Assembly: GCA_003345595.1 (NCBI GenBank)
Contig: PRDI01000058.1
Location: 23,961 to 87,960, forward strand
Direction: 5' to 3'
Source: Candidatus Thorarchaeota archaeon
GTDB taxonomy: Archaea > Asgardarchaeota > Thorarchaeia > Thorarchaeales > Thorarchaeaceae
DNA: 64,000 nt
Below, piece after piece: positions 1 through 64,000 of the stretch. Below the pieces are notes generated by a model that did no database searches, had not been told where the DNA came from, and worked only from the letters and a program-made list of their open reading frames with translations. Within the stretch, counting starts at the first letter, position 1. Every line of letters starts with the position of its first letter. A program made the translations under genes and the position numbers.

Positions 1-2192
1 TCATCCCCACCTGAAGAGGTGCCAACGTCATCCTCCTCGCTATCTCCAAGCGGAATATCCGCAAGCAGATCCGCACTGAGCACGTCGCCTTCAATCTCCT
101 CTTCGTCCGCCTCCATCTCAAAACCGGATATGGCATCTCGCAGTCTGGATGCGATTGTTTCAGCATCGAACAGCTTCTTGCGCTTGCTATCATTGGCTAT
201 CGCAACGAGGCTGTGAGCGAACTGATCAGCGTACATGGCAAGAATGCCTGCCCTCTTGGCCTTCTTCTTTGCAGTTTCACGACGGGTTATGAACAACCTG
301 AACTTCCGTCCTGCATCCTCAAGTGCGAGCTTAATCTCTCTTATGAGAACCTCATCTTCTGCCAGAGCCTGCTTGCTTTGGCCCTTGAACATGACATGAA
401 CGTATGCCCCGCACACATGTATGAAGAGCATAACTGGTCCTCTTGGCACGCCGTTGTCGAAGGAATCCAGCTTGTAATTCCTCCAGTTCACAGAGGTTGT
501 TGCCTTCCAAGTCGCACAGTCACTGTTGTCTCGGAGCTTCGGCACTCGATTGACAAATCTCCACAATACCGCGTTCGCTGAACCTGCAGGTTTGATATCG
601 CCGCCATATGCAATGCAGACCTCGACCGCAAAGGATAGTCCCTTTCCTGACGTGGGCTTCCTGGTTATTGCTGTGACGAACTCGGGGTTGTAGGCCTGCT
701 TTATCGTCTTCTCGAAGATTTCCTCTCCGACTGGTACAACTGTGTCCGTGGGTGGAGCAATGTATTCTTCGCTCGAGAACGCCTTGTAGAGATACTCCAC
801 CTCAGTCTTCGACAACGAGTCTGTCGGAGTCCTTGGACCTATCGTGGGGAGCTTCCGAATCCTCAGTTCTTTGTTGGTGTTGTCTATAATCGTACTCGCC
901 TTGTTTCCGCTTAGTCTGCAAAAGCCCCTTGTGAGAAAACCATGAAGGTCTCGTTCTGATGTTTCTCGAAGCAGGTCCTGAAACTCACCTATTCTTATGC
1001 TGGCTGGGTGCGCTTGGGCGTACTTCGGTTCTTCTGGGAAAGTGTTTACTCGTCGAGGATAGATATGCACTTCCCCATAGGGGTCTATGAACACAAGGGT
1101 GATGTGAGGGTCCAGCAGGGAGGTCATCTGAGCGTAGACATCCGCATATCCTCGTTTGTACTGAATGTTGAGGTAGTAGAGTCTGATGTAAGTGCCGTGG
1201 TCGAAGGGTAGATCCATTTCGAGTGGGCCGTTGACATACTCCTTCGTGTTTGCGGTTGTCGTGTAGTACTCCGCCACGGTCGCCTTTTCTGATGTAAACT
1301 TCTTTGTGACTGCGAATATTGGCTTTCCCGTCGTGTTCTGAGCGTCACTGAAAGCTGACGGAGCTCCAAATCCTTGGCTTCCTCTGGTCTGTTTCAGTTT
1401 CTCTGACTTGCTGGATGCCAAGTAGATGCCAAACTTCTCGAGGTCTGCCGGGACCATTCCGACACCGGTGTCAAAGCAGATGAACTCATAGACTTTGAAG
1501 CCTTCCTCACTGACCACTGGGACCAAGTCTGGCATGAGGAGCTCGGTCACCTGTATGACAACTAGGGGTTCGTGCTTCGTGATGAATCCTCGGAATGGAA
1601 CAAGGAACTTCCTGAATCTCGCGAGGTGTGTTTCCAGGTTATCTTTGGGTCGCGGCGGGATATCCACCTGTTTTCCATCACGTATGTCCTTCTCAATCTT
1701 CTTGCTGAGGGCAATCGTGTCTTCCAGCTGGTCCTTGAACTTCTCCCTGACTTCCTCGACAAGCTTCGGATCAAGCTGGTCGCTTAGGCGAGGCTTCCTG
1801 TCTGTCTTCCACCACCAGCTCTCCAGTGCGTCAATTGCATTGTCGATAAACTCAATGGAATACTGCGTATGCTTGTTTAGACCAGTTTCGAAACCAACAA
1901 GCTGCGTCCTCTTTCGCATGAACTTAGCAATTGTGCCTTGCTTGATGTCTCCAGACTCCTCAAGAGGGGCTTCGACTGCGGGCTCACTTCCCTTTGGAGT
2001 GTCCTTCTTCTTGTCCCTTCTCTTGATCCTCTTTTCAGAAACGGATTCTTTCTTGGCTTTCTTTTCGACAGTCTTCTTCGGAACGGCCTGTTTCCTACTC
2101 TTGCTTTCGGCGCTCTTCTTTGGGGCAGACTTCTTGCTCTTGGCGCTCTTCTCTACAGTGCTCTTCTTACTGTCCTTCTTCTCCGGACTCAA
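1..2192 (-). CDS. top6B: DNA topoisomerase VI subunit B (3' end runs off the window)
   Basis: Absent from the ORF track because there is no stop in the window. Manual minus-strand translation from TTG at 2192 (RBS GAGGTGA) gives GHKL motifs EFIDNAIDA, FDTGVGM and RGSQGFG, and transducer motifs RFVNRVP and FKGQSKQAL. Confidence 0.9.
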   Translation of the reverse strand, partial: MSPEKKDSKKSTVEKSAKSKKSAPKKSAESKSRKQAVPKKTVEKKAKKESVSEKRIKRRDKKKDTPKGSEPAVEAPLEESGDIKQGTIAKFMRKRTQLVGFETGLNKHTQYSIEFIDNAIDALESWWWKTDRKPRLSDQLDPKLVEEVREKFKDQLEDTIALSKKIEKDIRDGKQVDIPPRPKDNLETHLARFRKFLVPFRGFITKHEPLVVIQVTELLMPDLVPVVSEEGFKVYEFICFDTGVGMVPADLEKFGIYLASSKSEKLKQTRGSQGFGAPSAFSDAQNTTGKPIFAVTKKFTSEKATVAEYYTTTANTKEYVNGPLEMDLPFDHGTYIRLYYLNIQYKRGYADVYAQMTSLLDPHITLVFIDPYGEVHIYPRRVNTFPEEPKYAQAHPASIRIGEFQDLLRETSERDLHGFLTRGFCRLSGNKASTIIDNTNKELRIRKLPTIGPRTPTDSLSKTEVEYLYKAFSSEEYIAPPTDTVVPVGEEIFEKTIKQAYNPEFVTAITRKPTSGKGLSFAVEVCIAYGGDIKPAGSANAVLWRFVNRVPKLRDNSDCATWKATTSVNWRNYKLDSFDNGVPRGPVMLFIHVCGAYVHVMFKGQSKQALAEDEVLIREIKLALEDAGRKFRLFITRRETAKKKAKRAGILAMYADQFAHSLVAIANDSKRKKLFDAETIASRLRDAISGFEMEADEEEIEGDVLSADLLADIPLGDSEEDDVGTSSGGD

Positions 2193-2466
2193 TGGGCTCA
2201 CCTCAAATAGGCCGTGCTGTTCATTCAACATGCTTCGCAACAGGCAGGGACAACTAGCTCGTTGGCTCGTTTCTGTCATCTAGTATCCATTTATTGTTTT
2301 CCCGTTGTGCCTCCCCACAGCCTTTCATAGGGCGCGTTTGGGTCGGAACGGGCTGTTTCGAACGACTTCGATGGCCCATACGGGACTCCAAAATCGCATA
2401 CTTCGGAGTTCGAGTGACCATCGGCAGGCTTTTACTGTTGCCATAGGGAGCGTCCACGAGTGTCGG

Positions 2467-3228
2467 ATGTTGCCCAGCCCTCGGATTCAAGTTATCGCAG
2501 TCGAAGGCATCCCAGTGATAGATGGTCCGTCGGACCTCCCTGAAATCATCTTGAGAGCACTAGGGAGGTCTGGCGAGAAGCTTGTTGACGGTGACGTGAT
2601 AGTCGTAGCCCAGAAGATAGTTTCCAAGTCGGAAGGAAGGGTTGTCCGTCAGAGCGATGTCCAAGTGTCTGAGCATGCCCAAGGCATTGCGAAACGCAAT
2701 GGGTTTGATCCATGGCAAGTTCAGCTGGCTCTTGATGAGAGCCGAGAGGTGCTTAGGAGTGAGCGTGTCTTTATCACTGAAACACGAAACGGCATAGTGT
2801 GCAACTTCAGTGGCGTTGACAGATCGAATGCACCAAGAGGTTCGTACATTCTCCTTCCCGAAAACCCTGATGCAAGTGCAGAACACATCATGCGTGTAGT
2901 GATCGAGCGAACAGGTCTAAGCAGGCTTGCAGTCATAGTGTCGGATACTCAGGGTCGGCCATGGCGGGTGGGTTCCGTGAACTTGGCCATAGGTTGTGCG
3001 GGCATAAACGCGTTCAAGTACAACAGGGGCAAACAGGACCTCTATGGGAGAGTCCTTGAGCATTCGACTGTCTGCCAAATCGATGAACTCGCCGCAGCAG
3101 CAGAGCATGCAATGGGGCAGGCTGGAGAGGGTGTACCAGTTGTAATAGTAAGGGGGTACCCATACTCTGACGGCCCTGAGCATGGTAGCAACGTGCCGAG
3201 ACCAAAATCCGAAGATCTGTTCAGGTAG
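2467..3228 (+). CDS. cofE: Coenzyme F420-0:L-glutamate ligase
   Basis: Motifs DGDVIVVAQKIVSKSEGR, SGVDRSN, LLPENPDASA, DTQGRPWRVG and DELAAAA...MGQAGEGVPVVIVRG. ATG 2467 preferred over the track start at 2305. Confidence 0.92.
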   Translation: MLPSPRIQVIAVEGIPVIDGPSDLPEIILRALGRSGEKLVDGDVIVVAQKIVSKSEGRVVRQSDVQVSEHAQGIAKRNGFDPWQVQLALDESREVLRSERVFITETRNGIVCNFSGVDRSNAPRGSYILLPENPDASAEHIMRVVIERTGLSRLAVIVSDTQGRPWRVGSVNLAIGCAGINAFKYNRGKQDLYGRVLEHSTVCQIDELAAAAEHAMGQAGEGVPVVIVRGYPYSDGPEHGSNVPRPKSEDLFR

Positions 3229-3316
3229 TCTAGCACAGAGTAAACTGCTGGATTCCTATTGTGCAACAAAAGAAAGAGTACGGGCAAGGCATAGCCCTGC
3301 CTCGTATGTCCATTGA

Positions 3317-4120
3317 CTATCCTACTTTCTGCCCACAGTTGTTGCAGAACTTCGCCCCCGCAGGAAGAGGCTGGCCACAGTTCGAGCAGAAACCGCCGCG
3401 GCCGCCACCGCCGCCTGTAGTCTTGAATGTGATAGTTGAGCGGTCAGGCTGTCCTCCACGTCCCGATCCGGTGCTAGTGATCGTGAAAGATCCCTGTCCT
3501 TCGTCGCCGCCCCCGGTCACCGTGACTGTTTCATCCCCACTGGATCCTCTCTGCGCACCACCGCCGCCACCTCCTTGTAGAATGGCTCCACATTGAGCAC
3601 ATGAAGATCTTCCGCCTGATGGAGCGCCGCAGTATGGGCACTTGCCTTGGTCTTGGGCCGCTGAGATATTTGCTATGATCGCAGAGATCACCTTAGGCTG
3701 CTTGAACTCGAATCTCATATCTCCTCCTGACTTCAGGGGAAGTATCAGTCTGTTCCCAGACATCTGCGCCTGCGAAACCGCAACTATAGGGATGGCCATA
3801 CTCTCGGCGTTGCCTTTGGCATCCTTGTTGATGAACGAGTCGTGTGTCCATGAGGAGATGGCAGTATACACGGCTGCAGCACCAACACCGCGCCCTACAC
3901 TCTTGATTGCGTGTCCCCCAATGCCTCCCACACGTGAACCGACTCCTTCGAGCAAGGCTGCGCCAGCGACTGCGCCGGCAAAGGCACCAAACTTCTTGAG
4001 GCCTCCGCTCTTGCTGGGTTTCTTATACCAGACGAGCCTCACATCAGTCAGCTCGAGGATTCCATCTTGTCCCTCGAACTTGACATCGTCTTCACGGATC
4101 ATTTTCTTCTCATAACCCAT
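3317..4120 (-). CDS. PH/GRAM-like domain protein with Gly/Ala-rich insert and zinc-ribbon domains
   Basis: GILELTDVRLVW and MAIPIVAV resemble PH-GRAM strands. Zinc ribbons CPYCG..CAQCG and C-terminal CSNCG..FCNNCG. Start at 4120 (MGYEKK) or 4156. Confidence 0.7.
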   Translation of the reverse strand: MGYEKKMIREDDVKFEGQDGILELTDVRLVWYKKPSKSGGLKKFGAFAGAVAGAALLEGVGSRVGGIGGHAIKSVGRGVGAAAVYTAISSWTHDSFINKDAKGNAESMAIPIVAVSQAQMSGNRLILPLKSGGDMRFEFKQPKVISAIIANISAAQDQGKCPYCGAPSGGRSSCAQCGAILQGGGGGGAQRGSSGDETVTVTGGGDEGQGSFTITSTGSGRGGQPDRSTITFKTTGGGGGRGGFCSNCGQPLPAGAKFCNNCGQKVG

Positions 4121-4274
4121 GGTCGAAAGTCCAGAGTCAGAGAATGAAACGCTCATGAAACCTGGTCGCTCTGACAGATGATATCACCACAGAGGCGGTC
4201 AGTACGTAGCAATAATAAGCTTGCTAGCTGGCAGCCTCTGTCGGCCTGCAATCTTGGTGCGTGCTTGACTGACT

Positions 4275-5759
4275 TCAGTCGCCGGTTTTTTCTCTCATTG
4301 CTGGTCCGATTGCAGTTTCGGTAGGCTGAGATACTTGTGGCTGGCGTCGCACAAGAGCTTCGTCACCCGTCACTGGGAGCGGGTACTTGAGGCCTTTCGA
4401 TATCATGATCACGCCCATGAGGGATACAATCCCACAAGACACAAGGGTCAACGGGAAGCCCCAGCGTGGGATGAGCCAACCAAAGAGCGCAATCTGCGGC
4501 ATCGCTATGATTGTTCCCAAGGCAGGCTGCAACGAGTACATGCTGTTCCTGATTCGGTTGGGGATAGCGTCAATCAGGATGCGCTGAGTCAGGATTTCAG
4601 CGAACCCTCCGAAGAAGCCTGTCACTGTGAAGGTAATGAACATGAATGCTACGGGAAGTACAGTGCTTGGTGGCAGCCTCAGTATCACCAGCTGAGTGAA
4701 CGGGAAGAAGATATCGATGGTCGGCGTCCCTACGGCGGCCGGTGGAAGCAGATACATGATTGCGGCGAACAGGAGGAAGAAGACAGTTCCGCACATCTGA
4801 ACAAGCCTGAAACGCGGGATCCACTTTTTGGGCTCGAACTTCCTTGACCAAATCCCAGACCGTTCCTGGGAGGCAACCCCTGGAATGAACAACAGAGTCC
4901 TGAATAGAGCAACGGCTACGTCAGTCGCCAAATAGGCGTAGTACATGGGAAAAAGTATCAGATTTCCCCACACGAGGATGCTGCTCGCTGTGACCATCGT
5001 GCCTATCATCACATACTTCACAAACGGCTCGCTGAAGATGTAGCTGACGCCTGCCTTTAGAAGCGAGCCATATTCCCCGAACGATGGTCTCTTCTGTCGG
5101 CTGGCTTTGACCTCTGGCAAGTCCTGTACTAGAACGAGGACGGAGGCCGCTATCAAGACGCACAGAATTGCTTGCAGCTGAAAAACCCAAGATCTACCGA
5201 ACATGACCGCCATAAGAGAGCCAGGCAGAAGAGCCACAGTCGAAACAATCTGGAAGAGCATCCCGATCCTTCCCTGCATGACTCCGTACTGTTTCCTGTC
5301 CACATCGTTCGGCATGGCAACTCTGTAGTTGTTGTCAAACCAAGCTCCCCAAGCTCCGCTCTGTTGGGCATCGGCAGCGCCGTTTATTGCGTAAATGAGA
5401 ACCAAGAGCAAGTATGGCGTAGTAACGTTGACCAGTGAAACAAGGTAGAACGTCAGGCCGTATAGCGCGAATGAGAGTGAGATGATGTATCTCTGGCCGA
5501 TCCAGTCTCCCACTGCTCCTGTCGGATAGTCGAGCACTGTCTGTACGGCCATCTGTATCACGATCAACGTCCCGATGAGAGCCATTCCTTGGATGTAGTC
5601 CCCTCCGCCCAAAGCTGTCGCTATGAAGATGACATAGAATGTTGTCGAGAAGGTGACAGTTGCTGCAATCAGAGGGAGGAAGATGGACATGACTCTGGCC
5701 ATTCTCAATATTGAGTCAGGTGCATCTCTTAGTCCAAAGAACCTCGAGTTGCCGGTCAT
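4275..5759 (-). CDS. MFS transporter
   Basis: About 12 hydrophobic segments; motif-A-like DYPTGAVGDWIGQR. Confidence 0.85.
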   Translation of the reverse strand: MTGNSRFFGLRDAPDSILRMARVMSIFLPLIAATVTFSTTFYVIFIATALGGGDYIQGMALIGTLIVIQMAVQTVLDYPTGAVGDWIGQRYIISLSFALYGLTFYLVSLVNVTTPYLLLVLIYAINGAADAQQSGAWGAWFDNNYRVAMPNDVDRKQYGVMQGRIGMLFQIVSTVALLPGSLMAVMFGRSWVFQLQAILCVLIAASVLVLVQDLPEVKASRQKRPSFGEYGSLLKAGVSYIFSEPFVKYVMIGTMVTASSILVWGNLILFPMYYAYLATDVAVALFRTLLFIPGVASQERSGIWSRKFEPKKWIPRFRLVQMCGTVFFLLFAAIMYLLPPAAVGTPTIDIFFPFTQLVILRLPPSTVLPVAFMFITFTVTGFFGGFAEILTQRILIDAIPNRIRNSMYSLQPALGTIIAMPQIALFGWLIPRWGFPLTLVSCGIVSLMGVIMISKGLKYPLPVTGDEALVRRQPQVSQPTETAIGPAMREKTGD

Positions 5760-6634
5760 TCTGTATTCAGTCCCCCAATCATGCTTCGGAAGGCCGAGTC
5801 ATGCTGCAAGAACCGTGAATCAAAGCGTGCCAGTTTCGCATGTGTCATCATTCAGGTGTTCTCCTAGTTCGACTTCGCGATCTCTCGGGGTGCGGCCCCC
5901 GCAATCACACTGCAGGGACCGCTGCTGAGAGAGTAGGTATGTTTAGCCGTCCATCGGTTACCATGGTTGTCGAGAGGCTCTGCTTCTTGCCGAGTGTCAG
6001 GGCTTCCAGCGGTTTCATCGAACCGGTCAGCCGGGAATCGGAAGAGTGCGCCGAGTCTACTCAACCATGTCACCTTGTTTTGGTTTGGACTGGTCACTTG
6101 ATATGCTACTGATGGTCTACAGTGCTCATTCAAGTGACCACTTGTGGTCACTCTAATACAAGTCGTGTGGTCAAGGTGACCTGCTGAAGAGGCTGGCTCG
6201 CCTTTGCGCCCCACGCGGTAGTTGTTGGAACAAACCATGCTCACTGCTTCGTTGTTCACAGCCTCTACCTCATGGTGGCATAATGGTTTGGTGCTGACAC
6301 CATTTAAATACTACACTGTTGACGCAATAAACCATTGATGATGGGACCTTCGCACACAGGTGCACATCCAACGGACTAGGATTGACGAACTGAAGGTGAG
6401 ATACCTGCTGAGTCCTTGCGTCGGGAATACTTAACGATAAAGCGACACCGTAGCCTTTCACAAGAATTTCATCATTGGTACCAATAAAAAGCGCAGCCAC
6501 ATCATGGGGTCACGTGTTGAGGTCGCTTCATGTTACCGGTCACGCAGGCAGGGGTGTAGGTGTGCGACAGTCAAAGATATTACGAAGCTGATTCAGAACC
6601 TGCAGTATCAACTAACGACAGGAGACAGGTCAGG

Positions 6635-7516
6635 ATGGATATCAAGAAGATTGCCGTGCTTGGCGCAGGCCAGATGGGCAACGGTATAGCTCATGTCTGT
6701 GCTCAGTCAGGCTATGAAGTCAAGATGCGAGATATAGAGCAACAGTTCCTCGACAAGGGCCTTGCAACGATAAAGGGAAACCTAGACCGCATGCTGAAGA
6801 AGAGCAAGATTACTCAGGTGGACGCGGATGCAACATTGCGTCGCATAAAGTGCGTTCTCGACCTTAAGGAGGCCGTGAAGGACGCTGATCTGGTCATTGA
6901 GGCGATTCCCGAAATAGTCAAGCTGAAGTTGGACACTTGGAAGGACGTGGACGCTGCCGCCCCTGCCAGCGCCATATTGGCGTCGAACACTTCGAGCATC
7001 AGTATCACCCAAATGGCGGCTGTAACAAAGCGGCCTCAGAAGTTCATAGGCATGCACTTCTTCAACCCAGTGCCTGTCATGGGACTTGTTGAAATCATTA
7101 AAGGGCAAGCCACCGACGACGCAACTGTCGATGTGATAAAGGCTGTCGCGACTAAGGTCGGCAAGCAGACAGTCGTTGTTAAGGAAGCGCCAGGGTTCGC
7201 AGTCAATCGATTGCTGGTGCCCGCTTTGAATGAGGCTGTCTTTGCGATTCAGGAAGGCATCACGACAGTTGAAGACATGGACCTAGCCATCAAGCTCGGG
7301 TTGAACTGGCCAATGGGTCCGCTGACACTTCTTGACTTCGTGGGTCTAGACACGGCATTGTACATCGCCGATTATTTCGTGGACGAGTTCAAGGACAGCA
7401 AGTACAGGGCACCTGCCTTGTTGCGCAAGATGGTGCGTGCAGGATGGCTGGGCAGGAAGTCCGGAAGGGGCTTCTATGACTACTCAACCAATCCTCCCAA
7501 GCCGGGTAGGTTCTAA
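6635..7516 (+). CDS. hbd: 3-hydroxybutyryl/3-hydroxyacyl-CoA dehydrogenase
   Basis: GAGQMGNGIA, VIEAIPE, LASNTSSISI, GMHFFNP, PGFAVNRL, PMGPLTLLDFVGLD and GRKSGRGFYDY. Start MDIKK at 6635. Confidence 0.93.
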   Translation: MDIKKIAVLGAGQMGNGIAHVCAQSGYEVKMRDIEQQFLDKGLATIKGNLDRMLKKSKITQVDADATLRRIKCVLDLKEAVKDADLVIEAIPEIVKLKLDTWKDVDAAAPASAILASNTSSISITQMAAVTKRPQKFIGMHFFNPVPVMGLVEIIKGQATDDATVDVIKAVATKVGKQTVVVKEAPGFAVNRLLVPALNEAVFAIQEGITTVEDMDLAIKLGLNWPMGPLTLLDFVGLDTALYIADYFVDEFKDSKYRAPALLRKMVRAGWLGRKSGRGFYDYSTNPPKPGRF

Positions 7517-7537
7517 GAGTAATCTGGGGCGGCCAAG

Positions 7538-7993
7538 CTAGCGAGGTTCGCCCCTCCTAGCTCCAGCTGGAGTTGAAGCTCTGGATACTTGCGGCTGTTT
7601 CTCTTCACTTACTCGAACTTCAATCATATGCTGACACACATGACATATGAACTCATCAGAACTTGTCCATTGTATATCCTCCGGGGTAATTGGTTCACTG
7701 CAATAAGACCAAATCACGAAGGAAGATTTTGATCTAGTTCTCGAACGCGCTTGGGAATCAATGTCTTTCCCACCTGCTCCATCAATCCCATCCCTTCTAG
7801 GCTGACATTGGCGCCTCATGAGAATCAGCAACACAAGTAGCTACATTCCCAACATGACACGCCAAAGCACGAAAAACGGTTGCAGTAGAGGTATCATTCA
7901 GACAGCGGAGAGGATTGGAAACACAAGGAGCAATACGAGAGTCAATGCAACGATCACCGAATCAACTGTCTTGCTTCCTGCTTGCTCTCCCAA
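7538..7993 (-). pseudogene. Interrupted 2-TM membrane protein with degenerate C-terminal zinc finger
   Basis: One frame from TTG 7993 (after GGTGA) reads hydrophobic helices broken by in-frame TGA (7900-7898) and TAG (7843-7841). It continues into track ORF 7538..7834 (WSYCSEPI...CHVC). Confidence 0.55.
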
Positions 7994-8141
7994 CTCACCT
8001 AACTGAAGACCCTTTCATTCGAAACGTAATAGGCCTGCGTTCTTCTGTTTTGTCTATTCATGCACAACCGTCATGAAACAGAATTGAACACTTGCACACA
8101 TCCATCGTGAAAGGTGTTAGACACTGCGACAGATGTCTGTT

Positions 8142-11100
8142 TCATTTCGTGAGCTCTTCTTCTCTGAGCTTCTTCTTGAAGAGTTTCATTGCCACAGTCA
8201 GAGGCAGCTCATCTCTGAATTCTACCCATTTTGGCACGGCATATGGCTTCACTCTCTCCTTCAGGTATTCGATGATATCCTGCTCTGAAACTTTACCTCT
8301 ATATTCAGGTTTCAGCTGGACAAAAGCCTTCACCCTTTCACTTCCAGGTCTTTCAGAATCAGGAACCCCTATCACACCTGCAACATCGACGGCTTCGTGT
8401 GTGTGAAGGATGTCATCAATGACCCTACTGTACACCTTGTTACCCGAAACATTGATCATGTCTTTTAGCCGGTCTACTATTCTGAAGTAGCCGTCACTAT
8501 CCATCTCGACAATATCGCCCATAGGCAACCATCCGCCCTCTCTTAGTCCACTTCCAGGAGTTGGGAAGTACCCCTTCATGACCTGCGGTCCACGGATCCA
8601 GATTTCTCCTCGCTCGTTAAGCGGAAGCTCTTTTCCAGTTTCGGGATCGACGATTTTGACCTCTGTATCAGGTATGGGAATGCCGATGCCCCTCTTTGTT
8701 TCGGTCATGAAACCAGTGACCTTCGAGAGCGCTGACACGTTGATTGTTACGATTGCTGATGACTCTGTTGCGCCATAGCCTTCGCCCATGGGCACTCCCG
8801 TCTTCTTCTCAAACTCCGCAGCAAGATCGGCAGGGAGTGCCGCTGCACCTGAGTAATAGAATATCTGTCCCTTCTTCAGGTCCATCTTGCTCAGCATTGT
8901 ATAGTGAGCTGGGACTGCGAATACAACGAAAGGACGTTGCTTGTTGATTATATCTGCAATCCTCGAGATGTCACGCGGGTCAACCAGGAATATCTTCATA
9001 CCCCATGACACGCATGCATGCACGGCCCAATGGCCGTACGCGTGGAAGATGGGCACACATATCAGACCTGCGCTCTTTCCGATGATTCCCTCCTTCAGAG
9101 GGTCCATCATCCATTGAATTGACTGTATGACGGCACTTGTCAGATTGTAGTGTGTCAACAAGGTCCCTTTTGGAAGCCCTGTGGTGCCTCCCGTGAAGGG
9201 CAGCAGGGCGATATCCTCCTTCGGGTAGATTTCGACAACACCTTCATGCGGCTCGTGCTGTTCTATCAAATCATTGAGAAGGAAGTAGTTGTCATCATCA
9301 ATCTGCTCTGTGTCAGGATATTCATAGTCTGGGAATACCCTTGTAGGGGTGTAGATAACGATTCTCACGCTCGTTTCGGGTTTGACTCGATTGATTCTTT
9401 CAAGACGTCTGGATGAGCATACCACGATCTCAGCTCTACTCTCTTTGAGTTCATACAGCAAATCGTCGTCCTTGTGCATAATGCTTAGAGGTACATGAAT
9501 CGCTCCAATCTTCATTGCTGCATAGTCAGCTATTATGAATTCAGGACATGATGGAAGTACAGTGGCAATTGCGTCCCCCTTCTTCACACCAAGGGCTACG
9601 AAAGCTGATGCAAGCTTGTCAACCTTCATTTTCAGCTCATGATATGTCAAATGCTCATCCAAGTACTCACATGCTTCAATATCAGGGAAATTCGTTGCAG
9701 AGTCCTCTAGAAACTTGTAGACATTTATCTCAGGATACGGAGCCATCGAATGCTTGAGTTTGAAAGGACCAATTTGGTAGCCACTCAACCACGGCTTGTC
9801 ACCAAAGATTTCTGCCGATGTTCTAGATACTGCTGATGCCATCTCCTTTTCAGAAGTAGCCATCTGTTTTGTTTGTGCCCCCGTAGTTCCTCTCCCAAGA
9901 TCCCCATATTCAGGGATCGAATCAGCAACCCATGCAAGATCAAGTTCCTTTAGTTTTTCTCTCGAGGGTCTTCCTTGATGATCCCATCCGCGATACTTGT
10001 AGTATGCATCTAGGAGAACATCCAGTTTCACAACATGCCCCTTCGCTGGCCCTTCGGGCATTGGATCCTCTAGTAGTCGCGGAGGTAGACTGTCATCTCT
10101 TCGTCCAAACCCCTCCCTCAAAATGTATGCCCTCTCCAGGTTATAGATTCTCTCACCTGTCTTGCGAAAGTCATCTGCAGAGAACTCATAGCCCATCAGT
10201 GTGGAAATCAGTTTCGCCCAGTCTTCGGCAGTGAGCACCATCCCCATGAACTTGCAGCCACCAATGGCGTCAAAGATGCCGAATGCATCCTCGAAGTTCT
10301 TGACGACTAATGCTATCTCTGGGATTTCCATTAGTGGATCGCCCACATCCGCATTCTCAACGATCATGAAAGGCATGGAGAGAAAAGCAGGTCCCTCAAT
10401 ATACGCTGTTATGTGATCTCCGCCTCGATTCGCAACAGCATAGGCAAGTCCCGTTATCTTGGCCGCTCTGCTGTCATAACCCGGGAGCTCTAGTCCCTTC
10501 ACATGCATCGCGAATCTCTCAGACCCATTACCTAGTTTCTCAGCCATCCTCATGGTCCCTTCAGCAAGGAGATTCCCTATTCCCTCACGTTTTCCAATCT
10601 TGTGAACAATGTCAACGATAAGTTGCGCATTTCCCCAGGAGAAGTCCATGCCACCAATGTCGTCGTCTTTCAGGATGCCGCGTTGTCTGCATTCCATGGC
10701 AAAGCCAACGCTATTGCCCGCAGAGATTGTGTCAATGCCATACTCATTGCACAGGAAGTGCGCGAGGGTGATGGCTTCTAGGCTGTCCACACCGCACATA
10801 GTCCCAAATGAGCTAATAGTTTCGTATTCCGGGCCCTCTCCCTTGCTCTTGAAAGGTCCCTCCTTGATTTCGGCAATCCTCCCGCAATGGATGGGACAAG
10901 CAAAGCAGGGCTTTCGTCTTACTAGGATGCTATCATTGATTGCCTGCCCGTTGATTTTTTCTGCGTTCTCAAAAACGCCGGTCTGCCAGTTTCTGGTCGG
11001 GATGCCTCCCTTGACATTGACCAGGTCAACCATTGTAGCTGTGCCATAAACCTCTAGGGTCATCTTCAGAAGGCTTTGATTCACCCAGTCGAACCTTTGC

Positions 11101-11777
11101 TTTGCCTCCTGTCTGTATGCGTCTGGGTCTGCAATGGCGATTTCCAGAGTCCCCTTTGATGCTATTGCCTTCAGATTCTTTGAGCCCATGACCGCGCCAA
11201 CGCCGCACCGTCCCGCTGCGCGACCCCAGTTCTCCTCATCGCAGTCGTTCATGATTGCAGCGTACTTTACCAGATTCTCCCCTGCGATACCTATGCAAGC
11301 GACATTGAATTTGGGTCCGTGCCTCTCTCTGAGGATTCTAGTGGTTTCGGAGGTGTTCTTTCCCCATATCTTCCCTGCATCGAACAGCTCCGCCTTTCCA
11401 TCTTCAGTGAGGAGGTAGACCGGACTTGGCGCTCTTCCTTCGAATATTGCACCATCAAAGCCGGAGCGTTTGAAATCTCTCCCCCAGAATCCTGCGGAAT
11501 TTGCCTGGCCCCATCCATTCGTGAGGGGTGACTTTGTTACCACACTGTATCGTCCTGTGCTGGGCGAACTGGTGCCTGTAAGAGGGCCGGTCATGAAGAT
11601 GAGCTTGTTCTCAGGACCAAGGGGGTCAATGCCTTTTTCAGTTTCCTCAAGTAGGATCTTGGTAGCTAGTCCGGCACCACCGAGGTATTTTCGTAAGGTT
11701 TCTTCATCAGGGAATTCCTCCGTTATTGTAGATGTAGTCAGATTGATGCGCAGGATCTTTCCCATGTAGCCATACAT
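8142..11777 (-). CDS. Fused aldehyde:ferredoxin oxidoreductase (AOR, W/Mo-pterin) and AMP-forming long-chain acyl-CoA ligase
   Basis: N-terminal ~620 aa: GRAAGRCGVGAVMGSKNLKA, CFACPIHC, GPEYET, YGIDTIS, RGGDH, DAIGGC. C-terminal ~570 aa: FTGGTTGLPKG, EGYGATE, GWLPMGD, VDRLKDMINVSG, LPLTVAMK. Confidence 0.9.
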   Translation of the reverse strand: MYGYMGKILRINLTTSTITEEFPDEETLRKYLGGAGLATKILLEETEKGIDPLGPENKLIFMTGPLTGTSSPSTGRYSVVTKSPLTNGWGQANSAGFWGRDFKRSGFDGAIFEGRAPSPVYLLTEDGKAELFDAGKIWGKNTSETTRILRERHGPKFNVACIGIAGENLVKYAAIMNDCDEENWGRAAGRCGVGAVMGSKNLKAIASKGTLEIAIADPDAYRQEAKQRFDWVNQSLLKMTLEVYGTATMVDLVNVKGGIPTRNWQTGVFENAEKINGQAINDSILVRRKPCFACPIHCGRIAEIKEGPFKSKGEGPEYETISSFGTMCGVDSLEAITLAHFLCNEYGIDTISAGNSVGFAMECRQRGILKDDDIGGMDFSWGNAQLIVDIVHKIGKREGIGNLLAEGTMRMAEKLGNGSERFAMHVKGLELPGYDSRAAKITGLAYAVANRGGDHITAYIEGPAFLSMPFMIVENADVGDPLMEIPEIALVVKNFEDAFGIFDAIGGCKFMGMVLTAEDWAKLISTLMGYEFSADDFRKTGERIYNLERAYILREGFGRRDDSLPPRLLEDPMPEGPAKGHVVKLDVLLDAYYKYRGWDHQGRPSREKLKELDLAWVADSIPEYGDLGRGTTGAQTKQMATSEKEMASAVSRTSAEIFGDKPWLSGYQIGPFKLKHSMAPYPEINVYKFLEDSATNFPDIEACEYLDEHLTYHELKMKVDKLASAFVALGVKKGDAIATVLPSCPEFIIADYAAMKIGAIHVPLSIMHKDDDLLYELKESRAEIVVCSSRRLERINRVKPETSVRIVIYTPTRVFPDYEYPDTEQIDDDNYFLLNDLIEQHEPHEGVVEIYPKEDIALLPFTGGTTGLPKGTLLTHYNLTSAVIQSIQWMMDPLKEGIIGKSAGLICVPIFHAYGHWAVHACVSWGMKIFLVDPRDISRIADIINKQRPFVVFAVPAHYTMLSKMDLKKGQIFYYSGAAALPADLAAEFEKKTGVPMGEGYGATESSAIVTINVSALSKVTGFMTETKRGIGIPIPDTEVKIVDPETGKELPLNERGEIWIRGPQVMKGYFPTPGSGLREGGWLPMGDIVEMDSDGYFRIVDRLKDMINVSGNKVYSRVIDDILHTHEAVDVAGVIGVPDSERPGSERVKAFVQLKPEYRGKVSEQDIIEYLKERVKPYAVPKWVEFRDELPLTVAMKLFKKKLREEELTK

Positions 11778-11818
11778 GATGAAGTGGACCTCTTGCTATC
11801 TACGAAACGGGGTCATGC

Positions 11819-11830
11819 GCTTTTAAAAGC
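11819..11830. promoter_or_regulatory. Palindromic TATA-like element (GCTTTTAAAAGC) between divergent AOR-ligase and moaD-like genes
   Basis: Perfect 12-bp palindrome near the middle of an 85-bp divergent intergenic region. Confidence 0.6.
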
Positions 11831-11862
11831 CTGATGTTCATCAAGGCGGGTGAGGCGCCCGG

Positions 11863-12147
11863 ATGAAGGTGAAAGTGAAATTCTTCGCGCATCTCAGTGA
11901 GCTCACAGGTAAGAAACCAGTATTCGAGGTCGATGTTGAGGAGGGCGCCACCGTTTCCATGCTCTTGGACAGTCTACTCGTCGACCGGAGGATCAGGGAT
12001 GCCCTGCTGGACGAGAACCAAGAGATCAGGTCCAATATAACTGTCCTCAAGAATGGCAGAGAGATAAAACTCCTGGCGGGAATGGAAACCAAGCTGAGTC
12101 ATGGTGACGAGCTAGCTGTGTTTCCCATGCTTGTCGGAGGTCGATAA
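11863..12147 (+). CDS. MoaD/SAMP ubiquitin-like (beta-grasp) protein
   Basis: MKVKVKFFAHL...VLKNGREI...LSHGDELAVFPMLVGGR, divergent from an AOR gene. Confidence 0.88.
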   Translation: MKVKVKFFAHLSELTGKKPVFEVDVEEGATVSMLLDSLLVDRRIRDALLDENQEIRSNITVLKNGREIKLLAGMETKLSHGDELAVFPMLVGGR

Positions 12148-12262
12148 GTGGTGCATCGAATACCCTAGACCCCTTCAAGCTCAATTTATCAGTAGGACAT
12201 TCCTGTTACAAGAGCATTCAATCGAATTACGATGACCAGTGCTATTCGAAGGATTGATCACT

Positions 12263-12712
12263 ATGCCGAGATTCATGTCAGCTGAATGGCTGAATCTATA
12301 CAAGAATGCGCTCAACAGCAACGATGCCTATGCAAGGGCTGCTTCGTGGTGGACTGGCGACTTCATTTTCGTTGTCAGGGCAAGCGGCAAGTTGGACCAT
12401 GATATTTTTGCTTTCATCGGGTTGACTCACGGTAAGTGCACCGGTGTGAAGCCAATAAAGGGAGAAGACGAATACCAAGTTGTGAAACCTGGTGAGGGTG
12501 CGAGCAGTAAGGACAAGGTTGCCGTAGAGTATGTCTATGAGGCCAAGTATGATGCTTGGCTGAGAATCCTGAGAGGCGAGTTGGATCCTGTCCGCGGGCT
12601 TCTCAGCGGCCAAGCAAGAATCGTTGGAGATATGGCCAAGATTCTCAAGGCTACGGACGCTGCGAAGGAGCTAGTACGAACATCCACCCTGATCGACACG
12701 GAATTCTACTAA
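12263..12712 (+). CDS. SCP2 sterol/lipid-binding domain protein
   Basis: FMSAEW..Y...LN....Y...A..W.GDF and YDAWLRILRGELDPVRGLLSGQARIVGDMAKIL, a typical SCP2 pattern. Start ATG 12263. Confidence 0.8.
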   Translation: MPRFMSAEWLNLYKNALNSNDAYARAASWWTGDFIFVVRASGKLDHDIFAFIGLTHGKCTGVKPIKGEDEYQVVKPGEGASSKDKVAVEYVYEAKYDAWLRILRGELDPVRGLLSGQARIVGDMAKILKATDAAKELVRTSTLIDTEFY

Positions 12713-12732
12713 AGACAACAAGGTGAAGTGTA

Positions 12733-13143
12733 ATGGATGAAGCAGCGCGGGAAATCCTCTTCCATACATTCAAGGCCGTAATAGAAGATGTCATTGCTGA
12801 CAAGCGGAAGAATCCCAAGAACACCACGACTCTTGACGAATATCGAGCCAGGATAAACATAGGTCTGCATGTGGAAGAGGAATTCATATTGTGGGTGAAT
12901 CTTGTTGCTGAAGGCGGCAAGTATGTCGTCAACAAAGGAAAGCTTGATGACTACGATCTACAACTCATATCAGACCCCGAGGATATGATGTACTTCACTA
13001 ACAGGAAATACTCAACGCTGAAGATGATGTTCACAAAGAACAGATTCGGAGAGAGAAGGCTGCTTTTCAGTGGAGGAACGTCTGGCAGAAACTACGGGAA
13101 ACTGTTGAAGCTCCCCAAGGTGCTAGTCTTGGATGGCAAATAG
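12733..13143 (+). CDS. Hypothetical protein, probable SCP2-like fold
   Basis: Beta-rich core followed by YDLQLISDPEDMMYF...LKMMF...RLLFSG...KLLKL, resembling an SCP2 C-terminus. RBS GGTGA; co-oriented with the SCP2 gene. Confidence 0.55.
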   Translation: MDEAAREILFHTFKAVIEDVIADKRKNPKNTTTLDEYRARINIGLHVEEEFILWVNLVAEGGKYVVNKGKLDDYDLQLISDPEDMMYFTNRKYSTLKMMFTKNRFGERRLLFSGGTSGRNYGKLLKLPKVLVLDGK

Positions 13144-13345
13144 GTGAAAAAGCCCTGTATAGAACCATAAACCCTCATAATGAGTAGTTGATTCGGCTGC
13201 AGGAGTTCTTGGAACCAACTCTGACTATCGCTGTGAGAACGACGTTTAGTTGGACGTGATGGGCCGACAAAACACAATACTAGGTGTCGAATACGAGAGT
13301 TGCATGCAAGAGTACTGGAGATTCTCATGCTAACACACGGCATTC

Positions 13346-13590
13346 ATGGGAAGGTGGGGGACCTGTGGGCACATGCACAATGCTCACGTCAGGAACTGTT
13401 TACCTGCCGACGTGTCTGTCAGACTCCTGAAGAAGATGGGAGCGGACATCACGTTCGTCTGCGGATCAGACACTCATGTTACTCTTCTCCTGACTGTAAC
13501 AGAGGCCGCTGGTGTTAGTCACAGAGAACTCTATGTAGAGTACCACGAGCACTACCTGGAGATCGTAGCCAGTTTCCCAATCTTAATAGC
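13346..13590 (+). pseudogene. metG: Degenerate N-terminal fragment of methionyl-tRNA synthetase
   Basis: GHMHNAHVRNCLPADVSVRLLKKMGADITFVCGSDTHVT...GVSHRELYVEYHEHY matches the MetRS HIGH/ADxxxR/GSDxHG region with decayed motifs. Only about 80 codons. Confidence 0.75.
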
Positions 13591-13622
13591 AGTGTTGCAT
13601 CATGTCCGGTCATGTGGTGCAG

Positions 13623-14465
13623 ATGAGGTACGAAGAGAGCAGCTACACAGGATACGATGGCATGCAGATGTTCATGTCGGTATGGACTCCCGACGACGAA
13701 CGGCCCCGTGCTCTCATGGTAGCTATTCACGGGCTTGGAAGTCATGGGTCTGCTCTGACTAACGTCGGCGTCTATCTCAGTGAGCGGGGCATTGCAGTGT
13801 TCGCCCCTGACATGAGGGGCTTTGGTCACTATTCGGGACTGAAGGGGCACGTGATGAACTTCGATGAATACATCGAGGACATCGATAGCGTGGTGACTCA
13901 GGTCAAGATGATGCACCCGTCCAAGCTGACCTTCCTGTTTGGCCACTCGCTGGGGGGTCTTGAAGCGATAAGATATGTCACTACGTATCCCGGCGATGTC
14001 GATGGTCTGATTCTATCCTGCCCTGCGGTTTCTGAACATGTCGAGATCGGGAAGGCAACCAGAGTGGCGGGCTCATTCCTTTCACTACTAAACATTAAGC
14101 GATACTTCGGCTGGCCTACCCAGTTCCAGTACGCCTCACATGACCCAGACGTCGTTCAGGAGCATGAGAACGACGTGCTTAGGTTTGACAAGGTGACACC
14201 CCGACTTGGAATGTCTGCACTGAAAGCTACCCGCAAAGCGTTCGAGTCTGCATCCGGAATAGTGCTCCCAGTCCTTGTGCAGCAGGCGGGTGACGATGTC
14301 TTCGTTATACCTGAGAAGACCAAGTTGTTCTTCGACAGCATTGGTGGATGTGACAAGAGCTGGAAATTGTATGAGGGTCTCTATCACGAACTTCACAATG
14401 AAAATGCGAGGGAGCAGGTACTTGGCGACATGTACGCATGGCTTGAGAAGCGCCTGACGGGATAG
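13623..14465 (+). CDS. Alpha/beta hydrolase, lysophospholipase/monoacylglycerol lipase family
   Basis: HGLGSH, DMRGFG, GHSLGG nucleophile, AGDDVFV and YHELHNE. Start 13623 or 13602. Confidence 0.88.
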   Translation: MRYEESSYTGYDGMQMFMSVWTPDDERPRALMVAIHGLGSHGSALTNVGVYLSERGIAVFAPDMRGFGHYSGLKGHVMNFDEYIEDIDSVVTQVKMMHPSKLTFLFGHSLGGLEAIRYVTTYPGDVDGLILSCPAVSEHVEIGKATRVAGSFLSLLNIKRYFGWPTQFQYASHDPDVVQEHENDVLRFDKVTPRLGMSALKATRKAFESASGIVLPVLVQQAGDDVFVIPEKTKLFFDSIGGCDKSWKLYEGLYHELHNENAREQVLGDMYAWLEKRLTG

Positions 14466-14522
14466 TGAGAAATGGGATCCGAAGGTTTTGACAATCTAGT
14501 TCGGTCCAAAGAAAGGACGGCT

Positions 14523-17276
14523 CTAGCCTCTGCCGACCATGACCGGACGACTGTCATTCATGAATCCTTGTCTTCTCATGACGAGCTTTATGGCTTCTAT
14601 TGAAAGGAAGGTAAACGCGCAGACACCAAAGACTACTTCCACGCCAAGCAACCCGATTGGCACTAGTCCGAATGCGTTGGCTACAGCTGGGATGCTGAAC
14701 AGCCCTATGGTGAGGGCTGCATTCCCAAATACGGCCAGCCATAGCAGACGGTGCGGCCTCACTTCGAATACTGATCGCCTCAAGGAACGACATGTGATTG
14801 CCATCACAAGTTCAATGAATACGAACAAGTAGAAGAGCACACTTCTCGCTTCAAGCAACTGAGGGCTGTTCTCCGGCGTGCCCAAGGGCACCATACTGGC
14901 GAAGATAAACAGGAAGAGAGGGCTTTGGACCAGAACGGAGATCAGATAGAACAGCTTCATATCCTTTGTGAATATGCTCTCCTTGGGACTTCTTGGAGGT
15001 CTTTCCATTATGTCGGGGTCTGCCGGGCTCAACCCAAGAGCGATTGCAGGGAATCCATCGGTGACGAGGTTTATGTAGAGAAGCTGAGCCGGCTCCAGCG
15101 GAAGCGGGTACCCCGCTAATATGGCAACTGAGAGCACTATAATCTCAATCAGATTTGTCTGCAGTAGATATGCAAGGTACTTCTTGATGTTGTCGTAGAT
15201 CCACCTTCCTAACTCAATGGCCTTTTCGATTGTTGCGAAGTTGTCATCTGCAAGTACGAGGTCGGCAGCCTCTTTCGTGACATCGGTCCCTGTGATTCCC
15301 ATGGCAATACCGATGTCTGCCTGTTTTAGAGCTGGAGCGTCATTGACGCCATCGCCGGTCATCGCCACGACCTTTCCACGCTTCTTCCATGCTTTTACGA
15401 TCTTCAGTTTGCGTATCGGCGAAACCCGCGCATAAACGGAAACATCCTCGACGATCTGTTCAAAGTCTTGATCGTCGATGCGCTCCATATCAGAATCCGT
15501 TAGGAACTTGTCACCCTCATTATAGATGCCAACTTCGCGTGCTATGGCCACAGCAGTCAAAGCATGATCGCCAGTTATCATGATGGGCCTGATTCCCACA
15601 GATTTGCATACACTAATCGCCTTGACAGCTTCGGCGCGGGGCGGATCTATCATGCCAGCCAAACCCAGAAAGACTAGGTCCTTCTCAAGTGTTTCTTCAC
15701 TCGAGTCATCGATCTGCGGCCCCTCTCGGTATGCCACAGCCAAGACTCTCAAGGCGCGCCTTGCCATCATCTCATTGGCTTGCAAGATTCTGCCTCTGGA
15801 ATCGCTTCCCATGTCTTGAATTCCGCCAGATGCAAATTCCTTGGTGCAACGGTCAAGCACAACCTCCGGTGCTCCCTTGACGAAGACAAGCTTGCCGCCC
15901 TTCTCGCTATAATGCATTGTTGTCATGCGTTTTCTCTCGGAGCTGAAGGGAACCTCCCCTATCCTGGGGAAGGCACTTCTGATTTCGTGCACTTTGTGCC
16001 CAGACTTCTCGGCGAGAACAATCAATGCTCCCTCTGTCGGGTCTCCCCTGATTCTCCATTTTCCATTCTCAATGACGAGGTCTGCATCATTGCACAGAAC
16101 GCATCCCATGACAAACAACCTGAAACTATCACTGTTCAGGACACCGTCCGGGGCCAGAAGTCTGCCTGTGGGCTCATACCCTTCGCCCTCGACCGCCACC
16201 GTCGAGTCTGCAGCGTAAACCTCTCTAACAGTCATTTCTCCTTTCGTGATTGTCCCTGTCTTGTCAGAGCAGATGACAGTGGTGCACCCTAGGGTTTCCA
16301 CAGCTGACATTCTGCGTACGAGCGCATTGGCATGCGCCATTCTATGCATACCTATTGCGAGACTTCCCGTCACGACTGCCGGCAGTGCTTCAGGAACGGC
16401 TGCCACTGCAAGAGCTATTCCGAAGAGTATCATTTCGAGGGCAAAGGCCGGACGGAACAGGCCGTACACTATGAAGTCCCTAAGTAGTCCCACGGCTATT
16501 ACTGCAACGCATACACCCAGCGAGAGTGCACCAAGCCACTTGCCAATCTCCTTAGTCCGTTTCTCAAGAGGTGTTTCCTCTTTGTCCACGGTTGTTACTT
16601 GGCGCGCGATCTTGCCAAATTCAGTATTCATCCCAGTGGCAGTTACTACAGCAAGTCCCTTCCCATATGTCACTTCCGTGCCTGAAAGAACCAGATTCTT
16701 CCTGTCAGGGAGGGGGGTGTCAGGCTCAATCGTCTCTTCAGTCTTGGATACGGGCAACGACTCGCCAGTGATTGCTGCCTCGTTCACCTTGATGTTACAG
16801 ACCTCAATGAGGCGCCCGTCCGCAGGAATCTTGTCCCCCTCTTTGAGCATGAGGATGTCACCAGGCACAACCTCCTTGGTAGGCACCTCGAGTGCTTGAT
16901 TGTCACGTAGGACTGTTGTGCAAGGTGTAAGCATCTTCTGCAGTGCCAAGAGAGCCCTCTCCGCCCTGTATTCTTGCGTGAAGCCCAAGATTGCAGAGAT
17001 GATAACGATCACCAGAATCAGTAAAGCATCTACGATCTCGCCGACAAGAAACGAGATCCCAACCGCAATGAGAAGTATGACAACGAGAGTTTCGGTGAAC
17101 TGTCTGAGAAGTATCCTTAAGGGGCTCTCAGTTTCGGCTCTCATTAGCTCGTTTGGTCCATACTCTTGCAGTCTTTCAATAGCATCAGCGCGACCAAGAC
17201 CTGCCCGGCTCGTACTCAGCTTCATCAAGACGGTCTGTGAATCTTGAGAGTGCCAAGCCTCTTCCGTTGATGTCAT
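14523..17276 (-). CDS. Type II (Ca2+-transporting-like) P-type ATPase
   Basis: [38 protein letters not shown] and INLVTDG. Confidence 0.93.
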
Positions 17277-17554
17277 TGCCTCTCACCGGGCCGGCAGCGC
17301 GACGTCGGTCACCATGTGGCTTGCCTTGACATTCGAGCGACCCGACCCTAATGGATCCGGGTGATGTCAAGACGTAGACTTATGGCCGAATGTTGCCAGA
17401 CGCAGCCTACGGGTTGTCGTGCTGGCACCTGAGCCGACAAACAGACGAGATAACTGTTTCGTCAGCGGTACTTCTGGGAGATAGTATCCTATGTCGAAAG
17501 CATTAAGACCACACTGCGGTTAGTGCTCTGCAGAACACCCGGAAGCACAACACC

Positions 17555-18166
17555 ATGTCTGAGAAGCCCAAGTACAGCTTCAAGTGTCTGGAGAATGAAT
17601 GTCCACAGCGAGCCTGCTGTACACGCGAACCGGTGACTGTGACTCTAGGCGACATTGTTCGATGGAATGAGCAAGATTACCTGTCTCACATTGTTCCCGG
17701 AGTGGTCATTCAGATGCCTGAATCAGATACGGATGCTTTGATACTTGTGACGGCGCGACGCCAACTGAAGAAAGACGCGAGCAAGACTGCGTGCGTCTTC
17801 TATCACGAGGAGTCAAATGCCTGTTCAATCAGATATGCTCGCCCAATCTCTTGCAGGACATTTCCTCTTCAGTTCGCAGGTGAAAATTTCGTTCTCAGCA
17901 ACAAAGAGTGTTCTGGCATCGGGAAGGGCGAAGTCGCACGCGACGCCCTGAAAGAAGCCAGAAACACTGCGGAACTCGAGTTCAAAGAGCGACTGGAAAC
18001 GGAGAAGACATTGCCCGGCCTCTACACCGTATTCATGAGCCTCATGTTGCGTCAATCAGCCGAAGCCATGAAGGATCTCTCTGATGAAGATAGGAAACGC
18101 ATTGACGAGATAATGTCTCGCAGGTCTTCGAGCGAAGAGGGTCAAGGCGCTGAGAGCGGCGACTAG
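17555..18166 (+). CDS. YkgJ/UPF0153 cysteine-cluster protein
   Basis: C..C....CC, CVFY, CSIRYARPISCRTFP and CSGIGKG. Confidence 0.8.
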   Translation: MSEKPKYSFKCLENECPQRACCTREPVTVTLGDIVRWNEQDYLSHIVPGVVIQMPESDTDALILVTARRQLKKDASKTACVFYHEESNACSIRYARPISCRTFPLQFAGENFVLSNKECSGIGKGEVARDALKEARNTAELEFKERLETEKTLPGLYTVFMSLMLRQSAEAMKDLSDEDRKRIDEIMSRRSSSEEGQGAESGD

Positions 18167-19269
18167 ACATCCATCCTAAACAGTTCTCTTGGAGACCGCG
18201 TCAGAGCATCGCACCCTGTTTCCGTGACACTGACCAGGTCCTCTATCCTTATTCCGAATCTGCCTTCTAGGTAGATTCCAGGCTCAACACTGTGTGTCAT
18301 ACCAGGTTTCAGCTGAAGTGCGTTGCCTTTCACCAAGTATGGTGGTTCGTGAACTTGAAGCCCTACTCCATGACCAAGCCTGTGAGTGAAGTACTGCCCG
18401 TAGCCGTTTTCCTCGATCAAGCGGCGGGCAATCCCGTCTGCATCGCTGCAGGTCAAGCCAGGTGAGATTCGATTCAATGCTGCTTGCTCAGCTTGCAGGA
18501 CAACAGAATAGACATTCTCCTGCTCACTCGTTGGCTCTCCGGCGACAGCCATTCTGGTGATGTCCGTGTTGTAGCCTCCAACAGAACAGCCGCAGTCAAA
18601 CAAGACCATATCGCCCCTATGGAGCGTACGATCTCCGGACTCGGCGTGTGGGAGGGCTGTGTTCTCGCCGAACTGGACCGTGGTGAAAGTCGGGACTGCC
18701 CTGCTCTGAACATCCTCATTGATGACCAGCTGGCTCAGCTCCAGTTCTGTCATTCCGGCCTGTGCTTGGCTCATAGCCCTAGCAACCGATCCATCTATGA
18801 TCCTGCTGGCCTCCTTCATAGCAGCTATCTCGTTTCGGTCCTTGATGATACGCATTGAGTCCAGCTCGCGGGTGAGCGAAGTCCTCTTCGTGACCTTGCC
18901 GAGGGCCCTCTCAAGCGACCAATACACTCCCATCGGAAGGCTGTCGTCGAAGAGCAGCGAGTATCCAGCCTTCCTCGGTCCCGCAATCTTGGCAACCAGC
19001 GAGTAAGGGTCATCTGTTTCGTCCCAAGGATGGAACCTCTTGACCCATGTCAACCGGGACAGGTTCGAGATCTCAAAGCTTGGCGCCACGATTTGTGGCG
19101 GCCCGTCTGCCGTAATAACGAGGGCGATGAGACGCTCACGCATTTCATAGTGGATGCCAGTCAGATACTGGAAGTTAGGGGAGGGAGTCAAGAAAGCGAA
19201 GTCCGCCTTTGAATCACGAGTGACGTCCTGTACTCTATTCATTCTCTTGGCATACGGAGCCATTGACAT
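18163..19269 (-). CDS. Xaa-Pro peptidase (M24B family)
   Basis: ALPH, DCG...GYNTDITR, HRLGHGVGLQVHEPP and VEPGIYLEGRFGIRIED. Start about 19269. Confidence 0.92.
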   Translation of the reverse strand: MSMAPYAKRMNRVQDVTRDSKADFAFLTPSPNFQYLTGIHYEMRERLIALVITADGPPQIVAPSFEISNLSRLTWVKRFHPWDETDDPYSLVAKIAGPRKAGYSLLFDDSLPMGVYWSLERALGKVTKRTSLTRELDSMRIIKDRNEIAAMKEASRIIDGSVARAMSQAQAGMTELELSQLVINEDVQSRAVPTFTTVQFGENTALPHAESGDRTLHRGDMVLFDCGCSVGGYNTDITRMAVAGEPTSEQENVYSVVLQAEQAALNRISPGLTCSDADGIARRLIEENGYGQYFTHRLGHGVGLQVHEPPYLVKGNALQLKPGMTHSVEPGIYLEGRFGIRIEDLVSVTETGCDALTRSPRELFRMDV

Positions 19270-19391
19270 GTTCTCTGTGAGCAGATGGCGCACCGATAAC
19301 TTGTTCGGTGGCGCAGGCGCACCTGACGCTAGCAGAATCAGAGTTATATAGAGTCAGAAGTCGGCTCGTCTTCAGGACTGCAGGTGACTGA

Positions 19392-20744
19392 ATGTCTGAG
19401 CTAGAACCGCCATGTGAGATGCAGAAGCTTCCTGCTAGTGTCTATGCGGTCGGCTCGCTCACAATGTTCGCTCAGGGACTCTATGGGCCTTTTCTGAATA
19501 CCTACATTCTCGATATGGGCGCAAACTACGCGGAGCTGGGTGTCTTCCGGAGCGTCGGCAACATCAGTCCCGCCATACTGCAACCTGCATGGGGCGCCGC
19601 GTCAGACAAGCTAGGACACACAAAGGCTTTCGTGGCTTTTGGGACCATAACCGGGCTGTTCATGGTCTATCTGTTTCTCTGGGCTTGGACGCCGCTAGAC
19701 ATGATAGTGCTCTACGCAATCCAGTGCATCCTGTTCAGTGTCCAGATTCCTACTTGGTTGTCTCTTGTCGGATGTCTCATGCACGAGTCCAAGAGAGGTT
19801 CGGAGCTCGGTCGACTTGGGATGGTGACGAACCTAGCTTCTCTCGTGGCGACGCTGGTGGCCGGGGCAATAATGGTCTATCCATCAGTAATCCCTGTCTT
19901 CAAATCGTTCTGGGGCACCTTCGGAAATGTTCTCTTTCCTTCAGGACAAGTCTGGAGAGAAGTCTACATAGTTCCATTCTACATGACGGCCATGATAGGG
20001 ATTGTGGCATCAATCCTTTCACTGAAGATAAATGAGCGACCTCGGATGAATGGTGAGAGGCGAGGTTTTCCCCCCGTTCTCAAGCTACTTACGCGGCCCG
20101 GGGACTTCCGCAAATTCTGCTTCACTGCTACGTTCTTTTCATTTGCAATGTCGATGGCTTGGCCATTCTTCATAGTCGTGCAGCGAGAATGGTTGGGCAA
20201 TACTCTTTTCGAGATTGCCGTAGCATCGGCAATATCGACGGTAATGACAGTGGCTATGACCATTCCCTTTGGGCGGCTTAGCGACCGAGTAGGGCGGCGT
20301 CCCCTGATTTTCACAGGGAGGTTTCTCTTGTTCTTTGTCCCATTGTTATATCTCATGGCTACCGATACGTTTCTGATATACGTGTCAAACGCTATTGCAG
20401 GCATAGCCACTGCGGCTTCTGTGAATGCGAACACCGCCTACATCTATGATGTCGCTCCGGAGGGAGAGAGAGGGTCGCATGTTGCGGTCTACAATACCTT
20501 CACAGGTATAGTGTTCCTCTTTGGCTCACTAATATCCGGGATAATGGGACAGTTGTTCATAGATACCGGGCTTCTCGGGGCCCACCAATCGGTTTTCACG
20601 ATGCTTGGGATAAGCACCGTCCTTCGGTTCATAGCCTCGTTCGTCTACTTGGATTTGAAAGAGCCACGTGTCTATCATTCGACCATCTGGGCTGAGTTCC
20701 GGGCTTTGGTCCATAGGCGACGCCATGACTCCGAAACGCCGTGA
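19392..20744 (+). CDS. MFS transporter
   Basis: 12-TM pattern; WGAASDKLG and FGRLSDRVGRR motif-A copies. Confidence 0.88.
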   Translation: MSELEPPCEMQKLPASVYAVGSLTMFAQGLYGPFLNTYILDMGANYAELGVFRSVGNISPAILQPAWGAASDKLGHTKAFVAFGTITGLFMVYLFLWAWTPLDMIVLYAIQCILFSVQIPTWLSLVGCLMHESKRGSELGRLGMVTNLASLVATLVAGAIMVYPSVIPVFKSFWGTFGNVLFPSGQVWREVYIVPFYMTAMIGIVASILSLKINERPRMNGERRGFPPVLKLLTRPGDFRKFCFTATFFSFAMSMAWPFFIVVQREWLGNTLFEIAVASAISTVMTVAMTIPFGRLSDRVGRRPLIFTGRFLLFFVPLLYLMATDTFLIYVSNAIAGIATAASVNANTAYIYDVAPEGERGSHVAVYNTFTGIVFLFGSLISGIMGQLFIDTGLLGAHQSVFTMLGISTVLRFIASFVYLDLKEPRVYHSTIWAEFRALVHRRRHDSETP

Positions 20745-20817
20745 TTCTTCTGTTATAGACAGGCTTAAGGATGCGGTCCCATTCACCTGAGTCTGCACTC
20801 TGAGAGGACTGCAATTC

Positions 20818-21171
20818 TTGAGGAATGATCCGAGCTTCGAGGAAGGCTGGAAAATCGAGATGAGAAGAGGCCTCCTGGAGTATGCGGTCCTCGCAATAGT
20901 GAAGCGGCATCAAGAGGGTATACACGGTTATGGCATTGCAAGGGAACTTGAGGAGAAGACGGATGGGCTGCTTGAAGTGAAGGAGGGAACGCTCTACCCC
21001 ATTCTGCACAGGTTACGAGAGGACAGACTTCTCAACGTTAGGGCTGAGAGGTCGGACACAGGACCGAGTCGAAAAGTGTATGTGCTTACGGGTGAGGGTG
21101 ACCGCGTCTATCGTGAGCTCTCTTTCATGCTTGCTAGGATGTATGAGAAGCTGGAGGCATTGTCTCGATGA
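20818..21171 (+). CDS. PadR-family transcriptional regulator
   Basis: RRGLLEYAVL, HGYGI, EGTLYPILHRL and RKVYVLT. Confidence 0.9.
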   Translation: MRNDPSFEEGWKIEMRRGLLEYAVLAIVKRHQEGIHGYGIARELEEKTDGLLEVKEGTLYPILHRLREDRLLNVRAERSDTGPSRKVYVLTGEGDRVYRELSFMLARMYEKLEALSR

Positions 21172-21626
21172 GCGAGCGAAACGTCGAAGACGTGATAGGC
21201 GACTATGTGAAGAGAACCCGGAAGGTCTTGCCCAAGGGGCGAGAAGCCGAAGATTTACTGGATGATCTCAGGAATCACATTCTCGATTCACTCGCCGACA
21301 AGAGTGAACAGAAACCCGGAGTCAGCCAGCTGGAATTGGTTGGAGAGGTCCTGAAAGAACTTGGCGATCCGGAGGACATAGCTCGTGAGTTCGAGTCGAC
21401 ACACCCGGAGGAACCGGCTACGAGAAGACGCAAGACGATCAGGCTCGTTGCGAGACTAGTGTTTGCAATAGCGGTCGTAATTGTCGCTGCAGCTGTGGTT
21501 TCCAGTGTTCCACTTGGACAGCAGGAAGAGCCCTCAGTGGACTTCTTCACTGCCTTTATCGTTCTAATGGTGTTTGCGGTTGCAGAGTGGTATGTCAGAG
21601 CGTGGCAGACTAGATCTGTAGATTAG
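21168..21626 (+). CDS. HAAS/DUF1700-like domain membrane protein (2 TM)
   Basis: DY.......LP...EAEDLLDDLRNHI...ELGDPEDIAREF, then two TM helices. ATGA overlap with padR. Confidence 0.75.
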   Translation: MSERNVEDVIGDYVKRTRKVLPKGREAEDLLDDLRNHILDSLADKSEQKPGVSQLELVGEVLKELGDPEDIAREFESTHPEEPATRRRKTIRLVARLVFAIAVVIVAAAVVSSVPLGQQEEPSVDFFTAFIVLMVFAVAEWYVRAWQTRSVD

Positions 21627-21734
21627 CCCTTTGCACTGTGCTTTCACACCTTGGCTCTCTGCAAGCCACGCACCACTCTGTGTCAAGCCTGTAACACACA
21701 CAAACAAATGCTTGCTGTGACCTCGTCGCAGAGC

Positions 21735-21832
21735 GAGTGGAGGCTTCACTAGGGATTCACTAGTTCTAGAGCACCCTCAGTAACTCCTCGACACCCCTCC
21801 CTACCTATTTTGACAGCGTGAAACCTCCACTC
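21735..21832. repeat. 15-bp imperfect inverted repeat (GAGTGGAGGCTTCAC / GTGAAACCTCCACTC)
   Basis: 14 of 15 positions complementary with a 68-bp spacer, in a convergent intergenic region. Confidence 0.7.
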
Positions 21833-21922
21833 CTCCTTTACTCACAACCGAGCTGATTGGGCACAAACACCTTGGTCATGGCAGGCAGTCCTGCGCGGCT
21901 GGATCAAGGTGTCGTGAGAGTA

Positions 21923-22522
21923 TCAGAACTCGACCGTGTGTATCTGGTAGAAGTCCTTAGGATGATCACATGCAGGACACTTCTCGGGCGGACTAGTTCC
22001 TTCGTGGATGTAGCCACAGTTCGAACACCGCCACTTAACCTTGGTTTCACGCTTGAACACGCGACCTTTGGCTATGTTGTCAGCCAGCATCGTGTAGCGC
22101 TGCTCATGCCATGACTCCGCTTTCGCAATAGCCTTCCATACTGCGGCAATCTGCGTGAACCCTTCTTTCTCCGCAGTTTCCGCAAAATTGGGATAGATTT
22201 GCGAGGTTTCCAAATGCTCTCCTGCGGCGGCAGCCCGAAGGTTCTGCTCGGTCGTACCGAGCGGCCCTGTCGGGTACTCCGCTTCAATCTTGACCATAGC
22301 GCCAGTCTTGTTGTCTTGAAGCAGCTTGAAGAATCGGGACGCATGCTCTCTCTCTTGGCCCGCTGTTTCCTCGAAGATGGCCGATATCTGGATGAACCCC
22401 TCCTTCTTCGCTGTGCTTGCATAGTAAGTGTAGCGGTTCCGAGCCTGCGACTCGCCAGCGAAAGAAGCTAGGAGATTCTTCTCAGTCTTTGATCCTTTCA
22501 GTTCCACTTTGATTGCCTCCAT
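21923..22522 (-). CDS. rbr: Rubrerythrin
   Basis: AGESQARNRY, EREHA, GEHLE, AESWHE and C-terminal rubredoxin motifs CSNCGY...CPACDHP. Confidence 0.95.
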   Translation of the reverse strand: MEAIKVELKGSKTEKNLLASFAGESQARNRYTYYASTAKKEGFIQISAIFEETAGQEREHASRFFKLLQDNKTGAMVKIEAEYPTGPLGTTEQNLRAAAAGEHLETSQIYPNFAETAEKEGFTQIAAVWKAIAKAESWHEQRYTMLADNIAKGRVFKRETKVKWRCSNCGYIHEGTSPPEKCPACDHPKDFYQIHTVEF

Positions 22523-22652
22523 TCGTCCCCCAACAAACGTACTCGCCAGCTGTGAATGCGTGTTTTCGGGGACAGAATGCGGCCGGCTGACAAACGTTCG
22601 CTATTAAGTATGACCGTACAGCACAATCGCAATCCTAGAAAGTGCGAGCCTG

Positions 22653-23849
22653 TTATAGGCGAACCTTTGCAGCGATGGTTTCCGCAAGACGCTTGCAGTC
22701 TTCCAGTTCTTGACTTGTAGGCCTACCATGCACGTCGATTGTGGGCTCCAGAACCTCGAACTTTAGGTCTTCGAACTTGTCTTTCAGCCGCTTAACACCG
22801 CCGCCTCCCCATCCGAAGGTGCCGAACAGACCAATCGGTCTTTTGGCAAATCTCTTTCCTTCCATCTCGTCAACGAAAGCCCAGACTCTCGGAAATGGAT
22901 ACGCATCATAGGTTGGAGTGCCGATGGCTATGACGCCCGCCCGCAAGCTATCGGTGACGACCTTGCTCATGTCTGAGTAGGAGAGGTTATGGATCTTGAC
23001 CGGGACTGAAAGATTCTCAAGTTCTCTCTTGAGTGTCATGGCAACCCTCTGAGTAAAACCATACATTGTTCCGTATATGATCGTGCATCCCTTCTCAAGA
23101 TCGGGTGAACTCCACTCTGAATACCGATTGATGATCCACGTCGGATCCCTGCGGTACACCGGGCCGTGACTAGGAGCGACCATCTTCAGATCAATGCCCA
23201 GTCCAGTGACCTTGGCAATAGCTTGCTGTATGAACTTGAGGTAACTAGTGATTATCACTGAGAGATACCTCCTGCTCTCGGACTCCACCATACGCATGTC
23301 GATTTCGTCGTCAAAGTGGTTTCCATTCAGTGCACCGAACGAACCGAACGCGTCACAGGAGAACAGAATATGGTCTTGCATGTCGTAGGTCATCATGGTT
23401 TCAGGCCAGTGTAGAAACTGGGTGTGCAAAAACTTCAAGGTACGCTTACCGAGGGATAGTTCCTCCAGATCGGTGACTGTCTTCTCCCTCAGTCTGACAT
23501 CGTAGAATGACTTCTGCATATCTGATGCCTTGGGCGTGTAGATCATGGTCGCGTTTTCCGCAAGCTTGGCGATGTGAGGAAGCGCACCAGTGTGGTCTGG
23601 CTCCATGTGATTCATGATGATGTAGTCAATCTTGGCTGGGTCCACTACCTCTCTTATGTTGCCGATCCATTCGTCTGCCCAAGGTTCCTTGACGCACTCA
23701 ATCAAGGCTATCTTGTCATCGACGATTAGGTAGCTATTGTATGATACGCCGTGAGGGAGTGCCCAAAGGTTCTCGAAAAGAACTGTGTGGTGGTCATCTA
23801 CGCCAACATAGTATACACCTTTGACAATCTCTCGATTCACATGATTCAC
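22653..23849 (-). CDS. fprA: Flavodiiron protein (A-type flavoprotein)
   Basis: SYNSYLI, NHMEPDH, HWPETM, FSCDAFG, APSHG and flavodoxin domain motifs YGTMYGFT and FGTFGWGG. Confidence 0.92.
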   Translation of the reverse strand: MNHVNREIVKGVYYVGVDDHHTVLFENLWALPHGVSYNSYLIVDDKIALIECVKEPWADEWIGNIREVVDPAKIDYIIMNHMEPDHTGALPHIAKLAENATMIYTPKASDMQKSFYDVRLREKTVTDLEELSLGKRTLKFLHTQFLHWPETMMTYDMQDHILFSCDAFGSFGALNGNHFDDEIDMRMVESESRRYLSVIITSYLKFIQQAIAKVTGLGIDLKMVAPSHGPVYRRDPTWIINRYSEWSSPDLEKGCTIIYGTMYGFTQRVAMTLKRELENLSVPVKIHNLSYSDMSKVVTDSLRAGVIAIGTPTYDAYPFPRVWAFVDEMEGKRFAKRPIGLFGTFGWGGGGVKRLKDKFEDLKFEVLEPTIDVHGRPTSQELEDCKRLAETIAAKVRL

Positions 23850-23980
23850 CTACGAGTAAGTCACGGTCTGAATCCCTCATAAAAGCTACACGGCGTGGCA
23901 AAGAGAGCCAGGAACAGTGAGGGCCGGGTCGTGCCGCAGTCCAATAAGGGATAAGTGCATGCGTTGCTTGTCAGTGTCAC

Positions 23981-24577
23981 TTGTCGGAGCTGTGCGCATT
24001 GAACAAACGCTCCATTGCTGCCGTCATGATTCTAGCTGCTGCGATGGCAGCGTCCACACTACTCTCTGTCAGCAGCTTGGGTGTACTACCCTTCGACGCA
24101 GCTGACTTTTGGATGGAACCCTTTTCCTCGCGCACCTCGTATGCAGACTGCAATGCCGGGGACGTGCTTCATGGGACGTTTGAAGTCATACAGGATGGCG
24201 ACCTCTTCCCGGGCGATCAGACCAAGTACGATATTTGGCTGATTGAGGGTGTTGACTTCTTCATCTTTGATGAGTCAAACTATAATCTTTGGCTCGAGGG
24301 AAGCTATGCCATAGCCGCCTATGCGAATGAACGAGTGTCTGCGCTATCCTGGAGCGTCCGGGTTCCGGAGTCCGGGCGCTGGTATGTTGTATATTCCAAC
24401 GGGGCAGTATTCAGGAAACATGTGACGGCAATGAGTTCACGTTCAGGAAGTGCGTGGTTGGCCTTTCTTGTTGTTCCGTCTGTGTCAGTAGGCTGCTTCC
24501 TGTTGGGCTTCTTCTTGCTGGGCCGATTCTGGAGTGGCAGACAGTCGGTGGTTCCGACTGGGGAAATCCGACACTGA
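23981..24577 (+). CDS. Single-pass membrane protein with emp24/GOLD-like beta-sandwich
   Basis: N-terminal signal/TM, GDVLHGTFEV...VDFFIFDE...VPESGRWYVVYSN, C-terminal TM and short tail. Confidence 0.55.
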   Translation: MSELCALNKRSIAAVMILAAAMAASTLLSVSSLGVLPFDAADFWMEPFSSRTSYADCNAGDVLHGTFEVIQDGDLFPGDQTKYDIWLIEGVDFFIFDESNYNLWLEGSYAIAAYANERVSALSWSVRVPESGRWYVVYSNGAVFRKHVTAMSSRSGSAWLAFLVVPSVSVGCFLLGFFLLGRFWSGRQSVVPTGEIRH

Positions 24578-24625
24578 TGGTGTGAGTAGCTGGAAACTCA
24601 GTCTGGTCCAGCTTTCTCACAAGAT

Positions 24626-25054
24626 TCAGGTGGTCTGTTGCTGGGGTGCACTTTCCTTGGCAGGCTCATGCAGCGCCTCATCGATGAGCTGTACTGCGTT
24701 TCTTCCGAGCAATCCACCAAAGCCTCCTAGCAGAGCTCCCAACAACACACTGATGACTATCACGAGCATTCCCATTCCACTTAGTCCCAAAAGACCGATG
24801 AAGAAATCAGCTATTTCCAGTGCAGATGCTGAAAACGAGAGGTATGCAAACAATAGGGTCCAAGCGATAGCCACTCCGACGAAACCAACCAAAAAAGCAC
24901 GCTTGGAAGTCCGCGTGAACAGCGACCCGAGTATCCCGGCGATCAGCATGGTCACCCACGATCCACTCAGCTCGAGCACAATGGCGAAGATGGTCGCGAT
25001 GATGATTGCGGGAACAAGTTTCAAAGATGGGAATATGTCGTCAATCTTACGCAT
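24626..25054 (-). CDS. Small hydrophobic membrane protein (about 4 TM)
   Basis: Gly-rich hydrophobic helices; 11 bp downstream of the acylase gene, RBS GGAGGTGA. Confidence 0.75.
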   Translation of the reverse strand: MRKIDDIFPSLKLVPAIIIATIFAIVLELSGSWVTMLIAGILGSLFTRTSKRAFLVGFVGVAIAWTLLFAYLSFSASALEIADFFIGLLGLSGMGMLVIVISVLLGALLGGFGGLLGRNAVQLIDEALHEPAKESAPQQQTT

Positions 25055-25065
25055 TATGTCACCTC

Positions 25066-27642
25066 CTACGGAACAAACGTCACAGTCCTCTCAATCATCG
25101 TGTTCGTTGTGTCTGCCGCGCGAAATGCTTCAGCTGTATTATAGAAATACAAGAGGTTGTAGCCGTACTGCTGAGTTGCTTCGTCAAAAGCATACCACAA
25201 GTCGAAGAGATCGTCCCAGTGAGGACTGAAGAGATTGCCACTCTGTCCTGCTGGAATCACACCATAAGACATCTGAATGTTGCTCAGGTCTGCGACCATC
25301 CTCCATGAAGGTCCGTGTGTCACTCTCCAGCCGCCTGCCGCGTTCAAGGTGTTCTGCCCTCGGTGGGGTCCACCACCGATGTACGTAAAATCGGCAAGAT
25401 GGTCAACGAAGACTCTGTGGTGGACGCCGTAGACCCAATTGGCTGGATCATTGCCGAAGTCTCCAATCATATCATTGAGAGCACGATGAAGAGCCCTGAC
25501 AAGTATTTGATTCCGGGTTTCAACAGTCCCATTTGTCGTGTGGTCATCAAGATAGTATGCATTGTTATCCTTGATGATCTTCTCGATTATGGGTGTTCGA
25601 GACAGCGGAAGCGCGGAGTCAATCGATCTGACCTCATCAAGGATCTCATAGTGAATTGCATCGCGGAGGTACATCCAGAAAGTGGGAGCGACTATGTCGG
25701 TATCCATGACGTAGTCCCAGTCGTCCAACCAGTTCACAGCCTGCTCGATACTGGTGTTGACATCTCCTGCACTAACCCAGGCGTACGTTACATAGGGCAC
25801 GATCTCCTCAGCTCTGACTTCGAGTGAGTCTGCTTGGTACTGCTTCATATCATCGACGGTCACATTGTTGTTGGTTGCTAGGAGGTGGTCGATGCGACGT
25901 CCCCTGTAGCCGTCGTCAAAGGGTCCCAATAGCTTGAATCCGTAGGAACCGAAATCGATCGATTTCTGGTTTGCGGACTGCAAATAGCCCTGTGACGGGT
26001 TCACAGATCGAGGAATCAGGGCATAGGGGATGTTGCTCACCATGCCTATCGAGTCGTTCAGTGCGGTGACCGGGTACTCACCTGTGTATCCCGATCTGAT
26101 AGGGAACCTGCCACACACGGTTATCGCTATGTTGCCCGCGTCATCGGCATAGATTATGTTTTGGGGTGGACTGTCCCACCAGTAGAGCGCATCATAGTAT
26201 CCTTGGAGGTCGTTGGCTCTGTTTAGCTTGCTGATGGCAAGCAACGCAGTGGAAACATCACTTCCCGTCCAGTTCATTGCTATGTTGGACCCTGTGTCGG
26301 AGTCGAGCCCATATGTGTCCACGACAGAATCGATGAGCGGTCCATGAACAGAGATCTTCACATCAAACGGGACATCGGATCCTCCTTTCACTCTGATCGT
26401 TTCGTCCACGACCTGGAATGCTCTGTACTGACCATTGTACATGTACGTGCTCGAGTTAGCGGGATTGAGCTGCTCAACAAACACATCGAGCACATCCGCG
26501 CCAACATTAGTGAAGCCCCAAGCGATATGGGCCGTGTGTCCCAGAATGACTCCTGGTAATCCGGGCAAAGTGACTCCAGTAACGTCTATCTCTCCGGGCA
26601 CGACAATATGAGCCTCGTACCAGAGCGATGGGGCTTGTAGCCCTAGATGCGGGTCATTGGCCAGGATGGGCTCCCCGGTAGCCGACCTCAATCCGCTGAC
26701 CGCCCAGTTGTTGCTGCCCAGCATCTCCTCTTCGAACGGTCTGATGACGTCTTCGATGACTGCCATCAGAGCGTCCAGCTTCTCATTCGGTATGATAGCT
26801 TTGTCAACCATTGTCTGGCTGACTAGACCCTCTGGGTTCGGGGTAGCAGGTTTTCCGCCAGGCGCATCGGGATATGTCGCCAAACTCAGGTTTGTTTGCT
26901 CGGGCACTATCGGCACATCGAAGGGCATGACATCAGGGAAGAGTTCATCATACATTGTGTCGTTGTCAATGGTTTCTCTCACCCACTGGCGATAGAAGTC
27001 CTCGAAGCCACCCGACAAGCCCCACGCCATCATCTCTGACCATATGAAGATGTCCAATCGAGTCCAGTGTACGGGTGTGAACCCGAGGATCTTGAACTCA
27101 ATGGGTGTCATCGCGCTTGACATGGAGTCGATGAATGCGTTTACCCCTTGGACCTCCGCGTCAACCACACTAAGGGAATATGCGATATCAGGATTGGCTT
27201 GGTGAGCTATACACCAGTCGAGGGTATTCTGAGCGGACCTTGCCAGTCCAATAGTACGGTAGAATTTGTCGCTACTGACGCCACGAGAACCGACGATTTC
27301 ACTAATCCGCCCTGAGGCAAGGTAGTTCTGCAACACCATCTGGAACAACCTGTCCTTGGCATGAAGGTACCCCAAGGCCATGTAAGCATCTTCGGCTGTG
27401 TCACCGTATATGTGAGGGATACCCCACTGGTCGATAATCACATCGACCTGCGCCGTGAGACCCGGCAGTTTCACTGTTTGCGCGGCAGGGTTCCTAGCCC
27501 CAAATCCCACATCAAAAATCCCGCCAATAGGCTGTATGATGCCCAGACCACCTGCCAGCGGTCCAATGGGCATGGTCAGAAGCACTATCAATACCGCAGG
27601 ACCGACAAGCGACAGGCAAAAGCTGATGATTCTCTTCTTCAT
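25066..27642 (-). CDS. Penicillin acylase family (Ntn hydrolase), N-terminally anchored
   Basis: DQWGIPHIY, GYLHAKDRLFQM, GSNNWAVSG (catalytic Ser), LANDPHL and GQSGN. Start MKKRII at 27642 with GGTGA RBS. Confidence 0.92.
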   Translation of the reverse strand: MKKRIISFCLSLVGPAVLIVLLTMPIGPLAGGLGIIQPIGGIFDVGFGARNPAAQTVKLPGLTAQVDVIIDQWGIPHIYGDTAEDAYMALGYLHAKDRLFQMVLQNYLASGRISEIVGSRGVSSDKFYRTIGLARSAQNTLDWCIAHQANPDIAYSLSVVDAEVQGVNAFIDSMSSAMTPIEFKILGFTPVHWTRLDIFIWSEMMAWGLSGGFEDFYRQWVRETIDNDTMYDELFPDVMPFDVPIVPEQTNLSLATYPDAPGGKPATPNPEGLVSQTMVDKAIIPNEKLDALMAVIEDVIRPFEEEMLGSNNWAVSGLRSATGEPILANDPHLGLQAPSLWYEAHIVVPGEIDVTGVTLPGLPGVILGHTAHIAWGFTNVGADVLDVFVEQLNPANSSTYMYNGQYRAFQVVDETIRVKGGSDVPFDVKISVHGPLIDSVVDTYGLDSDTGSNIAMNWTGSDVSTALLAISKLNRANDLQGYYDALYWWDSPPQNIIYADDAGNIAITVCGRFPIRSGYTGEYPVTALNDSIGMVSNIPYALIPRSVNPSQGYLQSANQKSIDFGSYGFKLLGPFDDGYRGRRIDHLLATNNNVTVDDMKQYQADSLEVRAEEIVPYVTYAWVSAGDVNTSIEQAVNWLDDWDYVMDTDIVAPTFWMYLRDAIHYEILDEVRSIDSALPLSRTPIIEKIIKDNNAYYLDDHTTNGTVETRNQILVRALHRALNDMIGDFGNDPANWVYGVHHRVFVDHLADFTYIGGGPHRGQNTLNAAGGWRVTHGPSWRMVADLSNIQMSYGVIPAGQSGNLFSPHWDDLFDLWYAFDEATQQYGYNLLYFYNTAEAFRAADTTNTMIERTVTFVP

Positions 27643-27842
27643 GCATCTCACCTTGAGCCCCGAAGTGTGGTCTAGAAGAGTGTGGTTCGCAACTGATAAG
27701 TCTTGGTGAAGGCAAATCTCGGGGGCATGTCCTGTTTTATGCAGAGGTACCCGAATTATCCAGTGCAATGGGCTGGTTCTCCATGTTTGTTGACAAGCTT
27801 TTTCAGTAAGATAGATGGCCGGTAACGAGGTCGTGAATCACC

Positions 27843-28889
27843 ATGGTAAAGACCGACGGATTTAGAGGTAGAGATTTCATAACTCTACGAGAGTACACAA
27901 AGGAAGAAGTCGAAACGATTCTGGAGGTCGCACTAGACCTCAAGAAGAAGTTTGCAGTAGGGGAGCCGCACAAGCTTCTCGACTCAAAGACGCTGTTCAT
28001 GATATTCTATAACCAGAGCCTTCGGACACGCAACTCGTTCGAAGCAGGGATGACGCAGCTCGGAGGACATGCCCACTTCTTGGACCCTGACAAGATATAC
28101 GCTCCAGCGTTGGAGGGTGATGAGAAGGCGTACTCTACCGAGAGAGTGGCCGATGTTGCTAGGGTTCTTTCGAGAATGGGACATGGGATATCGATTCGCT
28201 GCTATGGTGACCCGGTAGGCTGGGTATATGGTCGGGCAAACGAGATAATCAGGAACTTCGCCCATTGGTCCAGCATTCCGGTCATCAACATGGAAGATGA
28301 CAAGTACCATCCATGTCAGGCACTGGCTGACATATTGACTGTCAAGGAGAAGTTCCACACTTTCAAGGGCGTCCGATTCGTGATGTCTTGGGCCTACTCC
28401 CCATCCGTCCACAAACCGCTGGCTGTACCGCAGAGTGCGATAATTGCAGCGACCAAGATGGGCATGGACACAGTGCTGGCTCATCCTAAAGGCATGGAAC
28501 TTGATGACGACATCATCAAGCAATGCAAGGTCTATGCTCAGGAGAACAACAGCAGCTTTGAGATCATGAATGATATGGATGAGGCATTCAAAGGTGCTGA
28601 TGTGGTTTACCCGAAGTCTTGGACATGCAAGCAATTCATACCACCTTTCAACGCCAAGCCAGAGCTTGACAAGGCAAAGCTCGTTTTTGACAAGAACAAG
28701 AGCTGGATTTGCGATGACGCGAAGATGAAGATTGCTGGACCCAAGGCTCTCTACATGCATTGCCTGCCATGTGACCGCGGTTTCGAGGTTGCGAACTCAG
28801 TGATTGATGGCCCTCAATCCATCGTCTGGGATCAGGCCGAGAACAGACTGCATGCACAGAAGGCTGTCATGGCGCTGACCATGCGCTAG
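27843..28889 (+). CDS. Transcarbamylase of the N-acyl-ornithine/YgeW-like (knotted) group
   Basis: SLRTRNSF, HPCQALAD and MHCLP, plus SWAYSPSVHKPLAVPQS and YPKSW in place of the OTC SMG loop. Confidence 0.85.
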   Translation: MVKTDGFRGRDFITLREYTKEEVETILEVALDLKKKFAVGEPHKLLDSKTLFMIFYNQSLRTRNSFEAGMTQLGGHAHFLDPDKIYAPALEGDEKAYSTERVADVARVLSRMGHGISIRCYGDPVGWVYGRANEIIRNFAHWSSIPVINMEDDKYHPCQALADILTVKEKFHTFKGVRFVMSWAYSPSVHKPLAVPQSAIIAATKMGMDTVLAHPKGMELDDDIIKQCKVYAQENNSSFEIMNDMDEAFKGADVVYPKSWTCKQFIPPFNAKPELDKAKLVFDKNKSWICDDAKMKIAGPKALYMHCLPCDRGFEVANSVIDGPQSIVWDQAENRLHAQKAVMALTMR

Positions 28890-28962
28890 AAGCGATAGTC
28901 TTACACAGCATCGGGGTCACGTGCGGCGGCCGGAGTCGACCAATGTCGTGACCTCCGATACA

Positions 28963-28970
28963 CCTTAAAA
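28963..28970 (+). promoter_or_regulatory. Putative TATA box (CCTTAAAA) of the second transcarbamylase gene
   Basis: About 33 bp before ATG 29003, immediately preceded by an inverted repeat (28910-28921 / 28947-28959). Confidence 0.45.
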
Positions 28971-29002
28971 CGCCACGTTCTTCTTCACTTTGCAGTGATT
29001 CT

Positions 29003-30034
29003 ATGAAGAGTCTTTTTGGACGCGACCTAATAACAACGCAGGAATGGAGTGTTGATGAGCTCGAACGAACCTTGGCTCTCGCTTTCGAGTTCAAGGCTCG
29101 CCGCTTCGACCACCCATTAAGGGACTGTCTTGACCGCAGGACGTTCATGATGTTCTTCTTCAATCCTAGCGTAAGAACTCGACAGAGCTTCGAGTGTGCG
29201 GCCACGGAACTTGGCGGGCATGCGCAGTTCCTCGAACCCAAGACGATGAGGCTCAAGACGGAAACGAGTGCAGGCGAAACAGTCCAAGATGCCGCGAATG
29301 TGATGAGTCGCTATGCCTGTGGGATTGGCATCCGGACTCTTGAAACCGCAGTTGACCGCTACGGTGAAGGTGACGATCTTCTCCGGGAGTATGCTAAATG
29401 GGCCAGCGTGCCTGTCATCAGTATGGCGCATGACAAGTTTCACCCTTGTCAGGGATTGGCCGATGTCATGGGCATGAGAATGCACGGAGGCAAGAACCTG
29501 AAGCGCAAGAAACTTCTACAGGTATGGGGAAAGGGAGCTCTGGTAAGATCTTGGTGTTCAGTGCAGGAGAGTATTCTGATCAACACCCGGCTCGGACTTG
29601 ACGTGACCTTGGCTTATCCCGAAGGATACGACTTGGATCCACAAGTCACCAAATGGTGCGAGGACAACGCTGCCGCATCAGGCGGCCGATTCGAAATAGT
29701 TCACGACCTAGAGGAAGGGTACAAGGGAGCTGACTTCGTCTACAGTCGCAACTGGCAGAGTCCCGCTTTCTATGGAGACATGAAGAAAGTGGGTGCCGAC
29801 GCGGCCAAGAAGAAAGAGATCGAGATGGCGGCCAGGTATGATGACTGGATCTGCAGTAGGGAGTGGATGTCGAGAACGAACAACGCGTTCTTCATGCACT
29901 GCGGACCTGTAGACCGCGGGGCAGAGGTTACAGACGAGGTCTGCGATGGACCGCGATCCATAGTGTATGATATAGCAGAGAACCGGCTGCATGTTCAGAA
30001 AGCAATAATGGCCCTGACGATGGCTCGCACCTAG
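29003..30034 (+). CDS. Divergent ornithine-carbamoyltransferase-family protein
   Basis: SVRTRQSF, HPCQGLAD, MHCGP and AENRLHVQKA; paralogous to the upstream gene. Confidence 0.85.
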   Translation: MKSLFGRDLITTQEWSVDELERTLALAFEFKARRFDHPLRDCLDRRTFMMFFFNPSVRTRQSFECAATELGGHAQFLEPKTMRLKTETSAGETVQDAANVMSRYACGIGIRTLETAVDRYGEGDDLLREYAKWASVPVISMAHDKFHPCQGLADVMGMRMHGGKNLKRKKLLQVWGKGALVRSWCSVQESILINTRLGLDVTLAYPEGYDLDPQVTKWCEDNAAASGGRFEIVHDLEEGYKGADFVYSRNWQSPAFYGDMKKVGADAAKKKEIEMAARYDDWICSREWMSRTNNAFFMHCGPVDRGAEVTDEVCDGPRSIVYDIAENRLHVQKAIMALTMART

Positions 30035-30169
30035 CATGGTTAGGACGTCCTTGGAGCCGCAAGGGCTGAGAACCGGTCACGTGGCAAAACACGCGACTGA
30101 TAGTCACAGGGCATTCTAGTCCTGACACCGTGGCGAATCAGGATGACGGGACCTACCGGCCACCACAGG

Positions 30170-30454
30170 CTACCATCCGCCCTCGGTCGTATCAAACATC
30201 TTCAATATGAAGTAAGCAATGACACCTACAATCAATATTACCGCAAAGAATGCAACCACGAATGATGGACCTGATAATTCATTAAACCAGACGAGCGGCC
30301 CAAAGATCTCCCTAAAGTGGACTACACCGGTAAGATCTCCTATCACTATCAGAATGAGAGGCATTCCAACGAGCATTGCTATTGCCATCGCCATGTATCC
30401 TGCTCTTCTGACCCAGGCGCGCTTCGAATCAAGCTGTTGTCCGTCCGCCATCAC
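30170..30454 (-). CDS. Small 2-TM protein, paralog of the C-terminal domain of the upstream gene
   Basis: RAGY, DLTG, F.EIFGP...FNELS and FILK.F...EG.W are shared with 30497..31360. Confidence 0.8.
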   Translation of the reverse strand: MMADGQQLDSKRAWVRRAGYMAMAIAMLVGMPLILIVIGDLTGVVHFREIFGPLVWFNELSGPSFVVAFFAVILIVGVIAYFILKMFDTTEGGW

Positions 30455-30496
30455 GCTCTGCTCCTGAGATGACTATGAGAATCGTCAAGGAATCGT

Positions 30497-31360
30497 CTAC
30501 CAAGTACCTTCTTTCGCGCTAAAAGCTTTGAGGATGAAGAACATCATGGCTGCTGTAAGAATAATGACAGCAAGGAAGCCTGCTAGAAAGGCGTTTGACG
30601 ACAACTCATTGAAGAATACATAAGGACCGAAAATCTCACTGAAGGTATTTGCACCTGTCAGGTCTGCGACCATGACTAGGAAAAATGGTGCCGAAACAAA
30701 CACAAGTGCTGCGATGGAAAGGTACCCTGCACGCTTAAGCCAGAGAGATGTGGAATCGCGCGGCAGGGGTTCCGCCGGCGCAGTAACATGTGTTTGAGCT
30801 ACGGGTTCTGCTGCCTTCGTCCCTCTCTTGAGCAACCTGTCGCGTAACGAGTCGTACCTGCTCCGCCAGTAAACCTTGAATCCAACCTTGCTGATGTCCT
30901 CCGTTCTTCCAAGCAGAACCTTGAGCACAAGGGCTGTAACAATCCCGGCAATCACCGCTGGTGTGAATGCAGCCAAGTTTCCGTAGAAGAGGAGGATGTT
31001 ATATGCCGCAGCTCCTATGCGGAAACCAACTAGGGCGGCAAGCCAGTTGATGCGATTCCCGAAGATGCGAGAGCGAGTATGAAGATAGTAGGATCCCGCA
31101 ATCATGGCAAAAAGCGAGAACGAAACTATATCAATTATGAACCATAGAACCCACCACTCTGTGTTGAGGGCATAACGAACAAGGGGATTGAACTCAAAGG
31201 CTGCACCCAGGTCGTGCCAGAGGAGGACCGTGTAGACAGCATCCACCAGACCAATCGGGGCAAGTGAGAAAACAAGATAACGAACCCATTTCTCTTGCCA
31301 CCAGAGAGAGAACATCACTCTCGGTGTCATCGTGGATAGGTCCTTTTTTCTCTTAGCCAT
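30497..31360 (-). CDS. Multi-pass membrane protein with DUF5658-like N-terminal domain
   Basis: DAVYT...EFNPLVR motif and about 6 TM. Start MAKRKK at 31360 preferred. Confidence 0.7.
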   Translation of the reverse strand: MAKRKKDLSTMTPRVMFSLWWQEKWVRYLVFSLAPIGLVDAVYTVLLWHDLGAAFEFNPLVRYALNTEWWVLWFIIDIVSFSLFAMIAGSYYLHTRSRIFGNRINWLAALVGFRIGAAAYNILLFYGNLAAFTPAVIAGIVTALVLKVLLGRTEDISKVGFKVYWRSRYDSLRDRLLKRGTKAAEPVAQTHVTAPAEPLPRDSTSLWLKRAGYLSIAALVFVSAPFFLVMVADLTGANTFSEIFGPYVFFNELSSNAFLAGFLAVIILTAAMMFFILKAFSAKEGTW

Positions 31361-31547
31361 TTGCACCCTTTTGGCACCCAAATCCCTGTACATCGCTAGT
31401 CGTATAAAAGCTTCCAACTGTGCTGTTCTCAGCTGTGACTGCACGACTGCGCGACCGGCAAGTTGCTAAACTCAAGGTGGGAGAATTCTCTAAGGGTCTA
31501 GTCGCTGTATCAGACATATACAATGTCATTCCGAACCTACCGAGCAA

Positions 31548-31586
31548 CGAAAAAGAAGATTGGGCAGAGGATTGCGTCCTCTGCCT
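31548..31586 (-). terminator. Hairpin plus U-rich tract downstream of oppA
   Basis: GGCAGAGGA/TCCTCTGCC 9-bp stem (31563-31585), followed on the minus strand by ATCTTCTTTTTC, about 20 bp after the stop. Confidence 0.6.
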
Positions 31587-31607
31587 ATACACTAGTTACC
31601 TGTTCCG

Positions 31608-33488
31608 CTACAACGTAAACCCTGTGGGGTAGGCCTTCCACATGTGGTAGAAGTACGGACCCGAGAGCATTGCGTTGTACACGTAACCGTTCATGTAGAC
31701 GGCTTCAACATGGAAGTTCGTAGACTGGTATACCCATATGTAGGCAGCCTGGTCCACGATGGCCTTCTGGATCTTGCCGTAGAGAGTTATGCGGTCGGCT
31801 GGAACCAAGCTCTGAGCAGCGGTATTGATCCAGCCATCGACGAGAGTCGAGTTCCATCCTGCAGAGATGCCAAGACCGATTCTTCCAGCGTAGAGAGACG
31901 TGCTCTTCACGAAGGGAGAAGCGTAGTTGTCCGGATCAGCGTAGTCTGGTGCCCAACCAAGGAAGAAGAATGGTAGCTGCTTGTTGTTGAGCTGGTACAG
32001 ATAGCTGGGCCATGAGAGCGCCTGCACTGTTACGGTGATAGGACTGGCAGGATCAGTTGCCGCGGGATCTGCCAAGATCTTCATGATGCCATCCTTCATG
32101 AGCAAACAGCCTTGCTCACGAACAGTGTTGCCTACGTTGTAGTACAGCTCGATGCTGTAGGACATGTTGGCAAGAATAGCAGGCAAGCCTTCAGTCATGG
32201 CTTGGTTCCATTTCAGTACTGCTTGGTCTATGTCGTACTGATACATGTACAGACTGTCGTTGTGGCCGAACATGCCGGTCGGGATTGGTCCCTGGCACTG
32301 AATGCCAAAGCCGCTTATGATCGTGTCAATGAAGGTTTGGTAGTCAAATGCGTAGGAGAATGACTCCCTCAGAGACTTGATAGTGAATGGGCTCTGCACG
32401 ATGCTGCCAGACTTGTTCAAGGTCGGATTCATGTTGAATCCGATGAACATCACGTTATACCCGGGCTCTCCGCACCATACCTTGAGCTTGCGGTTGAGGG
32501 ATTTCAGAGTGCCGTCGCCGCTGTCACTAGTAACTCCGTTCCAGATGTAGCTGGCGTGGGTTGTCGGCCATAGGCCTACGTCGGTCGAGTTGGCCAACAG
32601 GTTCAGGATTCTGCTGCTGACATCATTGTTCGTCTTGATCACTATGGTGTCGAGTGTGCCCGCCTCCGGGACGTCAGCTATCGCCGCGGTGGCTCTCCAG
32701 TAGTTGCTGACCTTGCTGAGCTGTATCACTTCTTCCGGTACCCAACTAGTGACATTGTACGGACCAGTGCCACAAGTGTGCGTATCGATGTACGTGTTGT
32801 GTGCCCCATAGGCAACTCCACCGTGCTTTGCAACCCATGTCGGGCTCATCTGGGCACCGACAAAGTAGGTAATCGCTGCAAGGAACGGGGCGAACTTGTA
32901 AGCGAGTCTCATCCTGATTACGTAGTTGCTCATAACGATGAGCGAACTAGAGTTCGCTACCCAGTTGTCATATGCTGCTGCGAACTCTGGGCTAGCACCG
33001 CCGTGGTCATAGAGAGCTGCCTCAACATCCCCGCCGCCCAGGATGGGTTCTGCAAACATCCAAACTGGTCCATCGGGGTCAAAGATCTTCATGGCCCTCT
33101 CGAAGTTCCACTTCACGCATGATGCATTGAACGGGGTGCCGTCCTGGAATGTGACTCCCTGCCGTAGGGTAAACGTGTAGTTCAGACCATCGGCTGAGGT
33201 CACATAACTCTCAGCGAGCAGTGGTACAACAGGTTCCGTGTTATCGGTGTGCCATTCATATGTGTACAACGTCTCATAGCAATTGTAGGCTATCCATGAG
33301 CCGAAGGTTTCGTAGTCAACGTGTGGATCCAAGTACTGAGGCGTGCTGATTGTTTCCCAGATGAGTGTACCCTCCCTTGGAGGTGTGGGCGTCACGCCTG
33401 CAGGGCCCTTGGGCCATAGTACGTATGCTCCTGCAGCACCGACTATGACAACCACCACTACGATGGCGAGTATCTGATTCTTGTTCAT
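31608..33488 (-). CDS. oppA: Oligopeptide/dipeptide ABC transporter substrate-binding protein (family 5)
   Basis: N-terminal TM anchor, LDPH, YTFTLRQGVTFQDGTPF, GTGPY and WAPDYADPDNY. Start MNKNQ at 33488. Confidence 0.9.
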   Translation of the reverse strand: MNKNQILAIVVVVVIVGAAGAYVLWPKGPAGVTPTPPREGTLIWETISTPQYLDPHVDYETFGSWIAYNCYETLYTYEWHTDNTEPVVPLLAESYVTSADGLNYTFTLRQGVTFQDGTPFNASCVKWNFERAMKIFDPDGPVWMFAEPILGGGDVEAALYDHGGASPEFAAAYDNWVANSSSLIVMSNYVIRMRLAYKFAPFLAAITYFVGAQMSPTWVAKHGGVAYGAHNTYIDTHTCGTGPYNVTSWVPEEVIQLSKVSNYWRATAAIADVPEAGTLDTIVIKTNNDVSSRILNLLANSTDVGLWPTTHASYIWNGVTSDSGDGTLKSLNRKLKVWCGEPGYNVMFIGFNMNPTLNKSGSIVQSPFTIKSLRESFSYAFDYQTFIDTIISGFGIQCQGPIPTGMFGHNDSLYMYQYDIDQAVLKWNQAMTEGLPAILANMSYSIELYYNVGNTVREQGCLLMKDGIMKILADPAATDPASPITVTVQALSWPSYLYQLNNKQLPFFFLGWAPDYADPDNYASPFVKSTSLYAGRIGLGISAGWNSTLVDGWINTAAQSLVPADRITLYGKIQKAIVDQAAYIWVYQSTNFHVEAVYMNGYVYNAMLSGPYFYHMWKAYPTGFTL

Positions 33489-33831
33489 GTCTTCCTCCTT
33501 CTTTTGTGTTGTGTAGCACAGATGTCCTTGCGGACCAAGTAGGTCGCATGTTGGAACCCTAGGGGTCCCCGGTGAAATATGGACCTCCGTGCTCCAAACA
33601 ACAAGCACCTTTACTCGTCATGCGTCTAATATAGCTTACTACTCCCCAGATGACCAGAATGGCGCACCCTGCAATCTTGCAGGAGTCAAAAGCTATTATA
33701 GATGTGCAAGAGCATGCACATCATAGGCCGGGTTCAACCAAATACTTAAGTATCCTGCAAAACCCGCCTCACTAGCTCACAAAGTCTAGAGATTCGGCCC
33801 CCGGAATCAACAGGTGCCTGAGGTCTAACAG

Positions 33832-34896
33832 ATGAAGCTAAGGGATTTCATCCTGAGGAGAGTTCTACTTGCTATACCAGTTATCTTTGGCGTACTTACG
33901 ATAACTTGGTTCTTGTCTTATGTTGTGGGAGACCCGTTGGCCATGTTCATAACAGAACGGACCAATCCGGCGGCCATCCCCGGAATAATCCAGGATCATG
34001 GGTTTAACGAGCCTCTGGTCATTCAATACTTCCTGTACTTGAGAACCCTGCTGGCTGGCGACTGGGGCGTGAGCTACTCAACGGGTGGTGATCTGCCAGT
34101 TCTTACTGTCATCGCACGCAAGTTTCCGGCTACAATCGAGCTTGCCATTGTCGCCATGGTCTTTGCGGTAATTCTTGGCGTTCCTCTCGGCATACTCTCG
34201 GCCACAAGGAAGGACAAGCCGATTGATCACTTCACGCGAGTCTTCTCCCTAGCTGGCGTTTCAATGCCAATTTTCTGGTTCGCTCTCCTGCTGAAGTATG
34301 TCTTATTCTATCAGTTCTCTGTTTGGGGCCTACCCTACCTACCCTCGGGCGATAGAGTGGACAATGAGTTGTGGAAGACTGTTCTCCATAATGGAGTCGG
34401 CTACGATTTCACCAGCAGCATAACTGGGTTTGTTCTTGTCGATTCCTTGCTGTATGGCCAGCCCATCCTGTTTGGGGATGCCGTGCTGCATCTTATTATG
34501 CCAGGTTTCTGCTTGGGCTATCTGACGCTTGCTATCATCACGAGAATGATGCGTTCAAGTATGCTAGAGGTCATGAAGGAAGACTATATCACGTTAGCAC
34601 GGTCCAAGGGGCTCACCGAACGCATTGTGATATACAGGCACGCTTTGAGAAATGCACTGATTCCGACGGTGACAGTCATTGGCTTGGCATTTGGAGGTCT
34701 TATGTCAGGTGCTGTATTGACGGAAACTATCTTCAACTGGCCTGGTCTGGGCCGATGGGCGACGCAGGCAATTCTAGTTTCAGACATGGCTGCGATCAAC
34801 GGCTTCGTGCTCCTAGTGGCCTTCATCTTCGTAAGCGCGAATCTGATAGTCGACTTGACATATGGAGCGCTTGATCCTCGCATAAGGTACGGATAG
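33832..34896 (+). CDS. oppB: Peptide ABC transporter permease
   Basis: FPATIELA, RSSMLEVMKEDYITLARSKGL (EAA loop), TETIFNWPGLG and DPRIR. Confidence 0.92.
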   Translation: MKLRDFILRRVLLAIPVIFGVLTITWFLSYVVGDPLAMFITERTNPAAIPGIIQDHGFNEPLVIQYFLYLRTLLAGDWGVSYSTGGDLPVLTVIARKFPATIELAIVAMVFAVILGVPLGILSATRKDKPIDHFTRVFSLAGVSMPIFWFALLLKYVLFYQFSVWGLPYLPSGDRVDNELWKTVLHNGVGYDFTSSITGFVLVDSLLYGQPILFGDAVLHLIMPGFCLGYLTLAIITRMMRSSMLEVMKEDYITLARSKGLTERIVIYRHALRNALIPTVTVIGLAFGGLMSGAVLTETIFNWPGLGRWATQAILVSDMAAINGFVLLVAFIFVSANLIVDLTYGALDPRIRYG

Positions 34897-34908
34897 GAGA
34901 AGAGATCG

Positions 34909-36654
34909 ATGACCGTCAGAGGAGACAATGGCAACGATCAAGGAGAACAAGAATCAATCGTTGTGCCGGGACTGGTTCACAGAGTCTTTCCGTCCCTCCA
35001 TATTGTTCTGTGCCTCGCAGCGATATCTCTTGGTGCTGCGTACTTAGTAGGCAATTTCGTTGCCTGGTTCGCGAACTCGTTCATGCATGAACTGGGGTTC
35101 CAGCTTCCATCGCTGCTGATTGGCTGGCCACTTCAGGCATTGCTGCTTGTCGTGATTGGCTACATGAACCTGAAATCTGGCAGAGCGATTTCTAGAGGGG
35201 ACGCTTGGGCATATTCATCGTCGCTCTACATGAATGCCGTCACTGGCGTGATTCTGCTTACCATAGGACCATTGGGGCTGCTACCTGCGGTTGGCGTCTT
35301 CGCACTGGTGCTTGCGTTGTTTGCGCCCAGTGTGAAGTCCTACTGGTACAGGGAGTTCCGGGAAGACATGGGACCTCGCGGCAAGGAGTTGAGATTCAGT
35401 TTCCACCTTCTTCGCAGAAGCCCCCTTGTCATCGTTGGGATTCTGATTGTAGCCGGGTATATTAGCGTCGCATTTCTAGCCCCGTGGATCACACCCTACG
35501 GGCCAGAGGAACGTATCTGGAACGATGCGAATCTGGCTCCCGGCACGCCCGCAGGAGAAGCGAAGGCCAATTCTCTGATACTGTTCAGTAACTACTCAGC
35601 AGACATCAGCATTTACCCCGAGTATACGAGGGGAGAGGTTCAGGTCGGTCCAGAAGAAGTGACCACTTCGTTACCTCCGATTATCGCGTTTTCTGGCTAC
35701 GTTCGTGACACGGGTAACGACAATCTGACTAATGTCCTAGTACACACCGCAGTCTACAAACTGAACTTGACAACTTTCGATTCTCTTAGTCCGAGCCTGC
35801 GAGAATTGTACCTCGTCAAGTCAGTAGAAAAGGCCATGCTATCGCGTCCGAACATAGAAGTGAACAATTCGCCTTCGACCTATGTCTGGGTTGTCTGGTT
35901 CGTCGCCAGCAACAAGACTGTGCCGTGGATTGTGGACACGGTTGTCACCTTGGACTACAATCGGTACTACCCCATTCACTACTGGGGGACAGACAACTCA
36001 GGTGGCGACATATACAGTCGCATTATATGGGCTGCTCAGGTCGACTTGAGAGTATCTCTCAGTGTTGTGCTTGTGGCGTTGGCATCAGGTGCTCTAATCG
36101 GAGCTGCATCGGGCTACTTTGGCGGCAAGCTGGATGAAATGGTGATGAGAATCACTGACATATTCTTCGCCTTCCCCGGCTTGATTCTAGCCATGGCCAT
36201 TGTAATGGCCTTGGGCACTCGTAATCTTGAGAACATATCTTATGCACTGATGATCACTTGGTGGCCAGTCTACGCAAGAGTAGTACGTGGGCAGGTTCTT
36301 TCGGAAAGGGAGAAGCTTTATGTCGAAGCTGCTCGTTCAATTGGAGCAAGTGATAGCCGGATCCTGCTTTCTCACATAATTCCCAATACTATCCAACCAT
36401 TGATTGTGCAGGCCACAATGGATACTGGCGGTGTCCTCCTGACAGCCGCAGGACTCTCCTTCATAGGGTTCGGTTCCGCCGCTGGCACTGCAGAATGGGG
36501 CCTGATGATCTCGCAGGGGCAATATTACCTGCTCAATTATCCATGGGAGTGCATGTTTCCGGGGGTGGCCATACTCATGATAGCATTGGCTCTGAATCTC
36601 GTTGGTGATGGGATTCGTGACATCCTCGATCCCAAGCTAAGGCGGAGAGGGTGA
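34909..36654 (+). CDS. oppC: Peptide ABC transporter permease, extended
   Basis: HYWGTDNSGGDIYSR, YVEAARSIGAS, LSFIGFG...EWG and GDGIRDILDP. Carries extra N-terminal TMs and a large loop. Confidence 0.9.
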   Translation: MTVRGDNGNDQGEQESIVVPGLVHRVFPSLHIVLCLAAISLGAAYLVGNFVAWFANSFMHELGFQLPSLLIGWPLQALLLVVIGYMNLKSGRAISRGDAWAYSSSLYMNAVTGVILLTIGPLGLLPAVGVFALVLALFAPSVKSYWYREFREDMGPRGKELRFSFHLLRRSPLVIVGILIVAGYISVAFLAPWITPYGPEERIWNDANLAPGTPAGEAKANSLILFSNYSADISIYPEYTRGEVQVGPEEVTTSLPPIIAFSGYVRDTGNDNLTNVLVHTAVYKLNLTTFDSLSPSLRELYLVKSVEKAMLSRPNIEVNNSPSTYVWVVWFVASNKTVPWIVDTVVTLDYNRYYPIHYWGTDNSGGDIYSRIIWAAQVDLRVSLSVVLVALASGALIGAASGYFGGKLDEMVMRITDIFFAFPGLILAMAIVMALGTRNLENISYALMITWWPVYARVVRGQVLSEREKLYVEAARSIGASDSRILLSHIIPNTIQPLIVQATMDTGGVLLTAAGLSFIGFGSAAGTAEWGLMISQGQYYLLNYPWECMFPGVAILMIALALNLVGDGIRDILDPKLRRRG

Positions 36655-36660
36655 GCATAA

Positions 36661-37821
36661 ATGTCTCAGTCTCAAGACCTTGTGCTTTCCATAAAAGGCC
36701 TGACGACGAATTTCTACACCTACGAAGGTGTCGTCAAAGCACTCGATGGCATCGAGCTCAGCCTCAAGCGGGGTGACACCATGGGCGTAGTCGGTGAAAC
36801 CGGTTGCGGCAAGTCAGTCACCGCCAAGTGCGTTCTTAGGCTTATTGAGCCGCCAGGTCGCATTGACGGGGGTCAGATCCTTTTCTATGACCGGGACCCC
36901 AAGACGGGTGAAACCCAAGAGACTGACATCGTCCAGCTTACTCCTCTGGAGATGCTGAGCATACGTGGAAACAGGATTGCAATCGTCTTCCAGGATCCCG
37001 CGACTTATCCAAACCCTGTCTTCAGGATCGGTGCACAGATAGCAGAGGTTGTGACGTTGCACCAGGACCTGGGAAGAGAGGCCCTGGAAGTGAGGATTAA
37101 GGAGCTGGAGGAGTCTCTCAAGAACTCCCCTTCGCCCGAACATCAAGCCAAAATCAGAGAGCAGATTGAACACTACGTGTCGATGCTGGAGAACCCGCCC
37201 AAGCCAGATCGCAAATACGCGCGAAAAGCCGCTTGGGCCAAGGCTGTCGATATGCTTAGACTCGTAAGGATGCCTTCTCCCGATCAGATCGCCAACCAGT
37301 ATCCACATGAGCTTTCTGGGGGCATGAGGCAACGAGCACTCATCGCGATGGCGCTGGCCTGCAATCCATCCATTCTCATTTGTGACGAGGCAACGACGGC
37401 CTTGGACGTTACTGTTCAGGCCCAAGTTCTCAATCTTCTGAACATACTCAAGAAGGAGATAGGCGCTTCAATCTTGATAATCACGCATGACCTTGGTGTT
37501 GTTGCTGAAACGTGCAACTCGGTCACTGTGATGTATGCAGGGACGACAGTGGAGTCAGCTGGTACGAAACAGTTGTTTGAGAATCCGGTGCATCCATACA
37601 CAATTGGTCTTCTCACTGCGATTCCAAAGCTCCATGAGAACAAGGAGCGGCTGGATCAAATACCGGGTACGGTTCCGAACTTGATCAATCCGCCAACAGG
37701 CTGCAGATTCCATCCGAGATGTGCGTTCGCGACAGACATATGCGTGAGTGATAGACCTTCTCTTGAGGAAGTCCTGCCCGGGCACTACGTAGCCTGCCAT
37801 CATCCGCAAGGGAATCTATGA
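36661..37821 (+). CDS. oppD: Peptide ABC transporter ATP-binding protein
   Basis: GETGCGKS, ELSGGMRQR, CDEATTALD, HPYT and GCRFHPRC. Confidence 0.93.
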   Translation: MSQSQDLVLSIKGLTTNFYTYEGVVKALDGIELSLKRGDTMGVVGETGCGKSVTAKCVLRLIEPPGRIDGGQILFYDRDPKTGETQETDIVQLTPLEMLSIRGNRIAIVFQDPATYPNPVFRIGAQIAEVVTLHQDLGREALEVRIKELEESLKNSPSPEHQAKIREQIEHYVSMLENPPKPDRKYARKAAWAKAVDMLRLVRMPSPDQIANQYPHELSGGMRQRALIAMALACNPSILICDEATTALDVTVQAQVLNLLNILKKEIGASILIITHDLGVVAETCNSVTVMYAGTTVESAGTKQLFENPVHPYTIGLLTAIPKLHENKERLDQIPGTVPNLINPPTGCRFHPRCAFATDICVSDRPSLEEVLPGHYVACHHPQGNL

Positions 37822-37834
37822 GGAGGAGCAAAGC

Positions 37835-38869
37835 ATGTCAGATTCGAGAGTTCTACTCAGCATTGAGAACCTCAAGAAATACTTCCCGCTGACAGGAGGA
37901 GTATTCAGAAAGGTCATAGGTATGGTACACGCTGTCGATGATGTTACTTTGGACATATATCGCGGGGAAACCATAGGCGTGGTCGGTGAGTCGGGATGTG
38001 GAAAGACGACACTGGGCAGGACAATCCTTAGACTGCTTGATGCGACCGCCGGGAAGATTACTTTCATGGGCAGAGACATAACGCATGTCAAAGGGTCCGA
38101 TCTTCGCGCAATAAGACGTGAGATGCAGATAGTCTTCCAAGACCCGATGGCCTCTCTTGATCCTCGAGTAACAATAAAGAACAGTGTTGGGGAACCTCTG
38201 CTGATAAATGGCGTTGCTCGAGGACCGAGGATGCGGGCCATGGTCCTGGATTTGCTTCAAAAGGTTGGTCTGACTGAAGACCATCTCAATCGGTTCCCAC
38301 ACGAGTTCAGCGGTGGTCAGAGACAGAGGATATGCATAGCCCGTACTCTGGCACTGAATCCAAAGTTCGTCGTGATGGATGAGCCCACGTCGAGCACAGA
38401 CGTATCCGTGCAGGCCCAGACACTCAACCTCATGAAGGACCTTCAGGACGAGTTTGGTCTCACGTACATGTTCATCAGCCACAATCTGAGCGTCGTGAAG
38501 CACATGAGTGACCGACTTGCGGTCATGTACTTGGGGAAGATTGTCGAGCTGACTCCAGAAGACATCTTCCGGAAACCGCTGCATCCCTACACGTTCGCAT
38601 TGGTGTCTGCGGTTCCAGTCCCAGACCCTCGATTCTCCGGCAGAGCAGTGATACTGAGCGGCGAGGTCCCCAGCCCTATCAACCCGCCGACAGGCTGCCG
38701 CTTCCATCCAAGATGCATCTTCGCGCAGGAAATCTGTAGCTCGGAGGAGCCGCTACTGAGAGATATGGGCGACGGCCATCTTGTTGCCTGCCACTTTGCC
38801 GGAGAGTTGGACTTCGGCAGAAGTGCTCAAATGGAGTATGCTCGGGCCGCAGAGGCAGAGGCCAGCTAG
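37835..38869 (+). CDS. oppF: Peptide ABC transporter ATP-binding protein
   Basis: GESGCGKT, EFSGGQRQR, DEPTS, HPYT and GCRFHPRC. Confidence 0.93.
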   Translation: MSDSRVLLSIENLKKYFPLTGGVFRKVIGMVHAVDDVTLDIYRGETIGVVGESGCGKTTLGRTILRLLDATAGKITFMGRDITHVKGSDLRAIRREMQIVFQDPMASLDPRVTIKNSVGEPLLINGVARGPRMRAMVLDLLQKVGLTEDHLNRFPHEFSGGQRQRICIARTLALNPKFVVMDEPTSSTDVSVQAQTLNLMKDLQDEFGLTYMFISHNLSVVKHMSDRLAVMYLGKIVELTPEDIFRKPLHPYTFALVSAVPVPDPRFSGRAVILSGEVPSPINPPTGCRFHPRCIFAQEICSSEEPLLRDMGDGHLVACHFAGELDFGRSAQMEYARAAEAEAS

Positions 38870-38930
38870 TTGTTGCGAACTGTTCTCGTCAACAGCTCGG
38901 ATGGCTTTACGACAAAAGTGAGTGCTTAAC

Positions 38931-39158
38931 ATGAGCGAAGAAACCAGACCAGACCACGAGGAGCCCGTAAGCTCAGACGATGCTGATGTAGACTGGAAAG
39001 GCATTGCCTTTCGGCAAGAGTCTGGAACTGAGTACGCGCACCTTGACGCCAAGGACTACGTAGCTTTGTTCATCGCCTCATTGGAAACTATTTTCCTGCC
39101 GCTTGTCATCCTTGCCATCCTGCTCCTCGTTCTTGGAGCAGTCTTCATCTTCATATGA
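38931..39158 (+). CDS. Small membrane protein (acidic N-terminus, C-terminal hydrophobic helix)
   Basis: DYVALFIASLETIFLPLVILAILLLVLG, directly downstream of oppF. Confidence 0.65.
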   Translation: MSEETRPDHEEPVSSDDADVDWKGIAFRQESGTEYAHLDAKDYVALFIASLETIFLPLVILAILLLVLGAVFIFI

Positions 39159-39182
39159 TCCGGAGAATCTGGTGGTGGCTTA

Positions 39183-39527
39183 TTGCCCGGGCGATATCAG
39201 TTCATTCTTGAGGCCATAGCGATATCTTCAGTCATTGTCGTGGTTGACTTGCTCTTCGCCCTCTTGATACTAATCGGCCTTGCGGGAGCGTCACTGTTTC
39301 TCGTGGTTTCTAATGCTCTCACGATTGAATTCGGTGCCATGCTTATTATCGGAGGCTGCCTGATGGCTCGACAACCGCTCGTGGACGAAAAGCGTTACGA
39401 CAGTGCTGGCAAGCCTACTGCAGCTTGGAGATTTGCCTTGTTGGGCAAGCAGGTGCTGTTGTCTTCCATCTTCCTGCTCTTGTTTGGTCTCTTGTTTGCG
39501 CTGGCTCAGGTCGGTCTTGGAATATGA
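39183..39527 (+). CDS. Small 3-TM membrane protein
   Basis: Three hydrophobic segments; GGTGG RBS before a TTG start. Confidence 0.65.
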   Translation: MPGRYQFILEAIAISSVIVVVDLLFALLILIGLAGASLFLVVSNALTIEFGAMLIIGGCLMARQPLVDEKRYDSAGKPTAAWRFALLGKQVLLSSIFLLLFGLLFALAQVGLGI

Positions 39528-39684
39528 CTTGAGGAAGAAGCGATAGCCTGTGTCAGGTGTCTTCGGATCTTATGGATTGCAGTCGAGCTTAGGTTTTGGC
39601 AGCAGGTCTCTGATTGCATCAGTGTTCCCTGCAGTGCTTTCTCCTCTTCTTGCCTTCTCTACTTACTATGTTCGGGTTTCTTGG

Positions 39685-40455
39685 TCAGCTCTCTTTGGGC
39701 TCAGGCTCACGTCTTCTTTTGAGAGCTGATATCAGCGTTTTGGGGAATACGTAGAAGATGAGGGATGCGACAAGGGCTACATACAGAAAAGCAAGAAGAA
39801 GGGAAGCGTCTGCGATCGCAGTGGCGGGATAAAGAATCAGATACGCTGTTAGGATGGCAACGACGGCAGCAATGCCTTGAAACAACATGTCACCGAAGGG
39901 AGCCACGATTATGAACAGAAACCCTGCAGTCAGTGAAACCAGTGTCCATCTCGTTACACTCGCGTTTGCCAGTCGAACGCATGCGTAGTCCTCTCGAGTG
40001 AGAGCCCGAAGCTCCTGTTTCTCCACAGCCGTAAGAAGGGCTTCCGACGTACGTGGTTCGTCTGGTCCGACAGCTACTAGCATAGCGGCAAGAAACACAA
40101 GTACTGCTCCGCCGAACGCGGCAATAGAAAAGACAAAGAATGCACTGGTCGCAAGCGTAGTGAGTGTAAGAGCAAGACCCAGTAGAATTACAGTCTGAAG
40201 CGTGTTGTCTGCAAGCCGCTGTTGTAGAACAGCGCCAAGCCTACTGTGGCTACGCATGACCAAGTTGTCAATCAGCCACGTTCTTGAGTAGCACGCCGCT
40301 GTAACGGATGTGGTCGACGTCTTCTGTTCGCTGGCGTCAAAGGTGTACGTCATTCTGTCTTCAAGGACCCTGTACTTCTGAGTGCGCTTAGCACGCCAAA
40401 CGGACAACGCTACAATGGACAGTCCAGATGCGAATAATGCCAGGATCGTTTCCAA
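39685..40455 (-). CDS. Hypothetical multi-pass membrane protein
   Basis: 256-aa ORF with about 6 hydrophobic segments; GGTGGA upstream. Confidence 0.7.
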   Translation of the reverse strand: METILALFASGLSIVALSVWRAKRTQKYRVLEDRMTYTFDASEQKTSTTSVTAACYSRTWLIDNLVMRSHSRLGAVLQQRLADNTLQTVILLGLALTLTTLATSAFFVFSIAAFGGAVLVFLAAMLVAVGPDEPRTSEALLTAVEKQELRALTREDYACVRLANASVTRWTLVSLTAGFLFIIVAPFGDMLFQGIAAVVAILTAYLILYPATAIADASLLLAFLYVALVASLIFYVFPKTLISALKRRREPEPKES

Positions 40456-40498
40456 AGTTGCTCATCCACCATATGCTTCAATGCCGTGATATGCCTCG

Positions 40499-41416
40499 TC
40501 AAAGACTCGCAACAGGTCGAGGGCCTCCTCCCATTAGTTCTACGCATTCCTTGATACTATTCAGCCACACATGGAAGGCAAGTACATCCGACGAAACTGA
40601 ATCTTCCGGGAAGGGTTTGCCCAAGAAGATCCTGACATGCCCTCGGAGGGCCAGCTTCCTTCTGTTCCCAACCTTAAGCAGTACGCTAGCACCGTCTGCC
40701 TCCAGTCTGAGGCCATGTTCATAGAACACCTTGGGACTCTCTGAGAACGAGTAGTCCAGAGTCTTTTCCGGGACCGGATACAAGTGACAATCTGATTCAT
40801 TGGTCGCCATCTTGATGGAGAGCTCCTGCAGCTCATACTGCGGAACTCTATTTGTGTCTCCTAGGGTTCCTGGGATAAGTATTGGTCTCATGCCGGCAAG
40901 CCTCCGGACTATGCGTGCTTCGACCAAGCCGCAGTAGTTTCCTCCTTGTCCTGAGAGAAACATCGTGGATTCTCTCTCGTCGACAGAAAGGCCACTAATG
41001 TCACCTTCGGCCCGACGAGCGCCCAAAGGGTTCGCCTTGGAGATTGCCGCTGGCTCCCAGTGGAACCATGGTATAGTCGCCATCGGAAGCATTCTATCAG
41101 CATAGTCCGATTTCTTCTGCATGAGTTTCCATGTTTCATCGTTGAGAACGAAGAGCGACATCGAGATTGGCTGGAAGTGCTTTGTGCGCTCCTTCACGTA
41201 CTCAAACAGTCGACTGCGATCAGGCAACAAATCGTGAACCACGTCAGAGATCTGTGCAACAAGGAGAGATACCCTTGACTCTGTTTCCAGCTGCGTTTCT
41301 TGTTGCCTATTGAGTCTGATCTGTGCTCCAGTCTCTTTCTCAAAGGACTTGATGGCCTGTTTGTGAAACGCGTATCTTGTCGACACAGTTGATGCCAGTT
41401 CTCCTTCATCCTGCAA
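40499..41416 (-). CDS. Hypothetical soluble protein
   Basis: 305-aa ORF with protein-like composition and no recognised motif. Confidence 0.7.
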   Translation of the reverse strand: MQDEGELASTVSTRYAFHKQAIKSFEKETGAQIRLNRQQETQLETESRVSLLVAQISDVVHDLLPDRSRLFEYVKERTKHFQPISMSLFVLNDETWKLMQKKSDYADRMLPMATIPWFHWEPAAISKANPLGARRAEGDISGLSVDERESTMFLSGQGGNYCGLVEARIVRRLAGMRPILIPGTLGDTNRVPQYELQELSIKMATNESDCHLYPVPEKTLDYSFSESPKVFYEHGLRLEADGASVLLKVGNRRKLALRGHVRIFLGKPFPEDSVSSDVLAFHVWLNSIKECVELMGGGPRPVASL

Positions 41417-41509
41417 CCCAACACAGTGTCCGGCTCGTCTTTAGGTTGAAAGAGGCGGCTCGACTGTGTCTAGACCCACTTCAAGGCCATATCGGGATAG
41501 CTTGAAAAA

Positions 41510-42433
41510 GTGTTTGCAGCCTGCAAAGCTGAATCACTCTTGACAAAGTCTCTTGTTCTGAAACTGAATGATGAACGCCTTGACGACTGGGTACGAGTCT
41601 TGAACGCAAGCTCACGGAAGCACCAAGCCCACACACAGTTGTCCGTGCTCGATGTACGGAGGATCATCCACTCGGGCTTGATCGATATAGGGAGCATGTA
41701 TTTGGAGCTTGAGCGAGCACTTCCTACTGCCACGGTCAGACTTCAAATCGTCGACGGCAAAAGAGCGATGCTGAATGATTTGAAGACTCTTCCGGGACGT
41801 GACGAAGCCGGCTACCTGTTACTTGATCATATCCTGACGACCTGTAGGGAGGCGGGAGTACTCTCGGTCGTCGCTTGGGTTTCTCAAGATGATGCACACC
41901 TATCTGATATGCTTGCATCATACACGTTTGTTCCAAGATATATTAGAACAAGAATGAGGCTTCTGTTGGCAGTCCCACCAGAGGACGTCGAGCTCGACTC
42001 GACCTACGTGGTGAAAGAAGACTATCAGCTTCAACAAGGCGAGATCCTTCGCTGGGGCTTGGGACCCAGAGCCTACGGAGAAGGCCTGGCAGAGCTGACA
42101 GACATGCTCGAGAGGAGATGGAGGCCATCGGTCACTGCACGATGGAAAGGGCAGGATGAGCCGGCTCTTGTTGGCTGTGTGTCAGATTCAAATACAAAAC
42201 TGGGCTGGGTACAGGTGAAAGAACATCGTATGTCGCATGCCGTTCATTCCTTGCCATCCGTGGAAATGGTGAAACGTTTACTCCTCATCATGTATGAGCA
42301 AGGAGTTCGCGAAGTCTTGTGCGAAACCGATGCGGCTGTCAGTTCCCAGGGTCCCTTCACCAAGATTGGGTTTCATACAGACACGCTGTACTTCGAGTTC
42401 CTGTTGTCGATGGCGCACGATCACTCATCGTGA
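41510..42433 (+). CDS. Hypothetical protein, probable tandem GNAT-like fold
   Basis: Two GNAT-like C-terminal patterns, LLDHILTTCREAGVLSVVAWV...YTF and LLLIMYEQGVREVLCET...FTKIGF. No intact acetyl-CoA motif seen. Confidence 0.55.
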   Translation: MFAACKAESLLTKSLVLKLNDERLDDWVRVLNASSRKHQAHTQLSVLDVRRIIHSGLIDIGSMYLELERALPTATVRLQIVDGKRAMLNDLKTLPGRDEAGYLLLDHILTTCREAGVLSVVAWVSQDDAHLSDMLASYTFVPRYIRTRMRLLLAVPPEDVELDSTYVVKEDYQLQQGEILRWGLGPRAYGEGLAELTDMLERRWRPSVTARWKGQDEPALVGCVSDSNTKLGWVQVKEHRMSHAVHSLPSVEMVKRLLLIMYEQGVREVLCETDAAVSSQGPFTKIGFHTDTLYFEFLLSMAHDHSS

Positions 42434-42719
42434 TTGGCGGCGAAGTCTGATTGGCGCCAACGAGAAACTGCGGACTCATTCCCTAGAAGCTCTATATGCT
42501 CGCCTGCGGCCCATCACATGCTCCAGGCCGGGAGGATGAGACACCGGAGCAGCAACAGACAAACCGTACGTATCCAAATCGAGAACATTGACCCGGTGAC
42601 CTCTCCATTATCACGGACGGTGCGGAGTCCCTATCAATCCGTGACATGATAGGCGGAAACGGATGCTCGAATACTCACAGGATCGATGTTCTACGTGAGC
42701 GCCACTTGGCGCTCACACC

Positions 42720-43835
42720 TTATTCCTGCTCTATCTCACCCCATCGGTGGCACCGAATCCAGTGTTCGGGTTCGACCTCTCTGTATTCGGGGATTTCGCT
42801 GCGGCATCTGTCAACCACGAAGTCGCATCTGGGATGGAAAGGGCAGCCTCTGGGGACATCTGAGAGATCGGGCGGGTATCCTCTTATCCCCCGCAGCACA
42901 GGTCTCTTGCCTCCGGCCTTCATTCGCATCATGGCGATTGTAGGGAAGGAAGCCATCAACCCTTTGGTGTACGGGTGGTCCGGGTGGTGGAACATCTGGA
43001 CTGCAGTCCCGAATTCCATGATTCTGCCTGCGTACATCACAGCGACCCGATCTGCAAGCTCGGCAACGACTCCCGCGTCATGGCTGATTACAAACAGCGC
43101 AACATCGAACTCGTCCCTGATCATTCTCAGAACATTGAGTATCTGGCGCTGAATTGTTACATCTAGCGCAGACGTTGGCTCATCGGCTATCACCAGGTAC
43201 GGTCCAGAGATGAGTGACATGGCTATCAGAATACGCTGTGCCTCGCCACCGCTGAAACTGCCAGGATCCATTACGAATCGAGTACCCGCATCTGCCAGGC
43301 TGACCAATCCAAGGTACTCCAGTACCTTCCTCTTGAGCTGTATCAGGCGGACGTGCTCATCATGTATCTCAACAGGTTCTCCAGTCTGCATGCCTATGCT
43401 ATACATGGGGTTTAGTGCATGCCCCAAGCCTTGCGGAATCATTGACAGCTCTCTGCCCCTCAGCTTGACGAACTCCTCTTCAGGCAGCTTCGTCAGGTCC
43501 ACTCCTCTGAAATAGACGCTCCCCTGAACACCTGGCCTATCTGGAGTTACGCCTTTCATACCCTTGTCGAATTCCTTCCGAAGAGTCGGGTCACCGGACG
43601 TGCCCGCAGCGTAGCGAGCAACTCTTTCGAAGAACCCCATTATTGCTAGCGCTAGGCTTGTCTTGCCGCAGCCACTTTCCCCAAGCAGACCGACGCATTC
43701 TCCCTCTCGAACCATGAAGCTGACATCGTCTACGGCTCTGACTAACCCCTTCTTTGAGGCATAGTATGCTTTGAGGTTCCTGACTGCGAGGATTTCGGCT
43801 TTCGGCAAAGACGCCACAATGCCTTCGGGCTTCAC
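42720..43835 (-). CDS. Stand-alone OppD-like peptide ABC ATP-binding protein
   Basis: GESGCGKT, FSGGEAQR, ADEPTSALD, HPYT and GCPFHPRC. Confidence 0.9.
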   Translation of the reverse strand: MKPEGIVASLPKAEILAVRNLKAYYASKKGLVRAVDDVSFMVREGECVGLLGESGCGKTSLALAIMGFFERVARYAAGTSGDPTLRKEFDKGMKGVTPDRPGVQGSVYFRGVDLTKLPEEEFVKLRGRELSMIPQGLGHALNPMYSIGMQTGEPVEIHDEHVRLIQLKRKVLEYLGLVSLADAGTRFVMDPGSFSGGEAQRILIAMSLISGPYLVIADEPTSALDVTIQRQILNVLRMIRDEFDVALFVISHDAGVVAELADRVAVMYAGRIMEFGTAVQMFHHPDHPYTKGLMASFPTIAMMRMKAGGKRPVLRGIRGYPPDLSDVPRGCPFHPRCDFVVDRCRSEIPEYREVEPEHWIRCHRWGEIEQE

Positions 43836-44135
43836 ACACGCGTATTAAACCCTACCACAAGAGCACACAGACCCATCGTCTTGCCTTCGTCAGGCTGTCA
43901 ACCTATGACTGGAGTAGCGGTTTCGCTAGGCCGAGGTGCATGCGAACATGTTTTCTAGACTGCGCTTCTCAACGTCAAGACTTAAAACGAGGTTGCTTCG
44001 CGCTCAGGGTGTCGGTCGAGGCACCGCTGTGGGAAGCTGGCCAGTCAATCACTTGACGGCTTCACAGGGGCCTGCCAAAGCAGGTCTATCTCGGTGGATC
44101 TCGGTAGGCAGTTCGTGTATCAGGGGAAGTACAAA

Positions 44136-45092
44136 ATGAAACGCGTTCTAGTGACTGGCGCCTACGGCCAGATTGGAACTGAGCTTGTTGAAGCACTAAG
44201 GAATCGATACGGCGGTGAGAATGTAATTGCCACAGGACGCAGGAAGCCGCCTGCGGTATTGACCAAGGATGGCCCCTACTACAGGCTAGACGCCCTTGAT
44301 ATGAATGACCTTCAGAGATTGCTCGTTGACTACAACATCGACATACTCATTCACAACGTGTCAATCCTCTCGGCCGCAGGGGAGCAGAACCCACAATTGG
44401 CGTGGGAAACAAACGTGCAAACCTCGTATAACGTTCTTGAGGCCGCGCGTATCATCGGGCTTGACAAGGTCATGATTCCCAGTTCCATAGCCGCCTTCGG
44501 CCCTAGCACACCTAGAGAGAACACGCCTAATGATGTCATTATGAGACCCACCACGATTTACGGTGTGACGAAGGTCGCGATTGAGCTTCTTGGGGAGTAC
44601 TACGCTCGCAAGTTCAATGTAGACTTTCGATCTTTGCGGTATCCAGGAATCATAAGCTCAGAAGCCCTGCCCGGGGGTGGGACCACAGACTATGCTGTTG
44701 CCATCTTCTACGAGGCAATCCGGAACAAGCACTACACTAGCTTCTTAGCTAAGGACACCCGCCTGCCCATGATGTACATGCCAGACTGCCTCAAGTCAAC
44801 GATCGACCTTATTGAAGCAGACTCGAAGAAGCTTGTGCACAGGTGCTTTAATGTCACTGCAGTGAGCTTCACTCCCGAGGAACTGGCTGCCGAGATCAAG
44901 AAGGTGATTCCTGATTTTGTCTGCGACTACAAGCCTGATTTCCATCAGGCCATAGCTGACTCATGGCCGAAGTCAATAGATGACAGTGTTGCGAGGAAGG
45001 AGTGGGGATGGAAACCGGAGTATGATCTCCCGGCTATGACCAAGGACATGATCAAGAAGCTGAAACAGAAACTGAGCATTCCCGGGAAGTAG
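44136..45092 (+). CDS. L-threonine 3-dehydrogenase (SDR/epimerase type)
   Basis: TGAYGQIG, LSAAGE, PSSIAAFGP, YGVTK, PGGGTTDYAV, LPMMYMPD and QAIADSWP. Start MKRVL at 44136. Confidence 0.85.
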   Translation: MKRVLVTGAYGQIGTELVEALRNRYGGENVIATGRRKPPAVLTKDGPYYRLDALDMNDLQRLLVDYNIDILIHNVSILSAAGEQNPQLAWETNVQTSYNVLEAARIIGLDKVMIPSSIAAFGPSTPRENTPNDVIMRPTTIYGVTKVAIELLGEYYARKFNVDFRSLRYPGIISSEALPGGGTTDYAVAIFYEAIRNKHYTSFLAKDTRLPMMYMPDCLKSTIDLIEADSKKLVHRCFNVTAVSFTPEELAAEIKKVIPDFVCDYKPDFHQAIADSWPKSIDDSVARKEWGWKPEYDLPAMTKDMIKKLKQKLSIPGK

Positions 45093-45107
45093 GTCACTGA
45101 CGAGATT

Positions 45108-45142
45108 GGGGCGGCCGTACGGTACGGCAGGCTGGCGCCCCT
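45108..45142. terminator. GC-rich hairpin between convergent genes
   Basis: GGGGCG...CGCCCC enclosing GCCGTAC/GTACGGC just after the tdh stop. Confidence 0.4.
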
Positions 45143-45201
45143 CTCTTACGGTTTCGACATAGTTCCTCAGGGGTCATTGTCAGGAAGTCGGTCTTGAGTT
45201 T

Positions 45202-46344
45202 CTAGAAGACTTTCTTCTTGATCTCGACGCCGCGAGCACGCATAGCATCGATGAATGGAGCCGGAGGAATTGCTTTCTCCGGTGGTAGAACACCTCTCTC
45301 ATCTATCGTGCCGTCCGCCAACATGACGGCCGTCGCCGCAGCAGGAAAAGCAGTCGTTCTCATCATCGAGGTGAGGTCCGTCTTGTCATCATATGTGTCA
45401 ATGACCTCGTACTCGATTGTCCGCGACTCCGTCCCTTTCCATCCCTCCACAGTGACGCGAATCAGTGTCGCGTCCTTTCCCGAAGCCGGTAGATTCTTCT
45501 CAAGGAGCTTCTCAAGAACTTTCCTTGGAGCTAGCTTAACGCCACCAAACTCCTGCTCACTGCTATCCATGAACCCGAGCTTATACAAGCACCACATCTT
45601 GTGTCCGTGACCGGGATATCTGAGCGTCTTGTAGTCAAGATCCTTGATTTTTCCCTGATATGTCAGTGGCAGCGTTGATGTCCCACCACTAGTGTTGAAC
45701 GCTTCGAGCATCCCGAATGGTTCTGGGAACTGCACCTGTTCAAAGCCAACAAGTGGATCCTCGTATGCAATCTTCCCATTTCTGAGAACCATGCAAGGCT
45801 CAACGTATTCATTGATTAGCCCCTCAACGGAGAAGACTATGGAGTAGTTGAGTGGAGGTTGGGGTTTCTGTTGGAGCCCTCCCACCCTGATCTTGACCCG
45901 GTCAGTCCTGCTCAAGTAGTCAACTCCATCACGGACTAGCACGTTTGTCATCCCAGGCGCGACTCCACAATCGGGAACCACCGTTATTCCCGCGGTCTTC
46001 GCCTTGTCATGAAGCTCCAACTGCTTCTCGACCACTCTGAAGTTGCCACCAAGATCACAGAGATGAACATGTGTTTCGATTGCGACCTCCGTGTGGAGCA
46101 GGTTCACAGAGTAGCTCACGCAGCTGACCACTGAGTCGACCTTGGAAAAGGCCTTGATAAGCTGGCCTCTGTCCCTCGCGTCCAGCTTCTCCGGCACAGC
46201 CTTGGGACCCACCGCCTTTGCGAGGGCTTCCGCATGTTGAAAGTCGATGTCTGCCACATGCACCTGTTCGACTTTGGGGCTTCGCACAAGGTCGTGTGCT
46301 GCTCCTTTTCCCATGAGACCAGAGCCCAAGACGAGGACCTTCAA
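45202..46344 (-). CDS. Saccharopine dehydrogenase / lysine 6-dehydrogenase family protein
   Basis: VLGSGLMG, DLGGN, DCGVAPG, FSVEGLINEY, KTLRYPGH and MMRTTAFP. TTG start at 46344. Confidence 0.87.
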   Translation of the reverse strand: MKVLVLGSGLMGKGAAHDLVRSPKVEQVHVADIDFQHAEALAKAVGPKAVPEKLDARDRGQLIKAFSKVDSVVSCVSYSVNLLHTEVAIETHVHLCDLGGNFRVVEKQLELHDKAKTAGITVVPDCGVAPGMTNVLVRDGVDYLSRTDRVKIRVGGLQQKPQPPLNYSIVFSVEGLINEYVEPCMVLRNGKIAYEDPLVGFEQVQFPEPFGMLEAFNTSGGTSTLPLTYQGKIKDLDYKTLRYPGHGHKMWCLYKLGFMDSSEQEFGGVKLAPRKVLEKLLEKNLPASGKDATLIRVTVEGWKGTESRTIEYEVIDTYDDKTDLTSMMRTTAFPAAATAVMLADGTIDERGVLPPEKAIPPAPFIDAMRARGVEIKKKVF

Positions 46345-46600
46345 GTCGATCAATCCCTCGCGAATACTGCTATATATAATGGGACTCAGAGCAGAAAACA
46401 GTATCGACGGATGCATGTCGTAATCAGGCTGGCCAGCGACATCAGTTCGTCAACGTGCCTCTCATGGGAAGATGCCGCTATCTGCCGTTTCAGTGTGTGA
46501 GCTTTGATGTGGCTCGTCAGGTTCATTATGCTGCTCATGGACCATAGTCGGAAGCCAAGACTGCTGAAGGACCAGCTGGCACTATTTGATGATGCAGGTG

Positions 46601-48487
46601 CTAGACTTCTCGTGAGAAGACTGGTTGCATCGACACGAGCTTAGGCATCAGCAGACGCTGCTTGGGAGCAAACGATGTCTTGTCGCCGATGGTCTTGACC
46701 AGCTCAGCGAGAGTCAAGGATACTTGGTCTCGTTTCTCACGCCGACGGACAGATATCCGCCCGCTCTGCTTCTCCTGATCGCCGACCACACAGATGAATG
46801 GCACCCAAAGCTTCTCGGCCGCCCTCACCTTCTTCGCGACAGTCATCTCTCTGTCATCAATCTCATATCGGATACCTGACTTGTCCAGCTCGGTGCCGAG
46901 CTTCAGGCAATAGTCGAGATAGGCAGTGTCGACAGGCAAGAGCCTGACCTGCACAGGCGTCATCCACAAGGGTATGTGAGGAACGTTTCCTTCCTTGATG
47001 TCCTTGTACGCCTGCTCAAGAACACCATACACGATTCTCTCGATTGAGCCCGAAGGAGAGGTATGCAGGATGAGTGGGTGCTTCTCGCTCCCGGCTTCAT
47101 CAATGTATCTTATGTCGAACCTCTCTCCATTCTCCACATCGATCTGACAGGTGGCGAGGCAGGCTGCCTTCTTCTGGTCATCTACTACGTTCCACTCACC
47201 CTTGAAGATGAAATAGGCATAGCGCTGGTCAAAGACCTCGATCATGACAGGTTTCCCGATCTTTGCCACGACTCGCTCTATGAAGTCTTCGTTCTCTTCG
47301 TAGAAAGATCGAAGTACGCGGAATGAAACCTCATATCTGACCTCAAGTTCGTGCATGAGCTTCTCAATGAACACAAGCTGTTTCTCGATTGACTTCTTGG
47401 CCATGTCGACATTTGCGACAAACTCATGGATGTCAGGCATCGTGAAAGCTCGGGGTCGTCTCATGCCTGCCAACTCACCTGCCAGTTCTCTCCGATATGA
47501 CGGAGCTATCTCAAAGAGCTTGAGAGGTAATTGCTTGTAGGAGACCTGAGCCTGCGATATGAGGAGGAACTGCCCGAAGCAGGCGGAGAATCTCGCAAAA
47601 TAGTCGTGGTCACCAGAACGGACCACATACTGACGAGAGGGGAATCTCTGCAAATACGACTTCAGCGACGGATGCGCGTAGTCGTATATCAGCGGCGTCT
47701 GAACGACAAATGCTCCGTAGTCAACCATTTCTGCAGTCACCCTCTCTTCGACAGCCCTCTTGAGTGTCAGGCCGCGTGGGGGCCACCTGAAGTTGCCTGG
47801 GTCAGAACCCGGTTCATAGTCGACGAGCTCTAGATTCTTCATGATCTCGATATGCGGCGGGGGCTCATGGACGGTCCTGTCCTTTGCTGTTTCATACTTC
47901 ACGTAGAGCCTGAGCTCCTCAAGCCCTGAGTAGTCGAACCTGTCCACATCGGTCAGTGTACCATCTGGCTGCATGATAGAGAAGTGGCTGGTGGCCTTCT
48001 GTTCAGCAGCCACTGCAGTAAGGTCCTCACCCCGTGTCACTTCTTTGTCTTTAGTTGCCTGAGTGGTGATGTCAAGCACTTTGGACCTCTCTGCCAGAGG
48101 ATGACCCTTGCAGTGGATTGAGAACGCCTTGTACCACCCGAACGGGGCTCTTACGACCTCGTATCCCCTCGACATGAGAGCCTCAGCTACCTCCTTCAGA
48201 AGACTAAGAGCATTGGCAGGACTCGCCGGCTTCTCACTGAGGTGCACCCAGGGGTAGACCACGACTCTCCGCTCTTTGACCTCATCTGCTGCACTCGCGA
48301 TCATGTCGGCAGTGAGCCGCGCAGCAGTGCTGATATCCGTCTGGTCGGGGGTTTCTGCCGCGATGAAGTTCACAAGGCATGAGTCGTTCGTGGAGTATGA
48401 CTTCTGTTCAACGTCTTCCGCTTCCTTGAGTGCCTTTCTCTTGACTTCATATGTAAAGCCGTCGGAGTGGATCTGTAGCATTCTCAT
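46601..48487 (-). CDS. thrS: Threonyl-tRNA synthetase, archaeal type
   Basis: N-terminal archaeal editing domain (LQIHSD, YPWVHLS, PFGWYK...CKGHPLAE); core motifs RFSACFG, RAFTMPDIH, QIDVEN, LHTSPSGSIER and PVQVRLLP. Confidence 0.95.
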   Translation of the reverse strand: MRMLQIHSDGFTYEVKRKALKEAEDVEQKSYSTNDSCLVNFIAAETPDQTDISTAARLTADMIASAADEVKERRVVVYPWVHLSEKPASPANALSLLKEVAEALMSRGYEVVRAPFGWYKAFSIHCKGHPLAERSKVLDITTQATKDKEVTRGEDLTAVAAEQKATSHFSIMQPDGTLTDVDRFDYSGLEELRLYVKYETAKDRTVHEPPPHIEIMKNLELVDYEPGSDPGNFRWPPRGLTLKRAVEERVTAEMVDYGAFVVQTPLIYDYAHPSLKSYLQRFPSRQYVVRSGDHDYFARFSACFGQFLLISQAQVSYKQLPLKLFEIAPSYRRELAGELAGMRRPRAFTMPDIHEFVANVDMAKKSIEKQLVFIEKLMHELEVRYEVSFRVLRSFYEENEDFIERVVAKIGKPVMIEVFDQRYAYFIFKGEWNVVDDQKKAACLATCQIDVENGERFDIRYIDEAGSEKHPLILHTSPSGSIERIVYGVLEQAYKDIKEGNVPHIPLWMTPVQVRLLPVDTAYLDYCLKLGTELDKSGIRYEIDDREMTVAKKVRAAEKLWVPFICVVGDQEKQSGRISVRRREKRDQVSLTLAELVKTIGDKTSFAPKQRLLMPKLVSMQPVFSREV

Positions 48488-48594
48488 TCTGGAGACCTAC
48501 TACTACCCCTGCCTCATGCATCACTTAACTTTGGCGCAGAAGCTCCTTCCGGTGCAACTGTGGCTACAGACGCGACAGTAAACCGACCGAATAC

Positions 48595-48879
48595 TCATGG
48601 AGGCTGGAATGTGACTTCGGTATTCTCTGTAGCCTTGAGTTGCTGCAGATAAGTGGCATCAACAACATCTCCGATTATGTCGATTTCATTGTTAACCAAC
48701 GCTAGGACCTGTTGGTCGTCACTGCTAATCACATTGTAGACAATCTCGTCGACAAAGGGACCCGTGTTGGCCGGGAGATCATGATGCACCCGTGCCTGCC
48801 CGATAGGACAGTAGAATGGCATCAGTGTTGCGAAGACAACGACCAGCAACACTGCCTTCGTCCATCTCTCCAATGACAT
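48595..48879 (-). pseudogene. Truncated N-terminal fragment of a permuted family-5 solute-binding protein
   Basis: Signal peptide plus GPFVDEIVYNVISSDDQQVLALVNNEIDIIGDVVDATYL aligns with GPLIDKLVYKVISGYDDQALALMNNDIDLIGDMVDPDYL of 49701..51860. Stops after 94 aa. Confidence 0.75.
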
Positions 48880-49700
48880 ACGAATCCGCTTCCTACTGCG
48901 AGAAAAGCAGTACCCGTGCCGCTACCGTCTATTGATCACTGTGAGATGCCAATGACTCGGACCGGCAATAGAAAGAGTAGCATGAGCAGACCCATCGAGT
49001 ACTGGTCGCTGGGCCTGCTGATGCCAGGGTGCTAGCAGCCAGATGAGCCGCTAGCTACCTTCCAGCCCTAGTTGCGAGCTGTGAGATCGGTGACCCTACT
49101 CACTATGCTCGTCTACTAGTTGACTGGGTCCTCGTGGTTGAGCCTTGGGCATGAGCCGATTTGGCCGCAGTACTCTGCGTCACGGTCGGTTGCTCCTGGT
49201 TCTGACGGTTATGCTTGCCACCACGAGTCCTGGTGGTGTGATTGTTTCGTTTGCCCACTATCTATCTCACCTCCATGGCATGATAGAAAGCGGACTGCTG
49301 TCGCAGTGCATTCTTGCCCGCATGACCGGCTGACGCCTTGTGATGTAGATTATTACGACTCAGCAGTCAGACCAATACATGTCGGCAGGAATCCGCAGCT
49401 CTACCAGCTGCGAGATAGTGGGGCGTGTACCGACACGTCAGCGCATTGGGGAGATTGCTCCGTGAGATTGCGACACAATGTCGAACTCCGTGTTCCCCAA
49501 TTCCAATGAAGTAGATTGCATTACTCATGCTGAGGCAGTATCGCCTTCTGTTTTCCACTCATGCATCGAATGCTAATAAAGTTTTACCCGTTTGTTCACT
49601 GGAATCGGAGGCTTATCCAGCTCTCTTCGGTGGGAATTGGCTGGCATATGGCGGGTCGCAACGAAGACAAGATGGTCGTTCTGGGGCCACTGGGGGCAAT

Positions 49701-51860
49701 CTAATCGCCACGAGACGTGAGGACTGTGTGTAGATGAGACGGATAAATGGCCGGTTTCTGCTGAAGAGTACTATGTATTCTTGCCGGGTGTCTTGCTTGG
49801 ATTATCAACGCACTGAACACAACAATGACCGCAACTCCAGCTCCAGTGATCAGAGTAGCCAACAGCATGGCAAGACTCTCCCCTTCAATACTTCTCACTA
49901 TGACCCAGACTGTGTCAGTGGCACGCGCTCCAAATGCATCAGTTACAACCAGAGTGTAGTTGTAAGCACTCACGGACAGCCCGTCCACTGTTATCGAAAC
50001 CCACCGACTCGAATCGTTCAAGGGACCTGATTCGACTCGTGTGTTGTTGCATGTAATCTCGTAGTGAACAGGGTCTCCAGCAAGCAATGACCACGTTATC
50101 CTGTTGCCAGTTCGGCTCTCGGTATACGTGATGTCTGATGGATAGCTAATGATAGTCGGGGACACAGCAGAGCCGTGGAAGTAGTCGGGGTTCCGGGTGA
50201 GTTCAACGAACTCACCGGTCCCGTATCCGGATATGTTGAAGGGACCTGACGTCACCATGGGTTCTGTTGGTGGGTGCGGGGTCCAGGTGTCCCAGCCGGT
50301 GGCACCAATCTCCATGAATACGTGCTTCGGCATGATCGGCTTGTAGCCAATGGTGTGCAGATGCCAGTATGACTCTGAACCGAACTCAACAACGACCTGT
50401 GACTCGCTGGTCGCGTAGGCCGCTGTCATCTCGGTCAGATCACAACCGAACGGGTTGCCCGCCGCGTCACGATAGTAGTTCATTGTGAACGCCACATCAT
50501 CAGCGCTCAAAGGCTGACCATCGGTCCACCTAGCAATCTGATGCAAACTGAATGTGAATCTTGTGTGACCTTCAGGAACTGATGGGTCGTCCTGGTGTGT
50601 TTCTGCCACATAGGATTCTGCGAGCCAAGGCACGTCCTCGCCGTCAGGGCCTCTGATGATCAGACTATCATACAGCTCCTGTAGAATATTCCATGAATAA
50701 GCAGAAGAAGAGGCCATGAAGTTGAAGGTGTCAAGTTCCAGTGAGTTGCTCCATCTAAGTGCACCGCCAAATGGACCGCCCTGCGACTCCTTCAAGTGCA
50801 CATTGTAGTTGGTCCACCAGGAATGTGCACCATCAGCGAAATCGTTGACGAAACCTTCGAACCTGTCATTCCTGTATGCCGAGAAGAGGAAGCTATCATA
50901 GCAGACGATCTCTGGACACTCGTAAACCCATATCTTCTGCATCTCAATAGCGGCCTCATAGACCTCGTCATAGTCTGCGGAGTGAAGGAGCTGCTCCCTC
51001 CAGGAATCGTATGACGCATTGCGAAAGCATGGGAAGTTCCAGTAGGGCTCGTCGGCATACTCCGACCAGAACTCATAGGCAAGCCAGTCGACATCAAAGC
51101 TGCTGAGGCTCGTGCCGAGGAACATCATGTCGTAGTCAGTATGGTAAATCAGGGACAGGTAGCGGTCCCCCAAACAGTCTTCATACACGGTTGCGTCAAC
51201 GTGAAGCGCATGGAGCGTGTCTCTGACGAGGGAGCCAACCTTGACTGCAATGGGTGACGACGTGAGAAGATCGATGGCGACATCAAAGTCCATTCCATTG
51301 GGGGCTTCCCTTGTACCGTCCATATCTACATCAAAGAAACCTGCGCCGTTGAGCATCTGGTTTCCAAGGGTCAGGTTTCCCTCATAGTAGCTGTACGGCA
51401 GCTGGCCCTCGACGGAGAACGGATTTCTCTTGGGTATGCATGAATCGAGCGGCTCTGAGAGATTCTCCCATATCACCCTTGATATTTCCCATTTGTCCAG
51501 TGCGAAGGCAAGGGCTCTTCTGAACCCGGTCACGTTGAATGGATACTTGTCGCACTTGATAGTCAGGTATCCGTATCCATTCCTTGGAGTCCTAGCGAAT
51601 CCGACGTTTCCCGCTTCCTCTAGTTCTGGCAGGTAGTCTGGATCAACCATGTCTCCTATGAGATCGATGTCATTATTCATGAGTGCAAGGGCCTGATCAT
51701 CGTACCCTGATATCACCTTGTAGACCAGTTTGTCGATTAGTGGCCCATGTCTTCTGTAGTCTTCAGCGATCGTTCCAACAGACCCTGATGGCAAGAAGCA
51801 TGATGTCGAGAAGACAACGAAGAATGCCAGCATAAGCACTCCCGCCTTGTCAGTCCGCAT
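49701..51860 (-). CDS. Family-5 ABC solute-binding protein, circularly permuted, with Ig-like domain and C-terminal TM anchor
   Basis: FRRALAFALD, LYDSL, PWLAESY, WTDGQPLSADDVAFT and SGPF; C-terminal YNYTLVVTDAFG...DTVWVIV followed by a TM helix. Confidence 0.85.
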   Translation of the reverse strand: MRTDKAGVLMLAFFVVFSTSCFLPSGSVGTIAEDYRRHGPLIDKLVYKVISGYDDQALALMNNDIDLIGDMVDPDYLPELEEAGNVGFARTPRNGYGYLTIKCDKYPFNVTGFRRALAFALDKWEISRVIWENLSEPLDSCIPKRNPFSVEGQLPYSYYEGNLTLGNQMLNGAGFFDVDMDGTREAPNGMDFDVAIDLLTSSPIAVKVGSLVRDTLHALHVDATVYEDCLGDRYLSLIYHTDYDMMFLGTSLSSFDVDWLAYEFWSEYADEPYWNFPCFRNASYDSWREQLLHSADYDEVYEAAIEMQKIWVYECPEIVCYDSFLFSAYRNDRFEGFVNDFADGAHSWWTNYNVHLKESQGGPFGGALRWSNSLELDTFNFMASSSAYSWNILQELYDSLIIRGPDGEDVPWLAESYVAETHQDDPSVPEGHTRFTFSLHQIARWTDGQPLSADDVAFTMNYYRDAAGNPFGCDLTEMTAAYATSESQVVVEFGSESYWHLHTIGYKPIMPKHVFMEIGATGWDTWTPHPPTEPMVTSGPFNISGYGTGEFVELTRNPDYFHGSAVSPTIISYPSDITYTESRTGNRITWSLLAGDPVHYEITCNNTRVESGPLNDSSRWVSITVDGLSVSAYNYTLVVTDAFGARATDTVWVIVRSIEGESLAMLLATLITGAGVAVIVVFSALIIQARHPARIHSTLQQKPAIYPSHLHTVLTSRGD

Positions 51861-52007
51861 GGCTCGACAGCTCCCTGCCTTGGTCGGCTAGCTGAGGACG
51901 TCAGACCTATTAACATTGTATGTGTTCTTCTTCCCACATTGTAGAAGGGTCCATGCTGCATCTACGGTGCAACACACCGCCGCACTTATTTCGTCTGAAG
52001 CTGACAG

Positions 52008-53444
52008 ATGGAACTCATGAAGAGATTCGACGTGCTTGTTCTTGGATCGGGTGCAGGTGCGAACGTTGCGGCAAATGCGTACGAGCGGGGAATGAACGTG
52101 GCCGTTGTCGACAACGACCGATTTGGTGGCACCTGCCTCAACAGAGGCTGCATACCAACCAAGATTCTCACGTACGTTGCTGACCTCATTGTGGACATCG
52201 GCAAAGCGGAGAAGGTGAATCTGAGGGCGAGAGTCGAGGGAGTCGATTTCGAAGGTTTGATGAGTCGGATGCGAAGAGAAACGTGGGAGGAGTCAGAAAA
52301 GATAGAGAAGAATATCGCAGAGAGCAAGGGCTACGAGTTCTACAAGGGGACGGGCCAGTTTGTTGCGGACTACACGATGGATGTCAATGGAGAGAGAATC
52401 AGGGCAGATCATGTTGTCATAGCGTCGGGAGCTCGACCTTCCATTCCTCCAATCAATGGCATAGAGCACGTCCACTATCTCACGAACAAGACGGCCCTCG
52501 AGCTGAGCGAGAAGCCTGAGTCCATGATAATCATCGGAGGTGGCTACATTGCAGTTGAGTTCGGCCACTTCTTCTCTGCCATAGGTACAGACGTCACGAT
52601 CCTTGAGCAGATGCCAAGGCTCCTGACGGCCGAGGATGAGGATGTTTCAGCTCTTCTTCAGAGGGAGCTCGCTACCCGCATGAGGGTCTTCACTAACCAT
52701 GAAGTAGTTGGGGCAAGCGAAAGCAACGGCATGAAGACGGTGGTGGCAAGGGACAGACAGTCAGGGGCTGAGAGGGAGCTCACAGCAGAAGCTCTGCTGA
52801 TTGCAGCAGGTAGAGTCTCGAATGCGGACCTCTTCAAGCCAGAGAAGACCGGAGTCAAGACTGACCCCAAGGGTTGGATCGTAGTAGACGAGTTCCTCCG
52901 GACGACGAAGAAGAACATCTGGGCTCTTGGCGATGCACTTGGAAAGCATATGTTCAGACATGTCGCCAATGAACAGTCGGGAATAGTGTGGCACAACATT
53001 GCAGCTACAATTGAATCGAAACGAGGCCAAGAGCCAGAGCTGCACAAGATGGACTATCATGCCATACCAAGAGCTGTGTTCTCGTACCCGCCGATTGCGA
53101 CAGTGGGTATGACACTGCGGGAAGCCGCGGAGTCCGGTCGTGAACTCCTTGTGGGACAAACAGACTATGCCACGACTGCAAAGGGCGCAGCCATGGGCTA
53201 TCCACCGGGCTTTGTCCGTGTGATCTGTGATGGACGTGAGGGCACTGTACTGGGAGCCACGATAATCGGACCCGATGCGCCGACGCTAGTCCAGGAGATC
53301 ACGAATCTGATGAACGCAGGAGATCACGGATACGCGCCTATCTTCAAGTCTATTCATATCCATCCCGCATTGCCGGAGGTCGTGCAAGACGCATTCGGCA
53401 ATCTTGCACCGTTGGGTCACGTGCATGACCATAGCCTTCACTGA
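52008..53444 (+). CDS. Class I pyridine nucleotide-disulfide oxidoreductase (dihydrolipoamide dehydrogenase/mycothione reductase-like)
   Basis: GSGAG, GGTCLNRGCIPTK, GGGYIAVE, WALGD and HIHPALPE. Confidence 0.9.
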   Translation: MELMKRFDVLVLGSGAGANVAANAYERGMNVAVVDNDRFGGTCLNRGCIPTKILTYVADLIVDIGKAEKVNLRARVEGVDFEGLMSRMRRETWEESEKIEKNIAESKGYEFYKGTGQFVADYTMDVNGERIRADHVVIASGARPSIPPINGIEHVHYLTNKTALELSEKPESMIIIGGGYIAVEFGHFFSAIGTDVTILEQMPRLLTAEDEDVSALLQRELATRMRVFTNHEVVGASESNGMKTVVARDRQSGAERELTAEALLIAAGRVSNADLFKPEKTGVKTDPKGWIVVDEFLRTTKKNIWALGDALGKHMFRHVANEQSGIVWHNIAATIESKRGQEPELHKMDYHAIPRAVFSYPPIATVGMTLREAAESGRELLVGQTDYATTAKGAAMGYPPGFVRVICDGREGTVLGATIIGPDAPTLVQEITNLMNAGDHGYAPIFKSIHIHPALPEVVQDAFGNLAPLGHVHDHSLH

Positions 53445-53468
53445 ATCGAATGTTCAAGTCATTGACGC

Positions 53469-55046
53469 TCAGAAAGATGAGCACACGCATTTCCTGAAAT
53501 TGGTGCACAGACTGTTGGAGATGTGGTCGCGGTCAGCGGTACCAGTGCCGCGATTGCGGATGATCAAGATTGAAAAGACCACGATTGTTATGACCGCGGC
53601 GGCAGTCACTATTTGCGTCATTTGATTCCAGTTCCATGGACTGCCTCCATCGGTAGTAATTGTCGACGAGGTCGAAGTTGCTTTGGATGGGAAGTGGTCA
53701 ATGCTTCCTGCTGAGCCCGGGATCTGATAATCTCCCCCGCCTGAGTAGTCGCTCCAGCTGTTTCCAAGCGCGTTTCCGTCGTCCCAGAGGTTATTGATCC
53801 CGTCATCCTGGGCATTGCACTCATTGTTCCATCCGATAGTGTTTGCACAAACCAAGTTCCCAGTGCATTCGTACTCTAGTTCCAACCCTGTGACTGTGTT
53901 TTGACAGATGGTGTTGTTGATCAATATGCAGTCTCGGCAAAACTGCATGTCAACTCCGTGTCCATTCCCATGTATGTCGTTCCCAATGACCAACGCCTGT
54001 TGCAGATCTATGCAAACCAGTCCATCGGAGTTTTCACCAATTGTGCTATTCGCTATGTAGGATCTGTCGGACCCAATGCACCAGATTCCCCAGCCGCCGT
54101 TGCCTGAAAACAAGCAGTGGGCCAGCACGCTGCTGTACGAGTCATTCAACATGATCCCCCAAATCATGTTCGAATTGGCCGTTATCCCGTCAAGGAATGT
54201 CCTTTGTGACTTCGCGATTGTAGCTCCATATACACCGAAAGACAGTACACTGTCGTACACTGAGCAGTCCTCGCAGAGGGCCATTGTAATGCCTACCGTC
54301 GTGTCGCCAAGTTCGCCTCCATGGATCTCGACTCTGCTGCAACCAGCAAGTACTATTTGTCCGTAGTCTACGCCTGGTACCATGAGGTCGTGAGCACTCA
54401 AGAAGTAACCCATGGCCTTCCCATTGACCGTGTTGCCGACGACAGTGTGATTCCATTCATCTATTGTGTCACCCTCGACTATCAACCCGGTATGAACAAG
54501 CCTACTGTCCATTAGAGTGCAGTGCTTGGACCATGCGAAGTACACGCCATATTGAACTTCGATCACTGTGATATTCATGAGCTCGCAGTCCTCTGAGTTA
54601 TGGACATCGATGCCCATATAGAAGCTGTCAAGCAAGCAAGAATCCACGACTCCATTGCGGGTCGATGAGAAGGTTATCGCCCTGCCTTCATAGCTCACAT
54701 CCGTACTGAAGACTGAGTTTCTGATGACAAAGTGAGCGTTGACATTAGTTACCCATATACAATAGGCGTTACTGAGGATTGACAGGTTCTCTATAGCGAA
54801 TGGGAAGTCGTATGAGCCGTTGCCTTTCCAGCCCTCGGATGCAGCTTGGGCCGCGAAGTCTGCGTCGCCATCTATCCATATTGGATCGTGGTTGCCGGTT
54901 GCCGTACTGTGAATTTCATGCGTTGTTCGGTGATTCGTCAGCCCAGTATCTGACTTGGCCGCGACAGAGGCGGTCAACACAAGGGCCGCTGTGAGCACAA
55001 GCAGAGCAATCCTATGCTTACAGGCATCCAATGGACAATCCTTCAT
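53469..55046 (-). CDS. Surface protein with right-handed parallel beta-helix (NosD/CASH) repeats and C-terminal TM
   Basis: Signal peptide, HDPIWIDG...GNGS..P..IENL, Asn/Gly/Ile repeats, GNSWSDY, Ser/Thr linker and TM. Confidence 0.82.
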   Translation of the reverse strand: MKDCPLDACKHRIALLVLTAALVLTASVAAKSDTGLTNHRTTHEIHSTATGNHDPIWIDGDADFAAQAASEGWKGNGSYDFPFAIENLSILSNAYCIWVTNVNAHFVIRNSVFSTDVSYEGRAITFSSTRNGVVDSCLLDSFYMGIDVHNSEDCELMNITVIEVQYGVYFAWSKHCTLMDSRLVHTGLIVEGDTIDEWNHTVVGNTVNGKAMGYFLSAHDLMVPGVDYGQIVLAGCSRVEIHGGELGDTTVGITMALCEDCSVYDSVLSFGVYGATIAKSQRTFLDGITANSNMIWGIMLNDSYSSVLAHCLFSGNGGWGIWCIGSDRSYIANSTIGENSDGLVCIDLQQALVIGNDIHGNGHGVDMQFCRDCILINNTICQNTVTGLELEYECTGNLVCANTIGWNNECNAQDDGINNLWDDGNALGNSWSDYSGGGDYQIPGSAGSIDHFPSKATSTSSTITTDGGSPWNWNQMTQIVTAAAVITIVVFSILIIRNRGTGTADRDHISNSLCTNFRKCVCSSF

Positions 55047-55156
55047 CGCATAGTCCTACCGACTCCATGTGGGAGCCCGGAAATGCTTAAGGCTTTCGTC
55101 TAGAATGAAGGGTGCTGAGCCCGGGCCATGATTCAGCCGTTGCTCTTGTCTTCGGC

Positions 55157-55414
55157 TCAATCGTGCGATAGGACTCCTCCTCCGACGGGCGGGAAGAAGA
55201 CAACAAGATCCCCTTCCGAGAGCTTCTGTCCTGTGTCGAAGGTGCGTATCCCGTTTACCATTATTATGCGCGCGTGGTCCTTCGGGAATCCGAGCTTCTC
55301 GATGATTTCCGATATGTTAGCCGTTTCTAGCTCGACTGGGAATGACTCGCCTATTGCTGTGCCCTTCGGTGCGAATGGTCGAAGTGTCGCATAGAGCTTG
55401 ACATTGACGTGCAT
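55157..55414 (-). CDS. MoaD/ThiS family protein
   Basis: VNVKLYATLR...IMVNG...LSEGDLVVFFPPVGGG; RBS GGTGA before ATG 55414. Confidence 0.85.
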   Translation of the reverse strand: MHVNVKLYATLRPFAPKGTAIGESFPVELETANISEIIEKLGFPKDHARIIMVNGIRTFDTGQKLSEGDLVVFFPPVGGGVLSHD

Positions 55415-55423
55415 GCTTCTCAC

Positions 55424-55783
55424 CTAATAGTAGTCGACATCGAGCTCGCCTCGGGTGTAGCCATGACCTTTCAGATGCTGTCCTCCGCACAGTAGGACCA
55501 TGTTGTACGGAAACAGTGCCACTCTTGCTCCACTTGGTACGATATCTGACTTCTTTGCAAGAGTTCCGTCTATGAAGCAATCACCAAGCTGTTCAGGAGT
55601 GAGACCCATGCGGCTTGTAAGCTGTTCGAAAGTCTCGTTCATAACATGGGCGACCCACATCACTGTGTCTTCGTCGGGCCGGCTCCCCGGTACGAGGGAC
55701 CTGAGCTCGCCGTACAGATGGATCTCGATCCGTGGTGGGCCTTGCGCTGTTGCCTCATGCATGTGCTGCGCCAAATGAGTCAT
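55424..55783 (-). CDS. Atypical MoaD/ThiS-like protein with C-terminal extension
   Basis: IEIHLYGELR...CFIDG...VPSGARVALFP, then NMVLLCGGQHLKGHG. Start at 55783 or 55762; the track start overlaps the AOR gene. Confidence 0.7.
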   Translation of the reverse strand: MTHLAQHMHEATAQGPPRIEIHLYGELRSLVPGSRPDEDTVMWVAHVMNETFEQLTSRMGLTPEQLGDCFIDGTLAKKSDIVPSGARVALFPYNMVLLCGGQHLKGHGYTRGELDVDYY

Positions 55784-55934
55784 CCCGAATTCATATGGGT
55801 CATCGACGGCTCGGGCGCCGTGCGCCACTTGCCGTGTTCCGTTACATGTAGTCCATCCGTAGGCAAAAGAAGCTTCCTGAAGGTGCTTGATACAAAAGGA
55901 GGTAGAGGGGAAAAGTATCCCCTCTAGAATTGGA

Positions 55935-57728
55935 CTAGAATCCCTTGAACACCGCATCGATGTCTGCGTCTGTGACATCGAAAGTGACGTTGTGCGGCGG
56001 GAGTTTCTCAGTGCGGAAGAACTCAGGCAACCTGTCGTCGCGTTCAGTGAACCCTGCTCTCTGGTTGAAGCCGCGTTCGGCTTTCAGCACGGCCGTTCCG
56101 TACTCTGTGACATCAATCTTCTTGCCGAGGAAGGAATCAACAGTGTCAGTCATGGCCTTGAAGCCTGCGTCATCGTCCAGAACGCAGAATGCAACGAAGA
56201 GGCAGTATCCGCTGGAGTCGAGATAGGCAGTCGTAGATTGGAAGGCGCGTGAGAGGTCGGCCTTCTTGAGGTCTCTTGGATCAGTGACCTTGCCCTTGAT
56301 GCCGAGTATCTCAGCCGCTATGGTGTAGCCTGAGGTGTGGTCTGCTCCCATTGGGTTGGTCGCGTAGGTCACACCAATACCACGGATTGGTCTTGGGTCG
56401 TATGCAGGTAAGGACTGTCCCTTGACAACTGGAATCCGGGTGACTCCTAGCGCATGCCCAGTGGTTGACGCTCCTGAGCACACCAGCCTGCCAAGGTAGG
56501 ACTTCGGGTTGTACGCCTCCTTCAGAGCAGCAATAGCTGCCGGGCCATCACCGAACTTGATCATTCCAGCCTCCATGAGCATGGCCAGAGTGTTGCCGGT
56601 TTCAATCGTGTCCACTCCGAGGTCGTTGCAGAGCCTGTTGAGCTCGGCGACGTCTTTGAGGACGCTGATGCCCAGGTTAGTACCCAGAGCCCATACGGTC
56701 TCATATTCGAGGGGCGAAACCTGCAGTTTGCCTGTGTCTTCGTAGGGTACTGCGTTGGAGCATGCCATGACACAGCCAGGGTGACAGGCGTGACCATACG
56801 TGCCTTGTGCCTTGTCTCCATGCTTCGCCCTTGTCCTGTCAACAAGCTCATGAACCGCTTCTCCCGAGATCTTAGCTGCTCCTTCAAAGCGTCCTTCGTG
56901 GAAGGCTCTGGTTGGAAGGCCACCGGCTTCGTTCAGAATGTTCTGGAGCACATTCGTCCCGTAGTTCTTTAGGGCACCGAATGGCTTCCCCTTATCGTCC
57001 TTGAGTTTGCCTGTGATGGGGTGAGCGTCTAGTGACTTCACGAACGTCTTGCGCGCGGCGTCAAATCTGTCGTTCTCTTTGGCTGCAGGGACGGCACCAC
57101 CAGTGTCGTCACTCACAATGGCGACAACGTGTTTCGAGCCAAGCACCGCACCCAACCCGCCTCGGCCCGCGTACCTACCAGCATCCGTGTTCTCCACGTT
57201 ATTGCCAAAGACACCCGCAGCTTTCTGAAGGCGTTGGCCAGCAAGACCACAACCAATGATGCCTGGTTTCGATGGATACTCCTTCCAGATTCTGGCTATC
57301 AGGTCGTAGGTTCCGAGTCCAGCGTATTCGTTCTTCTTGACGATCTCGCACTTGTCCTTCCCGACAAGGAGGGTGTACCAGTCCTTGCTCGCTGCGGGGG
57401 GCGCGCCTTCAAGTATGAGACCCCGTACCCCGATGCGGGCGAGCCTGGTTCCAGTGAGTCCGCCAGCGTTAGCTTCTTTGATGCCGCTGGTCAGAGGGGA
57501 CTTTGCTCCTACGCTCACTCTACCAGACGAGGGTGCGTATGTTCCAGCAAGTAGACCCGGTGACACCACGAACTTGTTCCGTTCACGGAGCGGATGACAC
57601 ATGGGATCGACTTCGGTCGAAACAATATGTGAGGTGAAAGCTCTACCAGCCAGATGCTCCTGCTCTGGCTTGAGCTTCTCCCACTTGAATGTCAGGTCAG
57701 TCATGTTGACCCTTAGAACCTTGCTCAT
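55935..57728 (-). CDS. Aldehyde:ferredoxin oxidoreductase family protein
   Basis: KSPLT, AGRGGLGAVLGSK, CHPGCVMAC, LEYET, LGVDTIE, GADHT and DSSGYCLF. Confidence 0.92.
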   Translation of the reverse strand: MSKVLRVNMTDLTFKWEKLKPEQEHLAGRAFTSHIVSTEVDPMCHPLRERNKFVVSPGLLAGTYAPSSGRVSVGAKSPLTSGIKEANAGGLTGTRLARIGVRGLILEGAPPAASKDWYTLLVGKDKCEIVKKNEYAGLGTYDLIARIWKEYPSKPGIIGCGLAGQRLQKAAGVFGNNVENTDAGRYAGRGGLGAVLGSKHVVAIVSDDTGGAVPAAKENDRFDAARKTFVKSLDAHPITGKLKDDKGKPFGALKNYGTNVLQNILNEAGGLPTRAFHEGRFEGAAKISGEAVHELVDRTRAKHGDKAQGTYGHACHPGCVMACSNAVPYEDTGKLQVSPLEYETVWALGTNLGISVLKDVAELNRLCNDLGVDTIETGNTLAMLMEAGMIKFGDGPAAIAALKEAYNPKSYLGRLVCSGASTTGHALGVTRIPVVKGQSLPAYDPRPIRGIGVTYATNPMGADHTSGYTIAAEILGIKGKVTDPRDLKKADLSRAFQSTTAYLDSSGYCLFVAFCVLDDDAGFKAMTDTVDSFLGKKIDVTEYGTAVLKAERGFNQRAGFTERDDRLPEFFRTEKLPPHNVTFDVTDADIDAVFKGF

Positions 57729-57967
57729 TTTAGTCTAGACACCTCCGAGGTGATTGATATTATGCGCGGAGGCAGGATATATGACAGTGTTATGTACGGC
57801 AAGGCATATCGTGCTTGGTGGACGATGGCAGATCGCCCCTGGGCCCAGCAAGAACGCCCCAGTTGGGGAAGTGTCGAACCTTGGCGAGGAGCTGCCCAAA
57901 GAGAATATAGTCCCCTTTGCGCCACAATGACGGGAACAGACTCGGTCGAACTGGGAAGTTGAACTGC

Positions 57968-58837
57968 ATGTGCGAGTGGTGCTACAGACATGGTGCCGGG
58001 CAGAAGTGGTACCTGAACTCGAGGAACTACTTGCGGGAAACCGCGCTTGAAGTTGGCGCTCACGACTACATTTTCGAACTCTGGAAGCAGTTTGAGAAGG
58101 TCTACCTGCAGAGAATATACGGGATATCGATGAGGGGTCCGGGCTACAAGTTCAACACCCCTGTAGTAGGTGGGGCTCTCAAATGGTATGTCAATAGCTG
58201 GTTCAAGAAGGAGAAACCCCTGAAGGGACGAAACGCCAGAAGAGCCGAGGGTCATCCCGGTCAAGTCGTGCCTCTTGAGGATGCAAAGAAGATCCTGAAG
58301 CTGGCAGATCCCATCCTGAGAGTGAACTGCGCCTGCAGGAAGATGACCCGTGGAGTCAACGACCCATGCTGCCTTGCTTTTGGTGCTCTGGCTGAGATGG
58401 TACCAAAGCTTCCGCGATATATACCCGAGAGAGGAATGGAACCATTGCACATAGACGAAGCCCAGGCCTTTGTCGAAGAGATGAACGAGGCTGGGCGAGT
58501 CAATACAGTGTGGTTTGGACCGATGCCATATATCGCTGCATTGTGCAGCTGTCAGCAGCCGGAATGTGCCGCAACTCGACTCAGGACTTCCTACGGCCTC
58601 CAGTTCCTATACAAGGGCGAGTACGTTGCCAAGGTAGACTCGTCGAAGTGCGACGGATGTCAAGCATGCGCATCGAGATGCCAGTTTGGAGCATTGACGT
58701 TCAATAGTCTGATGAATCGTCCCTTCATCGATGGCTGGAAGTGCTTCGGGTGCGGCCTATGTTCGACAGCCTGTCCACAGGGCGCAATCGGGATGGCAGA
58801 CCGCGTGTCGTTCCCAGCTCTTAAGGGGGTCTGGTGA
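57968..58837 (+). CDS. 4Fe-4S binding protein
   Basis: MCEWCYRHG, CACR...PCC, LCSC...C and two C-terminal ferredoxin motifs (CDGCQACASRC, CFGCGLCSTACP). Confidence 0.85.
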   Translation: MCEWCYRHGAGQKWYLNSRNYLRETALEVGAHDYIFELWKQFEKVYLQRIYGISMRGPGYKFNTPVVGGALKWYVNSWFKKEKPLKGRNARRAEGHPGQVVPLEDAKKILKLADPILRVNCACRKMTRGVNDPCCLAFGALAEMVPKLPRYIPERGMEPLHIDEAQAFVEEMNEAGRVNTVWFGPMPYIAALCSCQQPECAATRLRTSYGLQFLYKGEYVAKVDSSKCDGCQACASRCQFGALTFNSLMNRPFIDGWKCFGCGLCSTACPQGAIGMADRVSFPALKGVW

Positions 58838-59058
58838 TGAAGACCGACATCATAGTCGACTACCGCAAGTGCGGGGATCCGAGGGAATGCAAGAAGTGTC
58901 TCAAGGTCTGTCCCCCTGCACTCTTTATCATGTACCCTCCGGACTATAAGAGTAACGACCCGGATGAGTGGAGAGTGGATGTAGCGTTCACAGACCTCTG
59001 CACCAGATGTGGTGACTGCGTAAGAGACTGCCCAAGGGGCGCAATCAGACTGAAGTAG
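58834..59058 (+). CDS. Ferredoxin (4Fe-4S dicluster type)
   Basis: CGDPRECKKCLKVCP and CTRCGDCVRDCP; abuts or overlaps the upstream stop. Confidence 0.85.
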   Translation: MMKTDIIVDYRKCGDPRECKKCLKVCPPALFIMYPPDYKSNDPDEWRVDVAFTDLCTRCGDCVRDCPRGAIRLK

Positions 59059-59106
59059 CCCGAAAGACTGAAGTGGCAGCACGGATGTCTGTCCCTCGGT
59101 GAGCAA

Positions 59107-60105
59107 GTGGCGAACTGCTTTGTGACCGGGGGAACGGGTTTCGTAGGGAGTCACATTCTGAATCTCCTCTGCGATAAGCATCACTCTGTGTTTTCGCTCG
59201 CTCGAGAAACCTCAGTGCTAGGCTTTCTCCCGCAGGGTGTCATGACGGTTCGCGGTGATGTCACAGACCTAGATGCCCTGACGAATGCAGTGCCCAAGGA
59301 TACCGAATGGTTCTTTCACAACGCAGGGGTGATGGCAGACTGGGGTGGCAAGACTCACTTCTATCCAGTAAATGTGGAAGGGACCCACAATGTTCTGGAA
59401 ACTGTCAGAAGGAAGGACATTCCCCGGCTCATCCATACCTCGTCGACCGGCGTCTATGGTTTTCCGGATTCATCCCAGCCGTTAGACGAAGAGGCGCCGA
59501 AGAGACCCGAAGGCTTCTATCAGAAATCGAAGTATGAGGGAGAGAAGCTGATTGAGCAATACTCGAAGGACTACGGCATCAAGGCGACTGTGGTCCGTCC
59601 TCCGACTGTGCTCGGGCCACATGATATGTTCACTGCCCCCCAGATTGTGGATCGCGTTGCCAAGGGTAGCATGGTCTACTTCGGCGATGGTACCAACCTA
59701 ATCAGCTTTGCACATGCTGAGGACGTGGCTGCATGTCAGGTCGCCGCTGCCGAGCGTTTCGACAAGTCTGCAGGCAATGCATACAATGTCATCTCTTTCA
59801 CATGCCAGTTCAAGGAGCTTCTTCAAACCATAGAGAGTCAGTTGAATCCTCCAGCAACAGGGCGTCTTCGCCGAGTGCCCTACAGGGCTGCTTTGACGCT
59901 CGGGACCCTGATGGGCGGCACTTACAGCGCATTTCGGAGCAAGAAGGCACCTTTGTTGACTAGTTTCCGAGTCAAGCTCTTCGGGACTACATACATCATT
60001 GATGACTCAAAGGCGCGAAGAGAACTGGGCTACACACCCAAACACAACTTGGAGTCAACTGTCAAGAGTATGCTGACAAGAGTCGAGTCCTTCAAGCCTA
60101 GGTAG
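59107..60105 (+). CDS. NAD-dependent epimerase/dehydratase (3-beta-HSD-like extended SDR)
   Basis: TGGTGFVG, HNAG, VNVEGT, TSSTGVYG and YQKSK. Confidence 0.87.
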   Translation: MANCFVTGGTGFVGSHILNLLCDKHHSVFSLARETSVLGFLPQGVMTVRGDVTDLDALTNAVPKDTEWFFHNAGVMADWGGKTHFYPVNVEGTHNVLETVRRKDIPRLIHTSSTGVYGFPDSSQPLDEEAPKRPEGFYQKSKYEGEKLIEQYSKDYGIKATVVRPPTVLGPHDMFTAPQIVDRVAKGSMVYFGDGTNLISFAHAEDVAACQVAAAERFDKSAGNAYNVISFTCQFKELLQTIESQLNPPATGRLRRVPYRAALTLGTLMGGTYSAFRSKKAPLLTSFRVKLFGTTYIIDDSKARRELGYTPKHNLESTVKSMLTRVESFKPR

Positions 60106-60108
60106 ACT

Positions 60109-60936
60109 TCACTTCAATCTGCGCTTTCTACCCACCATTTGCAGATGCCCGGCGAAGTTGACCAGTGAGCGATTCGTGCAATGGTCAAGCTCCATCTTGA
60201 GCAATCGTTGCCTTGTCTCCGCATCGTTCTCCAGCTTCTCCAACGTTTCCGCCTTGACCTGATGCATGAAGACGGGTGCGCCTACAACCTCGATGACCTC
60301 GAGACCGGCCGCTTGAAAGTGGTCTGCCAGTTCCTCCCACGTGAGATTGTATTGTGGCCAATCGAAGTCGTAGGAGATGCTAGTGGTCAACAGCTTTTCT
60401 GCCTCGTCGACCAAGCCGGCTTGGATAAGCTCAGGCACCCGCCTGAACTTCGTGTCAAGACTGACTATGACGTATGATTGGGGCTTGGCCACTCTAGTCA
60501 GCTCTTTCACAGCATTCCAGGGCTCAAGGCAGTATGAAACCGCATCATATTGGGAGAACACGTAGTCAAACAGACTTGATTGGAACTCCTTCATGTCTGA
60601 AATGTCCGACTTCACGAACGCTATGTCATGACTAGTCTTCACCTTGGCGAGTCTCTTCTTGGCCTGTTCAAGCATGCCCTGCGACAAGTCTGATAGAACG
60701 ATGTTATGATACCCCAGGGCGATCAGCTTCTCGGCCCAGTAGCCGTCGCCTCCGCCAGCATCGAGAATTCTGACTGTCTTGTCCTTTGGCAAGTACTTCA
60801 GCATGAAATACCATGTGATGTCGTCAGCAAAGCTCATTGCCGAGCGACTGGTATCATACCTAGAAGGAGCGAATGGACCTGACGAGTATTCTTCGGCATA
60901 CTTGTCGAATATCTCCTCGACCTTCCGCTTGTCCAT
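60109..60936 (-). CDS. Class I SAM-dependent methyltransferase
   Basis: ILDAGGGDG, DLSQGML, FDYV and ELTRVAKP. Confidence 0.87.
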   Translation of the reverse strand: MDKRKVEEIFDKYAEEYSSGPFAPSRYDTSRSAMSFADDITWYFMLKYLPKDKTVRILDAGGGDGYWAEKLIALGYHNIVLSDLSQGMLEQAKKRLAKVKTSHDIAFVKSDISDMKEFQSSLFDYVFSQYDAVSYCLEPWNAVKELTRVAKPQSYVIVSLDTKFRRVPELIQAGLVDEAEKLLTTSISYDFDWPQYNLTWEELADHFQAAGLEVIEVVGAPVFMHQVKAETLEKLENDAETRQRLLKMELDHCTNRSLVNFAGHLQMVGRKRRLK

Positions 60937-60986
60937 GAGAATGTATTGATCTCTAGTCTGCTATGTATGTTTCTACATCTGGCCGA

Positions 60987-62243
60987 CTAATGCTGTGGCT
61001 TCAGAGGCAGTTGTCTGTAGAGAGCGACAGCGACCAACAGAAGTAACACCGATGCCCCGAGTATTGCCGCGAACAGGGCGGTGGTTCCCATCGCGAAGAA
61101 CCGTTCATATGTCAGTGGAACGACTGCCATTCCTGCAAACTGCACGGACATCAGCAGGCCTGCCAGGGCGCCGCGCTTCTGAGGCGCAATCATCTGACTG
61201 TAGTAGATTGCGACCGGGTACAACGTTCCAGCAACGACTCCAACAACCAACAGGGCGGCCGTGATCAGAGGCAGACTCTCCGCTGTGCCAAAGCCAGTGA
61301 TGCTCATCAGAAGAGCACTTGAAATCATTGACGCGCCCGCGCCCACGATCATGGGGAGGGCTACCCCTCTGCGCCTGATGAGCCCGCCTGTATACACTCC
61401 CACAATTGCCGCCATGAGAGCCGAGATGAGGAGAATACCTGCGACGGTGGGCTCGTCAACCAGACCAGACAGAGCCCTGGATGTCCAGACTAATGTCGCC
61501 AGATACGTTTCGGAAAACATGAACCCCAGAAGGAGCGTGAGCAGCACGACTGGTCTGCGCCACTCCGCCGCGATGTTCGATAGAAGTGCTCTCACCCCCG
61601 ACTCGACATTGGCCAAATGCGGAGGACCCTTGACAATAGCGATTGTTACCAATGCAACCACAGAAAGAGATGACAGCCAAACATAGAACCAACGCCAGCT
61701 ATACTCAACAACTAGGCCGGCAACAACTGGGCCTACTCCGACTCCAATTGATCCTACTGCTCCTATTATCCCCATCCTAGCAGCGATTCTGTCAGCAGGG
61801 GCCAGATCAGTGACGAGGGCAATGATAACCGGGTTCACAAACCCCCAGCCGGCCCCAATGACTGCATGAGCCGCAGTGAACATCACAAGCGAAATCGATG
61901 CTGCCGACGTGATGAGGCCTGCTGTGAACAACAGTAGACCACCAAGAAGCACGGGCACCCTTCCCTTCACATCTGAGATGGCACCAGAAAACAGCTGCAG
62001 AATCGCAAACGGTATCATGAAAGCTGGGATTGCAGTCAATACCATCGTTGGGTCCACTCCGAACTCCACAGAGAGGGCTTGAAGGAGGACCAACATGGCA
62101 TTCATGATGAGGGGACCGACGAACACCAGAAGGTATGCTATGGCCTCAAGATACGAAGACTTCCTCATCCGATGGGTTTCGGCCGCTGCATGGTCTTCGC
62201 CGCCAGTGGATTCTGGACCGGCTTCGGACGGAGACACTGGCAT
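60987..62243 (-). CDS. MFS transporter
   Basis: 12-TM pattern; SGAISDVKGR motif A; GPVVAG. Confidence 0.87.
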   Translation of the reverse strand: MPVSPSEAGPESTGGEDHAAAETHRMRKSSYLEAIAYLLVFVGPLIMNAMLVLLQALSVEFGVDPTMVLTAIPAFMIPFAILQLFSGAISDVKGRVPVLLGGLLLFTAGLITSAASISLVMFTAAHAVIGAGWGFVNPVIIALVTDLAPADRIAARMGIIGAVGSIGVGVGPVVAGLVVEYSWRWFYVWLSSLSVVALVTIAIVKGPPHLANVESGVRALLSNIAAEWRRPVVLLTLLLGFMFSETYLATLVWTSRALSGLVDEPTVAGILLISALMAAIVGVYTGGLIRRRGVALPMIVGAGASMISSALLMSITGFGTAESLPLITAALLVVGVVAGTLYPVAIYYSQMIAPQKRGALAGLLMSVQFAGMAVVPLTYERFFAMGTTALFAAILGASVLLLLVAVALYRQLPLKPQH

Positions 62244-62367
62244 GAATCAGAAAAGCCAGAAGAACCTACAGAAAACCTTCGTGGTGCGACATAGCTCTGG
62301 CCATAAGCTCGAGGATGGCCCCAGAAGCATGAACGCCCACGCACCTGCACTTGGCAGACGTTTCGCT

Positions 62368-63504
62368 TCAGGTCATCTCATCGACAAGTTCGACCAAATC
62401 CAGCACTCTGTCTATGTGGCCTCTGTTCGCATCGCTTAGGTTTCGTTTGCAGAATGGGCATGTTGATACAAGCACATCTGCATCTGTGGATCGTGCTTGC
62501 TCCAGCCGCATACTCGCAGTCGCTTGCGCCAGCTCCGGAAATGAGGATTTGACGCCGCCGCCTGCCCCGCAGCACCATGCATTGTTCCGGTTGGACTGCA
62601 TCTCAACAAATCCTACAGGCAACGCTGCAAGGGTCTCCCGTGGCTCTTCATATACTCCCATGTGTCTACCCAAATGGCACGGATCATGGTATGTCACGCG
62701 GCCGATTGCACCGCGAGCTTTGGGCTTCAGTTTGCCTCCGTTTAGTAGCTCATCCGCAAGTTGTGAGGAATGAATCACTTCCATGCCCAAGTCCGTTCCT
62801 AGATTCTTGTAGTCCTTTGAGAGTGTTCGATAGCAGCCTGCGCAGGGAGTGACAACTCTCTCCGCGCCTGCCATTTCTATCACGTGCAGGTTGTGTTCTG
62901 CAACGTTTCGCGCTGCCGCTTTCTGCCCTACTCTGAGAAGAGGTGAGCCACAACAGTACTCGTCAACAATCGTAAAGTCAATGCCGGCTTTCCTGAGTAT
63001 CGAGATTGTTGCATCGCGTATGCTGGTTTCCCTATAGTTTGCAGTGCAGCCCATGAAGAGTATGGTGTCTGCCTTGGCGGGCAAGTGAAGCTGCTCCGCG
63101 ATCTGACGACTGTGATGTGTGGCGTTGTATGGGTTATGCTTGCTGATGATGCTCTCAGCGAGATCATGATGAGCAGGCAATGGGCCAAGCTTGTCAACTG
63201 CTAAGCCTCTCAGTTCCTCAATGATGTCGACAATATGCTCCCTATGCGGCGCCATGCATTGAGTCTGACAGCTTCCACAAGTGGTACAGGCAAAGACTGG
63301 TTTCAGCATCGACTGTTGCCAGTGTATGTCGCCTACGGCCAGACCTCGGGCGACTGCTATCCTGCCAGATGCGAAATAGGTTTCGAGCTTGTAGTATTCT
63401 CCCGACGGGCAAGACGGTTCATAGTTTCGAAAGATGTACTTGCAGGTGCCGCACCGGTTACATCTGTGTAGCCATTGACCGATCACTGACTGATGTGAAT
63501 TCAC
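62368..63504 (-). CDS. Fe-S oxidoreductase with CCG domains (GlcF/HdrD-like)
   Basis: CNRCGTC, CTTCGSCQTQC, YCCG, CAGC, YHDPCHLGR, CCGAGG and CPFC. GTG start at 63504 overlaps the upstream TGA. Confidence 0.88.
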   Translation of the reverse strand: MNSHQSVIGQWLHRCNRCGTCKYIFRNYEPSCPSGEYYKLETYFASGRIAVARGLAVGDIHWQQSMLKPVFACTTCGSCQTQCMAPHREHIVDIIEELRGLAVDKLGPLPAHHDLAESIISKHNPYNATHHSRQIAEQLHLPAKADTILFMGCTANYRETSIRDATISILRKAGIDFTIVDEYCCGSPLLRVGQKAAARNVAEHNLHVIEMAGAERVVTPCAGCYRTLSKDYKNLGTDLGMEVIHSSQLADELLNGGKLKPKARGAIGRVTYHDPCHLGRHMGVYEEPRETLAALPVGFVEMQSNRNNAWCCGAGGGVKSSFPELAQATASMRLEQARSTDADVLVSTCPFCKRNLSDANRGHIDRVLDLVELVDEMT

Positions 63505-64000
63505 AGCGCCCACCTCCCAGGGTTCATTATCCCGTTCGGATCGAGCGTCTTCCTGATTCTGCGCAGCAGTTCTACAAATCCTGGATCAGCTTTCTCTTGG
63601 ACCTTCTTCGCGGCCCATACAGGTGTCTTGTACGGAAGTGCTTTCAAGCCAAGAGCAATATCGAGTAGCTCTTCATTGCAGCGTCGTATCTGCTCCACGG
63701 TTGTCTCGTCCTTTGGGAATCGAATAATGAACTTGAACTCGCCGAAGTGCATGCCGTTCATTGGCTTGAGGTAGGCCATCAGCTCGAACCCATACTTCTC
63801 AACAATGCGTCTTCCTTGGAACAACGCCTCTGCCCAATGCTTGGGATGGATATATGTGCCAACCCAAGTCAAGCCGTCATACTCTGTCAGAACCTTGTAA
63901 GCATCAGATGGGAAGTCCACCCATGACTCTGCCTGATCCCCCATCATCTTGGATACCACGTCCCAGTCAACCAAGATCTGACGCTCGTCAGCTTTTCTTG
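63501..64000 (-). CDS. FAD-linked oxidoreductase (GlcD/D-lactate dehydrogenase family), C-terminal part; 5' end outside window
   Basis: C-terminal LRRIRKTLDPNGIMNPGRW signature; translationally coupled to a CCG-domain gene. Confidence 0.75.
   Translation of the reverse strand, partial: RKADERQILVDWDVVSKMMGDQAESWVDFPSDAYKVLTEYDGLTWVGTYIHPKHWAEALFQGRRIVEKYGFELMAYLKPMNGMHFGEFKFIIRFPKDETTVEQIRRCNEELLDIALGLKALPYKTPVWAAKKVQEKADPGFVELLRRIRKTLDPNGIMNPGRWAL

Follow-up and report, generated by a model that had tools for sequence, protein, structure and literature searches.

Within 8 kb of a 64,000-nucleotide window of DNA from a Candidatus Thorarchaeota archaeon lie six genes, which encode a 3-hydroxyacyl-CoA dehydrogenase (hbd), a fusion of an aldehyde:ferredoxin oxidoreductase (AOR) with an acyl-CoA ligase, a MoaD-like protein, two SCP2-like proteins and a lipase-type hydrolase. 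A preliminary description of the locus read them together as a lipid-scavenging module. The question is which of these genes belong together, and what they might do. A literature search found no paper on the AOR-ligase fusion or on its linkage to SCP2.

All six genes were recovered at the coordinates given in Table 1 from matches to Pfam and NCBIfam, sequence matches to solved structures in the PDB, and AlphaFold models compared with solved structures, in agreement with their original identification.

Table 1. Features of the locus, with positions counted from the first letter of the window
Feature	Position	Strand	Evidence
hbd, 3-hydroxybutyryl/acyl-CoA dehydrogenase, 293 aa	6635..7516	+	3HCDH_N E 6e-65; NF004474 409.9 bits vs 408
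Acyl-CoA ligase domain of fusion, residues ~661-1211, ANL superfamily, FadD-like	8142..9797	-	AMP-binding 2e-83, AMP-binding_C 2e-13
Low-complexity linker between AOR and ligase, ~40 aa	9798..9917	-	Junction translations; stands where split forms have a short intergenic spacer
AOR domain of fusion, residues 1 to ~620	9918..11777	-	AFOR_N 5e-77, AFOR_C 4e-138, both far over cut-offs
Divergent intergenic region, 85 bp, between the fusion and MoaD-SCP2a-SCP2b	11778..11862	.	Sequence read directly
MoaD/SAMP1-like beta-grasp sulfur carrier, 94 aa	11863..12147	+	ThiS 1e-10; SAMP1 77.2 bits vs 60; moaD_arch 63 vs 49.5
SCP2a, SCP2 fold, 149 aa	12263..12712	+	AF2 pLDDT 90.6; Foldseek 2cx7 E 2e-11
SCP2b, second SCP2-fold protein, 136 aa	12733..13143	+	AF2 pLDDT 85.8; Foldseek, VIA-align
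Decayed MetRS N-terminal fragment	13367..13585	+	tRNA-synt_1g E 5e-11, profile 12-84 of 391 only; metG PRK00133 9e-12
Monoacylglycerol-lipase-type alpha/beta hydrolase, 287 aa	13602..14465	+	Hydrolase_4 8e-61; GHSLG nucleophile elbow at 114

The conserved unit is smaller than the 8 kb originally flagged, and consists of the AOR-acyl-CoA ligase pair, SCP2a, SCP2b and the MoaD/SAMP1-like gene. When the neighborhoods of 23 AOR-ligase loci were clustered, only the AOR/ligase (23), SCP2a (22), the MoaD-like gene (15) and SCP2b (13) recurred. A search starting from SCP2a found an AOR orthologue within 6 kb in 39 of 80 loci from species-representative genomes; SCP2b is present in 39 of the 80. Asgard genomes of Thor, Hod and Loki type (Promethearchaeota-labelled) contain the core set again, as do Deltaproteobacteria MAGs, despite many rearrangements; gene order and strand differ among lineages while the set itself stays. 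The arrangement in the Deltaproteobacteria MAGs is a GMC oxidoreductase, an SCP2a orthologue, an AOR (60% identity) and the ligase, accompanied by a ThiS-family gene. Co-occurrence of AOR, ligase and SCP2 genes, which the preliminary description had proposed to check, thus holds across Asgard classes, and bacterial MAGs likewise have clusters of AOR, ligase, SCP2a and a MoaD-like gene. The distribution is patchy: an orthologue-level match is present in ~111 of 400 Asgard species genomes and in only ~40 of the 86 from the family to which the window belongs.

Synteny removes two of the six proposed members, hbd and the hydrolase, and leaves the other genes as a cluster shared across Asgard classes. 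No hbd lies near the cluster in 22 and in 80 related loci (about 100 altogether). A hydrolase is present in one of the 22, as a 31% homologue on the other side and in another position, and in none of the 80. These linkages are missing even where the fusion is 88-91% identical. The hbd gene is convergent with the fusion and 625 bp from it. Its product is closest, among solved structures, to the clostridial 3-hydroxybutyryl-CoA dehydrogenases (1e-93), which are of the short-chain type, and it is one of three paralogues in the genome, the other two of which accompany enoyl-CoA hydratases on contigs C76 and C129. Among solved structures the hydrolase is closest to mycobacterial monoacylglycerol lipases (3e-38). 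The ~460 bp from SCP2b to the hydrolase contain the MetRS fragment, of which no further copy was matched in the genome or in the related loci; it is probably a rearrangement scar at the edge of the conserved cluster. The hbd and lipase-type hydrolase genes lie beside the core by chance in this genome. The presence of six correctly identified genes within 8 kb is what speaks for a full pathway, in which chains released by a lipase are carried by SCP2, converted to acyl-CoA by the AOR-ligase and passed to Hbd for the start of beta-oxidation. Against these synteny data, and with a pseudogene fragment separating the hydrolase from SCP2b, such a unit is very unlikely. Moreover, a monoacylglycerol lipase yields free acid, not aldehyde, and would therefore bypass the AOR step.

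From its sequence, the N-terminal half of the fusion is a single-subunit tungsten/molybdenum-pterin aldehyde:ferredoxin oxidoreductase of the AOR-proper clade, its metal and activity being predicted. The Pfam domains AFOR_N and AFOR_C span residues 6-210 and 237-614, and the domain is ~50% identical to Pyrococcus furiosus AOR (1aor) over 615 residues (E 6e-164), with which it shares both Pfam domains, the four Fe-S cysteines and the Glu, His, Asp and Arg residues around the pterin. The [4Fe-4S] ligands C291, C294, C298 and C508 (CFACPIHC at 291-298; GGCKF for C508) align to C288, C291, C295 and C494 of the P. furiosus enzyme, and are invariant among 24 orthologues. Alignment to 1aor further shows conservation of the Glu in EGPEYE (314), of the RGDH-type His (455) and of the Asp/Arg positions that bind the pterin; the counterparts in 1aor are Glu313 and His448 of the active site, Asp338 and Asp489, which bind the pterin, and Arg76. 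In contrast to P. furiosus AOR, the window enzyme is fused, and in other lineages translationally coupled, to an acyl-CoA ligase, is genetically tied to SCP2, and belongs to a clade of its own. In the AOR tree the ligase/SCP2-linked AORs form a single clade (SH-aLRT 99), outside which fall the ten other AOR paralogues of this genome; members are at most 47% identical to other AORs, except for the Deltaproteobacteria orthologues at 60%.

The C-terminal half has AMP-binding at residues 690-1071 and AMP-binding_C at 1120-1195, and retains the motifs A3 (TGGTTGLPKG, 862), A5 (GYGATE, 1000), GWLPMGD (1082) and A8 (DRLKD, 1102), and the A10 lysine (K1198). It thus shares full N- and C-terminal domains and all core motifs with Archaeoglobus fulgidus FadD-1 (PDB 3G7S), its nearest solved relative (3e-60), and with other ANL CoA ligases, and differs from FadD-1 in being the C-terminal half of an AOR fusion. 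The top NCBIfam matches are long-chain-fatty-acid--CoA ligase subfamilies, yet every model falls under its cut-off, so that chain-length preference is not readable from sequence.

The fusion is a single unbroken frame of 1211 aa. That it might be an assembly artefact was considered and rejected, since ~45 protein clusters from NCBI, JGI, ENA and Logan share the architecture; these include some cut by a contig end, and ~35 are full-length with all four domains. In most lineages AOR and ligase are separate neighboring genes. Many Promethearchaeota-labelled and Hod-type genomes, and some Thor ones, have an orthologous AOR (66-76% identity) beside the ligase orthologue (58-72%) on the same strand, while in other genomes the two are one frame. 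In the junction translations the split-form AOR ends in IDQIY and a stop, followed by a short spacer, and in the Deltaproteobacteria MAGs and in L055 the AOR stop codon overlaps the ligase start codon. Fused Hod forms are nested among split Hod forms in the AOR tree, fused Thor forms make up a separate clade, and the linkers of the two are unrelated in sequence, which together indicate at least two independent fusions, one in Thor and one in Hod. A pair that is kept together whether fused or split very probably carries out consecutive steps. The order of AOR then ligase, in genes or domains, is constant in every lineage and is also the order of reaction, because by established AOR and ANL enzymology the product of the first is a substrate of the second.

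The MoaD-like protein has a Gly-Gly near its C-terminus that is invariant in 15 orthologues; the window copy adds one Arg after it, so that processing would be needed. It had been put forward as a member of a pathway specific to lipids, which was not borne out, as MoaD-like genes beside an AOR are a common trait of AOR loci generally. This recurrent adjacency suggests that it may act in maturation of the pterin cofactor. In Aromatoleum aromaticum the MoaD-like aorD and aorE, encoded with the AOR, are proposed tungsten-cofactor maturation factors (PMC6365974). The window cluster resembles the AorABC system in having MoaD-like genes alongside the AOR, and differs from it in that AorABC is a three-subunit, NAD-linked enzyme without a ligase and without SCP2 (PMC6365974). 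Clustering of the loci found no genes for AorA- or AorC-type electron-transfer subunits in the cluster.

The two remaining members of the core are confidently assigned, from their structural models, to the SCP2 lipid-carrier fold, and are predicted to bind lipids. For SCP2a, the listed reading frame begins at a GTG at 12239, while the relatives in databases are 149 aa long and begin at the ATG at 12263. The window protein scores 16.8 bits with Pfam SCP2 (PF02036), short of the 21.3-bit cut-off; each of the 22 orthologues gives a match at E <= 1, the best at 4e-8. With Foldseek its model gave 26 matches at E <= 1e-3, to SCP2 proteins or SCP2-like domains, the best being Thermus thermophilus SCP2 TTHA0401 (PDB 2CX7/1WFR; TM 0.74/0.89, 27% identity). 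What sets SCP2a apart from that protein is its invariant His-Gly-x-Cys hairpin (GLTHGKCTG), together with its fixed AOR-ligase partner. The window SCP2b has no Pfam match, and 6 of 13 relatives match weakly. The leading Foldseek matches of its model are all SCP2 (TM 0.5-0.6), as are the ten best by VIA-align (Z 9-11.5), headed by human SCP2 2c0l_B (rmsd 3.3 Å over 116 residues). No sequence likeness between SCP2a and SCP2b is detectable by hhalign (probability 0.2%). The fold matches of both proteins include UbiJ. UbiJ and UbiT (PDB 6H6O) are SCP2-domain accessory factors of ubiquinone biosynthesis that are encoded with enzymes acting on a very hydrophobic substrate, which they are thought to present. 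The pathway is unrelated and the likeness is at the level of the fold only, and a stable complex is not indicated for the window SCP2 proteins. A third SCP2 paralogue in this genome sits after a Zn-ADH gene.

SCP2a, which adjoins the AOR/ligase in 22 of 23 loci, is the most faithful companion of the pair. Its orthologue in the Deltaproteobacteria (hhalign 99.5%) retains the His-Gly-x-Cys. SCP2a-family genes also occur without AOR-ligase orthologues. In a Promethearchaeota-labelled subfamily Lys replaces the His and the Cys is retained, the neighborhood still being that of PheRS and DUF1512, and five genomes with this Lys-type subfamily have no AOR or ligase of more than 42% identity. SCP2a is therefore not strictly dedicated to the AOR-ligase enzyme. 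The concurrence of the His signature with AOR-ligase adjacency represents one split on the SCP2a tree and carries no statistical weight. In Promethearchaeota-labelled genomes SCP2a lies in a PheRS alpha/beta and DUF1512 housekeeping neighborhood with or without the AOR-ligase, as would be expected if the SCP2 genes were syntenic passengers, placed beside it by common descent and functionally unlinked. This is highly improbable, given that in Thor, Hod and Promethearchaeota-labelled genomes the genes stay adjacent although their order and strand change, and that the adjacency is seen again in the Deltaproteobacteria MAGs and L055, where the flanks are completely different.

Fe-alcohol dehydrogenase genes are in or next to the cluster at 5 of the 23 loci and 7 of the 80. 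The fused-or-split pair, the SCP2 folds, the conserved cluster and the alcohol dehydrogenases together fit the conversion of an aldehyde to an acid and then to an acyl-CoA for hydrophobic chains. Our main reading, to which we give a probability of about 0.55, is that the core turns a hydrophobic alcohol or aldehyde into the acid, with reduction of ferredoxin, and then into the acyl-CoA, the SCP2 proteins serving as substrate carriers. The direction of the reaction, the hydrophobic nature of the substrate, the carrier role of SCP2 and any channelling between the domains are what we infer here. The chains may be fatty, isoprenoid or ether-derived, and the pathway might serve to degrade lipid necromass, as the preliminary description suggested. 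A poorly soluble aldehyde would be bound inside the hydrophobic tunnel of SCP2a, SCP2b or both and passed to the AOR domain. This aldehyde would be taken up directly or formed from an alcohol by an alcohol dehydrogenase of the iron or GMC type, for which some lineages have a gene in the cluster. The tungsten/molybdenum-pterin and [4Fe-4S] center would oxidize it to the free acid, reducing ferredoxin, and the C-terminal ANL ligase domain would adenylate the acid and form the acyl-CoA. The MoaD-like protein may help to mature the pterin cofactor, the role suggested for aorD and aorE. The acyl-CoA would then enter beta-oxidation, through enzymes encoded elsewhere in the genome, on other contigs. 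In all, the genome has acyl-CoA dehydrogenases (5), enoyl-CoA hydratases (4) and 3-hydroxyacyl-CoA dehydrogenases (3).

In the eukaryotic route for fatty alcohols and phytol, an alcohol dehydrogenase, the fatty aldehyde dehydrogenase ALDH3A2 and a long-chain acyl-CoA synthetase act in turn, and SCP2 is the acyl-CoA carrier. The order of chemical steps and the type of carrier would be the same in the window cluster; the aldehyde step, however, would depend on an oxygen-sensitive pterin enzyme with ferredoxin, not NAD+, as its electron acceptor, and the proteins are homologous only in the ligase and SCP2 folds.

The same cluster might act on a substrate that is not a lipid, such as an aromatic or amino-acid-derived aldehyde (phenylacetaldehyde, a cinnamyl- or coniferyl-type aldehyde, or indoleacetaldehyde), in which case the ligase would re-activate the acid for benzoyl-CoA or phenylpropanoid routes and the SCP2 proteins would have these hydrophobic compounds, or the acyl-CoA formed, as ligands. 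Feruloyl-CoA synthetase and 4-coumarate-CoA ligases (1e-55 to 1e-50) follow FadD-1 closely among the solved relatives of the ligase, and it scores below the NCBIfam cut-offs; hence its substrate may be an aromatic or other acid. Some clusters include GMC oxidoreductases, a family to which aryl-alcohol enzymes belong. The AOR domain is nearest to P. furiosus AOR, which is described in PMC8163825 as a broad-spectrum enzyme acting on amino-acid-derived aldehydes. We consider a non-lipid substrate rather unlikely, since the pair is accompanied across domains of life by two SCP2-fold proteins, all solved relatives found for them bind lipid, sterol or isoprenoid, and the leading matches of the ligase in NCBIfam and the PDB are long-chain fatty acid ligases.

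Running in reverse, the system would carry out ferredoxin-driven reduction of carboxylic acids, with the ligase activating a fatty acid as acyl-AMP, as acyl-CoA or as a thioester on the SCP2a Cys, the AOR forming the aldehyde and an alcohol dehydrogenase the alcohol; this would dispose of electrons or supply building blocks for waxes or ether lipids. AORs are reversible enzymes, and several papers (e.g., PMC7828175, PMC4973070) describe acid reduction by AORs in acetogens and Thermoanaerobacter. The in-cluster alcohol dehydrogenases work both ways, and the invariant His-Gly-x-Cys of SCP2a could carry an acyl or hemithioacetal adduct. Carboxylic acid reductases provide a precedent for coupling adenylation to reduction. 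We know of no AOR, however, that reduces an adenylate or thioester. The ligase, whose solved relatives are CoA ligases, retains the A10 lysine and the whole C-terminal domain, AOR precedes ligase in every lineage, and the SCP2a Cys is retained in a subfamily that lacks the AOR-ligase. The reverse direction is thus improbable.

Another proposal, which we regard as quite doubtful, is that SCP2a is a covalent carrier, its invariant His-Gly-x-Cys binding either the reactive aldehyde, in hemithioacetal form, or the acyl group, in thioester form, to be relayed among alcohol dehydrogenase, AOR and ligase. If true, there would be a protein-tethered, ferredoxin-linked relay of aldehyde and acid, which run backwards would be a tungsten-dependent counterpart of the carboxylic acid reductases, and which could be the missing step from alcohol or aldehyde to acyl-CoA discussed for alkane-oxidizing archaea.

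In the window the core is laid out as two divergent units, with the fusion on the minus strand and the MoaD-like, SCP2a and SCP2b genes on the plus strand. On reading the DNA alone, an A/T-rich TTTAAAA box can be seen ~35 bp 5′ of the MoaD start, within the 85-bp divergent spacer.

The six genes that the preliminary description had joined in a single lipid-scavenging module (lipase, two SCP2 carriers, AOR-ligase, MoaD and Hbd) are all present, and ORF listing and family searches confirmed their identities (see table). By the names that close relatives carry, the window belongs to the Thorarchaeota within the Asgard archaea. When the 20-kb contexts of 22 related loci were collected and their ORFs clustered together with those of the window, giving 23 loci, only four gene families recurred: AOR/ligase (23/23), SCP2a (22/23), MoaD-like (15/23) and SCP2b (13/23). 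AOR, ligase and SCP2 are thus conserved neighbors. The gene set is retained though order and strand vary among lineages. The order in Thor genomes is SCP2b←SCP2a←MoaD with the fusion diverging from MoaD, some Thor genomes have SCP2b→SCP2a→AOR→ligase, and the genomes labelled Promethearchaeota (Loki-type) have AOR→ligase→SCP2a. In 5/23 loci, and in 7/80 loci found from the SCP2a side, the cluster contains or adjoins a gene for an iron alcohol dehydrogenase.

Features of the locus and related features of the source genome. Positions are those of the window unless a compared locus is named
Feature	Position	Strand	Description
hbd	6635-7516	+	ORF listing and family search; nearest solved relatives clostridial 3-hydroxybutyryl-CoA dehydrogenases (1e-93)
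AOR-acyl-CoA ligase fusion	8142-11777	-	Single uninterrupted frame of 1211 aa: AFOR_N, AFOR_C, AMP-binding, AMP-binding_C
MoaD/SAMP1-like gene	11863-12147	+	94 aa; divergent from the fusion
SCP2a	12263-12712	+	149 aa; SCP2 protein, divergent from the fusion
SCP2b	12733-13143	+	136 aa; without Pfam match, divergent from the fusion
MetRS N-terminal fragment	13367-13585	+	Matches only the first ~80 profile positions; partly overlaps ORF 13346-13762
Hydrolase_4 protein	13602-14465	+	Nearest solved relatives mycobacterial monoacylglycerol lipases (3e-38)
Second AOR-family gene	55998-56978	-	AFOR_C E 1e-67, 599-aa frame; much more divergent
Third SCP2 paralogue operon	L054 3878-7068 (contig C26)		TPP-dependent enzyme → Zn-alcohol dehydrogenase → SCP2

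The two flanking genes of the original proposal have been removed from it. hbd was found in none of the 22 related loci and in none of the 80, and in these loci the hydrolase is matched by a single homologue (1/22 and 0/80), 31% identical and on the opposite side of the cluster. In a relative that is 91% identical, an MFS transporter gene lies beyond SCP2b, and the other beta-oxidation genes of the source genome are on other contigs. hbd and the lipase are therefore excluded from the conserved unit. SCP2b and the hydrolase are 460 bp apart, and this spacer holds a decayed N-terminal piece of MetRS, of which no second copy was matched in the source genome (83% complete). It looks like a pseudogene remnant and is read as a rearrangement scar at the boundary of the cluster. 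The window also encodes a P2-type cation ATPase (14523-17276, minus strand) within a few kb of the cluster, as does one Hod locus (L002 11668-14061, 42% identity) and none of the other loci examined; it was set aside as probably a coincidence. The 98-aa ORF at 7538-7834 (minus strand), which could be assigned to no family and has relatives at none of the loci, was taken as non-coding, and an Rfam scan of 4000-18000 found no RNA families.

The fusion is real. Its architecture recurs at 62-91% identity in ~45 independent clusters of proteins drawn from NCBI, JGI, ENA and Logan, a number that includes proteins truncated at the end of a contig; ~35 are full-length with all four domains. The AOR half is ~50% identical to Pyrococcus furiosus AOR (1aor, 6e-164), to which it is closer than to FOR, WOR5 or BamB, and its four Fe-S cysteines are conserved, as are the metal-site Glu and His and the pterin-binding Asp and Arg. 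All ANL core motifs are present in the ligase half. Judged by these residues and motifs, both halves look active. The ligase half passes no NCBIfam cut-off; its nearest relative is Archaeoglobus fulgidus FadD-1 (3e-60), and feruloyl- and 4-coumarate-CoA ligases match almost as well. One of the two main alternatives to a reading with hydrophobic-chain substrates is that the substrates are aromatic or amino-acid-derived aldehydes.

Orthologue-level matches were found in ~111 of 400 Asgard species genomes: ~40/86 in the window's own family, 18/22 in the family with Hod-labelled loci, 52/135 in the family with contigs labelled Promethearchaeota by NCBI, and one more elsewhere. The single-frame form is confined to Thor and a small number of Hod genomes. 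In the split forms the AOR ends in …IDQIY and a stop codon, and the ligase starts from a few to ~30 codons downstream on the same strand. The linkers of Thor and Hod fusions are unrelated in sequence, and in the AOR tree the fused Thor forms make up a clade of their own, whereas the fused Hod forms branch within the split Hod forms; the pair was therefore fused at least twice. Two Thor loci (L041 in G364 and L042 in G342) have one in-frame stop between AOR and ligase, ~ten codons before the ligase start, so that one point mutation could interconvert the split and fused forms. Repeated fusion is gene-level evidence that AOR and ligase act in sequence. A search of 1.84 billion representatives with the fusion yielded no AOR-ligase fusion beyond the Thor/Hod set among the best 150, which is a rough bound, as the cluster to which the fusion belongs evidently has a non-fused protein as its representative.

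Both small proteins have the SCP2 fold. The SCP2a model (pLDDT 90.6) is best matched by Thermus thermophilus SCP2 (2cx7/1wfr; TM 0.74/0.89, E 2e-11), and further by eukaryotic SCP2s, UbiJ and the SCP2 domains of alkylsulfatases. SCP2b (pLDDT 85.8) has no sequence similarity to SCP2a; its model was matched to the fold by Foldseek and, independently, by VIA-align (Z 11.5). Asgard and Deltaproteobacteria orthologues of SCP2a keep E8, Y23, W30, G32, H56, G57, C59 and W99, which include a His-Gly-x-Cys hairpin. No longer proteins joining an SCP2a domain to AOR, alcohol dehydrogenase or ligase occurred among 8000 candidates scored, which is weak evidence, and a complex prediction for the AOR domain with SCP2a, run without controls, gave a score of 0.02, below the mark, and bears neither for nor against binding.

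The survey from the SCP2a side covered 80 loci from species-representative genomes, which fall into two groups. His-type SCP2a was linked to AOR-ligase at 37 loci and unlinked at 10, of which 8 lie too near a contig end, on one side or both, to be judged. Lys-type SCP2a, with KGDC for HGxC, was unlinked at 33 loci and linked at 2. In Promethearchaeota-labelled genomes its neighborhood is that of PheRS, a cytidylyltransferase and DUF1512: a strongly conserved block (L099-L143, e.g., L105 63-10786) of PheRS beta, PheRS alpha, the cytidylyltransferase and a 145-aa protein without known function, and beyond it DUF1512, SCP2, a CBS protein, a zinc-ribbon protein and a HAD hydrolase. In sister Promethearchaeota-labelled genomes AOR-ligase is inserted between DUF1512 and SCP2a. 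Since adjacency to AOR-ligase changes only once on the SCP2a tree, which amounts to one independent pair, the His/Lys contrast carries no statistical weight. Co-evolution of the SCP2a His with this adjacency was considered and dropped, 37 linked loci with it versus 33 unlinked loci without it reflecting a single clade split. In five Lys-type genomes no AOR or ligase exceeds 42% identity, so SCP2a-family proteins can occur without the AOR-ligase enzyme.

The MoaD-like gene belongs to the MoaD/SAMP1 family and its Gly-Gly is invariant. A MoaD-like gene lies beside an unrelated AOR at 47% identity, the second MoaD-like gene of the source genome, which has 11 AOR paralogues in all, lies between two of them (contig C16), and in Aromatoleum the MoaD-like aorD/aorE are beside AOR (PMC6365974). 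As such genes are common beside AORs, this one is read as a probable cofactor-maturation helper, not specific to the pathway.

Outside the Asgard archaea the nearest AOR is that of Deltaproteobacteria MAGs, at 60% identity. The locus there runs GMC-family oxidoreductase → 190-aa protein → AOR → ligase, plus a ThiS-family gene; the AOR stop and ligase start overlap, and hhalign identifies the 190-aa protein as an orthologue of SCP2a (99.5%, E 4e-23). At these loci (L059-L063) a cytochrome c3/c7-type gene and DUF4139 proteins follow the cluster. Another locus, L055, has SCP2 → AOR → ligase (44% ligase identity) with molybdopterin oxidoreductase, CoA-transferase and MaoC-like hydratase as neighbors. 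The linked AORs of Asgard archaea, Deltaproteobacteria and L055 group in a single clade (SH-aLRT 99), apart from the ten other AOR paralogues of the source genome. An AOR that is shared by Asgard archaea and Deltaproteobacteria at 60% identity suggests transfer between anaerobes of the two domains, in either direction, as the tree shows a trifurcation.

The most economical reading is a pathway in which a hydrophobic alcohol or aldehyde would be oxidized to the acid with reduction of ferredoxin, the ligase would convert the acid to acyl-CoA, and the SCP2 proteins would solubilize or present the substrate; direction, substrate class and physical contact we infer. The ligase acts on what AOR produces, and domain and gene order match in every lineage. 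There were at least two fusions, alcohol dehydrogenases of two unrelated families occur, and two proteins of lipid-carrier fold have been kept. The other main alternative is a reverse, acid-reducing mode. The AOR paralogues of Asgard archaea are many and are usually lumped in genome papers as generic aldehyde detoxifiers; the AOR described here has a defined genetic context, which predicts a pathway from hydrophobic alcohol or aldehyde to acyl-CoA and low-potential ferredoxin as product. Papers on alkane-oxidizing archaea put forward AOR plus FadD, as an unproven idea, for the step from alkyl-CoM or long-chain alcohol to acyl-CoA (PMC10811742, PMC10322722), and a naturally fused enzyme with predicted dedicated carriers is a convenient object for testing such chemistry. 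This would also be the first time that proteins of SCP2 fold are assigned to an enzyme that uses tungsten. No description of the fusion or of AOR-SCP2 linkage was found in open-access papers. Added here are the exclusion of hbd and lipase, the MetRS fragment as cluster edge, the Deltaproteobacteria version with its GMC-type dehydrogenase, and the His-type/Lys-type split of SCP2a.

The third SCP2 of the source genome is another pairing with alcohol/aldehyde chemistry. It is last in an apparent operon in which stop and start overlap. No claim is made for the TPP enzyme as a 2-hydroxyacyl-CoA lyase, NCBIfam giving only generic acetolactate-synthase-like matches below cut-offs. Just upstream (L054 2822-3754) is an arrestin-like protein (Arrestin_N 9e-18, Arrestin_C 4e-14), a domain of eukaryote-signature type in an Asgard genome. 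Many archaeal proteins of ~810-840 aa (P0052-P0103), some labelled Methanomethylicaceae, Nezhaarchaeales, Hodarchaeales or Thermoprotei, join AOR domains to domains of hexulose-phosphate-synthase/OMP-decarboxylase type. This fusion, distinct from AOR-ligase, may connect the ribulose monophosphate pathway with the handling of formaldehyde.

Follow-up and report, generated by a model that had tools for sequence, protein, structure and literature searches.

Locus and domain architecture of the fused gene

The window analysed here, a 64,000-nucleotide stretch of DNA from a Thorarchaeota-type (Asgard) archaeon of wetland sediment, contains one ORF that joins an aldehyde:ferredoxin oxidoreductase (AOR) to a CoA ligase of the ANL type (Table 1). 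The ORF is encoded on the minus strand, a detail absent from the original prediction. In a Pfam scan, the profiles AFOR_N (E 5e-77), AFOR_C (E 4e-138), AMP-binding (E 2e-83) and AMP-binding_C (E 2e-13) are each covered nearly end to end (AFOR_N 1-199 of 199 and AFOR_C 16-385 of 385), and the scan of the fused protein returns no domains beyond these four. The ORF coordinates and the four full-length domains confirm the predicted single, uninterrupted polypeptide of 1211 residues. All of the motifs quoted in that prediction are found in the translation, and their key residues show no variation across 32 relatives, both fused and split. With cofactor and catalytic residues intact, both halves look catalytically competent.

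Table 1. Positions of the fused gene, its parts and the neighbouring genes in the window.
Feature	Position	Strand	Remarks
3-Hydroxyacyl-CoA dehydrogenase	6635..7516	+	Convergent with fused gene; ORF opens at GTG 6560, likely start ATG 6635
Whole fused gene (AOR half, linker, ANL half)	8142..11777	-	1211 aa ORF, ATG start
AMP-binding_C domain, residues 1120-1195	8193..8420	-	Pfam
AMP-binding (ANL) N-terminal domain, residues 690-1071	8565..9710	-	Pfam; P-loop T862-K870, A5 Glu1005
Linker, residues 620-661	9795..9920	-	S/T/G/A/E/K-rich, poorly conserved
AFOR_C domains 2 and 3, residues 237-614	9936..11069	-	Pfam
AFOR_N domain, residues 6-210	11148..11762	-	Pfam; holds Arg76, Asn93, Arg186/Ala187
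ThiS/MoaD-like small protein, 94 aa, ends GGR	11863..12147	+	Pfam ThiS 42.4 bits, cut-off 22.5
SCP2-fold carrier SCP2a, 149 aa from ATG	12263..12712	+	ORF opens at GTG 12239
Second SCP2-fold protein SCP2b, 136 aa	12733..13143	+	Fold only
Hydrolase_4 (monoacylglycerol-lipase-like) alpha/beta hydrolase	13602..14465	+	Local context

The fusion is a real gene and not an assembly artefact, as over 40 clusters of proteins, drawn from independent assemblies, have the architecture and unitigs from two studies cross the linker without an indel. These are the outcomes of a domain-architecture search and a read check across the linker, both of which had been proposed with the original prediction and both of which bear it out. 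Other genomes contain at least 16 complete fused genes free of stops. A search of 50%-identity representatives returns no further fused cluster among its best 150 matches; as a shorter protein evidently stands for the cluster to which the fused proteins belong, this search neither adds nor excludes distant fusions. No additional copy of the AOR-ANL pair as separate genes occurs in the source genome, which is 83% complete, and genomes like it carry about a dozen AOR-family copies. In one metatranscriptome (run X10), only short pieces are covered, with a single good contig of 272 nt, which lies in the AOR half; this is too little to claim expression, and the fused gene is barely covered in run X2.

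Between the point where AOR homology stops and the conserved DKPWL motif of the ligase, the linker measures about 42 residues; a linker had been predicted correctly, with its length put at about 35. It exceeds the gap between the homology blocks of split relatives by about 31-37 residues, and its length varies among fused relatives by whole codons with the frame kept. Unitig X1 record 5 (9727-10319) spans it with no differences and unitig X3 record 29 (9741-10314) with one substitution at 10027; the two come from different studies and neither shows a stop. The in-frame Met codons noted originally at 9863 (M639) and 9842 (M646) do exist. The caveat attached to them, that the fusion is recent or that translation begins internally, is for the most part resolved: five or more genera share the fusion at 78-91% identity, the reading frame is preserved through the linker, and the Met codons lack conservation, being absent from the fused relatives L010 and L014.

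The AOR half

The N-terminal half is best explained as a pterin/[4Fe-4S] aldehyde:ferredoxin oxidoreductase of the AOR-proper type, presumably with W or Mo as the metal and ferredoxin as the acceptor. Its closest known counterparts are Pyrococcus furiosus AOR and the other AOR-proper enzymes (9MQX, 9G7J, 8C0Z). It aligns end to end with the P. furiosus enzyme (1aor; residues 1-615 against 1-602, E 5.5e-164), with all four [4Fe-4S] cysteines kept, and it combines the full-length domains, Cys ligands and catalytic and pterin/Mg residues of this type. Unlike the P. furiosus enzyme, the fused protein adds about 590 C-terminal residues comprising linker and ligase. The cysteines C291, C294, C298 and C508 in AFOR_C (P. 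furiosus C288, C291, C295 and C494) are invariant in 32 of 32 sequences, as are E319, H455, R76, N93 and R186 (P. furiosus Glu313, His448, Arg76, Asn93 and Arg182). Tyr318, next to Glu319, corresponds to P. furiosus Tyr312, and by alignment Arg76, Asn93 and Arg186/Ala187 take the places of the residues that bind the pterin phosphate and Mg. AFOR_C also holds both pterin motifs of the DxxGL(C/D)x type (N344..D349 and D503..C508); the second is intact, and the first opens with Asn344 in all 32 sequences versus Asp338 in P. furiosus. A 5-residue insert precedes Arg186 relative to P. furiosus AOR. The iron that bridges the P. furiosus dimer is held by Glu332 and His383; as Leu and Val occupy these positions in the AOR half, the site is probably absent.

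A BamB-like (class II benzoyl-CoA reductase) identity was considered and rejected, as 4z3w is matched at E 2e-66 over residues 2-433 only, versus the full-length match to 1aor.

The ANL half

The C-terminal half resembles FadD-type long/medium-chain acyl-CoA synthetases such as 3G7S in having both ANL domains, all core motifs and a FadD-like N-terminus (DKPWL...GPFKL), of which the DKPWL motif begins at residue 660 and is conserved. The A3, A5, A7, A8 and A10 motifs (T862-K870; E1005; D1088; D1102, R1103 and K1105; K1198) are invariant in the 32 fused and split relatives, with the A8 hinge (D1102-R-L-K-D) lying just upstream of AMP-binding_C and the A10 catalytic Lys1198 just past it. The closest solved relative is Archaeoglobus fulgidus FadD-1 (3g7s) and the best profile models are long-chain fatty-acid-CoA ligases. 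Unlike known FadD-type synthetases, this ligase is fused behind an AOR. It reaches none of the curated NCBIfam cut-offs (the best model, PRK06187, gives 357.8 bits versus 476), and so it belongs to an uncurated ligase subfamily whose defining trait is the AOR partner. Neither in the fused protein nor among the nearby genes is there a carrier-protein domain or gene, which favours CoA as the acyl acceptor.

Neighbouring genes

A MoaD-like gene and two SCP2-fold genes, overlooked in the original prediction, lie divergently upstream of the fused gene, and of all the context they say most about function. The MoaD-like protein is likely to assist in maturing the pterin cofactor; a C-terminal GG is present in about 36 of 43 orthologues, and the AOR operon of Aromatoleum aromaticum provides a precedent in its MoaD-like maturation genes aorD/aorE (PMC6365974). 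For SCP2a, the Pfam SCP2 profile matches 19 of 20 orthologues, the AF2 model (pLDDT 92) matches 2cx7/1wfr in Foldseek (E 1e-11; TM 0.76-0.89), and an orthologue stands beside the AOR-ANL pair in 91 of 112 fetched loci. SCP2b has no Pfam match; the best Foldseek matches of its model (pLDDT 85) are all SCP2 proteins (TM 0.5-0.6), and it occurs in 31 loci, all of them Asgard. A comparison of SCP2a and SCP2b by hhalign finds no similarity, so that their kinship is one of fold only. The predicted complex of the AOR half with SCP2a scores 0.02 against a mark of 0.32, a result that is uninformative either way. The lipase-like hydrolase, an MFS transporter and the 3-hydroxyacyl-CoA dehydrogenase are not found beside the pair in the short flanks of other loci and are weak context.

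Distribution of the AOR-ANL pair and origin of the fusion

Comparison of 64 loci with enough downstream sequence, in which the AOR is at least 50% identical to that of the fused protein, places a ligase directly downstream on the same strand in 63 (57 split and 6 fused). These loci span Asgard archaea and at least five bacterial phyla (Thermodesulfobacteriota, Chloroflexota, Bacillota, Actinomycetota and Spirochaetota, besides one bin labelled Pseudomonadota), with Syntrophaceae and Syntrophomonadaceae among the hosts; three AORs at 45% identity or less all lack a ligase. In bacteria, the AOR and ANL genes abut or overlap. The AOR-ANL pair is much older and wider in distribution than the fusion. 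Recurrent neighbours include genes for Fe-ADH (17 loci), GMC oxidoreductase (10 loci) and acyl-CoA dehydrogenase (8 loci), and a MaoC hydratase gene directly follows the ligase in 6 loci. An SCP2-fold gene is usually, and a MoaD-like gene often, found near the pair.

In a phylogeny with the split pairs of bacteria as root, fused sequences group into two clades, each nested among split forms; an AU test rejects one single fused clade (delta lnL 506, p 0.0004), and the linker of one clade bears no relation to that of the other. These comparisons show that fusion took place twice independently, in Thorarchaeota and in Hodarchaeota. The fused protein would derive from an old and widespread AOR-ANL operon, with the two halves joined by a flexible linker.

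Proposed function and alternatives

The fused protein is interpreted, with a probability of roughly 0.65, as a bifunctional enzyme born from the AOR-ANL operon that would convert poorly soluble aliphatic aldehydes via the acid to the acyl-CoA. The AOR half would oxidize the aldehyde to the free carboxylic acid and reduce ferredoxin, and the FadD-like ANL half would adenylate the same acid and thioesterify it to CoA, with conversion of ATP to AMP and PPi. Its putative partners are one or two SCP2-fold lipid carriers, the MoaD-like factor, an Fe- or GMC-type alcohol dehydrogenase and β-oxidation enzymes, in a route that would lead from alcohol through aldehyde, acid and acyl-CoA to β-oxidation. 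The partner genes kept beside the pair suggest fatty or isoprenoid substrates, a class deduced from gene context; the direction of flux and a direct hand-over of the acid between the halves are likewise presumed. The conserved gene order in 63 of 64 loci and the two independent fusions lend strong support to the original proposal that the ligase half acts on what the AOR half produces. The further suggestion that ATP pulls a reversible AOR step is not supported: with established redox values of about -580 mV for the acid/aldehyde couple and about -400 to -500 mV for ferredoxin, oxidation of the aldehyde runs downhill on its own and needs no pull. The AOR and ANL steps together cost two ATP equivalents, which CoA-acylating aldehyde dehydrogenases avoid, and this leaves the advantage of the route unexplained. 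In agreement with the original statement that no enzyme of this architecture has been characterised, literature searches for an AOR-ANL fusion or an AOR-SCP2 link returned nothing relevant, and a search on Thorarchaeota fatty-acid metabolism returned no title or abstract on the subject.

The same chemistry could run in reverse in a fermentative pathway, with acyl-CoA, AMP and PPi yielding acid and ATP, and the acid being reduced by the AOR with reduced ferredoxin to an aldehyde, from which the neighbouring alcohol dehydrogenase would form an alcohol. AORs are reversible and run towards the aldehyde in acetogens, Fe-ADH genes are frequent neighbours, and the hosts include Syntrophaceae and Syntrophomonadaceae; a ligase working in reverse is reportedly found in Syntrophus aciditrophicus. 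However, reverse operation of ANL enzymes is rare and requires high PPi, and a FadD-like ligase beside acyl-CoA dehydrogenase, MaoC and hydroxyacyl-CoA dehydrogenase genes is the usual layout for entry into β-oxidation. In 10 bacterial loci, moreover, a gene for a GMC flavoprotein, a family of alcohol oxidizers, lies directly upstream of SCP2-AOR-ANL, and the reductive direction is considered quite improbable. Substrates of a different class, namely aldehydes that are aromatic or stem from amino acids (phenylacetaldehyde or benzaldehyde-type compounds, for example), would leave the two-step enzyme unchanged and have a parallel in anaerobic phenylalanine degradation, in which AOR and phenylacetate-CoA ligase catalyse separate steps. 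The next-best solved relatives of the ANL half are aromatic-acid ligases (4-coumarate and feruloyl-CoA ligases), class-III aminotransferase genes occur in 10 loci, and in 4-5 Desulfobacterota loci the ligase is followed by HGD-D/BcrAD-type genes, which would be in keeping with aromatic or 2-hydroxy-acid substrates; both the relatives and the HGD-D/BcrAD-type genes run counter to lipid substrates. The AORs of P. furiosus and A. aromaticum also prefer amino-acid-derived and aromatic aldehydes (PMC6365974). Against this stand the SCP2 carriers in most of the fetched loci, the FadD-type character of the best ligase matches, and the MaoC, acyl-CoA dehydrogenase and hydroxyacyl-CoA dehydrogenase neighbours that fit aliphatic β-oxidation, so that such substrates seem unlikely.

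That the fusion is only apparent, produced by an assembly or frameshift artefact or concealing a separate ligase translated from M639 or M646, is very hard to credit. The two ATGs in the linker, the start of the ligase 5-12 residues before DKPWL in split relatives, and the lack of an observed full-length transcript or junction peptide could be read in this way, but the uninterrupted ORF in independent assemblies, the whole fused genes of other genomes, the unitigs across the linker, the whole-codon length differences with unconserved Met codons and the second, independent fusion in Hodarchaeota all argue against it.

Broader significance and comparison with known systems

What most AOR-family enzymes do in the cell is still poorly understood, but this AOR clade is defined by a fixed ligase partner and a fixed set of helper genes, which gives a concrete and testable pathway. 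Such a pathway would account for the activation of hydrophobic aldehydes by strict anaerobes, Asgard archaea among them, with a gain of reduced ferredoxin and no need for NAD-dependent dehydrogenases. More tentatively, and with somewhat less than even odds, the fusion may mark a widespread module in at least six phyla, in which an alcohol dehydrogenase, an SCP2-assisted AOR, a FadD-like ligase and β-oxidation would act in sequence to take in hydrophobic alcohols and aldehydes and harvest low-potential ferredoxin electrons, and which would have been welded twice in Asgard archaea for direct hand-over of the acid. If so, wax esters, plasmalogens, or isoprenoid or alkane/alkene breakdown are possible sources of substrate, and a physiological role would for the first time be defined for one AOR clade. 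In addition, the single-chain form offers a ready object for probing substrate hand-over from a tungsten enzyme to an adenylating enzyme, and a use in biocatalysis is possible, as AORs and CoA ligases are both employed for acid/aldehyde chemistry.

A functional parallel is the pathway of A. aromaticum, where the acid made by the tungsten enzyme AorABC is likewise activated by a CoA ligase; unlike the fused protein, AorABC is a three-subunit enzyme that works with NAD or viologen, the phenylacetate-CoA ligase is separate and unlinked, and SCP2 carriers are not involved. CAR (ANL-PCP-reductase) also unites an ANL adenylation domain and acid/aldehyde interconversion in one polypeptide, but with the opposite domain order and direction (acid to aldehyde), and it requires a phosphopantetheine carrier and an NADPH reductase domain, neither of which is present here. 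A CAR-like acid reductase was rejected on domain content, as the fused protein has only the four AOR and ANL domains with the AOR half first. The tie between an SCP2-fold lipid carrier and acyl-CoA metabolism recalls the eukaryotic peroxisomal SCPx thiolase and MFE-2, and the Foldseek matches of the SCP2 neighbours include the SCP2-like domain of MFE-2 (1ikt). Unlike in SCPx and MFE-2, the SCP2 proteins here are encoded by separate small genes and stand beside an anaerobic, ferredoxin-linked aldehyde oxidation step.

Evidence for the fusion and its conserved residues

The original prediction of an aldehyde:ferredoxin oxidoreductase (AOR) and an acyl-CoA ligase joined in one polypeptide describes a real fusion, since more than 40 protein clusters of 1204-1226 aa share its four domains at 91% to 62% identity (word-indexed search of 5.8 billion proteins; source names Thorarchaeota and Hodarchaeota), at least 16 full-length uninterrupted copies occur in other genomes (301 genomes of the phylum searched in six frames), and Logan unitigs of two separate wetland studies span the linker without an indel. 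The probability that the fusion is merely apparent is very small. One Thorarchaeota bin, G203, holds two fused copies (contig C142, 48-3680, and contig C40, 23598-27224), 86% and 80% identical to the fused protein of the window, which could stem from duplication after fusion or, at 6% contamination, from a mixed bin.

Features of the fused gene and of its surroundings in the window
Feature	Position	Strand	Length	Remark
Fused AOR-ligase ORF	8142-11777	minus	1211 aa	
AFOR_N	residues 6-210 of fused protein			Pfam, whole profile covered
AFOR_C	residues 237-614 of fused protein			Pfam, whole profile covered
AMP-binding	residues 690-1071 of fused protein			Pfam, whole profile covered
AMP-binding_C	residues 1120-1195 of fused protein			Pfam, whole profile covered
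Unitig of sequencing run X1, record 5	9727-10319			crosses linker
Unitig of sequencing run X3, record 29	9741-10314			crosses linker
MoaD-like gene	11863-12147	plus		
SCP2a	12263-12712	plus		
SCP2b	12733-13143	plus		
Short ORF	13346-13762	plus	138 aa	
Second AOR-family gene	55935-57728	minus	597 aa	AFOR_N + AFOR_C, divergent

Pfam finds no further domain in the fused protein. Both halves are of known families, and these proteins appear in public annotation under generic names. Over its full length the AOR half aligns with the Pyrococcus furiosus enzyme (1aor, E 5.5e-164); the benzoyl-CoA reductase BamB is much more remote (E 2e-66, partial). The ligase half is best matched by Archaeoglobus fulgidus FadD-1 (3g7s, E 3e-60), is closest to models of long-chain fatty-acid-CoA ligases, and falls under the cut-off of every curated NCBIfam model. 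Alignment to 1aor and among 32 fused and split relatives indicates that in the AOR half the [4Fe-4S] cysteines C291/C294/C298/C508, Tyr318/Glu319, His455, Arg76, Asn93, Arg186 and the second pterin motif are invariant, as are the P-loop, A5 Glu1005, A7 Asp1088, the A8 hinge and A10 Lys1198 in the ligase half. A consistent departure is the replacement of P. furiosus Asp338 by Asn344, in 32 of 32 sequences.

The 2.73 Mb genome (83% complete) that carries the fused gene has about a dozen AOR genes, only one of them fused, and no split twin of the pair was found in it. The second AOR-family gene of the window is one of these; another, on contig C108, adjoins an Fe-type alcohol dehydrogenase gene, and one on contig C16 lies near another ThiS-like gene.

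Split relatives and origin of the fusion

Related Asgard genomes encode the two proteins in separate, adjacent and co-directional genes. The split AOR ends in '...EWVIDQIY*' and the ligase, which begins 5-12 residues ahead of its conserved DKPWL motif, starts 41-196 nt downstream (1042 nt at one locus). Of 20 split Asgard loci, 13 (L021-L033) have AOR and ligase in one reading frame, a count that is not a statistic because the genomes are close kin. A lone in-frame TGA separates the genes in three genomes, notably at loci L022 (genome G093) and L024 (G266), so that a single substitution or read-through event would turn these pairs into a fused protein. The Thorarchaeota linker is rich in S, T, E and K, poorly conserved and variable in length by whole codons, with no conserved Met among the fused linkers compared; that of Hodarchaeota is longer and unrelated in sequence.

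A tree of 55 concatenated AOR and ligase pairs, with 14 bacterial split pairs as root, unites the Asgard pairs in one clade (support 100). Its fused forms fall into two clades, of Thorarchaeota (14 rows, support 100) and Hodarchaeota (2 rows, support 99), both nested among split forms. Forcing the fused forms, a group named after the first tree had been seen, into a single clade lowers the log-likelihood by 506 units (p-AU 0.0004). There is thus good support for two independent fusions from a split ancestor.

The pair itself extends beyond Asgard archaea. Among the matches listed, the closest AOR outside Asgard archaea (60% identity) is from Deltaproteobacteria bins, and its use as query in a scan of species genomes gives 80 named loci. 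At loci whose AOR is at least 50% identical to that of the fused gene and is followed by at least 1.7 kb of sequence (n=64), a ligase lies directly downstream on the same strand in 63 (57 split, 6 fused). Three AORs of no more than 45% identity have none. The ligase partner thus defines this clade of AORs. Hosts include Desulfobacterales, Desulfatiglandales, Syntrophaceae, Desulfarculales, Dehalococcoidia, Anaerolineae, Bacillota (Syntrophomonadaceae), Actinomycetota and one Spirochaetales bin, with gene pairs that abut or overlap at many of the bacterial loci.

Gene neighborhood

Next to the fused gene in the window are divergent MoaD-like, SCP2a and SCP2b genes and a convergent 3-hydroxyacyl-CoA dehydrogenase gene, with a lipase-like hydrolase and an MFS transporter among the further neighbors. 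The short ORF overlaps the start of the hydrolase gene, matches a class I Met-tRNA-synthetase-type domain (PF09334, E 5e-11) over only the first ~80 residues of that domain, and may be a gene fragment.

Neighbors from clustering of all ORFs of 112 fetched loci, named by Pfam; figures are loci, not independent genomes, because some genomes were fetched twice
Neighbor	Loci	Placement or host
SCP2a homologue	91, 36 bacterial	
ThiS/MoaD-like gene	43	
SCP2b	31, Asgard only	
Fe-type alcohol dehydrogenase	17	
GMC flavoprotein oxidoreductase	10, bacterial	directly upstream of SCP2-AOR-ligase
Acyl-CoA dehydrogenase	8	
MaoC hydratase	6	directly after ligase, Thorarchaeota split operons
HGD-D + BcrAD ATPase genes	4-5	Desulfobacterota

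A Pfam SCP2 match is found in 19 of 20 SCP2a orthologues, and the predicted SCP2a model (pLDDT 92) has the SCP2 fold, with Thermus thermophilus SCP2 as nearest structure (2cx7, E 1e-11, TM up to 0.89). SCP2b has no Pfam match; the top structural matches of its model (pLDDT 85) are SCP2 proteins only. The MoaD-like genes have a precedent in the AOR operon of A. aromaticum, where aorD and aorE have been put forward as factors for maturation of the W cofactor (PMC6365974). At five Desulfobacterota loci (L058, L066, L072, L100, L108), the pair is directly followed by an HGD-D-family gene and one or two BcrAD/BadFG-type ATPase genes, a set that resembles 2-hydroxyacyl-CoA dehydratase or ATP-dependent aryl-CoA reductase and hints at a different fate of the acyl-CoA there.

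Proposed function

The most economical reading of the fused protein is sequential catalysis, in which the AOR half would convert aldehyde, H2O and 2 oxidised ferredoxin to acid and 2 reduced ferredoxin, and the ligase half would convert the acid, ATP and CoA to acyl-CoA, AMP and PPi. Judged by the partner genes, the substrates would be hydrophobic and aliphatic, entering as alcohols via Fe-type alcohol dehydrogenase or GMC enzymes and leaving by beta-oxidation, with SCP2 proteins as possible solubilisers of substrate or intermediate. The alcohol dehydrogenase partners and beta-oxidation neighbors bear on both direction and substrate. Aromatic or amino-acid-derived substrates are improbable, and operation in the reductive, fermentative direction somewhat more so.

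For sequential catalysis, the original prediction had ATP pulling a reversible AOR step. The acid/aldehyde couple lies near -580 mV, and as ferredoxin-linked aldehyde oxidation is thus already exergonic, such a pull is unneeded. If fusion brings a gain, it is more probably kinetic, with an insoluble, membrane-active acid kept from escape; the direct channelling of the original prediction is hypothetical. Literature searches, including one on Thorarchaeota fatty-acid metabolism, found no paper on the fusion or the AOR-SCP2-ligase module.

Another AOR fusion, for which a brief literature search likewise found no paper, joins AFOR_N and AFOR_C to a domain of the OMP-decarboxylase/3-hexulose-6-phosphate-synthase family (PF00215) in protein clusters P0132 (832 aa), P0198 (992 aa) and about 60 more. 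This fusion is frequent in Methanomethylicia, Nezhaarchaeales, Hodarchaeales, Thermoprotei and Aenigm-/Nanohaloarchaeota bins, and might link the release of formaldehyde in the reverse RuMP reaction to ferredoxin-linked oxidation.
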